Source: Gemmatimonadaceae bacterium (lineage in GTDB: Bacteria > Gemmatimonadota > Gemmatimonadetes > Gemmatimonadales > Gemmatimonadaceae). From it: a DNA stretch of 38,610 nucleotides. The position numbers and the translations under genes are program-made. Below are positions 1-38,610 of this stretch, one piece after another; the first letter of the stretch is position 1, and each line of letters starts with the position of its first letter. The notes below the pieces were generated by a model, which saw only the letters and a program-made list of their open reading frames with translations, did not search any database and was not told the DNA's origin. Where the stretch lies: assembly GCA_040003335.1 (NCBI GenBank), contig JBDUCS010000001.1, forward strand, positions 1 through 38,610. The letters run 5' to 3'.

Positions 1-282
1 ACCTGACGTGCAGACGAAAACATGGTGGCGGTACTGGGACACTGGATTTCAGGGTTGGCGGTGATCGGCTCATCGTTGCATGCCGAGCGCCGTCGTCATC
101 TGCCCGCGAATCGGCATGTATGCCGCGACGACGGCGCGGCGCCCACGTGCCGCGAAGCGCACGTCCCGTCCGAGGTTGTGGCCAATGAATCGCTTCATAG
201 CCGCATGATTGACATCGGCTCTCGCGCCGTCAAGTCGCGGTGAGGGTCGTGAAGGATTACGTCACAGCGCGGCGAGCCATGC

Positions 283-2043
283 TCAACAGGCTCCCCCAAG
301 CGCCGCGCACGCTCGCTTCCCCGCGGCGACGATGCGCGCCGCGGCGGCGCTGATCGCGGCGCCCGTCGCCTTGGAGGAGCCGCCGACCTCGATGTCCGTC
401 GTGGTCGCCAGCGCCGACACGTAGTAGGCCGCCCAGGTCGCGAGAATGTCGCGCTCCGTGGCCGCGTCGCCGCCGGCGGTGATAGCGGATTTGCTCAACG
501 CGAGCTCGCGCCCAAGGCGCTCGCGCGCCGCGCGCTCCAAGTCGGCGATCGCGAAGCGCGCGCTCTGGCCGTCGGCGGTGGTGAGCGAGAGCGCCGCCAC
601 GAGCGCCGTCACGCCGACGTTTTTCAACTCGGTCGCCGAAACTTTGTCGAGCCGGTCGTTGTCGGTGTGATAGAACTGATCCGTGAAATGCCAGAACAGA
701 ACGCCGGGCCGCTTCGCGCGGAGGAACGGCACGTGGTCGCTTCCGCCCTCGAACGGATTCGTTCGCACAACCCACCCGTTCGTCGCCGCCTGCTCGAGGC
801 AGCGCGCCAGCAGATAGTCGTTGAAGTAGTGCGGCACGAGATCCTGCTTCGTCAGCGGCGCGCCGCCACCCCACTCGGTGTGGTGATCGTCGCCGCGCGT
901 CCAGATCGATGACGGATCTGGCATCTTCTCGATCAGGAACGTGCCGCCCGTCGCCTTGGTATCCTCGCCCACCATGTCGAGGCTGGTGCCCCACAGCACG
1001 TGCGAGGCGCGCTCGGCGTTCTCCGTGAGGTAGCGCTGCGTTGACGTGACCTCGAGTCCCCAGAGGAACGTGATCGTGCGCGCCGGACGCACGGCGCGCG
1101 AGCGGACGAGCGACGCCGCCACGCGCGCCAGCTCGGCCTGCGCGCCGACCCCGGTCGCGTTGTCGTTCGCGCCCGGCTCCTGCACGTGTGCGCTGAAGAC
1201 GTAGCGCTCCTCCGGCGCGCGGGCGCCGTGCACCTCGGCGACGAGCGTCAGCTCCTCGGCGCGAAAAATTTTGCTCGCGACGACGACGCGAACGCGCACC
1301 GGCCCGCGCGCCAGCGCGCTCTTGAGCGCCTCGCGCGCGGCGAACGAGAGATGCAATCCCCACGACTGCTTCACGCTGTCGAGCGGAATGCGGCCGAACT
1401 GGATCGACGTGCGATTCTTCTCGGGCTGCGTGTAGGCCGGCATCTGATACGACATCGCGCCGATCGCGCCGCGCTTCTGCACCGCCTCGGTGAAGAGCCG
1501 GCCGAGCGATCCATCGGCGACGACGATCTTGCCGGCAACGGCGGCGTCGTTGAGCGCCTGCGGCGTTCCCTTTCCCACATCCACCAGCTCGGCCTCCACG
1601 CCGCCCGCTGCTGTCGTATAGGAATCGATCGAGAGCATGTTACGGTTGGTCGCGAAACGCAGCACCGGTGTGGTCTGGCCGACGACCGTGAGCGACGCAT
1701 CGACCGGCTCCCACGTCGGTGCCGGCATCGGCCGATGCTCGACGCGATACGTGAGTGGTGCGCCGGCCGGAGCGCCGTCTTCCTTCACGTAGCCGGCGCG
1801 CTCGAGCAGCGCGCGCACGCGCTCGATGCTGGCGTCGAATCCGGCGTTACCCGGGAGCCGAAAGTACTGTTCGACAAAACTTGTCACCGCGCGCGCCGTG
1901 TCGCCGGAATATTGAGCGCGCACGAGCGTGAAGTAGCGCGCGATGGCCGGATCGGACGGCTTCCGTGACGCCTGTGCGGCGACGGCGGCGGGCGCGACGA
2001 GCGAACAAACGACGCTACCAGCGAGGACGAGTCGAGTTATCAT
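283..2043 (-). CDS. M28 family zinc peptidase, secreted
   Basis: ORF 283..2529 trimmed to the ATG at 2043..2041, giving a signal-like N-terminus MITRLVLAGSVVCSLVAPAAVAAQA. The blocks HVQEPGANDNATGVG and FWHFTDQFYHTDNDRLDKV look like M28 metal-ligand motifs. The discarded 5' extension is Arg/Asp-rich and would overlap csaA on the other strand. Confidence 0.85.
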   Translation of the reverse strand: MITRLVLAGSVVCSLVAPAAVAAQASRKPSDPAIARYFTLVRAQYSGDTARAVTSFVEQYFRLPGNAGFDASIERVRALLERAGYVKEDGAPAGAPLTYRVEHRPMPAPTWEPVDASLTVVGQTTPVLRFATNRNMLSIDSYTTAAGGVEAELVDVGKGTPQALNDAAVAGKIVVADGSLGRLFTEAVQKRGAIGAMSYQMPAYTQPEKNRTSIQFGRIPLDSVKQSWGLHLSFAAREALKSALARGPVRVRVVVASKIFRAEELTLVAEVHGARAPEERYVFSAHVQEPGANDNATGVGAQAELARVAASLVRSRAVRPARTITFLWGLEVTSTQRYLTENAERASHVLWGTSLDMVGEDTKATGGTFLIEKMPDPSSIWTRGDDHHTEWGGGAPLTKQDLVPHYFNDYLLARCLEQAATNGWVVRTNPFEGGSDHVPFLRAKRPGVLFWHFTDQFYHTDNDRLDKVSATELKNVGVTALVAALSLTTADGQSARFAIADLERAARERLGRELALSKSAITAGGDAATERDILATWAAYYVSALATTTDIEVGGSSKATGAAISAAAARIVAAGKRACAALGGAC

Positions 2044-2100
2044 CGAGACCGGAGCCGAGGGAAGTAAACCGCGAATATAGCGCCGCCGAACACTCAACCG

Positions 2101-2128
2101 AACATCGAATACCCAACACCGATCACCG
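2101..2128 (+). repeat. Degenerate heptanucleotide tandem repeat (aacatcg aataccc aacaccg atcaccg) directly upstream of the csaA start
   Basis: Read directly: four 7-nt units ending 5 nt before the ATG at 2134. No purine-rich Shine-Dalgarno in this leader. Same motif family as 20515..20542 and 38506..38533. Confidence 0.6.
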
Positions 2129-2133
2129 AGCCA

Positions 2134-2466
2134 ATGGCGACATTCGACGAATTCACGCAGTTCGACATCCGCGTCGGCACGGTCGTCGGCGCCGAGCCGT
2201 TTCCCGAGGCGCGAAAGCCGGCGATCAAGCTCGCGATCGACTTCGGCGCCGACCTCGGCGTGAAGCGCTCGAGCGCCCAACTGACGATGCACTACACGCC
2301 CGGCGCGCTCGTCGGTACGCAGGTGATCGCCGTCGTCAACTTCCCACCGCGCCGCATCGCCGGCTTCTCGAGCGACGTGCTCGTCCTCGGCGCGATGCCC
2401 GAGCCAGAGGAAGTGGTGCTCCTGCGCATCGAGCATCCCGTCGCGAACGGAACTCGCATCGGCTAA
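2134..2466 (+). CDS. csaA: tRNA-binding (EMAP/OB-fold) protein CsaA
   Basis: The 110-aa product aligns by eye along its whole length with Bacillus CsaA: FDIRVGTVVGAEPFPEARKPAIKLAIDFG...SSAQ...QVIAVVNFPPRRIAGFSSDVLVLGA. Confidence 0.9.
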   Translation: MATFDEFTQFDIRVGTVVGAEPFPEARKPAIKLAIDFGADLGVKRSSAQLTMHYTPGALVGTQVIAVVNFPPRRIAGFSSDVLVLGAMPEPEEVVLLRIEHPVANGTRIG

Positions 2467-2718
2467 GGGTGCACGGCGCGCCGCGGCGACCTCGACTACG
2501 ACGTTGCATTGCGCCCGCCGAGGCAGCACCTATGACGAGGTGTGGAATCGGATCGAGCGCGTGCGGCGGATCGCATCGGATCATCCGGACGAATGAATAC
2601 CTCTGTAGTTTGTGACGGTCATCCATCTCGATCAGCCGAACCCGTCTTGGTCCGCACGACCTTCGTCATAGATGCCCGTCGATGCTCGCGGATTTGTCGA
2701 CAGACGACCGACGACTGC

Positions 2719-2747
2719 TTGACACTGTATTCTGCTTCTCGTACAAC
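2719..2747 (+). promoter_or_regulatory. Candidate sigma70-type promoter for the sulfurtransferase-OsmC pair
   Basis: ttgaca (2719..2724), 17-nt spacer, tacaac (2742..2747), about 29 nt upstream of the ATG at 2776. Sequence match only. Confidence 0.3.
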
Positions 2748-2775
2748 CACAGTTCACCACAGTGAGGAGAGCACC

Positions 2776-3669
2776 ATGGCGACCATCGCGACCACGGGCG
2801 CCGACCAGACGATCGAGAACAAGGGATACGTGCATCCCGAGATGCTCGTCTCCACCGACTGGCTGGCTACTCATACGAACGATCCATCGCTGCGCGTTCT
2901 CGAGAGCGATGAGGATGTGCTTCTCTACGACACGGGGCACATCCCCAGCGCGCAGAAGATCGACTGGCATGCCGATCTCAACGATCCGCTACAGCGCGAC
3001 TACGTCGATCCGCGACAGTTCGAGAAGCTGCTGCGCAACCGCGGCATCGATGAGACGACCACCGTCGTGCTCTATGGCGACAAGAACAACTGGTGGGCGA
3101 CGTACGCTTTGTGGGTCTTCCGGCTGTTCGACTTTCCGGAACATAATCTCAAGATCCTCGACGGTGGCCGCATTAAGTGGGAGCAGGAAGGGCGGCCGAT
3201 GACGACCGACACACCGACATTTTCGGCAACGCAGTACGTGGCCCACGACCGCGACGACGCGAAGATCCGCGCATTCAAGAGCGAGGTGCTCGATCACATG
3301 GGCGGCAAGCGTCCGATGATCGACGTGCGCTCGCCCGACGAGTTTTCCGGCAAGAAGACGCATATGGCCGAGTATCCGCAGGAAGGGGTGCTGCGCGGCG
3401 GACACATTCCGGGCGCGAAGAGCGTTCCATGGGCGCGCGCGGCGAACGCCGACGGCACGTTCAAGAGTGCCGGCGAGCTGCGCGCGATCTACGAGGGCGA
3501 GGCCGGTCTCAAGCAGGGCGACGATGTCGTCGCCTATTGCCGCATCGGCGAGCGCAGCTCGCATACGTGGTTCGTGCTCACCTACCTCCTCGGCTACGGC
3601 AGGGTGCGCAACTACGACGGCAGTTGGACCGAGTGGGGGAACTCGGTTCGGGCCCCGATCGAGCGATGA
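2776..3669 (+). CDS. Thiosulfate sulfurtransferase (tandem rhodanese domains)
   Basis: ORF 2542..3669 trimmed to the ATG at 2776, which is preceded by gaggag (2764..2769). Active-site loop [11 protein letters not shown] and the C-terminal YDGSWTEWG are typical of CysA/SseB-type rhodaneses. Confidence 0.88.
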
Positions 3670-4109
3670 GCGCCGCGCCGGAGGAAGAGCCCGCGCGGCG
3701 TCCGCCCAACCGCGTGATCGCGACGTGGAAAAGCGGGCTCGTGATGGAGAGCAGCCGCGCCGACGGCGCTGCGCCGCCGATGGTGATCGACGGCAACACG
3801 AAGGAAGCGCAGGGGCCGGTCGACGCCCTGCTCAGCGCGCTCGCCGCATGCGCCGCGTCCGACGTCGTGCTGATTCTCGAGAAGCAGCGCACGCCGCTCG
3901 AGGTGATGGAAGTCGAAGTGATCGGAACGCGCGTCGAGACGACGCCGCGCCGGCTCGCGCACGTACAGCTGAAGTTTCGAATCGGCGGCAAGGGCATCAC
4001 ACAGGTGGCCGCCATGCGCGCGGTGGAGCTGGCGGTGACGAAGTATTGCTCGGTGCGCGACTCGTTGCGTCCGGACGTGCCGGTGGAGTTCGAGGTGACG
4101 TTGGTGTAG
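3666..4109 (+). CDS. OsmC family protein (peroxiredoxin-like)
   Basis: 147-aa frame inside ORF 3177..4109. The ATG at 3666 overlaps the upstream TGA (ATGA). Two-Cys pattern [12 protein letters not shown] ... [11 protein letters not shown] is typical of OsmC/Ohr folds. Confidence 0.8.
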
Positions 4110-4130
4110 CGCTGCGAAAAGAGACAAAAG

Positions 4131-4170
4131 AAAAACAACCACCGGAACTCGCGTTCCGGTGGTTGTTTTT
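4131..4170. terminator. Bidirectional intrinsic terminator between convergent genes
   Basis: Perfect 18-bp stem aaaaacaaccaccggaac / gttccggtggttgttttt with loop tcgc. A-run on the left and T-run on the right give a U-tail on both strands. It lies between the stops at 4109 (+) and 4192 (-). Confidence 0.85.
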
Positions 4171-4191
4171 CTGTTGTGGTTTAGCTCAACG

Positions 4192-5732
4192 CTACGGCAC
4201 CGTCACGACGCCATTGCCGTTGACGGTCGCGACCGCGGTGTTCGAGCTATTTAAGCTGATCACGCCACCCGTCAGGACGACCCCGTTCACATCCCGGAGC
4301 ACGACGCTGATTGTCGTCGTCGTACCGGCGGGGACGGTGGCCGAGGTGGGAGTGACGGTGACGCTGAACAATGGCTGCTGCACCGTGATGATCGTCGTGC
4401 CGTTCACGCCTTCGACCGTCGCCGTAATGGTCGCGGTTCCCGTCGCGATGCCGGTCACGTTGCCGGCCGCGTCGACCTGCGCCACGCTCGTGTTGCTCGA
4501 GCTCCACGTGACCGTCCGGCCCGCCAGCGCGGTGCCGCCGCCATCACGCGGAATCGCGGAGAGCGCGAAGGTGCCGGTAACGAGCACCGTCGCCGACGTG
4601 GGAATCACATCGACCGAGGCAACCGCGGCGCGCACCGTGACGCCCGCCGTGCCGCTGACGCCTTCGCTGGTCGCGGTGATCGTCGCCGTGCCGACGGCGA
4701 CACCGGTGACGAGTCCGCTCGCGTTGACCGTCGCTTTCGTGAGGTCGGACCTCAGCCACGTGATCGTGCGGCCCGTGAGCACGTTGCCGTCGGCGTCCTT
4801 CAAGCATCGCGACGAGCGTGTAACTCGCACCGGCGCTGACGGTCTGTGCCAATGGCGCCAGCGTCACCGTCGCCACCGGGGCGAGCGTGATGATGACGCC
4901 GACGGTCGCCGTCTTCGTTTCGCTCGTCGCCGTGATCGCCGCCGTTCCGGTGCTCACCGCGGTGACCTTCCCCGCGGCATCGACCGTCGCGATCGCGGTG
5001 TTGGAGCTCGTCCACGTGACGGTGCGGCCAGTGAGCGTGTTGCCGTCGGCGTCCTTGGTGGTCGCCGCGAACTGGAACATCCGTCCAACGTAGAACGGAC
5101 TGGGAGCTGCTGGCGTGATCGTTCCCGTTGCCACCGGAATCGTCACGGTGACCGCGAACGTGCCGGCCACTCCCTCGCTCGTGGCGATGATCGTCGCCGC
5201 CCGCCGGCGACGCCCGTCACGAGGCCAGTCGCGGCATCGACTGTGGTGATCGTCGTCGCGGAGCTGGACCACACAATGGTGCGGCCGGTGAGCGTGTTGC
5301 CGCCGGCATCCTTGGTGACCGCGGTGAGCTGCAGCGTGGCGCCCTTCACGACCGACGTCGACGGTCCCGACACGGTGACGCTCGCGACCGGTGCCGGGGT
5401 GATCGTCACGGCGAACGTACCGCTCTTTCCTTCGCTCGCCGCGGTGATCGTGGCCGTGCCCGCGGCGACACCGGTCACAGACCCGTGCTGCTCACGGTCG
5501 CATTCGCCGTGCTGGACGAGTACGTCACCGTCCGTCCCACGAGTACGTTGCCGCCCGCGTCCTTCGTGACAGCGGTGAGCTGCAGCGTCGAGCCGGCGGC
5601 AACGGTGGTGGCCGGCGCCGAGACGACGACGGTCAAGACCGCGACCGGACCGGTCGAGTCATTGCTGTGACATGCGGCAAGCACGAGGGCGACGGCCAAC
5701 GTGCGCGCCAGGGAAGACCGGAAGGAACGCAT
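4192..5732 (-). pseudogene. Lipoprotein with six bacterial Ig-like (Big_2) domains, interrupted by three frameshifts
   Basis: Four minus-strand ORF pieces in different frames (5475..5792, 5143..5478, 4544..5272, 4192..4830). Each carries the same ~80-aa module: L.LTAVTKDAGGN.LTGRT.TWSSSN...ATV...G.VTGVA.GTATITATSEG. The modules continue across frame changes near 5476..5479, 5197..5206 and 4799..4803. Start taken at ATG 5732 (GGAGA 9 nt upstream), with lipobox LVLAAC. Confidence 0.75.
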
Positions 5733-5890
5733 CACGCTCATTCTCCAGAGAGGGCGAGCGGATTTGCGATCGGAGACGGCACTTCGCGGCATGCGACGAA
5801 GCGGGGCGCATTGGACCCAGCGTCCACGCGACCTCGTGAAACGTTTATGTAGTCGCTGAAGTAACGCGGCCGATCATGAGAGATATTAAC

Positions 5891-5913
5891 GGCACCGAGC
5901 GATGCTCGGTGCC
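5891..5913 (-). terminator. Intrinsic terminator downstream of the 5948..6541 gene
   Basis: 10-bp perfect stem ggcaccgagc / gctcggtgcc with a 3-nt loop. On the minus strand it is followed by gttaatatctctc (A/T-rich tail). Confidence 0.6.
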
Positions 5914-5947
5914 CGTTCTCTCGCTCTCGCGCAGAGCCGTCGCGCCG

Positions 5948-6541
5948 TCAGCTCTCGAACTCGGTGCCCAAGATCGTGCGTTCTACACCGATGTCGGGAG
6001 GCGAACCGGTCATCATCCCCTTCAGTACCTCGAACAGCACGACCGGTCGCGGCTTGTCGATCTTCAGATAGGTCGCGAGATCGACGTCGACCAAAATGAG
6101 GACGAGCCGTGGATCGTCGGGTCCGCCATTGCGTGCCCCGCCTTCGTCGCCGAACCAGGCGCGCCAATCCGGCTTGTAGAGCTTGCGGATGAGCTCGCGG
6201 CTCTTCGAGACGTTCGCGACGCCGCTCACCGACACCCATTCGCGCGTGCGGTCTTTGTAGTACGACAGGTTCACGTGGGGATCGTGGAGCAGATCCTCGA
6301 GCTTGTGGGACTCGGTGCTGGTGACGAACCAGAGGTCCGCCACGGCGTCGCGCGGCTGCGTCTGCATCGCGCGCGAGATGAGCCGCCCGTCGAGCCGACG
6401 CGTCGTGAACATTGCGACCTCGATGCCATCGATCAGTCCATACAGGTCGTCGAGTTTTTTTTCCGCCGCGTGGGTGCCGTCGACGCCGCGCTCGCGCGGC
6501 GTGCCGCTGTTCGTCGCCTTTTTCTTGCGTGCTGCCGCCAT
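5948..6541 (-). CDS. Pyridoxamine 5'-phosphate oxidase-fold protein (general stress protein 26-like)
   Basis: 197-aa ORF. The core IEVAMFTT...GRLISRAM...DLWFVT...K..DLLHDPHVNLSY......WVSVSG.A resembles COG3871/GSP26-type FMN-binding split-barrel proteins. Confidence 0.75.
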   Translation of the reverse strand: MAAARKKKATNSGTPRERGVDGTHAAEKKLDDLYGLIDGIEVAMFTTRRLDGRLISRAMQTQPRDAVADLWFVTSTESHKLEDLLHDPHVNLSYYKDRTREWVSVSGVANVSKSRELIRKLYKPDWRAWFGDEGGARNGGPDDPRLVLILVDVDLATYLKIDKPRPVVLFEVLKGMMTGSPPDIGVERTILGTEFES

Positions 6542-6655
6542 TCGATGACCATCCGTTCAGGTTCGTGGAGTGCGTGCCCAACCTTATGACAAGCGCATGA
6601 GGCGTGCCTCGCGCGCCTTCGCATTCCCGCGCTCTCCGCCGCCGCCGAGCTCATC

Positions 6656-7643
6656 ATGTCCCGCCGCCCACGCACATCCGTCGTCGCCATCTGCGCCGCA
6701 GGCGCGATCGCGCTCGCGTGTAGCGGCGCCGGCGTCCCCGAAGCCACATCACCGATCCAGACTGCTGGTCCAGCGGTGAGTCCGACGTTCGTGCACGTCG
6801 TGCTGATCAGCATCGGCGGACTGCGCGGCGACGCGCTCTCCCGCACGACCACGGTCGCGGCGCTCGCCGCGCGCGGCGCGTGGAGCGACAGCATGCGGAC
6901 GGTCATCCCATCGATGACGGTGCCGGGCCATCTGTCGATGCTCACCGGCCGCGACGTCACGACGTTCGGGCTGCGCGACAACAGCTTCGACGTCGGTACC
7001 GGAACGACGCTCGCGCTGCACGCCGCGAGCTCGGTGTTCGACTGGGCGAAGACGGCGGGTCGAAACAGCAAGGCGGTCGCCGGCGCGATCCTCATTCCGT
7101 CGTCGCCGCGCGCAGGCGCAGCAGTTCTACGTGCTCGACACGCTCGCCGTCGCCGATCTCGATGCGGACTCCGTCACCGCGCAGGCGATCCAGCTCGTAA
7201 CGGGATCGGCGCCGCCATCGATTCTCTTCGTGCACTACAGCGACGTCGACCTGATGGGGCACGATGCGGGCTGGTTGTCGTCGGCTCCCGGCGGCGAGAC
7301 GCTCAACCCCGAATGGCTCCGCGCCGTCGCGCACGTCGACGTGGCGATCGCCAAGCTGATCGCGGTGCTCCAGACGAGCATCGAGGTCGGCTCGACGGCG
7401 GTGATCATCACGGCCGATCACGGCGGCGGCAAAGGCGACGGGTGCGTCGCCGGCGATCCGCCGGTGCGCCAGCACTGCACATCGAACGCGGGCGACGTCC
7501 TGATCCCGTTCGTGCTCGTCGGCAAAGGGATCTCGGCGAAGCGGCTTCCGTCCGGTCTCCGCATCACGCAAGTCGCCGCGACCATCGCCAAGCTTCTCGG
7601 CGTCAATCCGCCGGCGGCGGCGGATGCGGCGGTGAGCTACTGA
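6656..7643 (+). pseudogene. NPP / alkaline-phosphatase-superfamily phosphodiesterase lipoprotein, frameshifted
   Basis: N-terminal half is in the frame of 6656: lipobox IALAC, VVLISIGGLRGDAL, PSMTVPGHLSMLTGR. C-terminal half is in the frame of 7131: FVHYSDVDLMGHDAGW, IITADHGGG. The frames switch somewhere in 7085..7125. Confidence 0.7.
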
Positions 7644-7655
7644 CGGCTCGCACGC

Positions 7656-7725
7656 CATGTCATCCTGAGGAGCTCTTCGTTCATGTCACCCTGAGGAGCT
7701 CTTCGTTCATGTCATCCTGAGGAGC
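7656..7725 (+). repeat. 26-nt tandem repeat, about 2.7 copies (catgtcatcctgaggagctcttcgtt)
   Basis: Copies at 7656..7681 and 7682..7707 (one t>c change), plus a partial copy at 7708..7725. Read directly. Confidence 0.9.
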
Positions 7726-7782
7726 AACGCGACGAAGGATCTGCTTTTCCAACAGCAGATCCTTCGCCTCGCTCAGGATGAC
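7711..7782. repeat. Long imperfect palindrome (REP-like or terminator-like) between convergent genes
   Basis: Left arm gtcatcctgag...gaaggatctgc (7711..7744), loop ttttccaaca, right arm gcagatccttc...ctcaggatgac (7755..7782). The outer and inner 11-bp segments pair perfectly and the middle is mismatched. Confidence 0.8.
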
Positions 7783-7794
7783 ATCTCGTGGTTG

Positions 7795-10362
7795 CTAGGG
7801 TGCGCGCAGTTGAACCTCGACACCGACCTTCCACCCCAGACGCACGTTGCCGCGCGTGGCCAGCAGCACCGACTCGAGCTGTGACACGCTCATGATCGGC
7901 GTGCCGTCGATCGAGGTGAGGCTGGCACCCCGCTTCACACCGGCGCGGCCCGCATCACCGCGGGCATCGACGTCGCCCACCCGCACGGCGCCGGATGCGG
8001 TGTTCTGGAGCGTGACGCCCCACGCGCCGATGCGCACCGGGCGTCCCTCCGGCTCCTCACCGAAGATGCCCTTGTAGCTCACGCCCTCGGGAAGCTCGAC
8101 GGGCTGCACGATCCGAACCGGCATGCCGTTGCCGACGACCCGCGATTCGTCGACGGCGACGAACGAGGTGTACTGGCTCACGAGATGGTGCTCGACCGCC
8201 AGCGCGGTGATGTCCTGCGCCAGGCGGCGCGACGACGACGAATCGGCGGTGAGCATCGCCGTCGACAAGTCGGCGATCCGCGAGCGCGCCCACACGGGCC
8301 CGAGCGCGGCGTGCAGCGGCTCGCTCTCCGGCAGGTCGACGCGCACCGCGACGCGCACGCGCCGCGCGCCGATGCGGCCCGTCACGTACGCGGTGCCCTT
8401 CGCCGCGCGCGTGAAGCGGCCGATGACGTTGATCGTTTGGCCGGCGAAGAGGTCACCGAGCTTCGACGGATACACGTTCTCGACCGGCAGCCCGTTCCAA
8501 TCCATCGCGATGTCGACGAGGACGGGCGAATCGATCGCCGTGAACAGGCGCTCGACGCCGGTCGTGACCGACGCCGAGTCGCGCGGGAGCACGATGTGCG
8601 TCGCGCCGCCGCCCTGCTCGCCGATCCCGTCCATCAGGTAGCGGTTCACGCTCGAGCCGATGCCGAATCCAAAGAAGCGAGCCGAGCCGCGCTCCTCCTT
8701 CACCGCCTTGAGGACCTCGGCGTCGTTGCCGATGTAGCCGTCGGTGCAGAAGACGAACATCTGCAAGTAGCGCGGATCGTGATGCGCCTGCAACGCGCGC
8801 CGCAGCCCGGCGAGCATCTCCGTGCCGCCGCCGCCCTGAATGTTGTCCAGCCACTTCTTCGCTGCCGACACGTTCGCCGGCGTGTTCGCCTGCGCGCGCT
8901 CGAACAGCTGGCCGTTGCCGCTCTCGAAGTAGACGAGGTTGAACATGTCGTCCGGCCGTAGCCGGTCGAGCGTCTGCCGCACGACATTCTTCGCGATGTC
9001 CAGCGGAAAGCCTGACATGCTTCCCGAGATGTCGAGGAGGAACGTCACCTCGCGCGGCGTCACCTGCTCGTCGCGCGGCGCCAGCGGCGGCTGCATCGTC
9101 AGCGTGAAATAGCCGCCGTCCTTCGCCCGGTGAGCGAGGACGCCGAACTGCGTCTCGGCGCCGGCGACCGACCAGCGCAGCACGAAGTCGCGATTCGGAA
9201 TCGAGTCGTTCGACGCGAGATGGATCGACCGGCGCGACGCCGACATCTCCTGGGCGTCGATGCGGTGCGTGGGCACGGCGAACTTCGTGATCGGCAGGCC
9301 GGCGTCGAGCGTGACGGTGAGACCGATGTCGTGGCCGCTGCGCTGGCCCGGCTTGAGTACGGGCGGCGACGGATTGGCCGGATGCGCGGCGGCGCCGCCG
9401 CTCCCCGTGAAGATCACGGGCGACGAGCCGCCCGGCATGTAGCGCGGACCGACCACCATCGGAAACGTCCACTCGTACTCGCCGTGCGCGTAGTCGAGGC
9501 GCTCGAAGTACGTGATCGCGATCGTGACCGTGCCACCCGGCTCGATGTTCGCGACCTGCTGGTTGAAGATGTTCGGACGCTCCTGCGTCATCAGGCTCGC
9601 CGTCTGGCCGCGCGCGACCGCCTCGCGGTAGATCTGCTCGGCCTCCGCCTTCGGCCGCACGATGCCGACGATCTTTCGCGTGCCGATCTGCATCACGAAG
9701 TCGTTCACGGCCGACATGGCCGGAAGGGGGAAGGTGTACACCGCCTCGATCGGCTCGCTGAACGAGTTCTCGTACCGCTGCTCGACCGTCGTGCGCGCGA
9801 GATAGCCGCTGATGTCCGCGCTCACCTCGGTGTGCTTGAGCGGAAACTCGCCGACCAGGTCGCCCTTGCGATTCCTCGCGCGGAGGGTGCCCTGCGTCAC
9901 GGGGATCGCGGCGGCCGCGGCATTGAGCGCGTCGATTTCGCCGTCGCGAGCCTCCTTCATCGCCTTGGCGCGCGCGCGGATCGGCACGTTCGCGTAGCTC
10001 TGCGACACGTCGCCGCGCGATTTGCCCTCCAGCTTTTCCAGGACGACGAGCTCGTTGGCGCGGACGATCGTCGCTTCGTCGAGGTGCATCGCGCCAATCG
10101 TCGCGCCGCCGACGCCGGTCGCCACTTCCTGCCGTCGGTACGCGAACGTCGGCACGGGCGGCGTCACGGGCTTGCCGGCGGGCTCGGTCACCTGCGCCGT
10201 CAGCACGGGCGTGCGCGCCGCTCCGACCTGTCCGGAATCCGCGGAGACGACCTTTACGTTCGTGCTCGGTACCGCGGCGACCGTATCCGGCGACCGTGCT
10301 CCGTTGCAGGCACTCCCAATCACCAGCGCCACGATCGCGCCGAAAGTGAATCCACGCCGCAT
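7795..10362 (-). CDS. VIT domain / von Willebrand factor A domain lipoprotein with C-terminal PDZ-like domain
   Basis: 855-aa ORF with lipobox VIGSAC. VIT-like block: EVSADISGYLARTTVEQRYEN...VYTFPLP. vWA MIDAS: FLLDISGSMSG. C-terminal VRVGDVDARGDAGRAGVKRGASLTSIDGTPIMSVSQLESVL looks like a PDZ domain. Confidence 0.85.
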   Translation of the reverse strand: MRRGFTFGAIVALVIGSACNGARSPDTVAAVPSTNVKVVSADSGQVGAARTPVLTAQVTEPAGKPVTPPVPTFAYRRQEVATGVGGATIGAMHLDEATIVRANELVVLEKLEGKSRGDVSQSYANVPIRARAKAMKEARDGEIDALNAAAAAIPVTQGTLRARNRKGDLVGEFPLKHTEVSADISGYLARTTVEQRYENSFSEPIEAVYTFPLPAMSAVNDFVMQIGTRKIVGIVRPKAEAEQIYREAVARGQTASLMTQERPNIFNQQVANIEPGGTVTIAITYFERLDYAHGEYEWTFPMVVGPRYMPGGSSPVIFTGSGGAAAHPANPSPPVLKPGQRSGHDIGLTVTLDAGLPITKFAVPTHRIDAQEMSASRRSIHLASNDSIPNRDFVLRWSVAGAETQFGVLAHRAKDGGYFTLTMQPPLAPRDEQVTPREVTFLLDISGSMSGFPLDIAKNVVRQTLDRLRPDDMFNLVYFESGNGQLFERAQANTPANVSAAKKWLDNIQGGGGTEMLAGLRRALQAHHDPRYLQMFVFCTDGYIGNDAEVLKAVKEERGSARFFGFGIGSSVNRYLMDGIGEQGGGATHIVLPRDSASVTTGVERLFTAIDSPVLVDIAMDWNGLPVENVYPSKLGDLFAGQTINVIGRFTRAAKGTAYVTGRIGARRVRVAVRVDLPESEPLHAALGPVWARSRIADLSTAMLTADSSSSRRLAQDITALAVEHHLVSQYTSFVAVDESRVVGNGMPVRIVQPVELPEGVSYKGIFGEEPEGRPVRIGAWGVTLQNTASGAVRVGDVDARGDAGRAGVKRGASLTSIDGTPIMSVSQLESVLLATRGNVRLGWKVGVEVQLRAP

Positions 10363-10506
10363 GCCGACCTCCTCCCGCGCGATCGCGCGGCATCGAGCGC
10401 GCGCTCGCGTCGGGCCTCGCGCCCGGCGCAGTTGCGCACGTCACACGCGATGGGACGCCGGCACACGACGAACTTGCACACGCAGGGCGTGTGAGAGAGC
10501 GAGTTC

Positions 10507-10534
10507 CGGCACCTGGCACCCGGCATCCGGCACC
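10507..10534 (+). repeat. Heptanucleotide tandem repeat, four units (cggcacc tggcacc cggcatc cggcacc)
   Basis: Read directly. It ends 14 nt upstream of the ATG at 10549, in a leader without a Shine-Dalgarno. Confidence 0.75.
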
Positions 10535-10548
10535 CATACGTTCGCCCC

Positions 10549-10956
10549 ATGTCCACCCTCGCGCCGGTGCGCGCGCACTTCCGCGCAATCGCCGCGACGA
10601 TCGTCGCCGACGCCGCCGCGCTCGACGCGGCCGGGTGGCGTGACGTCGAAGCGATCATCGACGAAGCGCTCGAGGCACGGCCGGCGGCGGTGCGACGGCA
10701 GCTGCGCGCGTTCATTCGCGCGCTCGCGATCCTCCCGGTGCTGCGCTACGGCCGCACCTTCGCGTCGCTGGATCCCGCGCGGCGCGCACGCGTGCTCGGT
10801 GCGGTCGAGAGCGCGCCGGCGCTCCTGCTGCGCCGCGGTTTCTGGGGCCTGCGCACGCTCGTGTACATGGGCTATTACGCGCGCCCCGCCGGCGCCGCGG
10901 CGATCGGCTATCGCGCCTCGCTCCGCGGCTGGCACGACCGGCGGAGCGCTCCATGA
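10549..10956 (+). CDS. Small subunit partner of GMC oxidoreductase (gluconate 2-dehydrogenase subunit 3-like)
   Basis: 135-aa ORF whose TGA overlaps the GMC gene ATG (ATGA at 10953..10956). Product assigned mainly from the conserved small-subunit plus GMC gene pairing. Confidence 0.65.
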   Translation: MSTLAPVRAHFRAIAATIVADAAALDAAGWRDVEAIIDEALEARPAAVRRQLRAFIRALAILPVLRYGRTFASLDPARRARVLGAVESAPALLLRRGFWGLRTLVYMGYYARPAGAAAIGYRASLRGWHDRRSAP

Positions 10957-12497
10957 CGACGGAGCGCGACTACGACGTCGTCATCATCGGATCCGGTGCC
11001 GGCGGCGGCACCGTCGCGCAGGCCCTGGGCTCGCTCGCCCGCGCCGGCAAGCGCGTGCTGGTGCTCGAGCAGGGCGCGCGCCTGCGCGACGATGAGTTCG
11101 ACGGCACCGAGCTCGGCATGGCGGGGTCGCTCTACGAGAATGCCGGCGGTTTTCTCACCGCCGATGGCACGATGACGCTCGCGTTCGGGCGCGCCTACGG
11201 CGGATCGACGCTCGTCTATACCGGCACCTCGCTCGTCGTGCCCGAGCGGGTGATCCGCGACTGGAACGTGCCTGGCCTCTCGCACGCCGATGTCGCCGCA
11301 CGCTCCGAGAGATACAAGAGCGAGAACGGCGTGCACCTTCTCCCGCCGGAGGAGATCAACGAGAACAACGCCCTCTTCAAGACAGGTTGCGAGCGCGCCG
11401 GTTTTCACGCCGAGCAATTCCCGATCAACGTCCGCGGCTGCCTCGGATCCAGCCTCTGCAATCTCGGCTGCCCGAACGCGGCAAAGCAGGGAACGAATCG
11501 CGTACAGCTGCCGAACGCCGAGCGTGACGGCGTCGAGGTCGTGACGCGCGCGACGGCGCTGCGGTTGGACGAGCGCGCGGTCCGCGTGCGCGTCGCCGAG
11601 AAGCTGCCGGTCGAGAAAGGTGTTCCGTCGGAGTGGGCGCCAGGCGACTATCTCGTGCGCGCCAAGCTCGTCATCGTCGCCGGCGGCTCGGTCGGATCGA
11701 GCGCGCTGCTGCTGCGATCGGGGTTCGGCGCGCGTCTCCCCGCGCTCGGACACGGCTTCACCTGTCATCCGGCGCACATCCTTGTCGGCGAGCACGATCG
11801 GCCGATCACCAACGACGTCGGCCACCCAAAGTCGTTCTATCTCGACCGCGCCGAGCAGGAGGGATTCGTGCTCGAGACGTGCATGTACTTCCCGTTCATC
11901 ACGGCGAAGAATCTCACCGGATTCGGCGAGCCGCACGCGCGTCTGATGCGCGCCTTTCCCAGGCTGCAGATGATCCTCGTGCTCGCCTGCGACTACGCGA
12001 CGCCGGAGAATCGCATCACGGTCGATCGCGCCGGCACCCCCGTCGTCCACTACACCTTCACGCCGCGCGTGATCGAGTCGCTCGCCCGCGCCACCCGTAC
12101 CTCGGCGCGCATCTTCTTCGCGGCCGGCGCGCTGCGCGTTCACGCGCCGAGTGCTGTGCCGCCGCTCATCGAGCGCGACCAAGCCGCGCACATCGACCAG
12201 CTCGTGCGCACCGAGCATTTCATGCCGGGCAAGATCTCCGTCTCGGCGGCGCACCTGATGGGCGGCTGCGGAATGGGCCGCGATGCGGCCGGTTCGGTGA
12301 CCGACGCGTGGGGCCAGGTGCACGGCATTCCCTGGCTCCGCGTCGCCGACTCGAGCCTCTTCCCGAACTCGCTCGAGATCAACCCCTACCTGACGATCAT
12401 GGCGCTGGCAGACCGGGTGGCGGATGGCGTACTGCGCGATGCGGGTGCCTTGCTGAGCACGGAGATGCGCCCGCCGGTGTCGGAATCGGTACTGTGA
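10953..12497 (+). CDS. GMC family FAD-dependent oxidoreductase
   Basis: N-terminal DYDVVIIGSGAGGGTVA (FAD fold). C-terminal HLMGGCGMG......VTD.WGQVHGIPWLRVADSSLFP (GMC C-domain). ggcggag lies 6-7 nt upstream of the ATG. Confidence 0.9.
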   Translation: MTTERDYDVVIIGSGAGGGTVAQALGSLARAGKRVLVLEQGARLRDDEFDGTELGMAGSLYENAGGFLTADGTMTLAFGRAYGGSTLVYTGTSLVVPERVIRDWNVPGLSHADVAARSERYKSENGVHLLPPEEINENNALFKTGCERAGFHAEQFPINVRGCLGSSLCNLGCPNAAKQGTNRVQLPNAERDGVEVVTRATALRLDERAVRVRVAEKLPVEKGVPSEWAPGDYLVRAKLVIVAGGSVGSSALLLRSGFGARLPALGHGFTCHPAHILVGEHDRPITNDVGHPKSFYLDRAEQEGFVLETCMYFPFITAKNLTGFGEPHARLMRAFPRLQMILVLACDYATPENRITVDRAGTPVVHYTFTPRVIESLARATRTSARIFFAAGALRVHAPSAVPPLIERDQAAHIDQLVRTEHFMPGKISVSAAHLMGGCGMGRDAAGSVTDAWGQVHGIPWLRVADSSLFPNSLEINPYLTIMALADRVADGVLRDAGALLSTEMRPPVSESVL

Positions 12498-12747
12498 TCA
12501 AAACGGGCGTGACAGATGTGCGATCGCGACGTCGAGGCCACTTCACATGCCGCCATCGAGTAAACTCCTTTGCCATTCCTTTGGCGTGCTGCTTTCCTTG
12601 ATGGAATTTGGCATCGCCGGCGGCATGGGACGCGCTGCTCGCCCGTTCGGATCGCATCAGGCGTTGCACGAATAGCCACAGACGCCGAGTTGTCCCCACT
12701 CGCAGAGTCCGACGCCCGTCACCCGACGCCCTCTTTCAAGACCGACG

Positions 12748-14478
12748 ATGAGACTGACCGGAGCCCAGATCGTAGTTCGCGCGCTCGAGCACGAAGGTGT
12801 GCGGCTCGCGTTCGGCATTCCGGGCACGCACAACATCGAGCTCTACGACGCGCTGGCGCAGTCGAAGACGGTGCGCCCCGTGCTCGTGACGGACGAGCAG
12901 AGCGCCGGCTTCATGGCCGACGCGGCGTGGCGCGCCAGCGGTGTGCTCGCCTGCGTCAACATCGTGCCGGGTGCCGGCCTCACGCACGCGCTCTCGGGCA
13001 TTGCGGAAGCGTTCATGGATTGCATTCCGATGCTCGTGCTCGGATGCGGCATCCGGCGCGACACCGGCCGCGCGTTCCAGCTGCACGATGTCGACCAGTT
13101 GGCGATGGTCGCGCCGGTGACGAAGGCGGCGTTCCGGCCGGCGAGCGGTTCGGAGATTTACGCGACGATCCGCCGCGCCTGCCGGATCGCGCGCGACGGC
13201 GCGCCCGGACCGGTGATGGTCGAGATCCCGGCCGACCAGTACCTGTTTAAGCACGACGCACGCCTCGACGACGATCACGATCCCCTCCGCGCCGTCACCT
13301 CCGCGAACGCCGAGGAGCTCGACCGCGTCCGCATCCTGCTCAATCGCGCCGAACGTCCGCTTCTCTACGTCGGACTCGGCGCGGCCGGCGCGCGCGAGGA
13401 TCTTGTGCGACTGGCCGAGCGGCTCGAGGCGCCCGTCGCGACGACGTTTCAGGGCAAGGGCGTCTTCCCGGAATCGCATCCGCTCGCGCTCTGGCCGGGC
13501 TTCGGGGACGCCGCACCGCCATTCGTGCGCGCGATCGCCGCCGAAGGCGACGTGACGCTCGCCATCGGCTGCCGCTTCGGCGAGGTAGCGACGGGGAGCT
13601 ACGGCTTGCGCCCGCCCGGTCCGCTGATTCACGTCGACATCGACCAGGGCGTGATCGGCCGGAACTACGAGACGCGGATCGCCGTGCGCTCCGACGGCGG
13701 CGAGTTCGTTCGCGCGATCGTCGAGCGCATCTCGCCGCGGTCGCGCGACGATCCGCTACGCGAGCGGATCCGCGACGGACTGGCCGACGTGAAGAACGGA
13801 TGGCGCGCCGCCGCGAGTGGAACGCGCGTGTCGCCGTATGTGATGATCGAGGCGCTGCAGGCGCGCTTCGGCCAGGACGCGATCTTCACGACCGACAGCG
13901 GCAATGGGACGTTCATCGCGATGGAGGCGCTCCGGCTCGACGCGGCCGGCCACTTCCTCGCGCCGGTTGACTATTCGTGCATGGGATACTCGGTGCCGGC
14001 GGCGATCGGCGCCAAGCTCGCGCGCCCCGCGTCGCCCGTGATCGCGCTCGCCGGCGACGGCGCCTTCTTGATGACCGGCATGGAGCTGCTCACGGCCGCG
14101 CACAACGGCGTGGCCGTGGCCGTGTTCGTGCTGCGCGACCGCGAGCTCGCGCAGATCGCGCAGTTCCAGCGCACGGCGCTCAACACGTCGACGTGCAGCG
14201 TGCTCCCGGACTACAATCTCGCCGCCCTCTCCGCCGGACTCGGCGTCGAGTGCATCGTATTGAACAACGACGCGGAGCTCGACGGCGTGTTATCGACGGT
14301 CGCCGACGTGACGGCCGCCGGCCGCCCGATCGTCGTCGACGTCGCGGTGGATTACTCGACGAAGACTTTTTTCACGAAGGGCGTCATCAAGACGAACTTG
14401 AACCGGCTGCCGTGGCCTGACCGTTTGAGGTTTGTCGGTCGAGCGCTGTCGCGCAAAGCATTTGGCAACGAGCAGTGA
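12748..14478 (+). CDS. Thiamine diphosphate-dependent enzyme (acetolactate synthase large-subunit-like)
   Basis: 576 aa. The N-terminus [32 protein letters not shown] and the ThDP motif [24 protein letters not shown] match this family. Confidence 0.88.
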
Positions 14479-14536
14479 GCCGGGTTCACACTTTGCGAGT
14501 TCAGATCTTTCAACTGCGGAACCTGAGATTGCACGT

Positions 14537-15172
14537 ATGAACATCGACTCGATTCGCCGCGACTACGGACGCGCCGTGTTATCAGAACTGCAGGTCAACG
14601 GCGATCCGTTCGCACAATTTGCGGCGTGGATCGGCGAGGCGGTCGCCGCGCATCTGGGTGAGCCGAACGCGATGACGCTCGCGACCGCCGACAGCAGCGG
14701 CGCGCCGTCGGCGCGCATGGTGTTGCTGCGCGGGTTCGACGAGCGCGGCTTCGTCTTCTTTACCGACTATCGTAGCCGCAAAGGGCGCGAGCTCGACGAG
14801 AATCCGCGCGCGGCGCTCGTCTTCTATTGGCCGGAGCTCGAGCGGCAGGTGCGCGTGACGGGTGTCGTGTCACGCGCCACGCGTGACGAAACGGAGACGT
14901 ACTTCACGTCGCGGCCGGTGGGGAGCCGCATCGGCGCCTGGGCATCGCATCAGAGCAGCGTGCTCGCCTCCCGCGAGGAGATCGACGCGAAGTACGCCGA
15001 GCTCGAGCGGCGTTTCGGCGATGGCGACATTCCGGTTCCGCCGCACTGGGGCGGCTATCGCGTCACGCCCTCCGAGATCGAGTTCTGGCAGGGACGGCCG
15101 AGCCGGCTGCACGACCGCGTGCTGTATGCGCGCCGCGTCAACGGCTGGCGTATCGAGCGACTCTCTCCGTGA
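14537..15172 (+). CDS. pdxH: Pyridoxamine 5'-phosphate oxidase
   Basis: ORF 14432..15172 trimmed to the ATG at 14537. Canonical PdxH blocks: [36 protein letters not shown], and the C-terminal [21 protein letters not shown].....W.IERLSP. Confidence 0.92.
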
Positions 15173-15178
15173 GGTAGG

Positions 15179-15212
15179 GTGTCGCAAGTGGGGTGAGACC
15201 TACTCGCGACAC
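15179..15212. terminator. Weak hairpin between convergent pdxH and the HEAT-like operon end
   Basis: gtgtcgcaag / ctcgcgacac pairs 9 of 10 with a 14-nt loop. No clear U-tract. Confidence 0.3.
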
Positions 15213-15223
15213 GCGGCACCGAT

Positions 15224-16018
15224 TCACCTATCGAGTATCTCGCTGAACAGGGTCAAGGCCCGCGGGTCGTGGCTCTGGCCGAGCCAGAAGAGCGCCTTCG
15301 ATCGCACCTTTGGATTCTTGTTCGAGCGTGCGACTTCGAGAAGCGGCTCGATCCCCTCGCGGTGATGCAGCTGCGACAGCGCGAAGACCGCCGAGCCGGC
15401 AACATCTGTCTGATCGTCGTCGTCGTCGCCATCGCTGGTGAAGATGTCGCCGCCGTTCACCTTCGCCGCCGCCGCGCGGCCGAGCCAGAAGTACGCGGCG
15501 TCGCGCGTCGCGCGGGGGCGCGACGCCGAGTCGCGCGCGATCGCGAACAGTGCCGGCCACGGCGCGGCGCTGTCGGCGAGGATCGCCGGGAGAATCGCCT
15601 TCTCACCGACGCGGCCGAGCGCAGTGCGGGCGAGCGACAACAGGTAGTCTGATGCGGCGCGCGACGGGACAGTGCCCAAGTCGGTGACGTCACTCCGCTG
15701 GTCGCGGTCGGGGCCGACGTACGCGCGCACGTTGTCGACCTCGCCGCCGCGCACGCTCAACACGACGCGCACCGGGCCCGGCGCGCAGTTGGCGCGCCAG
15801 TCGCTGCCATTGAGCGAGCCGTGAAACTCACCGATGTAGCTGTTGCGGCCAGGCGAGATGTACGAGCGGCCGTCGCCGCACACGCCGGCGTGCGCGGCAT
15901 AGCGCAGCTGCACGCTGCCGTCACCGACGGCCTTGACTCTCTGCTCGATCGATTGCGCGGCGAGGGGCGCCGCAGCGAGCGCGATCGCGACGAGCGCGCG
16001 CGTAGGGTGCATGAGCAT
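15224..16018 (-). CDS. Secreted HEAT-like repeat protein (264 aa) with N-terminal two-Cys domain
   Basis: Signal peptide ALVAIALAAAPLAAQS. N-domain contains HAGVCGD ... CAPGPVRV ... VTDLGTVP. Three helical repeats: AAYFWLGR, AVFALSQ, ALFWLGQ. GAGGG lies 7-8 nt upstream of the ATG at 16018. Confidence 0.8.
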   Translation of the reverse strand: MLMHPTRALVAIALAAAPLAAQSIEQRVKAVGDGSVQLRYAAHAGVCGDGRSYISPGRNSYIGEFHGSLNGSDWRANCAPGPVRVVLSVRGGEVDNVRAYVGPDRDQRSDVTDLGTVPSRAASDYLLSLARTALGRVGEKAILPAILADSAAPWPALFAIARDSASRPRATRDAAYFWLGRAAAAKVNGGDIFTSDGDDDDDQTDVAGSAVFALSQLHHREGIEPLLEVARSNKNPKVRSKALFWLGQSHDPRALTLFSEILDR

Positions 16019-16028
16019 CGCGTCGCCC

Positions 16029-17318
16029 TCAGCGAGAGATCAAATCGGTGAGCATCTTCGTCACGCGCGGATCGTCCTTCTGCCCGAGCCAGAAGAGCGC
16101 TTTCTTGCGCATCTCGCGGTTCGCGTCGGTCCTCGCGATCGCCATCAGCTTGTCGACCGCCGCCGATTCGCTGCGCTGCGACAGCACGAAGATCAGGTGG
16201 TCCTTCACCTTTGGCTCCGTCGTCGCATCATAGGTACGCGCGAGGTCGGCGAGCGGCACGCCGCTCTGGCCGGCCCAGAAAAGCGCCTGGTTGCGCGCCT
16301 TGACCGTTTCGCGCTCGTCGGCGCCGACGGACAGCAGCCACCTCATCGCCTTGTCGTCGTGCGTCTGCGAGAGCGAGAAGAAGACGCGATCCTTGAGCGT
16401 CTCGCTGGTGAACCGCTTGTAACTCGACTCGAGGAACGCGACGTCGTCCGATGTCGGATCACCCTGGCTCAGGGCGAAGATCGCCTCACTCTTCACCTTT
16501 TCCGGCGTCGCGTCGGCCTCGATCATCGTGTGCAGCGCCTTCCGCGCCCGCGGGTCGTCGGCTTGGCCGAGCCAGAATGCCGCCTTGCCGCGCAGCGAAA
16601 CGTCGTCGGCGCCGTTCGCGATCTCGATCAGCGTCGTGACGCCGGCGCCGTCGGGCATCTGCGCCAGCGCGCTGACCGCGGCCTCGCGCAGTGATCGGTC
16701 GGCATCACCGGCCTTTGCCATCGCGGCGAGATTCGGCACTGCGGCCGGGCCGCCCGTCACGCCATACCAGAAGACGGCGCGGCGCCGCGTATCGCGCGGA
16801 CGATCGCCGTCGCGCGCCAGACGAAGAAAGCCGGGCGCAACCGTCGCGCTGTCGGCAATCGCCGCGGCGAGCATTGTCTCGCGCGCCGTGCGCGGCAGCT
16901 CGGCGCGGCCGGCCAGCGCGAGCATCGCCTGCGCCGCCTCGTTCGCCGGCACGGTGCCGAGGTCGGTGACGACGTCGCCGGACGACGCCGCGCCCCACGA
17001 GCCACCGACACGCGTGCGCGCCGCCGATAACTGGTGCCCGCTCATCGTCAGCTCGATGCGCGCGGGACCCGGTACGCATTGCACGCCCGACCAGCGGCCG
17101 TACGACTCCATCGACGGATAGATGTAGAGCACGTGCCCCATCGCCACCGTGTTCTTCGCATCGCCGCAGACGCCGGCGTGCGTCGCGTACGTCAGCCGCA
17201 CCACGCCATCGGGCGCCGATAGGATCCGCGACTCGACCGACTGCGCGGCGAGTCGCACGGCGAGAATGGTCATCGCCGCAGAGGCACGCAGCACGCAGTA
17301 CGCAGTGGGATGTCTCAT
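16029..17318 (-). CDS. Secreted HEAT-like repeat protein (429 aa) with N-terminal two-Cys domain
   Basis: ORF 16029..17630 trimmed to the ATG at 17318, which overlaps the upstream TGA (ATGA). The signal-like ASAAMTILAVRLAAQS is followed by HAGVCGD ... CVPGPARI ... VTDLGTVP. About 8 repeats with FW.GQ / FALSQ signatures. An alternative start at 17273 is possible. Confidence 0.8.
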   Translation of the reverse strand: MRHPTAYCVLRASAAMTILAVRLAAQSVESRILSAPDGVVRLTYATHAGVCGDAKNTVAMGHVLYIYPSMESYGRWSGVQCVPGPARIELTMSGHQLSAARTRVGGSWGAASSGDVVTDLGTVPANEAAQAMLALAGRAELPRTARETMLAAAIADSATVAPGFLRLARDGDRPRDTRRRAVFWYGVTGGPAAVPNLAAMAKAGDADRSLREAAVSALAQMPDGAGVTTLIEIANGADDVSLRGKAAFWLGQADDPRARKALHTMIEADATPEKVKSEAIFALSQGDPTSDDVAFLESSYKRFTSETLKDRVFFSLSQTHDDKAMRWLLSVGADERETVKARNQALFWAGQSGVPLADLARTYDATTEPKVKDHLIFVLSQRSESAAVDKLMAIARTDANREMRKKALFWLGQKDDPRVTKMLTDLISR

Positions 17319-18979
17319 TGGTTGATCAGCTCCAGCAAGAGCGTCTTCACGCGCGGATCGTTCGACTGGCCGAGCCAGAAAATCGCCTTCTTGCGCAGCT
17401 CCTTGTTCTGCTCGTGCTTCGCGATGTCGATCAGCTTGTCGGCGGCAGAGGACTCGCGCCGCTGCGAGAGCGCGAAGATCACTTGCTCCTTGATCTCCTG
17501 CTCCTTGAGCCCGTCGTACATCGCCGCGATGTCGCCGACCGACGTGCGTTTCTGCTGGCCGAGCCAGAAGATCGATTTCTTGCGCACCTCGAGCGGCTGC
17601 TTCGCGTCGGCGACCAGACCGACGAGCCACTTCCGGTCGTCCTCATTGCCGTTCTGCGCCACACCCATAATGACCTTCTCGCGCAGGTCGTCGCTCGACA
17701 GCTTGGTGTACAGCTCGCGAAGGAACGCCGAGGTCTCCGGCGAGCGGCGGCCGTTGCCGATCCAGAAGATCGCCTGACCGCGCAGCTCCTCGGAGGTGCC
17801 GTTCGACATCGCGAAGTCGCGCAAGAGCTGTTGCGCCCGCGGACTCTGGTGCTGCGACAGCGCGAAGATCGCTTTGTCCTGCAGCTGTGCGTCCTTCGAG
17901 TTGTGGAGCACCGAGTCGAGCGCGGCGAGCGTGCGCTCGCTCGGCACCTGCGACATCCAGAACACCGCGTCGCCACGCACGTCGCCGTCGGGATCGCGTC
18001 GTGCGACATCGAGCAGAATGTCGGCGGTCTCGTCGCTGTGCTTCTGCGCGACGAGGAAGACCGCCTTTTTGCGCAGCGGCTGCGAGCACTCGTCGCGCCG
18101 CGCCAGCACCGTCTTGAGAATCGGGAGCGCGCGCTCGGCGTCCATCTGCATCAGCGCGTTGAGCGCGGCGACCCGCACATCATCGTCGTCGTCGCCCGAC
18201 GGGCAGCCGGCGCTCGCGCTGCCACCGCGCCCACGGCCCTTCCCTTCACCGCGCCCCTTGCCCGTCGCCTGTTCGGCGACGTTCTCGGCGGCGCTCGCGT
18301 CGCCCTGCTTGGCGAGCGCGCCCTCGACACGCGTCAACAGCACGCCGGCGTCGCCGGCGACGGTCGCCTTAGCATGACGACGGCGCAGCGAGCGCAGCAC
18401 GTCCGTGGCGGTGCGCAGATTGTCTTCATCACCCGTGCGGAAGAGCGCAAAGGCCTCGAAGTACATCGCGTCGGCCGCGTACTGCGACTGCGGGTAGCGC
18501 TCGCTCACGCGATGAAAGAGCTCGGCCGCGCGCTTGAAGTCGTCGCGGTTGAGCGCCTCGCGCGCCGCGCGGTACAGGGAATCGGCCGGATCGTCGGGAT
18601 GCCGCTCGACGCGCGGCAGCCGCACCCGTGCGCCACGCGCGCCCATCCCACCGAAACCGCTGATGCCACTGAGCCCGCTCCACCCACTCAGCCCACTGAG
18701 CCCGTCGCCGATCGCGCCGAGCGACTCGAGCGACGAGAGGGACTCGAGCGAGGAGAGCGAGGAGAGCGAGGAGAGCGAGGAGAGCGACGAGAGGTCGACT
18801 GCCTGGGCGAGATCGCCGAGCGATGCGAGCTGCTTCAGGCTCGCCAGGTCGAGACGGCTGACATCGGCGCCGAGCCGCTCGGCCGCGCGCGCCAGATCGT
18901 CGACGCGAACGGTGCCACGTTGCGCCGGCATCGGCGTCGCGAGTGTCGCCATCGCGGCGACGAGATAGAAGGTCTTCAT
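17315..18979 (-). CDS. Secreted protein (554 aa): Ser/Leu low-complexity region, TPR-like segment and about 9 HEAT-like repeats
   Basis: Signal peptide MKTFYLVAAMATLATPMPAQ. GGGAGAG lies upstream of the ATG at 18979. The TPR-like segment YRAAREALNRDDFKRAAELFHRVSERYPQSQYAADAMYFEAFALF is followed by repeats carrying AVFWMSQ, AIFALSQ, SIFWLGQ, VIFALSQ and AIFWLGQ. Confidence 0.85.
   Translation of the reverse strand: MKTFYLVAAMATLATPMPAQRGTVRVDDLARAAERLGADVSRLDLASLKQLASLGDLAQAVDLSSLSSLSSLSSLSSLESLSSLESLGAIGDGLSGLSGWSGLSGISGFGGMGARGARVRLPRVERHPDDPADSLYRAAREALNRDDFKRAAELFHRVSERYPQSQYAADAMYFEAFALFRTGDEDNLRTATDVLRSLRRRHAKATVAGDAGVLLTRVEGALAKQGDASAAENVAEQATGKGRGEGKGRGRGGSASAGCPSGDDDDDVRVAALNALMQMDAERALPILKTVLARRDECSQPLRKKAVFLVAQKHSDETADILLDVARRDPDGDVRGDAVFWMSQVPSERTLAALDSVLHNSKDAQLQDKAIFALSQHQSPRAQQLLRDFAMSNGTSEELRGQAIFWIGNGRRSPETSAFLRELYTKLSSDDLREKVIMGVAQNGNEDDRKWLVGLVADAKQPLEVRKKSIFWLGQQKRTSVGDIAAMYDGLKEQEIKEQVIFALSQRRESSAADKLIDIAKHEQNKELRKKAIFWLGQSNDPRVKTLLLELINQ
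18748..18792 (-). repeat. In-frame 9-bp tandem repeat (gcgaggaga: four perfect copies plus one imperfect) encoding an SLS/SLE run
   Basis: Read directly on the + strand. On the coding strand it gives SSLSSLSSLSSLSSLESLSSLESL. Confidence 0.85.
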
Positions 18980-18993
18980 GGTCGTACTCTCCC

Positions 18994-19809
18994 TCAGCTG
19001 CCCACCGGCACGCGGCCGGCGGGGATGGTCGTACGAATGCGAGTCAGGACGTCGTGTCGGCTGATGGCCTGCTCGATCAGGTCGAAGTCAGTGGTGTCGC
19101 GAATGCCCCCGGGTCCGGGGAGACGCGCGATCTGCGCGAGCACGAGCTCGAGATCGCCGAGGAGCCGCTTGAGCTGCGGGTCGTCGCCGGCCGGCGAGTC
19201 GAGCAAGAGTTGCGTGTTGCCCAACAGGTCGCGGGCCCACTTGGCGACGTGCGCGTCGATCTGTCCGGCGCGCGCGTTGGAGCGGACGGTGGTGAGGAGC
19301 GCCTCGGTCTGCCCGAGATGCTGGAGCGTGGCCAAGCGGTACGGCAGCGCCGCGGCCGCGTCGATCTCCACGGGCGTGCGTTGGTCGACGCTGGAGACGA
19401 CGCGCTGCTCGCCGGCGCGATCGGTGCGCGGAGAGCGCGTGCCGGTCGAGTAGTCGTTGGGCACGTTCGGCGCGTGTGGCGCGCTGGACGTGGCAGTCCT
19501 CGTGCCGCGCGTCGTGCCGGCGCCCGTCGCGACGCTCGGCGTCGCGATCGCTCCGCCGGTCGACCGCCGGCCGAGCGCCACGCCGATCGCCAGCATCGCG
19601 GCCATGCCGGCGGCGATCGCCGTCCACCGCAGGAGGTGCGGGCGGCGCGCGCTCGCGATCGGCACCACGGTCGCGCCGCGCTGCGCGCCGCGCGCCGCAT
19701 CGATGCGCGCCCACATCTCGGCGCGCGGTGTCGCCGGCGGCGCGTTGTAGTCGCGCGCGGCGATGCGAAGGAAGTCGTCGAATTTGTCGTCGTTCTGTGT
19801 GTCGCTCAT
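18994..19809 (-). CDS. Single-pass anti-sigma factor (no zinc-binding motif) with helical periplasmic domain
   Basis: ORF 18994..20142 trimmed to the ATG at 19809, which overlaps the sigma gene TGA (ATGA). One TM segment, LLRWTAIAAGMAAMLAIGVAL. The position immediately after an ECF sigma gene supports the call. No HxxxCxxC motif seen. Confidence 0.7.
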   Translation of the reverse strand: MSDTQNDDKFDDFLRIAARDYNAPPATPRAEMWARIDAARGAQRGATVVPIASARRPHLLRWTAIAAGMAAMLAIGVALGRRSTGGAIATPSVATGAGTTRGTRTATSSAPHAPNVPNDYSTGTRSPRTDRAGEQRVVSSVDQRTPVEIDAAAALPYRLATLQHLGQTEALLTTVRSNARAGQIDAHVAKWARDLLGNTQLLLDSPAGDDPQLKRLLGDLELVLAQIARLPGPGGIRDTTDFDLIEQAISRHDVLTRIRTTIPAGRVPVGS

Positions 19810-20348
19810 GATGCCCACTCCCCGGCGAAATCGGCCAATGCGTCCCGCAGCTTGGCCCGTGCCCGCGACAACTGCGCCTTGCTCGTCCCTTCTTGGACGC
19901 CGAGCGCCGTCGCGATCTCTTCGTGCGTGTAGCCTTCCACGTCGTGCATGATGAACACCGTTCTGTAGCCATCGGGCAGCGCGTTGATCGCTTGCCGCAG
20001 CCGCACCTTCAAGTCCGGCTCGGCACGCCGCGATACGCCCGTCACCGCGTCGGCCGCGGAGATGTCCGTCTCGCGCGCGTTGATCCGCTTCACTTTCTTG
20101 AGCGCGTTGAGCGTCACGCTCGCCGCGATCGTGTGCATCCACGTGCCGAAGCTCGAATCGCCGCGAAATTCATCCAGCCGTCCGAACGCGCGAACGAACG
20201 CGTCCTGCGTGCACTCCTGCGCCAGCGCATCGTCGCCCGTGAGCCGAAACGCGAGGCGGTACACGCGGTCGACGTGCGTGTCGTAGAGCTCGCGTTCGGC
20301 CGCCGCGTCGCCGGAGCGAACGCGCGCGAGCAGGAGGTGTTGATCCAC
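19806..20348 (-). CDS. ECF (group IV) RNA polymerase sigma-70 factor
   Basis: 180 aa with a GTG start. Region 2: ERELYDTHVDRVYRLAFRLTGDDALAQECTQDAFVRAF. Region 4: LPDGYRTVFIMHDVEGYTHEEIATALGVQEGTSKAQLSRARAKLR. Confidence 0.9.
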   Translation of the reverse strand: MDQHLLLARVRSGDAAAERELYDTHVDRVYRLAFRLTGDDALAQECTQDAFVRAFGRLDEFRGDSSFGTWMHTIAASVTLNALKKVKRINARETDISAADAVTGVSRRAEPDLKVRLRQAINALPDGYRTVFIMHDVEGYTHEEIATALGVQEGTSKAQLSRARAKLRDALADFAGEWAS

Positions 20349-20396
20349 TCAGTCCAGTCTCTCGAGACTCGGTGCTCGTTCTTGCTTCGACCCTCT

Positions 20397-20423
20397 GACA
20401 GCGCCGTCCCCGCAAAGGGTTGC
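20397..20423 (-). promoter_or_regulatory. Possible ECF-type promoter (GCAAC-N19-GTC) upstream of the sigma gene
   Basis: Minus-strand gcaac (20423..20419) and gtc (20399..20397). Weak match, with spacing at the long end of the range known for ECF promoters. Confidence 0.2.
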
Positions 20424-20514
20424 GCGAACGCTGGCGCTGGAGCTCGGCGCATCGAAAGTTGCACGCATCGCGCACCGGCGGGCAGGGAGTCGCGGCCCGC
20501 AGGGCAACCGCCCG

Positions 20515-20542
20515 GAACACCGAACACCGATCACCGTTCACC
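20515..20542 (+). repeat. Heptanucleotide tandem repeat, four units (gaacacc gaacacc gatcacc gttcacc)
   Basis: Read directly. It ends 6 nt before the cobB ATG at 20549, in a leader without a Shine-Dalgarno. Confidence 0.8.
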
Positions 20543-20548
20543 ACGACG

Positions 20549-21316
20549 ATGGTACTCGAATCCGCTCGCGCTCTCCTCTTGGCCGCCCGTCGAATCGCCG
20601 TGCTCACGGGTGCGGGGGTCAGCGCCGAGTCGGGCGTGCCGACGTTTCGCGGCGCCGGCGGGCTCTGGAAGGGATTCCGCGCCGAGGATCTGGCGACGCC
20701 CGGCGCGTTCGCGCGCGATCCGCGGGCGGTGTGGGAGTGGTATGCGTGGCGCCGCACGCTGATCGACGCCTGCCGCCCCAACGCCGCGCACGAGGCGCTG
20801 GCGCGCCTCGCGCTCGACCGCGCTGGCGCGGTCACGATCATCACGCAAAACGTGGACGGCCTGCACGGCGCCGCCGCGCACGCCGCGGCGACAGAGCGGG
20901 CGGCCGAGTCGATGTCGGCGATGCCGCTCGAGCTGCACGGTTCGATCTTCGAGCTTCGTTGCACGCGCTGCGATTGGGTGGCCGAGCATCGCAGCTCGAT
21001 CGACGCATCGTCCGATGCCACGCTCCCCCGCTGCGCGCGATGCGGCGCACGCGCGCGGCCGGGCGTCGTCTGGTTCGGCGAGTCACTGGATGAGCGGCGT
21101 CTGGCGGCGGCACGCGAGGCGTGCGCGACCGCGGACGTCGCGCTGGTCGTCGGCACGAGCGGCGTTGTGCACCCGGCGGCCGGCCTCGCCCTCGTCGCGG
21201 CGCTCGCCGGTGGCGCGGTGATCGAGGTCAATCCGGACGAGACGCCGCTCTCGCACGCTGCCGCCGTCGTCATTCGCGCCAGCGCCGCGGCGACGCTGCC
21301 GGCCCTGCTCGCTTAG
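20549..21316 (+). CDS. cobB: NAD-dependent protein deacylase (sirtuin, CobB type)
   Basis: ORF 20420..21316 trimmed to the ATG at 20549. Motifs: GAGVSAESGVPTFRG, TQNVDGLH, LELHGS, Zn ribbon CTRC...CARCG, VVWFGE, VVGTSGVV. Confidence 0.88.
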   Translation: MVLESARALLLAARRIAVLTGAGVSAESGVPTFRGAGGLWKGFRAEDLATPGAFARDPRAVWEWYAWRRTLIDACRPNAAHEALARLALDRAGAVTIITQNVDGLHGAAAHAAATERAAESMSAMPLELHGSIFELRCTRCDWVAEHRSSIDASSDATLPRCARCGARARPGVVWFGESLDERRLAAAREACATADVALVVGTSGVVHPAAGLALVAALAGGAVIEVNPDETPLSHAAAVVIRASAAATLPALLA

Positions 21317-21408
21317 CGGCCTCCGACCGGCATGGATGCCGTGCGATGCCGGCGCCGAAGGCCGCACGGATCAATCCCCGTTCGCGCCGCAACATCCGCA
21401 GGAACGGA

Positions 21409-21436
21409 TTGACCAGCCAGAAGTATCTTCTATGTT
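21409..21436 (+). promoter_or_regulatory. Candidate sigma70-type promoter in the most AT-rich patch of the window, upstream of the Lrp/AsnC gene
   Basis: ttgacc (21409..21414), 16-nt spacer, tatgtt (21431..21436). The AT-rich tract 21421..21480 follows, as is typical for Lrp-family autoregulatory regions. Confidence 0.35.
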
Positions 21437-21483
21437 ATCCAGTGAATTCAGAACGTCATTCGGCATTTCCTCGATATCGGCGA

Positions 21484-21969
21484 ATGATCGACACGACTGA
21501 TCGCAAGCTCCTCGCCGCGCTGCAGCGCGATGCACGCGTCTCCAACGCCGAGCTGGCACGGATGGTCGGGCTCGCGCCGTCGGCTGTCTTCGAGCGAGTG
21601 AAAAAGCTCGAGCAGCGCGGCCTCATCGCCGGCTACGCCGCCCGCCTCGACCCACGCGCGCTTGGCGCCTCGCTCCTGGCCTACGTCTTCGTGCGGAGCG
21701 ACGAGCACGCCGGCAAGCTCGGCATCGCCAAACGGCTCGCGGCGATCCCCGAGGTGCAGGAGGTCCACCACGTCGCCGGCGAGGACTGCTACCTGATCAA
21801 GGTGCGCACGGCGAACACCGAGTCGCTCGGCGCGCTGCTGCGCGAGAAGATCGGCGCGTTCGCGGCCGTGCGCTCGACGCGGACCACGATCGTGCTCGAC
21901 ACCGTGAAGGAGACGCTGGCGATTCCGGTTCCGGCCGCATCCAAGGAAGGCCGCCGTGGGCGCCGCTGA
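21484..21969 (+). CDS. Lrp/AsnC family transcriptional regulator
   Basis: ORF 21121..21969 trimmed to the ATG at 21484. HTH: DRKLLAALQRDARVSNAELARMVGLAPSAVFERVKKLEQRGLI. It is followed by an AsnC-type ligand domain: EVQEVHHVAGEDCYLIKVR. Confidence 0.88.
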   Translation: MIDTTDRKLLAALQRDARVSNAELARMVGLAPSAVFERVKKLEQRGLIAGYAARLDPRALGASLLAYVFVRSDEHAGKLGIAKRLAAIPEVQEVHHVAGEDCYLIKVRTANTESLGALLREKIGAFAAVRSTRTTIVLDTVKETLAIPVPAASKEGRRGRR

Positions 21970-22867
21970 CCCCAAGCCGTCACGCGCGTCGCTCGTGACG
22001 GCGTTCGCGCTCATCTACGTCATCTGGGGCTCGACCTTTCTCGCGATCCGGTTTGCGATCGAGACGATTCCTCCGTTCCTGATGGCGGGCACGCGCTTCA
22101 TCGTCGCGGGGGGCCTGCTCTATGGCTGGACGCGCCTGCGGGGGGAGCCCACGCCGACACGGCGGCAATGGCGCTCGGCGGCGATCGTCGGCGCGGCGCT
22201 GCTCGTCGGCGGCAACGGCGCCGTGACGTGGTCCGAGCAGCGCGTACCGTCGGGCATCGCCGCGCTCCTCGTCGCACTCATTCCGCTCTGGATGGTGCTC
22301 CTCGACTGGTGGCGGCCGGGCGGCGCGCGACCGACCGGTGGCGTCTTCGCCGGCCTCGCGCTCGGGCTCGCCGGTACGGCATTGCTGGTCAGCGCGGGCG
22401 GGACCGACGCGGCGCACATCGATCGGCTCGGCGTCGTCGTGCTCGCCGTAGGCTCGCTGTCGTGGGCCTTCGGCTCGCTCTTCGCGCGCGGCGCCGACCT
22501 CCCGCGCTCCCCGCTCGTCGCCGACGCCGCCGAGATGCTGGCCGGCGGCGTGATTTTATTCGGGCTCGCGTTCGCGACGGGCGAGCATCGCGGCTTTTCG
22601 CTCGCCGCCGTCACCATGCGATCGTCGATCAGTCTCGTGTACCTGATCACGTTCGGCGCGATCGTCGGCTTCAGCGCGTACACGTTTCTGATTCGCTCGA
22701 CGACACCCACGCTGGTGTCGACCTATGCGTATGTGAATCCGGTGGTCGCGGTCTTTCTGGGCTGGGCGTTTGCCAACGAGCCGGTCACCACTCGCACGCT
22801 TGCCGCGGCGGCGGTGATTCTCGCCGGCGTTGCCATGATCACGATTTCGCGAGCGGTAAGAAGCTAG
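21956..22867 (+). CDS. EamA/DMT superfamily transporter
   Basis: 303 aa with about 10 hydrophobic segments. N-terminus FALIYVIWGSTFLAIRFAIETIPPFLMAGTRF is typical of EamA. The GTG start overlaps the Lrp gene by 14 nt. Confidence 0.85.
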   Translation: MGAADPKPSRASLVTAFALIYVIWGSTFLAIRFAIETIPPFLMAGTRFIVAGGLLYGWTRLRGEPTPTRRQWRSAAIVGAALLVGGNGAVTWSEQRVPSGIAALLVALIPLWMVLLDWWRPGGARPTGGVFAGLALGLAGTALLVSAGGTDAAHIDRLGVVVLAVGSLSWAFGSLFARGADLPRSPLVADAAEMLAGGVILFGLAFATGEHRGFSLAAVTMRSSISLVYLITFGAIVGFSAYTFLIRSTTPTLVSTYAYVNPVVAVFLGWAFANEPVTTRTLAAAAVILAGVAMITISRAVRS

Positions 22868-23039
22868 GGTCTTGGGGCTTTGGGCTAGGAACCGTTGGAC
22901 TTGTCCCCGAGTTCGCAGCGCCGAGATGCGGTCGGCGGCGGACGGATGACGCAACCGATCGGAATCCGCACTATTTTGCCCAACAGGGGGGCGGGCCCCC
23001 GCGTGAGCACGTGGGCGGTTCCCTGGCCGCCCCCAAGTC

Positions 23040-23957
23040 CTACCCCCTAGCTTTCTGCCCCACCAGATCCTCGAGCAGCCGCGAGTAGCTCTCGTATCGC
23101 GCCGCACTGATCTGCCCCTGCTCCACCGCGGTTCGCACCCCGCAATCCGGCTCCACCAAGTGTCGGCAGTCCCCGAACCGACACTCGCCGAGAAAGGGAC
23201 GGAACTCGATGAAGCACGCCGCGAGATCGTTCGCGTCGAGTCCCCACGTCCCCACTTCGCGCAGCCCCGGCGTGTCCATCACGTAGCCGCCGTTCGGGAG
23301 CGGGTGCATCTCGGCACCGACCGTCGTGTGGCGACCCTTGTTCACCGATTCGGAGATCTCACCGACGCGCAGATCGAGCCCCGGATAAATCGAGTTCAGC
23401 AGCGACGACTTCCCGACGCCCGACGGTCCCGTGAGCGCCGACACGCGTCCGGCCAACATATCGCGCAGCTCGTCGAGACCGGCACGCGTCTTCACGCTCG
23501 TATAGTGCACCGGATAGCCGATGCGCTCGTACTCGCCGAAGCGCGCCTGCGCCGCGCCATTGGCGACCAGCTCCACCTTGTTGACGACGATACGGGCCGG
23601 GATCTCGTTCGCCGCGGCAATGACGAGAAAGCGGTCGAGCATCCGCTCGTGCGGATCCGGCTTCGCGGCCGCGAAGACGACGATGACCTCGTCGATGTTC
23701 GCCGCAACGACGCGCTCGCCGTACGCGGTCCCCGGCGCGCGCCGCGCCAGCACGCTCCGCCGCGGAAGAATCGCCGAGATCGCCCAGCTGGCGCCATCGA
23801 CGCCCTCGATCTCCACGTCGTCGCCGACGGCCAGCTTCAGCGACTCGCCCTCGTTCTGCTTGAGCCGTCCGCGCATCGCGGCCTGTCGGATCTCGCCATC
23901 GGCAAGTCGCACATGCCACACACCGCCGGTGCCTTTGAGCACCGTTGCGCGGCTCAC
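23040..23957 (-). CDS. rsgA: Ribosome small-subunit-dependent GTPase A
   Basis: OB-fold N-terminus, circularly permuted GTPase (NKVELV, LTGPSGVGKSSLLN, DTPGLRE) and Zn finger CRFGDCRHLVEPDCGV. Start chosen at GTG 23957, which has GAAGGA 6 nt upstream and a GTGA overlap with the upstream stop. The ORF track start at 23981 is the alternative. Confidence 0.88.
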   Translation of the reverse strand: MSRATVLKGTGGVWHVRLADGEIRQAAMRGRLKQNEGESLKLAVGDDVEIEGVDGASWAISAILPRRSVLARRAPGTAYGERVVAANIDEVIVVFAAAKPDPHERMLDRFLVIAAANEIPARIVVNKVELVANGAAQARFGEYERIGYPVHYTSVKTRAGLDELRDMLAGRVSALTGPSGVGKSSLLNSIYPGLDLRVGEISESVNKGRHTTVGAEMHPLPNGGYVMDTPGLREVGTWGLDANDLAACFIEFRPFLGECRFGDCRHLVEPDCGVRTAVEQGQISAARYESYSRLLEDLVGQKARG

Positions 23958-24340
23958 GCCTCGTCCTTCATCACGTCCCACCAGCGTCGCGACGAGCCAC
24001 CCGACGCCTCGCGCACCAGCGCGTACAACAGTGCCTTGATCTCGGCGAGCGGCATCGCGCCGACGGCGCGAACGACATCGCCCTCGCTCGCGCCTCGCGC
24101 CAGGAAATCAGTCTCGAGATGCCCCTCGACCTTCTGCTCGCCGACGCGCGCCCAGCGCAGAAAGAGCACGTACGCACCCACCGGCGCCGCCGCATCGCCC
24201 GTCTCATCCGTGGCGATCTCGACGCTGTACGACATCCCGTCCGGCCCCTCGAACGCCACCGGCCGCGCGTGCACCGCCGCGTATCCGCCAACGGTCGACT
24301 CGTCACCCTTGGTGGGATCGGGAGGAATGAAGCGGCCCAT
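23954..24340 (-). CDS. Hypothetical protein (128 aa), translationally coupled to rsgA
   Basis: ORF with an ATG start and a coding-like amino acid composition. Its stop overlaps the rsgA GTG. I recognise no family. Confidence 0.6.
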   Translation of the reverse strand: MGRFIPPDPTKGDESTVGGYAAVHARPVAFEGPDGMSYSVEIATDETGDAAAPVGAYVLFLRWARVGEQKVEGHLETDFLARGASEGDVVRAVGAMPLAEIKALLYALVREASGGSSRRWWDVMKDEA

Positions 24341-24471
24341 GTGCGGTTATCGGCGCTCGATGTTCGGCGATCGGTTGTCAGGCGAACCCTGATCGATTGA
24401 CGGATGCCGCGCGCCGAGAAGATGGGAGAGCCCGAACGCTGAACAGCGTGCGCCCGGTGGGCACCCGCCGA

Positions 24472-25410
24472 TCACCGCCGCCTCCCACTCACTAATTCCT
24501 TCATCACATTGGCCGACATGAACGCGATGTTCGCCGGACGCTCGGCGAGCCGCCGCATCAGGTACGGGTACCATTGCGTGCCGAACGGGACGTACACGCG
24601 CATGCGATAGCCGTCGCGCACCAGGCGGTCCTGCAGGTCACGCCGCACGCCATAGAGCATCTGGAACTCGTAGCGGTCGGGCGTGATCGCGCGCTCGGCA
24701 ACGAACCGGCGTGCTTCGGCGATGATCGCTTCGTCATGCGTCGCGAGGGCCGGATAGTTGCCGTCGCTCATCAGCGTTTGCATGCAGCGTACGTAGTTCG
24801 CGTCCACGTCCTTCTTGTCCGGATACGCGACCGTCGCGGGCTCCTTGTACGCCCCCTTGCACAAGCGCACGCGGCACTTGAGATGGATCGCGCGCTCGGC
24901 GTCGGCTTGCGTGCGATAGAGATAGCTCTGCAGCACGATGCCGACGTTCTCCGGATACGCCGGGTACAGCCGGTCCTCGAACATCCGCAGCGTGCGCTCG
25001 ACGTACTCGCTCGACTCCATGTCGAGCCGCACGAACGTGCGGTACTGCCGCGCGCGCTCGAGAATGTCGTGCATGATCTCGGCGCACAGATCCTCGCTGA
25101 TGTCGAGCCCCATCGCCGTCAGCTTCACCGAGACGTTCGCGTCGAGCTTCCGCTCGGCGATCCGGTCGAGCATGAAGAGATATTCGCGAGAGGCCGATCG
25201 TGCCTCGCCCTCATTGTGCACGCTCTCGCCGAGCAGGTCGAGCGAGGCGCTGATGCCGCGCTTGTTCAGGGCCTGCACGGCGGCGAGCGCCTCCTCCAGC
25301 GTTTCACCGGCGACGAATCGCGACGCAAACTTCTTCGCCATCGCGTTGTTGCGGATGAAATGGAAGATCTGCTGCTGGTTCGAGAGAAAGAGAAGCGTTT
25401 GACGCAGCAT
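24472..25410 (-). CDS. Proline dehydrogenase (monofunctional PRODH)
   Basis: 312 aa. FVAGETLEEALAAVQALNKRGISASLDLLGE, VSVKLTAMG, and the C-terminal QMLYGVRRDLQ..L...GY.MRVYVPFG..WYPY.MRRLAERPAN are canonical PutA-PRODH barrel motifs. Confidence 0.9.
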   Translation of the reverse strand: MLRQTLLFLSNQQQIFHFIRNNAMAKKFASRFVAGETLEEALAAVQALNKRGISASLDLLGESVHNEGEARSASREYLFMLDRIAERKLDANVSVKLTAMGLDISEDLCAEIMHDILERARQYRTFVRLDMESSEYVERTLRMFEDRLYPAYPENVGIVLQSYLYRTQADAERAIHLKCRVRLCKGAYKEPATVAYPDKKDVDANYVRCMQTLMSDGNYPALATHDEAIIAEARRFVAERAITPDRYEFQMLYGVRRDLQDRLVRDGYRMRVYVPFGTQWYPYLMRRLAERPANIAFMSANVMKELVSGRRR

Positions 25411-27066
25411 CTATCGGCTCGCCTGCGGAATGCGCCATACAGGAAACTCGCCGCCTTTCTTCACGTCTCCGTCGAAGAAATTCCAGGTAACCAGGCCATC
25501 ATCGCTCTCCGGCTCGAGCAGGTAGAACGCGACAAGCCCCAGCGGTTGCGCGGTGTCGACGATGAAGGATCCGGCCGGAATCGCGCGCCGCTCGGTGCGC
25601 CAGTTTCCGGTGAGCGACACCTCGCGATGTCCCTGAAATGCACGAGGCGATGACCGCACGGAGTCGATCGAAAAGATTTCCGCGTCTGTCGACATCGCGC
25701 TCGCCGGATGCATCTGCACGCCGTGGAGCCGCAATACCCGCAGCGCAGCCGTGTCGCTCGCAGGGATGACGTACGACGCCGGCACCTTTCTCCTGAGCGT
25801 CGTGGTGAAGACATCGTAGACCGGCATCACCACCGGCGTGATGCGCTTGGTGCGCCGAAAGCCGCGGCGCACGCCGGGCTCCGTTCGATGCGTCGTGTCG
25901 GTGACGCGCTCGAGCTGTTCGACGAGGACCGCTTCGCTGTGTGACGGCCCTGAAAGCGCGGCACGCAGCTCGACGCCGCTCTCCGCGAAGGTGAGCCGTT
26001 GCTCGAGCGCAACGAGCGCTTTTTGTTCAAGCGTCCTCCGAGCGATTTGTTCCGCTGAGAGCGACAGAATTTCGCGCACGAAATCGTACGTCGCCTTGAT
26101 CCGCGTCTCGAACGGATCGTGCGAGTACGCTTCACTCAAGATCGAGACCTTGCTCCGCAGCCCGACATAGTTCGTTCCGTAACGCGGCAGATGCTCGTAA
26201 CTGTGCCATCCCTTCGGCGCCGGGTCCTGCATCGAGGCGAACTCGCGATCGAAGTTGCCGTAGTCGAAGACCTCCGTCTTGTGCCGGTCGCGCATCCGCT
26301 GGCGTAGCGTCTTGAGCAACTCGCGTGTGTAGTCGCCGAGCGGCGCCGCGGGGCTGAGCGACGGTGAGTACGTCAGTGCGTAGCCGTGGTAGCTCCCGTC
26401 CGTCGTATGCAGGTCGACGAACACATCCGGATCCCACGCGGTCAGTGCGGCGAGCGACATGCGCGTCTCGGGCGCCTCGGCCTTGACGTAGTCGCGATTG
26501 AGATCGAGCCCCTGCCCGTTCGGACGCTGGCCCACGAGCTCCGGCCCGTTCTGCTCGGAGCGATTGCGCTCCTGCGGTGCGAATTTCTCGTTGCCATCGG
26601 CGTTGTAGATCGGCACGACGATCAGCACGATCGAGTCGAGAATGCCGGGGGACGGCTGCGCGCTCACGTCGCGCATCATCTCCAGCATCGCCTCCTTCCC
26701 TTCGACTTCGCCGGCGTGGATGTTCGCCTGCACGTACACGATCGGCCGGCCGAGCCGCCTGGCGAACTCCGGCGTCGTCGCCACCGGTCGTGATAGGACG
26801 ACGAACGGGATCGCGCGCCCCTCGGTCGACGTCGCGAACGACGTGTCCCAGAGCGGCGACTTCCGAACTTTGAGCGAGTCGATGAACGCCCGTACGTCCG
26901 TGTAACGCGACGTCTCGAGGTAGTTCGTGCGCTCGGGCCGGGTCTGCGGCAGCTTGCGGCCGGCGAGCTCCGTGCGCCGCTCGATCCCCTGCTGCATCGC
27001 GCATGCGCCGAGCGTCACGAGGAGCGCCGAGCCGGCGAACAACGTCATCTGGTGCCGCTGAACCAT
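25411..27066 (-). CDS. M14 family zinc carboxypeptidase, lipoprotein
   Basis: 551 aa with lipobox LVTLGAC. The Zn motif region VQANIHAGEVEGKEA matches the HxxE of M14. The TAG stop directly abuts the PRODH ATG. Confidence 0.82.
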   Translation of the reverse strand: MVQRHQMTLFAGSALLVTLGACAMQQGIERRTELAGRKLPQTRPERTNYLETSRYTDVRAFIDSLKVRKSPLWDTSFATSTEGRAIPFVVLSRPVATTPEFARRLGRPIVYVQANIHAGEVEGKEAMLEMMRDVSAQPSPGILDSIVLIVVPIYNADGNEKFAPQERNRSEQNGPELVGQRPNGQGLDLNRDYVKAEAPETRMSLAALTAWDPDVFVDLHTTDGSYHGYALTYSPSLSPAAPLGDYTRELLKTLRQRMRDRHKTEVFDYGNFDREFASMQDPAPKGWHSYEHLPRYGTNYVGLRSKVSILSEAYSHDPFETRIKATYDFVREILSLSAEQIARRTLEQKALVALEQRLTFAESGVELRAALSGPSHSEAVLVEQLERVTDTTHRTEPGVRRGFRRTKRITPVVMPVYDVFTTTLRRKVPASYVIPASDTAALRVLRLHGVQMHPASAMSTDAEIFSIDSVRSSPRAFQGHREVSLTGNWRTERRAIPAGSFIVDTAQPLGLVAFYLLEPESDDGLVTWNFFDGDVKKGGEFPVWRIPQASR

Positions 27067-27169
27067 TATCGAGTGACCGATCGAGAGACCGCGAATTGTA
27101 TTCCGGCTCAGCGCTCTAGACCAGTCGTCGGCACCAGGCGCCGCGCGTCAGGCGGCAACCGATCGCCGA

Positions 27170-28300
27170 TCAGCGAACGACGATCACGCCTACCGTTCCG
27201 TCGAAGCCGTCCGCAAACGCGGGGACGCCGGGCGGCGCCATCCACTTGCCGCCGTCGATGCGGATGGAGACGTGGTACGTGCCGGGCGTGATCGGCATCA
27301 GGAGCGACCAGTGGCTCCCGTCGGCCCGGGCGAGGGGCACGGGCTTCCAATCGGTGAAATCGCCCATCAGCTCCACGCGCGCGGCGCGCGGTGCATCGAC
27401 GCTGAAGTTCGAGTCGCCGTGATCGCCGGCGCCGAGCACGAAGGGACGCTGCTCGCGCGAGTGCTCGCGCGGCAGCACGCGACGCCGCTGCGCGCGAAGC
27501 CCGAGCCGCACGCCGAACGAGATCGTCGTTCCCGAGAGAAGGCCGCGCGTCGGATCCTCGGGCGCGCGCGCGAGCACTCCGACGAGCGCGGCGTGCGGCG
27601 CGAGCCACCACGCGCTGGCGAGCGAGCCCCAGCCGTTGAGCGCGCTCTGCGTCGTCGCGGTCCGCGCGCCGCCGGCCAGATCGACATCCACGCGCGGCCC
27701 CGACCACTGCAGCGCGCCGCCGACATCCGTGAAGGCATCGCGCGGCACGGGGAACTCGCCGCCGCGCAGCTCGAAGCGCGTGTGCGTCATGGAGAGGGTG
27801 ATCGTCGCCGAGCCCGCGCGGCGCCAGGCGCCGAGCCCACCGAGCACGATCTCACCCGCCGCGTCGTCGCGTCGCGCGTGGCCAAGGCCGCCTTCGAGCC
27901 ATAGACCGCCCTCTTCCTGATAGATATGCGCCCTCGCCACGCCGAGCTGCTGGCCCACCCGGAAGTGGTCCGCCGAATATCCGTCGGCGCCGCCGGCCAT
28001 CTCCCCGGCGACGCGCGCCGAGCGGATGGAGAGCGCCGGCGTGAATGCCGAACCGCCGACAAACCACTGCACGCTCGACGCGCCCTGCGCGAGCGATGCG
28101 ACCGATCCGCCCGCGTCGACCGTCGCGAAGTTGCGCTGATACCGGACCGACGGCGCGAGCACCGCGCCGCCAACCGCCGCGCCGCCCGCGTACTGCGTTC
28201 CGATCACGCCGGCCTCGACCGAGGGTGATACCTGCGCCGCCGACGGCGCGGCGAGCGCCGCGGCGGCGAACGCGATCGGAGCGGCGCGGCGGGATCGCAT
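27170..28300 (-). CDS. Secreted envelope protein: Gly/Ala-rich beta-like N-region plus C-terminal CBM48/AMPK-beta glycogen-binding-like domain
   Basis: 376 aa with signal peptide IAFAAAALAAPSAAQ. The C-terminus RVELMGDFTDWKPVPLARADGSHWSLLMPITPGTYHVSIRIDGGKWMAPP matches the GDF..W ... PG.Y.....DG.W pattern. The ATG abuts the upstream TAA. Confidence 0.75.
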   Translation of the reverse strand: MRSRRAAPIAFAAAALAAPSAAQVSPSVEAGVIGTQYAGGAAVGGAVLAPSVRYQRNFATVDAGGSVASLAQGASSVQWFVGGSAFTPALSIRSARVAGEMAGGADGYSADHFRVGQQLGVARAHIYQEEGGLWLEGGLGHARRDDAAGEIVLGGLGAWRRAGSATITLSMTHTRFELRGGEFPVPRDAFTDVGGALQWSGPRVDVDLAGGARTATTQSALNGWGSLASAWWLAPHAALVGVLARAPEDPTRGLLSGTTISFGVRLGLRAQRRRVLPREHSREQRPFVLGAGDHGDSNFSVDAPRAARVELMGDFTDWKPVPLARADGSHWSLLMPITPGTYHVSIRIDGGKWMAPPGVPAFADGFDGTVGVIVVR

Positions 28301-28954
28301 TTACGGCGACCGCGGCCTGCCGCTCGAGGTGAGTCCGGTCGTCGCCGGCCCATCGGCGGCCGCGCCGCCGACGACGCCCTGCGTGCGAACGGCGGCCGCG
28401 ACGACGAGCGGCGCGCCCGCGACGATGTCGCGCGCGACGTCGCGGCGCAGCGCGTCGAACGCATCGTCACCGGCGCGCGAGTTCGCGACGCGCAGAATGA
28501 GCTTCGACGCTGTATCCGCCGGCACGCCGCGCGCCACGATGTCGGCGAGCACGACGAGCGCGACGGCCAGCGCCTCACGCGGACGCGCCGCGCGCATCTT
28601 CGCGAGCGTCACCGGCTGCACGCCGGCCTGCAACGCGGCCGCGCCGGCGACGAGATCGGCCTGCGCCGCGGCCGGCCCGAGCGCGGTGCGCGCCGCGTCG
28701 AGCCGCGCGGCGAGCGCGCGCACGGCGACGACGATGCGGGCCCCGTCCGCACCCTTGCTCGCGCCCTCGAGCGCCTTGGCCGTCAGCGGCTCGGCCGGCA
28801 GTCCTTTGTCGCGCGCCGAATCGACGAGTGCGGCGACGGCTGCGCGCGTCGCCGGGTCGAGCCGCGCATCGAGCTGCTGCTGCGCCGCGCCGGCGCGCAC
28901 GCCGAGCGCGACGAGGGCGACGAGCGCGAGCGCCGGAATTCGCGCGCGCTTCAC
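28301..28954 (-). CDS. Secreted Ala-rich hypothetical protein (217 aa)
   Basis: Signal peptide IPALALVALVALGVRAGAAQ. The GTG start overlaps the anti-sigma TGA (GTGA). No recognisable family. Confidence 0.6.
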   Translation of the reverse strand: MKRARIPALALVALVALGVRAGAAQQQLDARLDPATRAAVAALVDSARDKGLPAEPLTAKALEGASKGADGARIVVAVRALAARLDAARTALGPAAAQADLVAGAAALQAGVQPVTLAKMRAARPREALAVALVVLADIVARGVPADTASKLILRVANSRAGDDAFDALRRDVARDIVAGAPLVVAAAVRTQGVVGGAAADGPATTGLTSSGRPRSP

Positions 28955-29517
28955 GAACCGCCCTTCCCGATCAGCACCACGGAGTTGCTCGACCCGAACT
29001 CGTCAGCCGGCGCGCTGGCCGCCGTCGGATCGGACACCCAGGTCCGGCCGTCGATGATGAATGCGTACTCGTGCCGACCCGGCGGGATCGCGACCTCCAC
29101 CGACCAGACGCCGGCGGCGGCGGGCTTGAGCGGCGTCGTGTCGCGGTTCCAGGCATTGAAGTCGCCGACCAGCGCGACCGACGTCGCGCGCCGCGCCACG
29201 TAGACGAACTGCACGCGCTGCGCGCCGGCGCTGGCGGCCGGCACCGCCGCGGGCGCGCGCGTCGGCGCGGTGCGCAGCTCGCGTCCGGCGATCACGGCAA
29301 TGACGATGGCGGCCGCGGCCAGCGCACCGATCGGCTGCACGCGAACGAGCCTCGGCCGGACGAGCCATCTGACCAAACCGCCTTGACGCCGCGGCGACTC
29401 GGCGGCCCGGACGGCGGACATCACGCGCGCGCGCGCCGCGGGCATGGGAGCGGGCGGCTCGCGCAACGCCGCGGCGACCTGCGCGATCAGCGCATCGTCG
29501 TATCGCTCGTCAGGCAC
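28951..29517 (-). CDS. Anti-sigma factor with periplasmic CBM48/AMPK-beta-like domain
   Basis: Start chosen at GTG 29517, which has GGGAGG 6 nt upstream. The ORF track start at 29541 is the alternative. One TM segment, IGALAAAAIVIAVIAG. C-terminal domain: SVALVGDFNAWNRDTTPLKPAAAGVWSVEVAIPPGRHEYAFIIDGRTWVSDP. Confidence 0.75.
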   Translation of the reverse strand: MPDERYDDALIAQVAAALREPPAPMPAARARVMSAVRAAESPRRQGGLVRWLVRPRLVRVQPIGALAAAAIVIAVIAGRELRTAPTRAPAAVPAASAGAQRVQFVYVARRATSVALVGDFNAWNRDTTPLKPAAAGVWSVEVAIPPGRHEYAFIIDGRTWVSDPTAASAPADEFGSSNSVVLIGKGGS

Positions 29518-30049
29518 TCGGCACCTCCCGCAACAGGTCACGCAGCCGCGCGCAGGCGCGCTGCACGCGCATCTTGAGCGCCGAGACTCCGACGCCGGTC
29601 ATCACGCTCATCTCTTCGTAGCTCAAGTCTTCCACGTGCTTGAGGAGAAACGCCTCTCGTTGCTCGGGAGCCAGCAGCACCAGCGCGCGCGCGAGCTCCT
29701 CGCGAAATCCATCCCACACCACAGCCGGCGCGGCCGCCGTCGCCATCATCTCCTCGCCAGCTACGATCACTCGCTCACGCACGCGGCGTCGCGCCGCCGT
29801 CGTGCGGCAGCGGTTGACGAGAATTCGAAAGAGCCAGGCGCCGAACCGCTCGCGGTTTTCGTAGCGCCCGAGCGATCGATAGGCGCGCACGAAGGCATCC
29901 TGCAGCGCCTCCTCCGCATCCTCCCGGTTGCCGAGCATGTTCACCGCGAAGCGCGCATACCGATCGTAGTAGCGCGCGACCAACAACGCATACGCCTCCG
30001 TATCCCCGCCGAGCACGCGCTGGATGAGAGCCGTGTCCGGAACTTCCAT
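29510..30049 (-). CDS. ECF (group IV) RNA polymerase sigma-70 factor
   Basis: 179 aa. Region 2: LLVARYYDRYARFAVNMLGNREDAEEALQDAFVRAY. Region 4: APEQREAFLLKHVEDLSYEEMSVMTGVGVSALKMRVQRACARLR. Confidence 0.9.
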   Translation of the reverse strand: MEVPDTALIQRVLGGDTEAYALLVARYYDRYARFAVNMLGNREDAEEALQDAFVRAYRSLGRYENRERFGAWLFRILVNRCRTTAARRRVRERVIVAGEEMMATAAAPAVVWDGFREELARALVLLAPEQREAFLLKHVEDLSYEEMSVMTGVGVSALKMRVQRACARLRDLLREVPSA

Positions 30050-30125
30050 ATAGAGCTAACTCTCGTTGCGGGTACTGGGTCACGCCAGCTCTCGACACTG
30101 GCTTTCCGTTCGCACTTCAGTACCG

Positions 30126-30153
30126 GGAACCGGGGTGTACCGTTGGCCGTTCC
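30126..30153. promoter_or_regulatory. Palindromic GGAAC-N18-GTTCC element between the divergent ECF sigma and Ser/Thr kinase genes
   Basis: ggaac at 30126..30130 and gttcc at 30149..30153. This reads GGAAC-N18-GTT on both strands, which matches the classic ECF -35/-10 pattern. Confidence 0.4.
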
Positions 30154-30188
30154 GTGCCCTGTGAACAGCGTTAACGTATCTTAAAGCC

Positions 30189-32513
30189 ATGGATCTCCGG
30201 GAGCGCCTCCAGTCCGCGTTCGGCTCGCAGTACACCCTCGACCGCGAGATCGGGCGTGGGGGGACGGCGATCGTCTTCCTGGCCGAGGACGCCAAGCATC
30301 AGCGCCCGGTCGCGCTCAAGGTGCTCGTCCCCGAGCTCGCGAGTGCCGTCGGCTCGGACCGCTTTCTCCGCGAGATCAAGCTCGCGGCCCAGCTCACGCA
30401 TCCGCACATCTTGCCGCTCCACGATTCGGGAATCGCGAACGGCATCCTCTACTACGTCATGCCGTTCATCAACGGCGAGTCGCTGCGCGAGCGGCTCGAG
30501 CGCGAGCGGGAGTTGCCGGTCGACGACGCGATCCGCCTCGCGTGCGAGATCGCCGGCGCGCTCGATTACGCGCACAAGAAGGGCGTCGTGCATCGCGACA
30601 TCAAGCCGGAGAACATCCTCCTCGCCGGCGACCACGCGATGGTGCTGGACTTCGGCATCGGCAAGATGATCAGCGCCGCCGCCGAGACGACCTCGATCAC
30701 CGCCAGCGGCGTCACGATCGGCACGCCGGCGTACATGTCGCCCGAGCAGGCGGCCGGCGAGACGTTCCTCGACGGACGCAGCGACATCTACAGCCTGGCG
30801 ATCATGCTCTACGAGATGCTTGCCGGCGCGCCGCCGTTCACGGGCGCCACGGCGCAGGCGACGATCGCCGCGCGCTTTGTTCAGGCGGTGCGCCCGATCC
30901 ATCCCATCCGTCCAGAGGTGCTCGAGTCGACCGACCAGGCGATTGCGATTGCGCTCGCCACCGCGCCCGTCGACCGCTACTCGACCGCCGCCGAGTTCTC
31001 GCGCGCGCTGCGCCAGCGGCCGCCCGGCGGGCAGACGCCGACGTACTCGACGGCGATCGGCTCGGAACCGCGGCCGTCGGGGTCGTCCTCTGTCACGCCG
31101 GAGCCGCGACGCGCGCCGGCGCTGCGGTCCATCGCCGTGCTCCCGTTCACGAACATCAGCCCCGACACCGACACCGAGTATCTCTCCGATGGCATCACCG
31201 AGGAGCTGATCAACGCGCTCACGCGCCTGCGCGGCATCCACGTTGCCGCGCGCACCTCGGCGTTTGCCTTCAAAGGGAAAAACCTCGATCTGCGCACCGT
31301 CGGCGAGAAGCTCAACGTCCGCATGGTGCTGGAGGGGAGCGTGCGCCGCGCCGGCAACCGGCTGCGCGTCAACTGCCAGCTGACGAACGTCGCCGACAAC
31401 TACAACGTCTGGTCGGATCGCTACGACCGGCAGATCGAGGACGTGTTTGCGATCGAGGACGAGATCTCGCGCGCGATCGTCGACCACCTCAGTATCACGG
31501 TACTCGGCGAGCCGGAGACGTCGGGCCCGCGCCGCGCGGAGAATTTCGAGGCGTACGATCTCTACCTGAAGGGTCGGCACTACTTCAACAACGGCAGCAT
31601 CCGGCACGCCCTCGACTCGTTCGAGCGCGCGGCGCGCCGCGATCCGAAGCTCGCCAAGTCGTACGCCGGCATCGCCGACTGCTACTTCGCGCTTGCCAAC
31701 CTGTCGTACCTCTCGCCGCGCGAAGGGTACGAGCGCGCCCGGTCGGCCGCGCAGCGCGCGCTCGAGCTCGACGATTCGCTGGCCGATGCGCACGCGGCGA
31801 TGGCGATCATCAAGTGCTACTACGATTGGGATTGGCCCGAGGCGCAGCGAGAGTTCGAGCGTGCGCTCGCGCTCAATCCGGGTCTCGCCAACGCGCGCTA
31901 CTTCTACTCGCTCGCGCTGAGCTCGCACGGCCGGCCCGCCGAAGCGCTCGAGCAGGGCGAGCGCGCGATCGAGCTGGATCCGGTGAATACGCACATCTAT
32001 ACGGGCGTCGCGCGAGCGCATCTCGTGACGCACCGCTACGCCGAAGCGCTGGACGTGCTCTCGCGCTCGCTCGAGCGCGGGCAGGACGTGAGCGCGACGC
32101 ACGCCTGGATGGCGGTGGCGCACCTCGAGCTCGGCAGCCACGACGCGGCGATGACGGAAGCGAAGCGCTCGCTCTCGCTCGCCGAGATCCCGATCTACGT
32201 CGCGCTTCTTGGCTACGTCAGCGCGCGCGCCGGTCGCCGCGAGGAAGCGATGCAGGTGCTCGCATCGCTCTCGGCGCGCTCAAACGACGTGGCCGTCTTC
32301 CAGGCGTGGGTCTACGTCGGCCTGGGCGACAACTCGCTCGCCCTCGACTGGCTCGAGCGTGCGTACGAAGAGCGCTCCGACTGGCTCGTCATCATCGCCG
32401 CCCTCCCCGTCTGCGACCCGCTGCGACGGGAACCGCGCTTCACGTCTTTGGTCGCAAAGCTGGGCATCGAGCTGAGCGCGAACATTACGATCACGTCCGA
32501 ACATAGAACGTAG
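30189..32513 (+). CDS. Ser/Thr protein kinase with TolB-N-like periplasmic module and TPR repeats
   Basis: Hanks kinase motifs: GRGGTAIVF, VALK, HRDIKPENILL, DFG, GTPAYMSPEQ. The block SIAVLPFTNISPDTDTEYLSDGITEELINALTRL follows, and then TPR-like repeats run to the C-terminus. Confidence 0.9.
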   Translation: MDLRERLQSAFGSQYTLDREIGRGGTAIVFLAEDAKHQRPVALKVLVPELASAVGSDRFLREIKLAAQLTHPHILPLHDSGIANGILYYVMPFINGESLRERLERERELPVDDAIRLACEIAGALDYAHKKGVVHRDIKPENILLAGDHAMVLDFGIGKMISAAAETTSITASGVTIGTPAYMSPEQAAGETFLDGRSDIYSLAIMLYEMLAGAPPFTGATAQATIAARFVQAVRPIHPIRPEVLESTDQAIAIALATAPVDRYSTAAEFSRALRQRPPGGQTPTYSTAIGSEPRPSGSSSVTPEPRRAPALRSIAVLPFTNISPDTDTEYLSDGITEELINALTRLRGIHVAARTSAFAFKGKNLDLRTVGEKLNVRMVLEGSVRRAGNRLRVNCQLTNVADNYNVWSDRYDRQIEDVFAIEDEISRAIVDHLSITVLGEPETSGPRRAENFEAYDLYLKGRHYFNNGSIRHALDSFERAARRDPKLAKSYAGIADCYFALANLSYLSPREGYERARSAAQRALELDDSLADAHAAMAIIKCYYDWDWPEAQREFERALALNPGLANARYFYSLALSSHGRPAEALEQGERAIELDPVNTHIYTGVARAHLVTHRYAEALDVLSRSLERGQDVSATHAWMAVAHLELGSHDAAMTEAKRSLSLAEIPIYVALLGYVSARAGRREEAMQVLASLSARSNDVAVFQAWVYVGLGDNSLALDWLERAYEERSDWLVIIAALPVCDPLRREPRFTSLVAKLGIELSANITITSEHRT

Positions 32514-32524
32514 GTGCCGGGCCC

Positions 32525-32551
32525 GGTGCCGGATTACGGGCATCCGGCACC
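32525..32551. terminator. Hairpin between the convergent kinase and fadJ genes
   Basis: Perfect 9-bp stem ggtgccgga / tccggcacc with a 9-nt loop. No strong U-tract. An adjacent ccgggcccgg palindrome is present. Confidence 0.45.
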
Positions 32552-32568
32552 GCGCGATCCGCGTTCTC

Positions 32569-34707
32569 TCAGTAGAACCGAGCTCCGCTCTTCGCCATCC
32601 CGACCAGCACGGCCGCCGGCTCGAACCGCGGTGCGTAGCGCAGGTGGAGCGACTCGAGCGTGCGGACGACGTTGGTGACGCCCATCGTGTCGAGGTACCG
32701 AAAGGGGCCACCACGGAATGGCGGGAAGCCGATTCCGAATACGGCGCCAATGTCGCCGTCGCGCGGCTGGCGCAAGATGCCGTCCTCGAGACAGCGCGCG
32801 GCCTCGTTCACCATCGCCATCACGCAGCGCTGAATAATCTCCTGCGCCGGCATCTCACGCCGCTCGGTCGTGGCGGCAATAACGGCGTACACGCTCTCGT
32901 CGACGCCACCCTTCTTTCCCTCGTCGTCGTAGAGGTAGAAGCCGTTCTTGTTCTTGCGGCCGAGGCGCCCCGACTCGATCACGCGACGAACCGAGTCCGG
33001 CGGCGCCATCCGGTCGCCGAACGCCTCGAACATCGTCGCCCCCGAATGGCCGGCGATGTCGAGTCCGACCTCGTCGATCAGCGTGATCGGACCGACCGGA
33101 AATCCGAACGCCACCAGCGCCTTGTCGATCGCCTCGATCGCGACGCCTTCATCGAGGAGGCGGCCGGCCTCGTTCACGTACGGCGACAGGATGCGGTTCA
33201 CGTAGAAGCCGGGCGCATCGTTCACGACGATCGTCGTCTTGCCGAGCTTTTTCCCGAGGGCGACAATCGTCGCTACCGTCTCGTCGCTCGTCTTCGGGGC
33301 GCGAATCACCTCGAGCAGCGGCATCTTGTGCACGGGGGAGAAAAAGTGCATGCCGATGACGTGATCGGGTCGCGAGCTCGCCTCGGCGATTTTCCCGATC
33401 GGAATCGTGCTCGTGTTGCTGGCGAAGATCGCGTCGGGCCGCATAACCGCCTCCGTCTCGCGCAGCACTTTGTGCTTGACGCCGAGCTCCTCGAACACGG
33501 CCTCGATCGCCACGTCGGCGTTGCCGAAGCCCGAGTAGTCGATCGTGCCGCCGACGAGCATCATCTGGTCTTCGTACTGCCGCTTCGTGATCTGCCGCTT
33601 CTTGAGCCGCTCGCGGAGCACGTCGCTCACGCCCTTGATCCCGGCGCCGACGCGCTTGTACTCCGCGTCCTTGAGCCGCACCGGGAGATCCTGCATCGCG
33701 GCAACGGCCGCGATTCCCGCGCCCATGAATCCGGCGCCGAGCACGGCGATCTTGTCGACGTCGCGCGGAGCGGGGCCGCCCCCGTCGACCCCCGTGTCCT
33801 TCTTGAGCGCGGTCGTGGCGAAGAAGATGAAAATCAGCTGGCGGCTCACCTCGGTCGCCGCCATCTCGCCGAAGAGCCGCGCCTCTTCGGCGAGCCCCGG
33901 CTCCAGGCCGTGATCGAAGCCCGCCTTCACGGCATCGATCGCCGCCGGAATCGCCGGGTAGTTACCCCGCGTCTGCGCCAGCGCCTTCGCGCGCGCCTCG
34001 CGGAAGATCACGGCGCGGCCCACGGGATTATCCTCGAGCACGAGGTCCGATGCGCCGTGCGATGCGCGCGCGCGCTCGCGCTTGATCGCGCCCGTCGCCA
34101 GCGATTTCGCGCGCGCGATGGCGACCTCGCGCAGGATCGCCGGATGCACCATCTCGTCGATCAGCCCGATCTGCAGCGCCTTCTTCGCGCGCACGTTCTT
34201 CGCGCTGAGAATCATGTCGAGGGCGTTGCGCAGGCCAACCACCCGCGGCAGTCGTTGCGTGCCGCCGGCGCCGGGAATGAGACCGAGCTGCGTCTCGGGG
34301 AGCGCGAGCACCGTCTTGGGGTGATCGGTCGCGATGCGGTACGCACTTGCCAGCGCCGCCTCGAGTCCGCCCCCCAAACACGCCCCGTGAATAGCCGTGA
34401 CGACGGGCGCGCGCGACTTGGAGAACCGGTCGACTATCCGTTGCCCGTCCCGGCTCAGCTTCTCGAATTGCCTCGCGTCCGTGAGCCCGACGAACTGCTC
34501 GATGTCGGCGCCGACGATGAAGCTGTCCGGCTTGCCCGACATGAGGACGATGCCGCGCACCGCGTTGTCGTGGTCGAGCTGATCCCACAGGGCCATCACC
34601 TGCGTGCCGATGTCCGCGTTCAGTTTGTTGACGGAACCCGGCATGTCGATCGTCACGACGGCGATGCCGTCCTCGATCTCGTAGCGGAATGCATCGGTCG
34701 CCGTCAC
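32569..34707 (-). CDS. fadJ: Bifunctional enoyl-CoA hydratase / 3-hydroxyacyl-CoA dehydrogenase
   Basis: ORF 32569..34929 trimmed to GTG 34707, which has GGAGG upstream and a GTGA overlap with the thiolase stop. Crotonase N-domain: GIAVVTIDMPGSVNKLN...SGKPDSFIVGADI. NAD fold: IAVLGAGFMGAGIA. Gene order and sequence resemble E. coli FadJ. Confidence 0.88.
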   Translation of the reverse strand: MTATDAFRYEIEDGIAVVTIDMPGSVNKLNADIGTQVMALWDQLDHDNAVRGIVLMSGKPDSFIVGADIEQFVGLTDARQFEKLSRDGQRIVDRFSKSRAPVVTAIHGACLGGGLEAALASAYRIATDHPKTVLALPETQLGLIPGAGGTQRLPRVVGLRNALDMILSAKNVRAKKALQIGLIDEMVHPAILREVAIARAKSLATGAIKRERARASHGASDLVLEDNPVGRAVIFREARAKALAQTRGNYPAIPAAIDAVKAGFDHGLEPGLAEEARLFGEMAATEVSRQLIFIFFATTALKKDTGVDGGGPAPRDVDKIAVLGAGFMGAGIAAVAAMQDLPVRLKDAEYKRVGAGIKGVSDVLRERLKKRQITKRQYEDQMMLVGGTIDYSGFGNADVAIEAVFEELGVKHKVLRETEAVMRPDAIFASNTSTIPIGKIAEASSRPDHVIGMHFFSPVHKMPLLEVIRAPKTSDETVATIVALGKKLGKTTIVVNDAPGFYVNRILSPYVNEAGRLLDEGVAIEAIDKALVAFGFPVGPITLIDEVGLDIAGHSGATMFEAFGDRMAPPDSVRRVIESGRLGRKNKNGFYLYDDEGKKGGVDESVYAVIAATTERREMPAQEIIQRCVMAMVNEAARCLEDGILRQPRDGDIGAVFGIGFPPFRGGPFRYLDTMGVTNVVRTLESLHLRYAPRFEPAAVLVGMAKSGARFY

Positions 34708-35999
34708 GCGGCCTCCACGACCATCGCGAATCCCATCCCGCCGGCGGCGCAAACGGTCATCAGCCCGAACTGGCCGCCGCGCCGCTTGAGCTCGTTGCAG
34801 AGCGTCGTCGTGATCCGCGCCCCCGTCGCACCAAACGGATGTCCGATCGCGATCGAGCCGCCCATCACGTTCAGCTTCGAGCGGTCCACCGTCCCCACCG
34901 GCTTGGAGAATCCCGCGCGCTCGGCCCACTCCTGCGACTCGAAGCCGCGAAGATTGCTCAGCACCTGCGCCGCGAAGGCCTCGTGCATCTCGATCAGGTC
35001 CATGTCGCCGAGCGTGAGACCGGCGCGCGCGAGCGCGACGGGCGCCGCGAGCACCGGTGCCTGTAGCAACTGCTCGCCGGGGTCGAGCGCGGCGTACGCG
35101 TAACTCTTGATGTAGCCGATCGGGGCGTAGCCGAGCGCCTTGGCCTTCTCCTCGCTCATCAGGAGCACGGCCGCGCCGCCATCGGTGAGCGGCGACGCGT
35201 TGCCGGCGGTGACGCTGCCGTATTTCTTGTCGAACACCGGCTTGAGCGCCGAGAGCTGCTCCAGCGACGTGTCGCTGCGGATGCCGTTGTCGCTCGTCAC
35301 GGCGATGTCGAACTTGGGCGGCACGAACACGGCGACGACCTCGGCGGTGAGGCGCCCGTCCGCCGTACCCGCCGCCGCGTTCTTGTGCGAGCGCAGCGCG
35401 AACTCGTCCTGCTCGGCGCGTGGGATGTGGTTGATCTTCGCCATTTTTTCCGCACTCTGGCCCATCGACTCACCCGTCGACGGCTCGGCGATCGCCGGCG
35501 TGATCGGGACAAAATCCTTCGGGCGGATCTTGGCGAAGGCGCCGAGCCGGGCGCTCATCGATTTGGCCTTCGACGCGGCGACGAGCGCGTTGGAAAATCC
35601 TTCGGAGTGCAGAATCGGCACGTTCGACAGCGACTCCGCCCCGCCGGCGATCGCGGCGTCCGCGTGACCGAGGGCGATCTGGTCGGCGGCGTCGGTGATC
35701 GCCTGGTTCGCCGACGTGCAGGCCCGGCTCACCGTGACGGCGGGAATGCCCTTCGGGAGCATCGGCAGAAGCGCGACCTCGCGCGCAATATTCGGGGCGA
35801 GCACCGACGGTACGACGGTGCCAAAGACGAGGGTGTCGATTTCCTCGCCGTCGAGGTTCGTGCGCTGCAGGAGCTCGGCGACGCAGAGCTTGCCCAGCTC
35901 CTGCGCCGAGAGCGACTTGAGCACCGACCCCGCGCGAGTGAACGGCGTCCGCACACCGGCGACGATCGCTACGCGACGGCCGTTTCCGAAAGTAGGCAT
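34704..35999 (-). CDS. fadI: 3-ketoacyl-CoA thiolase
   Basis: 431 aa, alignable by eye along its whole length with E. coli FadI: VAIVAGVRTPF, VSRACTSA, NASPLTDGGAAVLLMSE, GGSIAIGHPFGATGAR, CAAGGMG. Confidence 0.9.
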   Translation of the reverse strand: MPTFGNGRRVAIVAGVRTPFTRAGSVLKSLSAQELGKLCVAELLQRTNLDGEEIDTLVFGTVVPSVLAPNIAREVALLPMLPKGIPAVTVSRACTSANQAITDAADQIALGHADAAIAGGAESLSNVPILHSEGFSNALVAASKAKSMSARLGAFAKIRPKDFVPITPAIAEPSTGESMGQSAEKMAKINHIPRAEQDEFALRSHKNAAAGTADGRLTAEVVAVFVPPKFDIAVTSDNGIRSDTSLEQLSALKPVFDKKYGSVTAGNASPLTDGGAAVLLMSEEKAKALGYAPIGYIKSYAYAALDPGEQLLQAPVLAAPVALARAGLTLGDMDLIEMHEAFAAQVLSNLRGFESQEWAERAGFSKPVGTVDRSKLNVMGGSIAIGHPFGATGARITTTLCNELKRRGGQFGLMTVCAAGGMGFAMVVEAA

Positions 36000-36129
36000 G
36001 TGGGAAAGCTAGAGTGCCCGGTGACGGGTGTCAGGTAGCGGACTATCCCTGAACTCTTTGTGATGCGGATTCCCGACACCCCATGCATTATTGCCACATT
36101 AAGGGTATGCCGGAGGGTGTAAGTTCCCC

Positions 36130-36164
36130 GCACCAGGCACCAGGCACCTGTCACCCGGCACCAG
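36130..36164 (+). repeat. Heptanucleotide tandem repeat, five units (gcaccag gcaccag gcacctg tcacccg gcaccag)
   Basis: Read directly. The fourth unit contains the methyltransferase stop codon (tca at 36151..36153 on the + strand). Confidence 0.75.
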
Positions 36165-36717
36165 CCCGTGCCACGACCGCCGCCACGAAACGTTCGCCCG
36201 CATCGTCGTGAATGGGCCCTTCGTAGTAGTCGAGGATGCGTAGGTGCGCGGTGAGATCGCGGAGCTCACCCGGACCGAGGAGGTGCGCGTCCGCGCGCGG
36301 TCCGCGGCCGAGCACGCGTTGGGCGATGGTGAATGTTTCGGCGATCAGCAGTCCACCCTGACGCAGCAAGCGAGCGGCATGCGGGAAGAGCGAGCGGTCG
36401 AGGAAGTTCACGCAGACCACGGCATCGAACGCTCCATCGCGAACGGGGAGCGCGCCGGCATCACCGACTGTGGCCATCACGCGCGCGTCGCGCCGGCCCA
36501 GCTCGCCCATCGCCGGCTCCGAGGCGTCGAGCGCGAGCACGGAATGGCCGAGCGCGGCGAGCGCGAGCGCGTGACGGCCGCGCCCGGCGGCGATGTCGAG
36601 CACGAGCGCGCCTCGCGGCAGCAGCGGCGCGTGCGCGATCACCCAGGCCGACGGCGCACCGGGCTCACGCCCGGCGCTCGCCGCGTGTCGCTCGTTCCAC
36701 CCGTCCCGATCGGTCAC
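36151..36717 (-). CDS. Class I SAM-dependent methyltransferase
   Basis: Motif I is VLDIAAGRGRHALALAALGHSVLALDAS. The start is uncertain. GTG 36717 gives an N-terminus TDRDGWNERH and avoids overlapping glpD. The ORF track start at 36804 would overlap glpD by 82 nt. Confidence 0.65.
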   Translation of the reverse strand: MTDRDGWNERHAASAGREPGAPSAWVIAHAPLLPRGALVLDIAAGRGRHALALAALGHSVLALDASEPAMGELGRRDARVMATVGDAGALPVRDGAFDAVVCVNFLDRSLFPHAARLLRQGGLLIAETFTIAQRVLGRGPRADAHLLGPGELRDLTAHLRILDYYEGPIHDDAGERFVAAVVARAGAG

Positions 36718-36722
36718 GGCAT

Positions 36723-38414
36723 ATGGCCGGCGTAAGCCAGCGCTCCGAGACGCGCGCCGCCGAACGCGCGCGGCAGTCGGCGGCCGAGGCGCGCGCGTCC
36801 GCACTCGACGAGCTGGCGACGACGACGTTCGACGTGCTCGTGGTCGGCGGCGGCATCACGGGCGCGGGAATCGCGCGCGACGCAGCGATGCGCGGCCTCT
36901 CCGTCGCCCTGGTCGACCGCAGCGACTTCGCGAGCGGGACGTCGAGCCGCTCTTCCCGGCTGATCCACGGCGGTGTGCGCTACCTCGAGCACGGGCATTT
37001 CCACCTGGTGTTCGAGGCGAGCCGCGAGCGGCGCACGCTCCTGCGAATAGCGCCGCATCTCGTGCGTTCACTGCCGTTCATGTGGCCGGTGTACCGCGGC
37101 GCGCGGCTGTCGCGCTGGAAGCTGGGCATCGGTCTCTTTGTATACGACGCGCTCGCGCTGTTCCGCAACATCCGCAATCATCAGCGGCTCGACGCGCGTA
37201 CGATCGAACGGCTTGAGCCCGGTCTGCGCACGGCGGACCTGCAGGGCGGCGCGCGCTACTACGACGCCGCCACCGACGACATCCGGCTCACGATCGCCAA
37301 CGTGCGCGCCGCGGCCGAGGCCGGTGCGGTGGCGCTCAATCACGTCGAGATCTCCGCGCTATCGGTGGACGATCCCGCGATCGCTGGCGTGACAGCCGAG
37401 GACCGGCTCGGCGGCCGCACGATTCCCGTGCGCGCCCGCGTGGTGGTGAACGCCACGGGCCCGTGGAGCGACCGCGTGCGCGGTCTCGCCGCATCGACCG
37501 GCGCGGCGGGGGTGCGCGGCAGCAAGGGCGTGCACGTGTCGGTGCCGCGCGATCGCATCGGCAACCTCGGCGCGATCACGCTCATCTCGCCGATAGACGG
37601 GCGCGTAATGTTCGTGCTCCCCGCCGGCCCGAACACGATCATCGGGACGACGGACACCGAGTACGCGGGCGATCCGCAGGAGGTCCGCGCGACGATGGCC
37701 GACGTCGCCTATCTGCTGCGCTCGGCGAACGCATTTTTTCCGAGTGCGCACCTGACGATGGATGACGTGGTGAGCGCGTGGGCCGGCGTGCGGCCGCTTG
37801 CCGCGCCGGCCGGCAGGGTGTCGCTGCGCGATCCCGACAGCGCGTCGCGCGAGCATTCTCTCGATTGGACGGCGCCCGGCCTCCTCACCATCACCGGGGG
37901 CAAGCTCACGACGTACCGCGCGATGGCGGCCGAGGTGGTGCAGGCGGTAGCGCGCCATCTCCGGGATGCGCCGCGCCGGCGCGCGGCGACGGACCACGAG
38001 CCACTCCCGGGCGGCATCATGCGCTCGTTCGCCGACGAAATCGACTCCGCGCGCGCGACGATCGGCGACCAGACGCTCGCCGACCACCTCGTGCATGCCT
38101 ATGGCGGCGAGTGGTACGAGGTGTGGTCGCACGCGGAAGCCGACAGCGGAATGGCCGAGCGGTTGGCGCACCCGCTGCCGTACATCGCCGCCGAGCTCCG
38201 CTTCGCGGTCGACCGCGCGCTGGCGATGACGCTGTCCGACGTCATGATGCGACGCCTGCACATCGCGTTCGAATCACGCGATCACGGACGCTCGGCCGCG
38301 CCGGCGATCGCGGCGCGACTCGCGCCGATGCTGGAGTGGGATGACGCCGAGACCGCGCGGCAGCTGGCCGCCTACGAGGCGGACACGGCGCGCATCTTCA
38401 CGATCGAGCGGTGA
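36723..38414 (+). CDS. glpD: FAD-dependent glycerol-3-phosphate dehydrogenase
   Basis: ORF 36333..38414 trimmed to the first ATG before the FAD fold (FDVLVVGGGITGAGIARDAAMRGLSVALVDRSDFASGTSSRSSRLIHGGVRYLE). The C-terminal GlpD-type helical domain is present. Confidence 0.85.
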   Translation: MAGVSQRSETRAAERARQSAAEARASALDELATTTFDVLVVGGGITGAGIARDAAMRGLSVALVDRSDFASGTSSRSSRLIHGGVRYLEHGHFHLVFEASRERRTLLRIAPHLVRSLPFMWPVYRGARLSRWKLGIGLFVYDALALFRNIRNHQRLDARTIERLEPGLRTADLQGGARYYDAATDDIRLTIANVRAAAEAGAVALNHVEISALSVDDPAIAGVTAEDRLGGRTIPVRARVVVNATGPWSDRVRGLAASTGAAGVRGSKGVHVSVPRDRIGNLGAITLISPIDGRVMFVLPAGPNTIIGTTDTEYAGDPQEVRATMADVAYLLRSANAFFPSAHLTMDDVVSAWAGVRPLAAPAGRVSLRDPDSASREHSLDWTAPGLLTITGGKLTTYRAMAAEVVQAVARHLRDAPRRRAATDHEPLPGGIMRSFADEIDSARATIGDQTLADHLVHAYGGEWYEVWSHAEADSGMAERLAHPLPYIAAELRFAVDRALAMTLSDVMMRRLHIAFESRDHGRSAAPAIAARLAPMLEWDDAETARQLAAYEADTARIFTIER

Positions 38415-38428
38415 CTGCGGTGAACGCC

Positions 38429-38533
38429 GGTGATCGGTGATCGGTGTTCGCTGATCGGGGCGACTAGCCCTTAGGTTTCCGGGATACTCCGCCCGCTCGG
38501 CAACCGATCATCGAACACCGATCACCGATCACC
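38429..38533. repeat. 28-nt inverted repeat built from heptanucleotide units, separated by a 49-nt spacer
   Basis: Left arm ggtgatc ggtgatc ggtgttc gctgatc (38429..38456). Right arm gatcatc gaacacc gatcacc gatcacc (38506..38533). The arms are reverse complements with one mismatch, and the innermost 22 nt are perfect. Confidence 0.85.
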
Positions 38534-38535
38534 GC

Positions 38536-38610
38536 CTAATCGTGGATCGTCTTTAGCTTCGTGATGCGCAGGTGCCGCGTCAGCGTGGGAAGCCGGAGAA
38601 CGACGGTGTC
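38536..38610 (-). CDS. Possible 3' end of an unidentified minus-strand CDS running off the window
   Basis: The minus-strand frame is open from the window edge to TAG (cta at 38536..38538) and reads ...DTVVLRLPTLTRHLRITKLKTIHD-stop. It is too short to classify. Confidence 0.3.
   Translation of the reverse strand, partial: DTVVLRLPTLTRHLRITKLKTIHD

Follow-up and report, generated by a model that had tools for sequence, protein, structure and literature searches.

RseB binds the periplasmic domain of the anti-sigma factor RseA and is displaced from it by an envelope ligand. RsiW, a class I zf-HC2 anti-sigma factor, is subject to regulated intramembrane proteolysis, and classical BlaR1 carries a penicillin-binding sensor domain. 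The HEAT-like proteins of PBS type known so far act in the cytoplasm as lyases or adaptors, or are artificial binders, the alphaRep scaffold having been derived from them. Here we describe a locus from a Gemmatimonadaceae bacterium in which an ECF sigma gene and an anti-sigma gene are followed by genes for three exported HEAT-like proteins, which we call H554, H429 and H264 after their lengths. The stretch analysed, referred to below as the window, comprises 38,610 nucleotides. We give about an even chance to the reading that the locus is an autoregulated ECF sigma/anti-sigma envelope module, in which the exported solenoids are the product and may also be periplasmic partners of the anti-sigma factor.

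Organization of the predicted operon

A preliminary description of this DNA had listed five co-directional minus-strand genes, all of which were found where it had placed them (Table 1). The ATGA overlaps that it had noted between the sigma and anti-sigma genes (19806-19809) and between the H554 and H429 genes (17315-17318) are both present, and the remaining two gaps measure 14 nt and 10 nt, as it had said, each containing a GGAG-like ribosome-binding site. A search for sigma-70-like promoters and intrinsic terminators inside the five-gene stretch found neither. From this spacing and the absence of internal signals, the five genes are predicted to form one operon. The operon has no protease gene linked to it, and none for PrsW or RasP, and the window contains no M56 protease or BlaI-type repressor. 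PADLOC models gave no match to the sigma factor, the anti-sigma factor or H264 and at most weak, generic HEAT-ARM_XIII matches to H554 and H429 (30-34 bits; the model spans 1972 positions), and the locus thus matches no anti-phage defence system known to PADLOC. Three features described below did not figure in the preliminary description: the YfiO/TPR domain of H554, the two-cysteine beta domain of H429 and H264, and the promoter.

Table 1. Genes and predicted features of the sigma/anti-sigma/HEAT locus (window coordinates)
Feature	Positions	Strand	Description
Putative ECF-type autoregulatory promoter	20393-20423	minus	GCAACC (-35), 17 nt spacer, TGTCAGAG (-10 region)
ECF sigma gene	19806-20348	minus	GTG start, 180 aa
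Anti-sigma gene	18994-19809	minus	271 aa
Anti-sigma periplasmic C-terminal domain	19021-19347	minus	~residues 155-263, helical, motif LLGDLELVLAQIA
H554 gene	17315-18979	minus	554 aa, TPR-HEAT, signal peptide
H429 gene	16029-17318	minus	429 aa, beta domain + HEAT-like, signal peptide
H264 gene	15224-16018	minus	264 aa, beta domain + HEAT-like, signal peptide

The sigma factor and its predicted promoter

The first gene had been called an ECF sigma factor, and its product bears this out, with Pfam matches to Sigma70_r2 (58.5 bits, residues 21-88), Sigma70_r4_2 (68 bits, residues 116-167) and Sigma70_ECF and a score of 96.4 bits against the NCBIfam sigma70-ECF model TIGR02937 (cut-off 42.9). As the protein contains sigma-2 and sigma-4 only, it is, by domain content, a member of the ECF (group IV) sigma-70 factors. 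None of the NCBIfam equivalog models reached its cut-off with this protein, and the main text of an ECF classification (Casas-Pastor 2021; PMC7826278) mentions neither HEAT nor Gemmatimonadetes.

The sigma gene sits behind a conserved putative ECF-type promoter, and autoregulation is predicted. The predicted site, ~45 nt upstream of the start codon, has the AAC (-35) and GTC (-10) elements, 16-17 nt apart and in front of the factor's own operon, of an autoregulatory ECF promoter. CAACC-N16/17-TGTC precedes the sigma gene in 26/28 homologous loci, at a constant distance of ~43 nt from its start codon; in the remaining two, GAACC replaces CAACC. The strict pattern occurs once in the whole window; across ~800 kb of loci, 61 hits were counted, against 21 expected. 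It is not confined to sigma operons: TCAACC-N-TTGTCAGAA lies just upstream of 14 of 16 orphan (unlinked) paralogs of H429, all of them on fragmentary MAG contigs, so that pairing with the operon at genome level is not visible. Since the operon and the unlinked paralogs share this promoter type, the HEAT proteins appear to be regulon output, one of two roles that had been suggested for them.

An anti-sigma factor with a family-specific periplasmic domain

The anti-sigma factor had been described as a single-pass protein lacking the HxxxCxxC zinc motif. Both points held: there is one hydrophobic segment (residues 59-81), and neither the window protein nor 38 aligned Gemmatimonadota homologs contain the motif. 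The protein thus lacks the zinc motif of class I (ZAS/zf-HC2) anti-sigma factors, it has no Pfam domain match, and its single NCBIfam hit, to NF052375 (E 0.002), falls below the cut-off. A search for homologs found 1207 proteins, all unnamed and without Pfam domains.

A cytoplasmic N-terminal region (residues 1-45) precedes the transmembrane segment, and a low-complexity linker leads from there to a periplasmic helical domain. This domain is the best conserved part of the protein in an alignment of the window family (A2), with W191, D204, S205 and L216-E221 invariant. A profile search of the PDB with the domain found no relative, and on sequence comparison it is a family-specific domain without known relative.

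Anti-sigma homologs from other phyla do contain HxxxCxxC, and the distant-phylum anti-sigma factors of the module match Pfam zf-HC2. An alignment of the latter (A4) matches RsiW (5wuq, E 1e-7), RslA and RsrA. When the two alignments were compared with hhalign, A2 matched A4 with 98.2% probability (E 5e-14), but the match is confined to the part between the last cytoplasmic helix and the C-terminal domain, these two and the transmembrane segment included. Because the cytoplasmic region of the window protein is very short (~45 conserved residues) and has no zinc motif, we infer sigma binding only from this homology and from the translationally coupled position of the gene, at the ATGA overlap.

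Three exported HEAT-like solenoids

H554, H429 and H264 had been described as HEAT-like repeat proteins, and all three match both Pfam HEAT_2 (89.6 bits in five stretches, 58.2 and 29.9 bits, respectively; cut-off 27.7) and HEAT_PBS (43.2, 30.5 and 23.7 bits; cut-off 20.9) above the gathering scores. Units of FW(L)GQ type and F(A)LSQ type alternate, as had been reported, with a length of 31-33 aa. A recount gave 8 units for H554 (9 with residues 268-293), 8 for H429 and 3-4 for H264, in line with the earlier ~9, 8 and 3. Beyond generic HEAT_2/PBS repeats, no characterised family matched at cut-off, and the three proteins are alpha-solenoids of a distinctive FWLGQ/FALSQ HEAT-like subtype.

The near-identical C-terminal peptides of the three proteins are real, and the sharing therefore stands; what had been read as a common tail is the terminal solenoid repeat, a hallmark of the family in every phylum examined and nothing peculiar to these three proteins. 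The idea of a triplicated set had to be given up: H554, H429 and H264, at 34-38% identity, are old, separate orthologous lineages and not a recent triplication. The recurring DNA motif GGCCGAGCCAGAA is present in five exact copies, as counted before (at 15277, 15478, 16565, 17368 and 17557), with no copy on the opposite strand. Read in reverse complement, the motif gives the F-W-L-G codons, and so it reflects the protein repeat and codon bias instead of a separate DNA element.

In H554, a signal peptide (residues 1-20) and an SL-rich low-complexity linker lead to a BamD/YbgF-like TPR domain (125-235), which a Gly/Lys/Arg/Asp linker joins to the repeats (262-554). The TPR domain matches Pfam YfiO over residues 125-205 (30.9 bits; cut-off 25) and TPR_18, and the PDB matches of H554 are alphaRep proteins and BamD chains (E 4e-5). 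Identity with BamD was rejected (TIGR03302, 39.8 bits against 81.4; no lipobox cysteine after the signal peptide), as was identity with YbgF (CpoB; TIGR02795, 52.8 bits against a cut-off of 90.1), the match in both cases covering ~80 residues.

The signal peptide of H429 is followed by a beta domain (residues 27-126, nt 16941-17240) and an eight-repeat HEAT-like solenoid (127-429). An AF2 model (pLDDT 93.6, pTM 0.86) has strands within residues 38-122 and helices within 125-428, and Foldseek searches with it returned only generic HEAT-like proteins, with alphaRep structures at the top (4zv6, E 1e-6). H264 has the same plan: behind a signal peptide come a beta domain (residues 22-122, nt 15653-15955) and then 3-4 HEAT-like repeats. 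Its identity to H429 is 38% across the N-terminal domain and the initial repeats, and it aligns in alignment A3. C51 and C81 of the H429 beta domain are invariant in 48 homologs. H429 and H264 have in common a two-cysteine, non-HEAT beta domain for which no relative could be detected among solved structures. In two instances, the same type of beta domain with helical repeats makes up the extracytoplasmic part of BlaR1 Peptidase_M56 proteins, placed after the last transmembrane segment, and the M56 genes adjoin a gene for a Penicillinase_R (BlaI-type) repressor.

The signal peptides, which had been noted to end in AQ, are kept throughout an alignment of 48 H429 homologs, and orthologs of H554, H429 and H264 alike have them. 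Their hydrophobicity is weak in this high-GC genome, and low-GC homologs have textbook signal peptides with clear n-h-c regions. Export of H554, H429 and H264 is therefore a well-supported prediction.

Conservation of the gene set

The linkage of the HEAT genes to an ECF sigma/anti-sigma pair, on which the preliminary description had built its proposal, is kept in the phylum and extends to MAGs assigned to other phyla. Some 20 Gemmatimonadaceae loci with unrelated flanks (differing, for instance, between loci L001, L002/L003 and L004) have the order sigma, anti-sigma, TPR-HEAT and two beta-domain HEAT genes. A four-gene form was seen in ~7 loci, and ~15 loci from other phyla have a sigma/(anti)/HEAT/HEAT form. 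A reduced module, in which a zf-HC2 anti-sigma accompanies two HEAT proteins, is found in MAGs labelled Aminicenantes, Rhodothermales and Zhuqueibacterota. The reverse approach, starting from the anti-sigma homologs, found the neighbouring HEAT genes again. H554 orthologs hold the same operon position, and H264 orthologs stand at the operon end. Across phyla, conservation is strongest in two elements: DLELVLxQIA, the anti-sigma motif, and RKKAIFWLGQxDDPRA, the repeat with which both HEAT proteins end.

The core set is the sigma factor, the anti-sigma factor with its family-specific periplasmic helical domain, the TPR-HEAT protein and a second HEAT protein; it is conserved in Gemmatimonadota and in the Aminicenantes, Rhodothermales and Zhuqueibacterota MAGs. 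Its recurrence across bacterial phyla makes this a genuine, conserved but uncharacterised module of envelope signalling; the HEAT family is not always sigma-linked, because orphan paralogs exist. Conservation together within an operon is to be expected of regulon genes as much as of signalling partners.

Discussion

How might such a module work? At rest, the sigma factor would be held by the membrane anti-sigma, and one or more of the exported solenoids may bind and shield the anti-sigma periplasmic domain, tethered by its long flexible linker. Gating of the anti-sigma was the second role that had been suggested for the HEAT proteins; its support is indirect and comes from their co-conservation with the periplasmic domain and from the presence of the beta-domain/repeat pair in BlaR1-type sensors. 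Capture of a ligand from the envelope, through the TPR and beta-domain ends of the solenoids, would titrate these off the anti-sigma, which could then be inactivated, probably through regulated proteolysis of the kind that acts on RsiW and RseA. Free sigma would transcribe its own operon and the unlinked paralog, and the new solenoids would both handle the ligand and re-silence the anti-sigma, a negative feedback comparable to the RseB and CpxP loops.

A serious alternative, although not one we regard as probable, is that the sigma/anti-sigma pair senses alone or via unlinked factors and that the HEAT proteins are solely effectors that do not act back on the anti-sigma, such as periplasmic scaffolds or chaperone-like proteins that bind envelope components. 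HEAT genes behind an ECF promoter, together with unlinked paralogs bearing the same promoter type, are the classic signature of a regulon, and a BamD/YbgF-like TPR domain is of a kind seen in envelope assembly proteins. However, the tie to one specific anti-sigma periplasmic domain holds across phyla, which would be unusual for mere targets, and use of the beta-domain/HEAT unit as the external domain of BlaR1-type transducers points to a role in sensing or binding.

This reuse in BlaR1-like sensors could also be taken to mean that the HEAT proteins act upstream, as ligand receptors signalling to the anti-sigma in the manner of the outer-membrane transducer in FecA-FecR-FecI cell-surface signalling, with the true regulon elsewhere, and the long flexible periplasmic linker and the resemblance of the H554 TPR domain to that of the outer-membrane-associated BamD would fit such a role. 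We consider this quite improbable, since the ECF promoter of the orphan paralogs implies that at least the H429 family member is itself a target, the window holds no further promoter match, and Pfam detected no TonB-dependent transducer or FecR domain in the five proteins. That generic cytoplasmic HEAT proteins lie downstream of an ECF pair by chance, their signal peptides mis-called, is scarcely credible: HEAT_2 is a very broad Pfam family and the signal peptides here are weakly hydrophobic, but this is already contradicted by a gene order kept in dozens of loci with unrelated flanks and in MAGs of several phyla and by the clear signal peptides of low-GC homologs, and the invariant cysteine pair and the location of the same domains after the last transmembrane segment of BlaR1-like proteins also speak against it.

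A bolder version of the sigma/anti-sigma envelope module, which we put forward tentatively and think rather unlikely, is that the FWLGQ HEAT solenoids are an unrecognised class of periplasmic receptors or adaptors that dock on the anti-sigma helical domain, are in another lineage fused directly to BlaR1-type proteases and turn the capture of an envelope ligand into transcription, with the beta domain as the ligand end. If so, accessory-protein gating would be common to Gemmatimonadota, Acidobacteriota and Bacteroidota-related phyla, and the ligand-binding end would be an N-terminal beta domain without a match among solved structures.

Among described systems, the predicted window operon is like rpoE-rseA-rseB-rseC in comprising a putatively autoregulated ECF sigma, a single-pass anti-sigma and then co-transcribed exported accessory proteins. 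It differs in that each operon encodes two or three HEAT-like solenoids as accessory proteins, and in that the anti-sigma periplasmic domain is unrelated to that of RseA and has no Pfam or PDB relative. Pfam found neither MucB_RseB nor RseC domains in any of the five proteins, so that the solenoids are not RseB-type modulators by homology and the likeness is one of function, by analogy only. The sigma-W/RsiW system is approached through the module anti-sigmas of distant phyla, which match the RsiW N-terminal domain (5wuq), whereas the window protein lacks the HxxxCxxC helices and has a different extracytoplasmic domain.

The solenoids share repeat type and ~31 aa repeat length with the PBS-lyase HEAT-like proteins (CpcE/CpcF, NblB and E. 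coli YibA) and with alphaRep. Unlike CpcE/CpcF, NblB and YibA, they are exported and combine alternating FWLGQ and FALSQ units with a TPR or beta-domain module at the N terminus; identity with a phycobiliprotein lyase or NblB was rejected on NCBIfam scores of 30.3, 22.3 and 12.2 bits for NblB (cut-off 300) and 14 bits for CpcE (cut-off 330) and on the signal peptides. H554, in which a TPR domain is fused to a HEAT solenoid, is an ortholog of neither BamD nor CpoB. Finally, in the BlaR1/MecR1-BlaI type of system, the beta-domain/repeat unit of H429 and H264 is plugged into a second extracytoplasmic signalling chassis.

Operon Organization and Conservation

The five minus-strand ORFs have exactly the coordinates and sizes assigned to them in a preliminary description made from the sequence alone. 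They encode an ECF sigma factor, an anti-sigma factor and three HEAT-like proteins, which we name H554, H429 and H264 after their lengths in amino acids. As described, ATGA overlaps join the sigma and anti-sigma genes and the H554 and H429 genes; the remaining gaps, of 14 and 10 nt, each contain a GGAG-like ribosome-binding site. No sigma-70-like promoter or intrinsic terminator was predicted between window positions 15000 and 20650. This tight spacing without internal signals shows, at the level of prediction, operon-like packing behind a conserved ECF-type promoter, which the preliminary description missed.

Predicted features of the HEAT operon and of a second ECF module in the window
Feature	Position	Strand	Remarks
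Predicted ECF promoter GCAACCCTTTGCGGGGACGGCGCTGTCAGAG	20393-20423		Sole strict match in 38.6 kb window
ECF sigma, 180 aa	19806-20348	minus	GTG start; Pfam Sigma70_r2 and Sigma70_r4_2
Anti-sigma, 271 aa	18994-19809	minus	No Pfam match; one hydrophobic segment, residues 59-81
H554	17315-18979	minus	HEAT_2 and HEAT_PBS above Pfam gathering score
H429	16029-17318	minus	HEAT_2 and HEAT_PBS above Pfam gathering score
H264	15224-16018	minus	HEAT_2 and HEAT_PBS above Pfam gathering score
Second ECF sigma	29513-30055	minus	30% identical to first sigma
Membrane protein	~29002-29510		After second sigma; ends in CBM48/AMPK-like glycogen-binding-type domain (by reading)
233-aa protein	28304-29002		Next in second module; no Pfam match
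CBM_48 protein	27173-28300		Last in second module
Ser/Thr kinase with TPR repeats	30189-32513		Divergent to second ECF module

The sigma/anti-sigma/repeat-gene order, whose conservation had been left to comparison with relatives, is conserved: the five-gene set recurs in the homologous loci L001, L002/L003 and L004, where flanking genes are quite different. When all ORFs of 81 fetched loci were labeled with phmmer, ~20 loci had the order sigma, anti-sigma, TPR-HEAT, beta-HEAT, beta-HEAT (beta-HEAT denoting the N-terminal beta domain described below followed by a HEAT solenoid), and ~7, mostly labeled Gemmatimonadales, had a form with a single beta-HEAT gene. The order sigma, anti-sigma, HEAT, HEAT was found in ~15 more, in MAGs labeled Aminicenantes, Rhodothermales, Zhuqueibacterota and others, and in these distant modules, too, the first of the two HEAT proteins has a YfiO/TPR domain. 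Searches begun from anti-sigma homologs likewise reach HEAT genes (one such locus, L083, stops at a contig edge). Across MAGs of several phyla, these loci show co-conservation of the anti-sigma periplasmic domain with the TPR-HEAT and HEAT proteins. H429 itself has more than 2000 homologs, named 'HEAT repeat domain-containing protein', 'HEAT repeat protein' or 'hypothetical protein'; those with an organism name are all from Gemmatimonadota. The module is also present in a MAG labeled Gemmatimonas aurantiaca (L039, L044).

The operon flanks (12748-15172 and 20420-24107) are partly syntenic with two relatives. TPP enzyme, PNPOx, GMC oxidoreductase and VIT-VWA genes on one side match L004; on the other side RsgA and proline dehydrogenase genes occur as in L085, and SIR2, AsnC and EamA genes are also present. 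A second ECF module, unrelated to the HEAT operon, lies at 27173-32513.

A Zinc-less Anti-sigma Factor

The anti-sigma factor has a single hydrophobic segment and no HxxxCxxC, as first described. Its homologs (n = 1207) are all unnamed and without Pfam domains, and for its periplasmic domain no Pfam match, PDB relative or name was obtained from any source. The anti-sigmas of the distant-phylum modules are zf-HC2 proteins with HxxxCxxC, and their profile matches RsiW (5wuq, E 1e-7), RslA and RsrA. Against the Gemmatimonadota anti-sigma family, this profile gave an hhalign probability of 98.2%. The aligned region starts at the last cytoplasmic helix, takes in the TM segment and covers the entire periplasmic domain with its motif DLELVLxQIA. 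Because of this match to an RsiW-like profile, the window protein is classed as a probable zinc-less, N-terminally shortened member of the class I anti-sigma lineage, with a periplasmic domain predicted to be family-specific.

Exported HEAT-Repeat Proteins

The repeats of H554, H429 and H264 alternate as first noticed: units of 31-33 aa are of R-x-K-A-x-F-W-L-G-Q or x-A-I-F-A-L-S-Q type, with 8-9 units in H554, 8 in H429 and 3-4 in H264. The three C-terminal peptides likewise agree with those quoted in the preliminary description. Their "shared C-terminal tail," presented there as a trait of this triplet, is instead a family hallmark, since the terminal repeat RKKAIFWLGQxDDPRAxxLxxEIL forms the extreme C-terminus of both HEAT proteins in all phyla examined. 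The FWLGQ/FALSQ alternation is also kept in every one of these phyla, including the MAGs labeled Aminicenantes, Rhodothermales and Zhuqueibacterota. The 13-mer GGCCGAGCCAGAA does occur in five exact copies in the window; it was rejected as a DNA element, as it is the reverse complement of FWLG codons and therefore mirrors the protein repeat and codon bias.

Two domains had been overlooked. Residues 125-205 of H554 form a BamD/YbgF-like TPR domain (Pfam YfiO, 30.9 bits; PDB BamD chains, E 4e-5), separated from the signal peptide by an SL-rich low-complexity linker, (SLSSLE)n, that is encoded by a 9/18-bp tandem repeat (18719-18793, 7.3 copies, 85% matches). A similar LESL-rich stretch is found in the L004 ortholog, and linker length may therefore vary. 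The second is the beta domain, an N-terminal region of ~100 aa shared by H429 and H264, which is not HEAT-like and contains two invariant cysteines. In an AlphaFold2 model of H429 built with 48 homologs (pLDDT 93.6, pTM 0.86), a signal helix is predicted to be followed by the beta domain at residues 38-122, after which an alpha-solenoid runs without a break from residue 125 to residue 428. Foldseek with the whole model returned only generic HEAT-like structures, namely alphaRep, deoxyhypusine hydroxylase, the ERAP1 C-domain, CpcE/F and importins. A reading as a defense system was rejected, PADLOC yielding generic HEAT-ARM matches only.

Export, proposed from the signal peptides, is well supported. 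All three proteins begin with a positive and then hydrophobic stretch ending in AQ, this N-terminus is kept in the 48 H429 homologs and in orthologs of H554 and H264, and in homologs from low-GC phyla it has the form of a textbook signal peptide, e.g., MKNFKKIVFFLLLTLLLTLAPLAAQS. The invariant cysteine pair fits an oxidizing compartment, as does the position of beta-domain/HEAT regions beyond the last TM segment of the BlaR1-type proteins described below.

A Shared Promoter and Putative Regulon

The sequence CAACC-N16/17-TGTC lies ~43 nt before the sigma start codon in 26 of 28 loci, the other two having GAACC. In ~800 kb of loci, a relaxed pattern occurs 61 times versus 21 in shuffles. H429-like genes with no sigma gene nearby, here called orphan paralogs (39-41% identity), are present in 16 loci, and in 14 of these TCAACC-N16/17-TTGTCAGAA is directly upstream. 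The operon and the unlinked paralogs thus have a promoter type in common, which strengthens the earlier suggestion that the HEAT proteins are regulon output. Because the promoter is shared, we read them as probable products of this sigma or a very close relative; it is the best available evidence for that reading.

Beyond the operon's own promoter, the window holds no further strict match, and no gene follows a second site, which lies in L008. A metagenome scan with TCAACCNNTTN{11,13}GTTGTCAGAA gave 84 matches, close to the chance estimate for a pattern with 18 specified bases. No HEAT gene lies behind any of these matches, and low-GC contigs account for almost all of them. The single high-GC match (L161, GC 0.66) lies upstream of a gene whose secreted 421-aa product starts, as judged by eye, like DUF4384 and has a Tyr/Gly-rich tail; this gene may also belong to the regulon, or the match may be due to chance.

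Other features recur near the orphan genes. A DUF305 gene is divergently upstream in 7 of the 16 loci (L012, L014, L016, L024, L025, L027 and L051), with DUF72, Ku and LigD genes also near in L027. By a 1-mismatch scan, CTACTATATGATAC was located in the DUF305-orphan intergenic region, ~100-200 nt upstream of the orphan gene, in all of these except L014; it is possibly the DUF305 promoter. A palindrome, CCCGTG-N-CACGGG, follows the ECF promoter in orphan 5′ UTRs (L015, L019, L021, L023, L028 and others). In the sigma promoters of one clade (L036, L039, L040, L043 and L044), it overlaps with the TGTC of the -10 region. Its role could be that of an operator or of a 5′ RNA hairpin; Rfam gave nothing at the palindrome, and the window and orphan loci contained no Rfam or tRNA matches.

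The Beta Domain in BlaR1-type Proteins

The isolated beta domain was also modeled (AlphaFold2 pLDDT 88.6). The model had no Foldseek PDB match below E 0.001, and the domain profile found nothing among PDB sequences. As hhalign gave no match between the Gemmatimonadota beta domain and the N-terminal stretch of ~170 aa in the second HEAT protein of other phyla, we claim no homology between the two. Against 1.84 billion representative proteins, the profile matched 661 clusters; among the best 150 matches, the domain almost always spans residues ~25-125, in proteins whose lengths are roughly 100-500 aa. HEAT_2 was also present in the few of these that were scanned with Pfam.

Three of the proteins found (P0298, P0312 and P0330) depart from this pattern. 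They are membrane proteins of the BlaR1-type Peptidase_M56 kind, ~1000 aa long and with an HExxH motif, and their C-terminal extracytoplasmic region contains two beta-domain copies followed by helical repeats. The P0312 gene (L082:320-3786) directly follows a gene for a BlaI-type Penicillinase_R repressor. Judged by domain content, the beta-domain/helical-repeat module is the predicted external domain of a second, unrelated family of signal-transduction proteins, which speaks for a binding partner of the module outside the cytoplasm. The combination of M56, double beta domain and helical repeats appears to be an undescribed sensor architecture. Another protein, P0313 (891 aa), would have been a 'Rosetta-stone' fusion of TPR-HEAT and beta-HEAT; it was rejected because residues 290-480 are Arg-rich and look out of frame, and is most likely an assembly frameshift joining two adjacent genes.

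Discussion

ECF sigma/anti-sigma pairs are among the main signaling devices of bacteria. To our knowledge, the input and accessory components of most ECF groups are not known.

How might the HEAT proteins work with such a pair? In the model that we rank first, the solenoids would bind the anti-sigma at its tethered periplasmic domain, and an envelope ligand would titrate them away. Inactivation of the anti-sigma would follow, with regulated proteolysis of the kind that acts on RsiW or RseA as the probable means, and the freed sigma factor would make more HEAT proteins, closing an RseB/CpxP-like feedback loop. We give about even credence to this full model of an autoregulated envelope module, in which the solenoids both gate the anti-sigma and are the module's output. 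The main rival, that they are purely products of the sigma, accounts for the promoter shared with the orphan paralogs and leaves aside the binding role suggested by the BlaR1-type proteins; we consider it a serious but distinctly less probable alternative. That the proteins are receptors only would keep the binding role and leave that shared promoter aside, and seems improbable. An incidental grouping of genes whose order recurs in several phyla is essentially excluded.

Whether or not gating occurs, the module offers a sharply defined, widely conserved parts list: a promoter motif, a sigma factor, an anti-sigma whose periplasmic domain is specific to its family, and two or three exported solenoids. 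The phyla that carry it are abundant in soil and sediment but poorly studied, and the solenoids are tied to a second signaling chassis, the BlaR1-type protease. Should they indeed gate the anti-sigma, a repeat-protein receptor would be added to the known controls of ECF sigma factors and a role for exported HEAT-like proteins in bacteria would be shown. Cultured Gemmatimonas strains make the module testable.

The module is a real, conserved and uncharacterized ECF module. In line with the initial view that it could be assigned to no characterized system, a full-text literature search found no description of an ECF/HEAT-repeat module, a catalog-level mention in the supplementary material to the ECF reclassification being possible. 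Nor do the HEAT proteins match a characterized family: the repeats belong to Pfam HEAT_2/HEAT_PBS, but scores for the NblB and CpcE equivalogs are far below cut-offs, as are those for BamD and YbgF, which the H554 TPR domain resembles. The anti-sigma is probably of the same lineage as RsiW-type zf-HC2 proteins but lacks their zinc motif. Although it contains no RseB or RseC domain, the module comes nearest, in its proposed mode of working, to rpoE-rseA-rseB.

Follow-up and report, generated by a model that had tools for sequence, protein, structure and literature searches.

The question raised by this locus is what is sensed, and across which membranes, by a sigma factor gene that stands at the head of four contiguous genes in a Gemmatimonadaceae bacterium. 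Among the major modes of signal transduction in bacteria, ECF sigma factors rank third, and the inputs of most ECF groups are unknown; Gemmatimonadota is an abundant and poorly studied soil phylum. The genes lie on the minus strand, at positions 27170 to 30049, of a 38,610-nt stretch of DNA (GCA_040003335.1, JBDUCS010000001.1:1-38610; hereafter the window). A first-pass annotation had proposed a trans-envelope signalling relay, conceptually similar to FecI/FecR/FecA, in which an anti-sigma factor and a distal envelope protein bear the same type of carbohydrate-binding module.

The four ORFs were confirmed at 29510-30049 (sigma factor), 28951-29517 (gene 2), 28301-28954 (gene 3) and 27170-28300 (gene 4), with coordinates unchanged from the first annotation. 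The tight coupling described there was found again at every junction when the sequence was re-read. The stop codon of the sigma gene (TGA, 29512-29510) and the GTG start of gene 2 (29517-29515) delimit an 8-nt overlap (GTGCCTGA). The stop of gene 2 and the start of gene 3 have a GTGA in common (28954-28951), and the TAA of gene 3 (28303-28301) directly abuts the ATG of gene 4 at 28300. The junctions show translational coupling of all four genes. The start of gene 2 at 29517 is correct, because the alignment of its homologues begins there and because the gene 2 counterpart called in a close relative (L001) likewise overlaps its own sigma gene by 8 nt.

Co-occurrence of the four genes was found to be conserved phylum-wide. 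The complete set is carried by 70 of 80 related loci from different Gemmatimonadota species (GTDB), while the other ten are cut at contig ends or had two genes merged by the ORF caller; all 80 are compatible with the four-gene set. The set was also found in metagenome loci where gene 4 shows only about 28% identity. This arrangement is far from chance. It is a real four-gene operon throughout Gemmatimonadota, apparently undescribed in the literature. The flanking genes differ between loci; a Ser/Thr kinase, peptidases and proline dehydrogenase are among them. The kinase is encoded divergently in both the window and L001, and is not a conserved neighbour at other loci. No conserved glycoside hydrolase, sugar transporter or other carbohydrate-utilisation gene was found beside the module among the loci compared, and no protease gene lies within the four-gene module.

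The first gene (29510..30049, minus strand) encodes an ECF (group 4) sigma factor of 179 aa, an identity borne out by Pfam and NCBIfam profiles. The protein has regions 2 and 4 only, with matches to Sigma70_r2 (2.4e-15, residues 23-89), Sigma70_r4_2 (1.7e-13, residues 116-169) and Sigma70_ECF (4e-6), and it scored 76.8 bits against NCBIfam TIGR02937 (sigma70-ECF; cut-off 42.9). Scores against the NCBIfam equivalogs (SigM, SigW, SigE and others) were all far under their cut-offs. Neither Gemmatimonadetes nor CBM48 appears in the main text of PMC7826278.

Upstream of the sigma gene, a GTGAC-N16-GGGT[CTA][TA] motif was found at a fixed position in 64 of 81 loci. The strict motif gave 99 matches in 856 kb, against 1-6 in shuffled sequence. 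Such a conserved GTGAC-N16-GGGTCT promoter implies, as far as sequence comparison can tell, autoregulation of the sigma factor. The -10 hexamer lies 7-9 nt upstream of the sigma start codon in 45 of 60 loci, and therefore a leaderless sigma mRNA is implied. In the window, the putative autoregulated ECF-type promoter (30057..30083, minus strand) consists of GTGAC (30083-30079), a 16-nt spacer and GAGTTA (30062-30057), followed after 7 nt by the ATG at 30049. Its -10 element has A in place of the consensus G and therefore scores under the PWM threshold; the promoter was assigned through its position and comparison with L001, not through its PWM score. A PWM scan found no further target promoters of this motif within the window. 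In other species, the same motif precedes genes for secreted or envelope lipoproteins, the motif-bearing genes encoding DUF4382 and DUF4397 lipoproteins and a serpin; it also occurs upstream of a fifth gene that is paralogous to gene 3. Seven loci are reordered, with the barrel gene (gene 4) followed by the genes for the sigma factor, the anti-sigma factor and the helical protein (gene 3), and with the ECF motif between the barrel gene and the sigma gene. Six of these were inspected, and in all of them a separate promoter of housekeeping type (TTGCCA-N17-TATATG) precedes the barrel gene, which fits a constitutive partner rather than a mere output.

Gene 2 (188 aa, 28951..29517, minus strand) has its counterpart directly after the sigma gene, and overlapping it, in all loci examined. 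The protein contains a single hydrophobic segment at about residues 61-78 (QPIGALAAAAIVIAVIAG in the translation; 29284-29337), with an Arg-rich stretch just before it. It is predicted with good support to be a single-pass inner-membrane protein, in which some 60 cytoplasmic residues (1-60, 29338-29517) precede the transmembrane helix, a variable linker and a periplasmic CBM48/AMPK-beta-CBM domain (about residues 98-183, 28969-29226). From its position and topology, we infer that the product is a putative anti-sigma factor, sigma binding included. No Pfam anti-sigma domain (zf-HC2, RskA and similar) was detected at E <= 1 in 23 family members, the family profile matched no solved anti-sigma (ASD) structure, and the cytoplasmic part lacks a Cys/His zinc motif (HxxxCxxC). 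The NCBIfam 'anti-sigma factor' model NF052375 gave a weak match (E = 0.0019, residues 19-111, 18 bits against a cut-off of 100). The cytoplasmic part carries a motif conserved in the family, D..I.R.A.ELR.PV..DP..DARVMAAV. In public annotation, homologues of gene 2 are called 'hypothetical' or 'isoamylase early set domain-containing', and none is named as an anti-sigma factor.

The AMPK-beta/CBM48-type signature that the first-pass annotation had noticed on two of the proteins passed profile searches. Gene 2 scored 38.7 bits with AMPK1_CBM (cut-off 26.8) and 38.6 bits with CBM_48 (cut-off 22.4), about E = 1e-9; gene 4 scored 25.8 bits with CBM_48, over the cut-off of 22.4, and 24.1 bits with AMPK1_CBM, just under the cut-off of 26.8. 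These models were matched by all 23 gene 2 homologues and 44 of 46 gene 4 homologues, and the gene 2 family profile matches the AMPK beta-1 CBM structure 1z0n at 1.4e-11. In the window, the two domains share 35% identity across 81 residues (E = 8e-12). Family-wide, identity between gene 2 and gene 4 domains is 0.30, in the same locus or in different loci alike, and 0.54 and 0.43 within the respective lineages. Judged by sequence, the two lineages are ancient paralogues that split before the family diversified. Retention of paralogous domains on both proteins suggests a shared function. The partial correlation between their distance matrices is positive (0.27-0.55) but not specific, as co-inherited genes give anyway.

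CBM48 and AMPK-beta CBMs of characterised proteins bind alpha-glucan. We take the carbohydrate contacts of AMPK beta-1, from the 1Z0M/1Z0N work, to be W100, K126, W133, L146, T148 and N150. The module domains resemble this CBM in their over-cut-off profiles and in the conservation of both sugar-stacking tryptophan equivalents, that of W100 being present in all 62 sequences of each lineage and that of W133 in 47 of 62 and 55 of 62. At the L146 position there is an aromatic residue (Phe) instead. The polar contacts of AMPK beta are not conserved, least of all in the gene 4 domain: the K126 equivalent is Ala or Asn, that of T148 is variable or Gly, and that of N150 is retained in 38 of 62 gene 2 domains and is Val in the gene 4 domain. 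Glycan binding is therefore uncertain. The domains of the module also differ in being periplasmic and in their carrier, which is a membrane anchor or a barrel instead of a GH13 enzyme or a kinase scaffold.

Gene 4 (27170..28300, minus strand) encodes a predicted outer-membrane protein of 376 aa, according to AF2, Foldseek and the CBM_48 profile. A signal peptide (residues 1-22) is followed by a predicted 14-stranded beta-barrel (residues 23-267, 27500-28234), a disordered linker (residues 268-287) and the CBM48-like beta-sandwich, predicted to be periplasmic (residues 288-376, 27173-27439). The N-region had been left unclassified as possibly beta-rich and membrane-associated; AF2 now predicts a barrel there with good confidence, and the best Foldseek matches are outer-membrane barrels. 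The AF2 models rest on shallow alignments (11 and 33 sequences), and that of gene 4 has a pLDDT of 80.6 overall, with barrel blocks mostly at 81-94 and 14 long strands. The best 50 of 191 significant matches in the PDB are all outer-membrane barrels or proteins engineered from them, OmpG being the top one (E = 2e-7, target-normalised TM 0.57-0.61) and CymA the next. Sequence identity to OmpG and CymA is 8-9%; the OmpG fold match reflects strand number, not sequence. Homologues of gene 4 comprise 896 full-length representatives at E <= 1e-30, and no Pfam family was found over the barrel region in any of 46 diverse members. Since the number of strands is even, the C-terminal CBM48 domain is expected in the periplasm; on this model, it should share a compartment with its gene 2 counterpart. 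Extracellular loops of 2-10 residues are predicted, and the large insertions of homologues map to predicted loop L5 (alignment columns 222-280). Such short loops are evidence against a FecA-like surface receptor, and a role as outer-membrane anchor or reporter of envelope state is more likely for this stubby barrel than one as surface receptor.

Gene 3 (217 aa, 28301..28954, minus strand) encodes an orphan protein. Its product, called secreted in the first pass, indeed has a signal peptide, one without a lipobox, and together with the AF2 model (ten helices, pLDDT 86.7) this predicts, with good support, a soluble helical protein of the periplasm. The C-terminal tail is disordered and ends in a conserved [RK]-x-P. 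Pfam and NCBIfam profile searches gave no match, and comparison with the PDB gave no significant match by fold or by sequence. There are at least 524 homologue clusters; all those named among the matches listed are Gemmatimonadota hypothetical proteins.

The anatomy of the module has good support, and with a barrel-like N-region, a conserved four-gene arrangement and CBM48 profiles that pass, the proposed FecI/FecR/FecA-like relay stands in part. As in that system, the gene for an ECF sigma factor is grouped with those for a single-pass regulator and for an outer-membrane barrel that bears an additional periplasmic domain, and barrel and regulator have their periplasmic domains in one compartment. 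The TonB-linked part of the likeness was not borne out. No profile match to TonB_dep_Rec, Plug, STN or FecR domains was found in the module proteins or in the homologues of genes 2 and 4, and the module has no TonB box. A FecA-type transducer has 22 strands and a plug, whereas 14 strands without a plug are predicted for gene 4. The extra domain is an N-terminal STN signalling domain in the former and a C-terminal CBM48-type domain in the latter, whose extracellular loops are tiny. Unlike FecI/FecR/FecA, the module also has a fourth component, the periplasmic helical protein. The proteobacterial sigma-E operon rpoE-rseA-rseB-rseC is similar in another way: it has four genes with the ECF sigma factor first, a single-pass anti-sigma factor and a periplasmic accessory protein, and it is autoregulated and linked to the state of the outer membrane. 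However, genes 2-4 show no relationship to RseA, RseB and RseC by sequence or fold, with no profile match to RseA_N/RseA_C, MucB_RseB or RseC domains, and the module, unlike the rpoE operon, itself encodes an outer-membrane protein that has a domain in common with the anti-sigma factor.

We give an even chance to the reading that the four genes form a conserved envelope-signalling module, specific to Gemmatimonadota and centred on the ECF sigma factor, that would work as follows. At rest, the sigma factor would be held at the membrane by the short cytoplasmic segment of gene 2. A periplasmic sensing assembly would comprise the helical protein and both CBM48 domains, that of gene 2 and that of gene 4, the latter tethered to the outer membrane; its parts would be joined directly or through a single periplasmic or cell-wall glycan bound at the aromatic platform (W100/W133 equivalents). 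A change in the envelope, for instance when the glycan is lost or altered, the distance between the two membranes shifts or the barrel is mis-assembled, would disturb this assembly and open the anti-sigma factor to regulated proteolysis. Once freed, the sigma factor would transcribe the operon that encodes it and, in many species, divergently oriented envelope lipoprotein genes (DUF4382, DUF4397, a serpin).

Genes 3 and 4 may instead be outputs of the sigma factor, with gene 4 an OmpA-like tether that binds a glycan of the periplasm or cell wall, gene 3 an accessory protein or chaperone, and the gene 2 CBM48 domain monitoring the same polymer independently. Gene 4 has the OmpA layout (signal peptide, even-stranded barrel, flexible linker, periplasmic binding domain), and its extracellular loops are minimal. 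It differs in that the OmpA barrel has 8 strands instead of the predicted 14, in that the periplasmic domain of OmpA is of the peptidoglycan-binding OmpA_C type rather than CBM48-like, and in matching no Pfam outer-membrane-protein family. The commonest gene order places genes 3 and 4 under the autoregulated promoter, as expected of outputs, and the remaining motif targets are likewise envelope proteins. However, linkage is unusually strict, holding in all 80 compatible loci and even where gene 4 is about 28% identical, and regulon members are ordinarily seldom kept so tightly. The separate housekeeping-type promoter of the barrel gene, upstream of the ECF promoter in the six inspected reordered loci, and the paralogous CBM48 domains kept on anti-sigma factor and barrel also speak for partnership in a common function. 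We consider the output reading somewhat doubtful.

It is unlikely that the module senses and imports a nutrient glycan, the barrel being an OmpG/CymA-like oligosaccharide channel and the sigma factor being turned on when imported alpha-glucan oligosaccharides bind both CBM48 domains, in the manner of RsgI/SigI or of the ECF/anti-sigma pairs of polysaccharide-utilisation loci. The sugar channels OmpG and CymA are the top fold matches, characterised CBMs of this type are alpha-glucan binders, and the aromatic platform is conserved. Nevertheless, no conserved carbohydrate-utilisation gene adjoins the module, the motif-bearing genes encode lipoproteins and a serpin rather than catabolic enzymes, the polar sugar-binding residues are not conserved, and the OmpG match, at 8-9% identity, comes from strand number. 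In SigI/RsgI of Clostridium thermocellum, as two reports describe it, carbohydrate-binding modules are found on the extracellular part of the anti-sigma factor (PMC6582324, PMC10328401). Like RsgI, gene 2 is a single-pass anti-sigma-like protein with a carbohydrate-binding-module fold at its extracytoplasmic end. However, SigI lies outside the ECF group, to which the module sigma factor belongs, and occurs in single-membrane hosts. Unlike gene 2, RsgI combines an N-terminal domain of its own with a periplasmic domain that is autoproteolytic, and its modules belong to other CBM families; the targets of SigI/RsgI are cellulosomal enzymes; none of the gene 2 family members had an RsgI-type profile match. 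Least probable of all is that gene 2 is a membrane-anchored glycan-binding protein and the sigma factor is controlled otherwise, such as by the adjacent Ser/Thr kinase or by transcription only: the undetectable anti-sigma domain, the public annotation and the divergent kinase gene in the window and L001 would fit, but gene 2 directly follows and overlaps the sigma gene at every locus, has the classic topology (short cytoplasmic N-terminus, one transmembrane helix, periplasmic domain), a cytoplasmic motif odd for a mere anchor and the weak NF052375 match, and the kinase is not conserved beside the module elsewhere.

A stronger form of the envelope-signalling reading is put forward tentatively. 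The module may be a new type of phylum-wide trans-envelope device in which barrel and anti-sigma factor communicate through their paralogous CBM48 domains, bridged by the helical protein or a shared glycan, and which reads envelope integrity or spacing, or a cell-wall-associated polysaccharide; it would act through a leaderless, autoregulated lipoprotein regulon and a new, very short sigma-binding domain.

The module is of a known kind, namely ECF sigma/anti-sigma envelope signalling; its sensor and partner proteins are new. CBM48 would be a sensor domain not described on ECF anti-sigma factors within the literature searched. The module would also add an orphan periplasmic family to which no relative is known, a new family of outer-membrane barrels that bear CBM48 in the periplasm, and a promoter motif that is well defined and leaderless in architecture, each of them conserved throughout Gemmatimonadota. 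In public annotation, its components are labelled 'hypothetical' or 'isoamylase early set domain', and therefore their regulatory context is hidden. If the two CBM48 domains communicate, the module would provide a TonB-independent route from the outer membrane to the cytoplasm.

The four genes of the module lie on the minus strand and encode an ECF sigma factor (gene 1; 29510-30049, 179 aa), a putative anti-sigma factor (gene 2; an ORF of 188 aa at 28951-29517 or of 196 aa at 28951-29541), a secreted helical protein (gene 3; 28301-28954, 217 aa) and a predicted outer-membrane barrel protein (gene 4; 27170-28300, 376 aa). Third-position G+C is high in all four ORFs, as in real genes of this genome (about 68% G+C). 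The three junctions given in the first-pass annotation proved exact when the sequence was re-read: an 8-nt overlap (GTGCCTGA, 29517-29510) that places the sigma stop codon inside the start of gene 2, a GTGA shared by genes 2 and 3 (28954-28951), and the TAA of gene 3 (28303-28301) immediately followed by the ATG of gene 4 at 28300. The gene 2 start at 29517 is favoured because homologue alignments begin there and because L001, a close relative of the window locus, has the identical 8-nt overlap. A scan for consensus sigma-70 promoters and terminators, and RNA folding of the 3′ intergenic region, yielded nothing above background.

A word-index homologue search for gene 4 returned only 11 proteins; an exhaustive profile search revealed a large family with 896 full-length representatives at 50% identity. 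Five gene 4 relatives, down to 28% identity, all adjoin sigma, CBM48 and gene-3-like genes, and at least 524 clusters of gene 3 and at least 1739 of gene 2 were counted. One genome per GTDB species was then scanned with the gene 3 alignment. Of 233 confirmed matches 80 were retained, all from Gemmatimonadota. When HMMs of the four proteins were run on every ORF of these 80 loci, the complete set was found in 70; nine of the others are truncated at a contig end, and in the remaining one genes 3 and 4 were merged by the ORF caller. The order sigma, anti-sigma, helical protein, barrel is seen in 55 loci, in six more with a fifth gene, and in one where genes 3 and 4 were scored as transposed. A cyclic permutation that puts the barrel gene at the head is found in eight GTDB loci and in L004 and L005. 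The module is present twice in some genomes.

Gene 1 consists of sigma regions 2 and 4 only, matches Sigma70_ECF and exceeds the TIGR02937 cut-off. It falls below every equivalog cut-off in NCBIfam and is therefore not SigE, SigW, SigM or another named factor. In the gene 2 product, about 60 cytoplasmic residues precede a single hydrophobic helix (61-78), which a variable Ala/Pro linker connects to the C-terminal CBM48/AMPK-beta-CBM domain. This domain exceeds both Pfam cut-offs (E of about 1e-9), and the family profile built from 23 members matches the solved AMPK beta-1 CBM at 1.4e-11. Pfam found a known anti-sigma domain in none of the 23 homologues, and the same profile matched no solved anti-sigma structure among all PDB sequences. 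Therefore, the anti-sigma label rests on position, coupling and topology. None of the source names given to module proteins is "anti-sigma factor"; they read "hypothetical", "glycogen-binding domain-containing", "isoamylase early set domain-containing" or similar. In the homologue alignment the cytoplasmic segment is conserved (D..I.R.A.ELR.PV..DP..DARVMAAV), and this short segment probably holds the sigma factor.

In the structural model of the gene 4 product, a signal peptide is followed by 14 long beta-strands spanning residues 23-267 (pLDDT mostly 81-94); residues 268-287 form a linker of low confidence, and residues 288-376 a beta-sandwich. The Foldseek matches listed from the PDB were outer-membrane barrels or engineered derivatives of such barrels, led by two 14-stranded monomeric channels, OmpG (E = 2e-7, target-normalised TM 0.6) and CymA. 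No Pfam family covers the barrel region in 46 diverse members. The C-terminal domain scores 25.8 bits against CBM_48 (cut-off 22.4). Since the strand number is even, both ends of the barrel would face the periplasm, and the C-terminal CBM48 is predicted to be periplasmic. In the model, the periplasmic turns span 2-8 residues and the extracellular loops 2-10 residues; big insertions in homologues sit in predicted extracellular loop 5, consistent with this topology. Such tiny surface loops would argue against a FecA-like ligand receptor; the barrel more likely serves as an anchor or reports on the state of the envelope. The first-pass annotation had suspected a beta-rich, membrane-associated N-region in gene 4 and CBM48-like domains in genes 2 and 4, and the barrel model with its fold matches and the profile searches bear out both.

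The two CBM48 domains of the window share 35% identity (E = 8e-12), and either lineage is nearer to the other than to generic Pfam models. Over 62 complete loci, identity within a lineage is 54% for anti-sigma domains and 43% for barrel domains. Between the lineages it is 30%, equal for same-locus and different-locus pairs (0.299 vs 0.291), which argues against gene conversion or recent duplication. This pattern indicates one ancient duplication, with both copies stably retained since. A mirror-tree analysis with partial correlation of the two domains gave a positive, non-specific signal, which is not counted as evidence of contact. In the AMPK beta-1 CBM, two tryptophans (W100 and W133) stack on sugar rings. 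The sugar-contacting residues considered here, based on the 1Z0M/1Z0N work, are W100, K126, W133, L146, T148 and N150. The W100 equivalent is present in 62/62 domains of both lineages, and that of W133 in 47/62 anti-sigma and 55/62 barrel domains. The L146 position is occupied by an aromatic residue, and equivalents of K126, T148 and N150 are not retained. Judged from these residues, glycan binding by the CBM48 domains of the module is possible.

The gene 3 product carries a signal peptide and lacks a lipobox. It has no relatives in Pfam, NCBIfam or PDB sequences. An AlphaFold2 model based on 33 homologues is confident (pLDDT 86.7) and shows ten helices; its only counterparts among PDB folds were helical repeat proteins designed de novo, at E > 0.1. 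In the sequence, three similar units of the form G-[LV]-P...helix-turn-helix can be recognised by eye. The C-terminal tail (28301-28400 in the window) is disordered, rich in Pro, Gly and Thr, and ends in [RK]-[KR/S]-P, with the terminal Pro kept in at least 90% of the aligned sequences. Such a conserved free end on a periplasmic protein may act as a peptide recognised by, for instance, a PDZ protease. The fifth gene that follows the barrel gene in six loci (L013:5823-6560, L040:3690-4466, L041:4234-4956, L049:7803-8561, L058:3280-4140 and L082:6648-7373) is a distant paralogue of gene 3 (gene 3 HMM, E of about 1e-18 to 1e-23). Its own ECF-type motif precedes it in all of these except L058.

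In 64 of 81 loci the sigma gene is preceded by GTGAC and, after 16 (or 17) nt, by GGGTCT, GGGTAT or GGGTTA; in one clade TTGAC replaces GTGAC with the spacing unchanged. The strict motif occurs 99 times in 856 kb, vs 1-6 times in shuffled sequence. In 45 of 60 loci, 7-9 nt separate the -10 hexamer from the first in-frame sigma start codon; the start codon is GTG in 42 of 60. This gap leaves no room for a ribosome-binding site, and the sigma/operon mRNA is therefore probably leaderless. As read from the sequence, the window promoter (minus strand) consists of GTGAC (30083-30079), 16 nt, GAGTTA (30062-30057), 7 nt and the ATG; L001 has GGGTTA where the window has GAGTTA. When the whole window was scanned with the PWM for additional target promoters, matches stayed at chance level, and the window's own sigma promoter scored below threshold. 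Just upstream of the ECF promoter, short tandem repeats were observed in several loci, for example as GACCCC/GACCCT runs or as GCACGCAGCA inverted blocks (L083:4560-4680; upstream of sigma in L069, L070 and L034).

About 30 loci carry a second ECF-type motif, located 40-100 bp upstream of the sigma promoter and in the opposite orientation (for example, on the minus strand, L047:4776-4803, L076:4905-4932, L084:4823-4849, L013:2748-2775 and L043:4788-4814); the window has no copy. Behind it lie genes for DUF4382 lipoproteins, which carry a conserved LLTDAPFPFDS and in some cases CarboxypepD_reg or Big_1 domains, as well as a DUF4397 lipoprotein, a serpin lipoprotein and a secreted protein of 505-527 aa with no Pfam match. 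These genes are likely regulon members. In L004 and L005 the ECF motif precedes the barrel gene that heads the operon. In six other permuted loci (L018, L022, L025, L030, L035 and L062) the motif lies between the barrel gene and sigma, and the barrel gene is preceded by a promoter of housekeeping type (TTGCCA-N17-TATATG) and a GGAGAG Shine-Dalgarno sequence; the neighbouring ECF-driven genes are, by contrast, probably leaderless.

Divergent from sigma across 139 bp, the window encodes a Ser/Thr protein kinase with C-terminal TPR repeats (30189-32513, plus strand, 774 aa), which is also found in L001 and is absent from more distant loci. Downstream of the module, on the minus strand, are an M14 carboxypeptidase (25411-27066) and a proline dehydrogenase (24472-25410). 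The neighbourhood is the same in L001 except for an additional S9 peptidase gene that separates the barrel and M14 genes; the other loci examined do not share it. The second ECF sigma of the window (19806-20348, minus strand) belongs to a different group, scoring only 1e-21 against the module's sigma HMM. Further downstream, beyond one intervening gene, a protein of 554 aa combines HEAT repeats with a YfiO/TPR-like region (17315-18979, minus strand).

In its working the module is closest to FecIRA cell-surface signalling or the RpoE-RseABC envelope stress operon, and SigI/RsgI likewise has a carbohydrate-binding module on the anti-sigma factor. No TonB-dependent receptor, plug, STN or FecR domain was found, and searches for the defining domains of RseABC and of RsgI were also negative. 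Therefore, the module falls outside all three systems. Neither the module nor CBM48-bearing anti-sigma factors are described in the literature searched, and the module is absent from the main text of the ECF classification papers covered, including PMC7826278. An unnamed computational ECF group may already include this sigma.

In its anatomy the module corresponds to an envelope-sensing ECF system, and the following mechanism is in our view an even call. At rest, the short cytoplasmic segment encoded by gene 2 would bind sigma. In the periplasm, the anti-sigma CBM48, the soluble helical protein and the CBM48 tethered to the outer membrane by the stubby barrel would form one sensing assembly, joined directly or through a common glycan. 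Disturbance of this assembly would lead to degradation of the anti-sigma factor and release of sigma, which would boost expression of its operon and activate envelope lipoprotein genes. A tentative alternative, somewhat doubtful in our judgement, is that genes 3 and 4 are outputs only and form an OmpA-like tether. A system for glucan uptake and sensing would fit the OmpG/CymA-like fold and the CBM48 domains, but no carbohydrate-utilisation genes lie nearby or among the motif-bearing genes, and we consider it improbable. Slightly more improbable still is that gene 2, with its position, coupling and topology but no known anti-sigma domain, is not an anti-sigma factor. As for envelope sensing, the first-pass annotation had proposed a FecIRA-like trans-envelope relay without a TonB-dependent transducer; this proposal is supported in part: the architecture and the conservation of the four-gene arrangement hold, and the relay, like all steps beyond the co-location of the parts in the periplasm, stays at the level of inference.

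New ECF groups with unidentified inputs are common, which tempers the interest of the module. With paired CBM48 domains, an orphan partner and a clean leaderless promoter, it is unusually well defined and open to testing, and should interest those working on ECF signalling and on the envelope of Gemmatimonadota.
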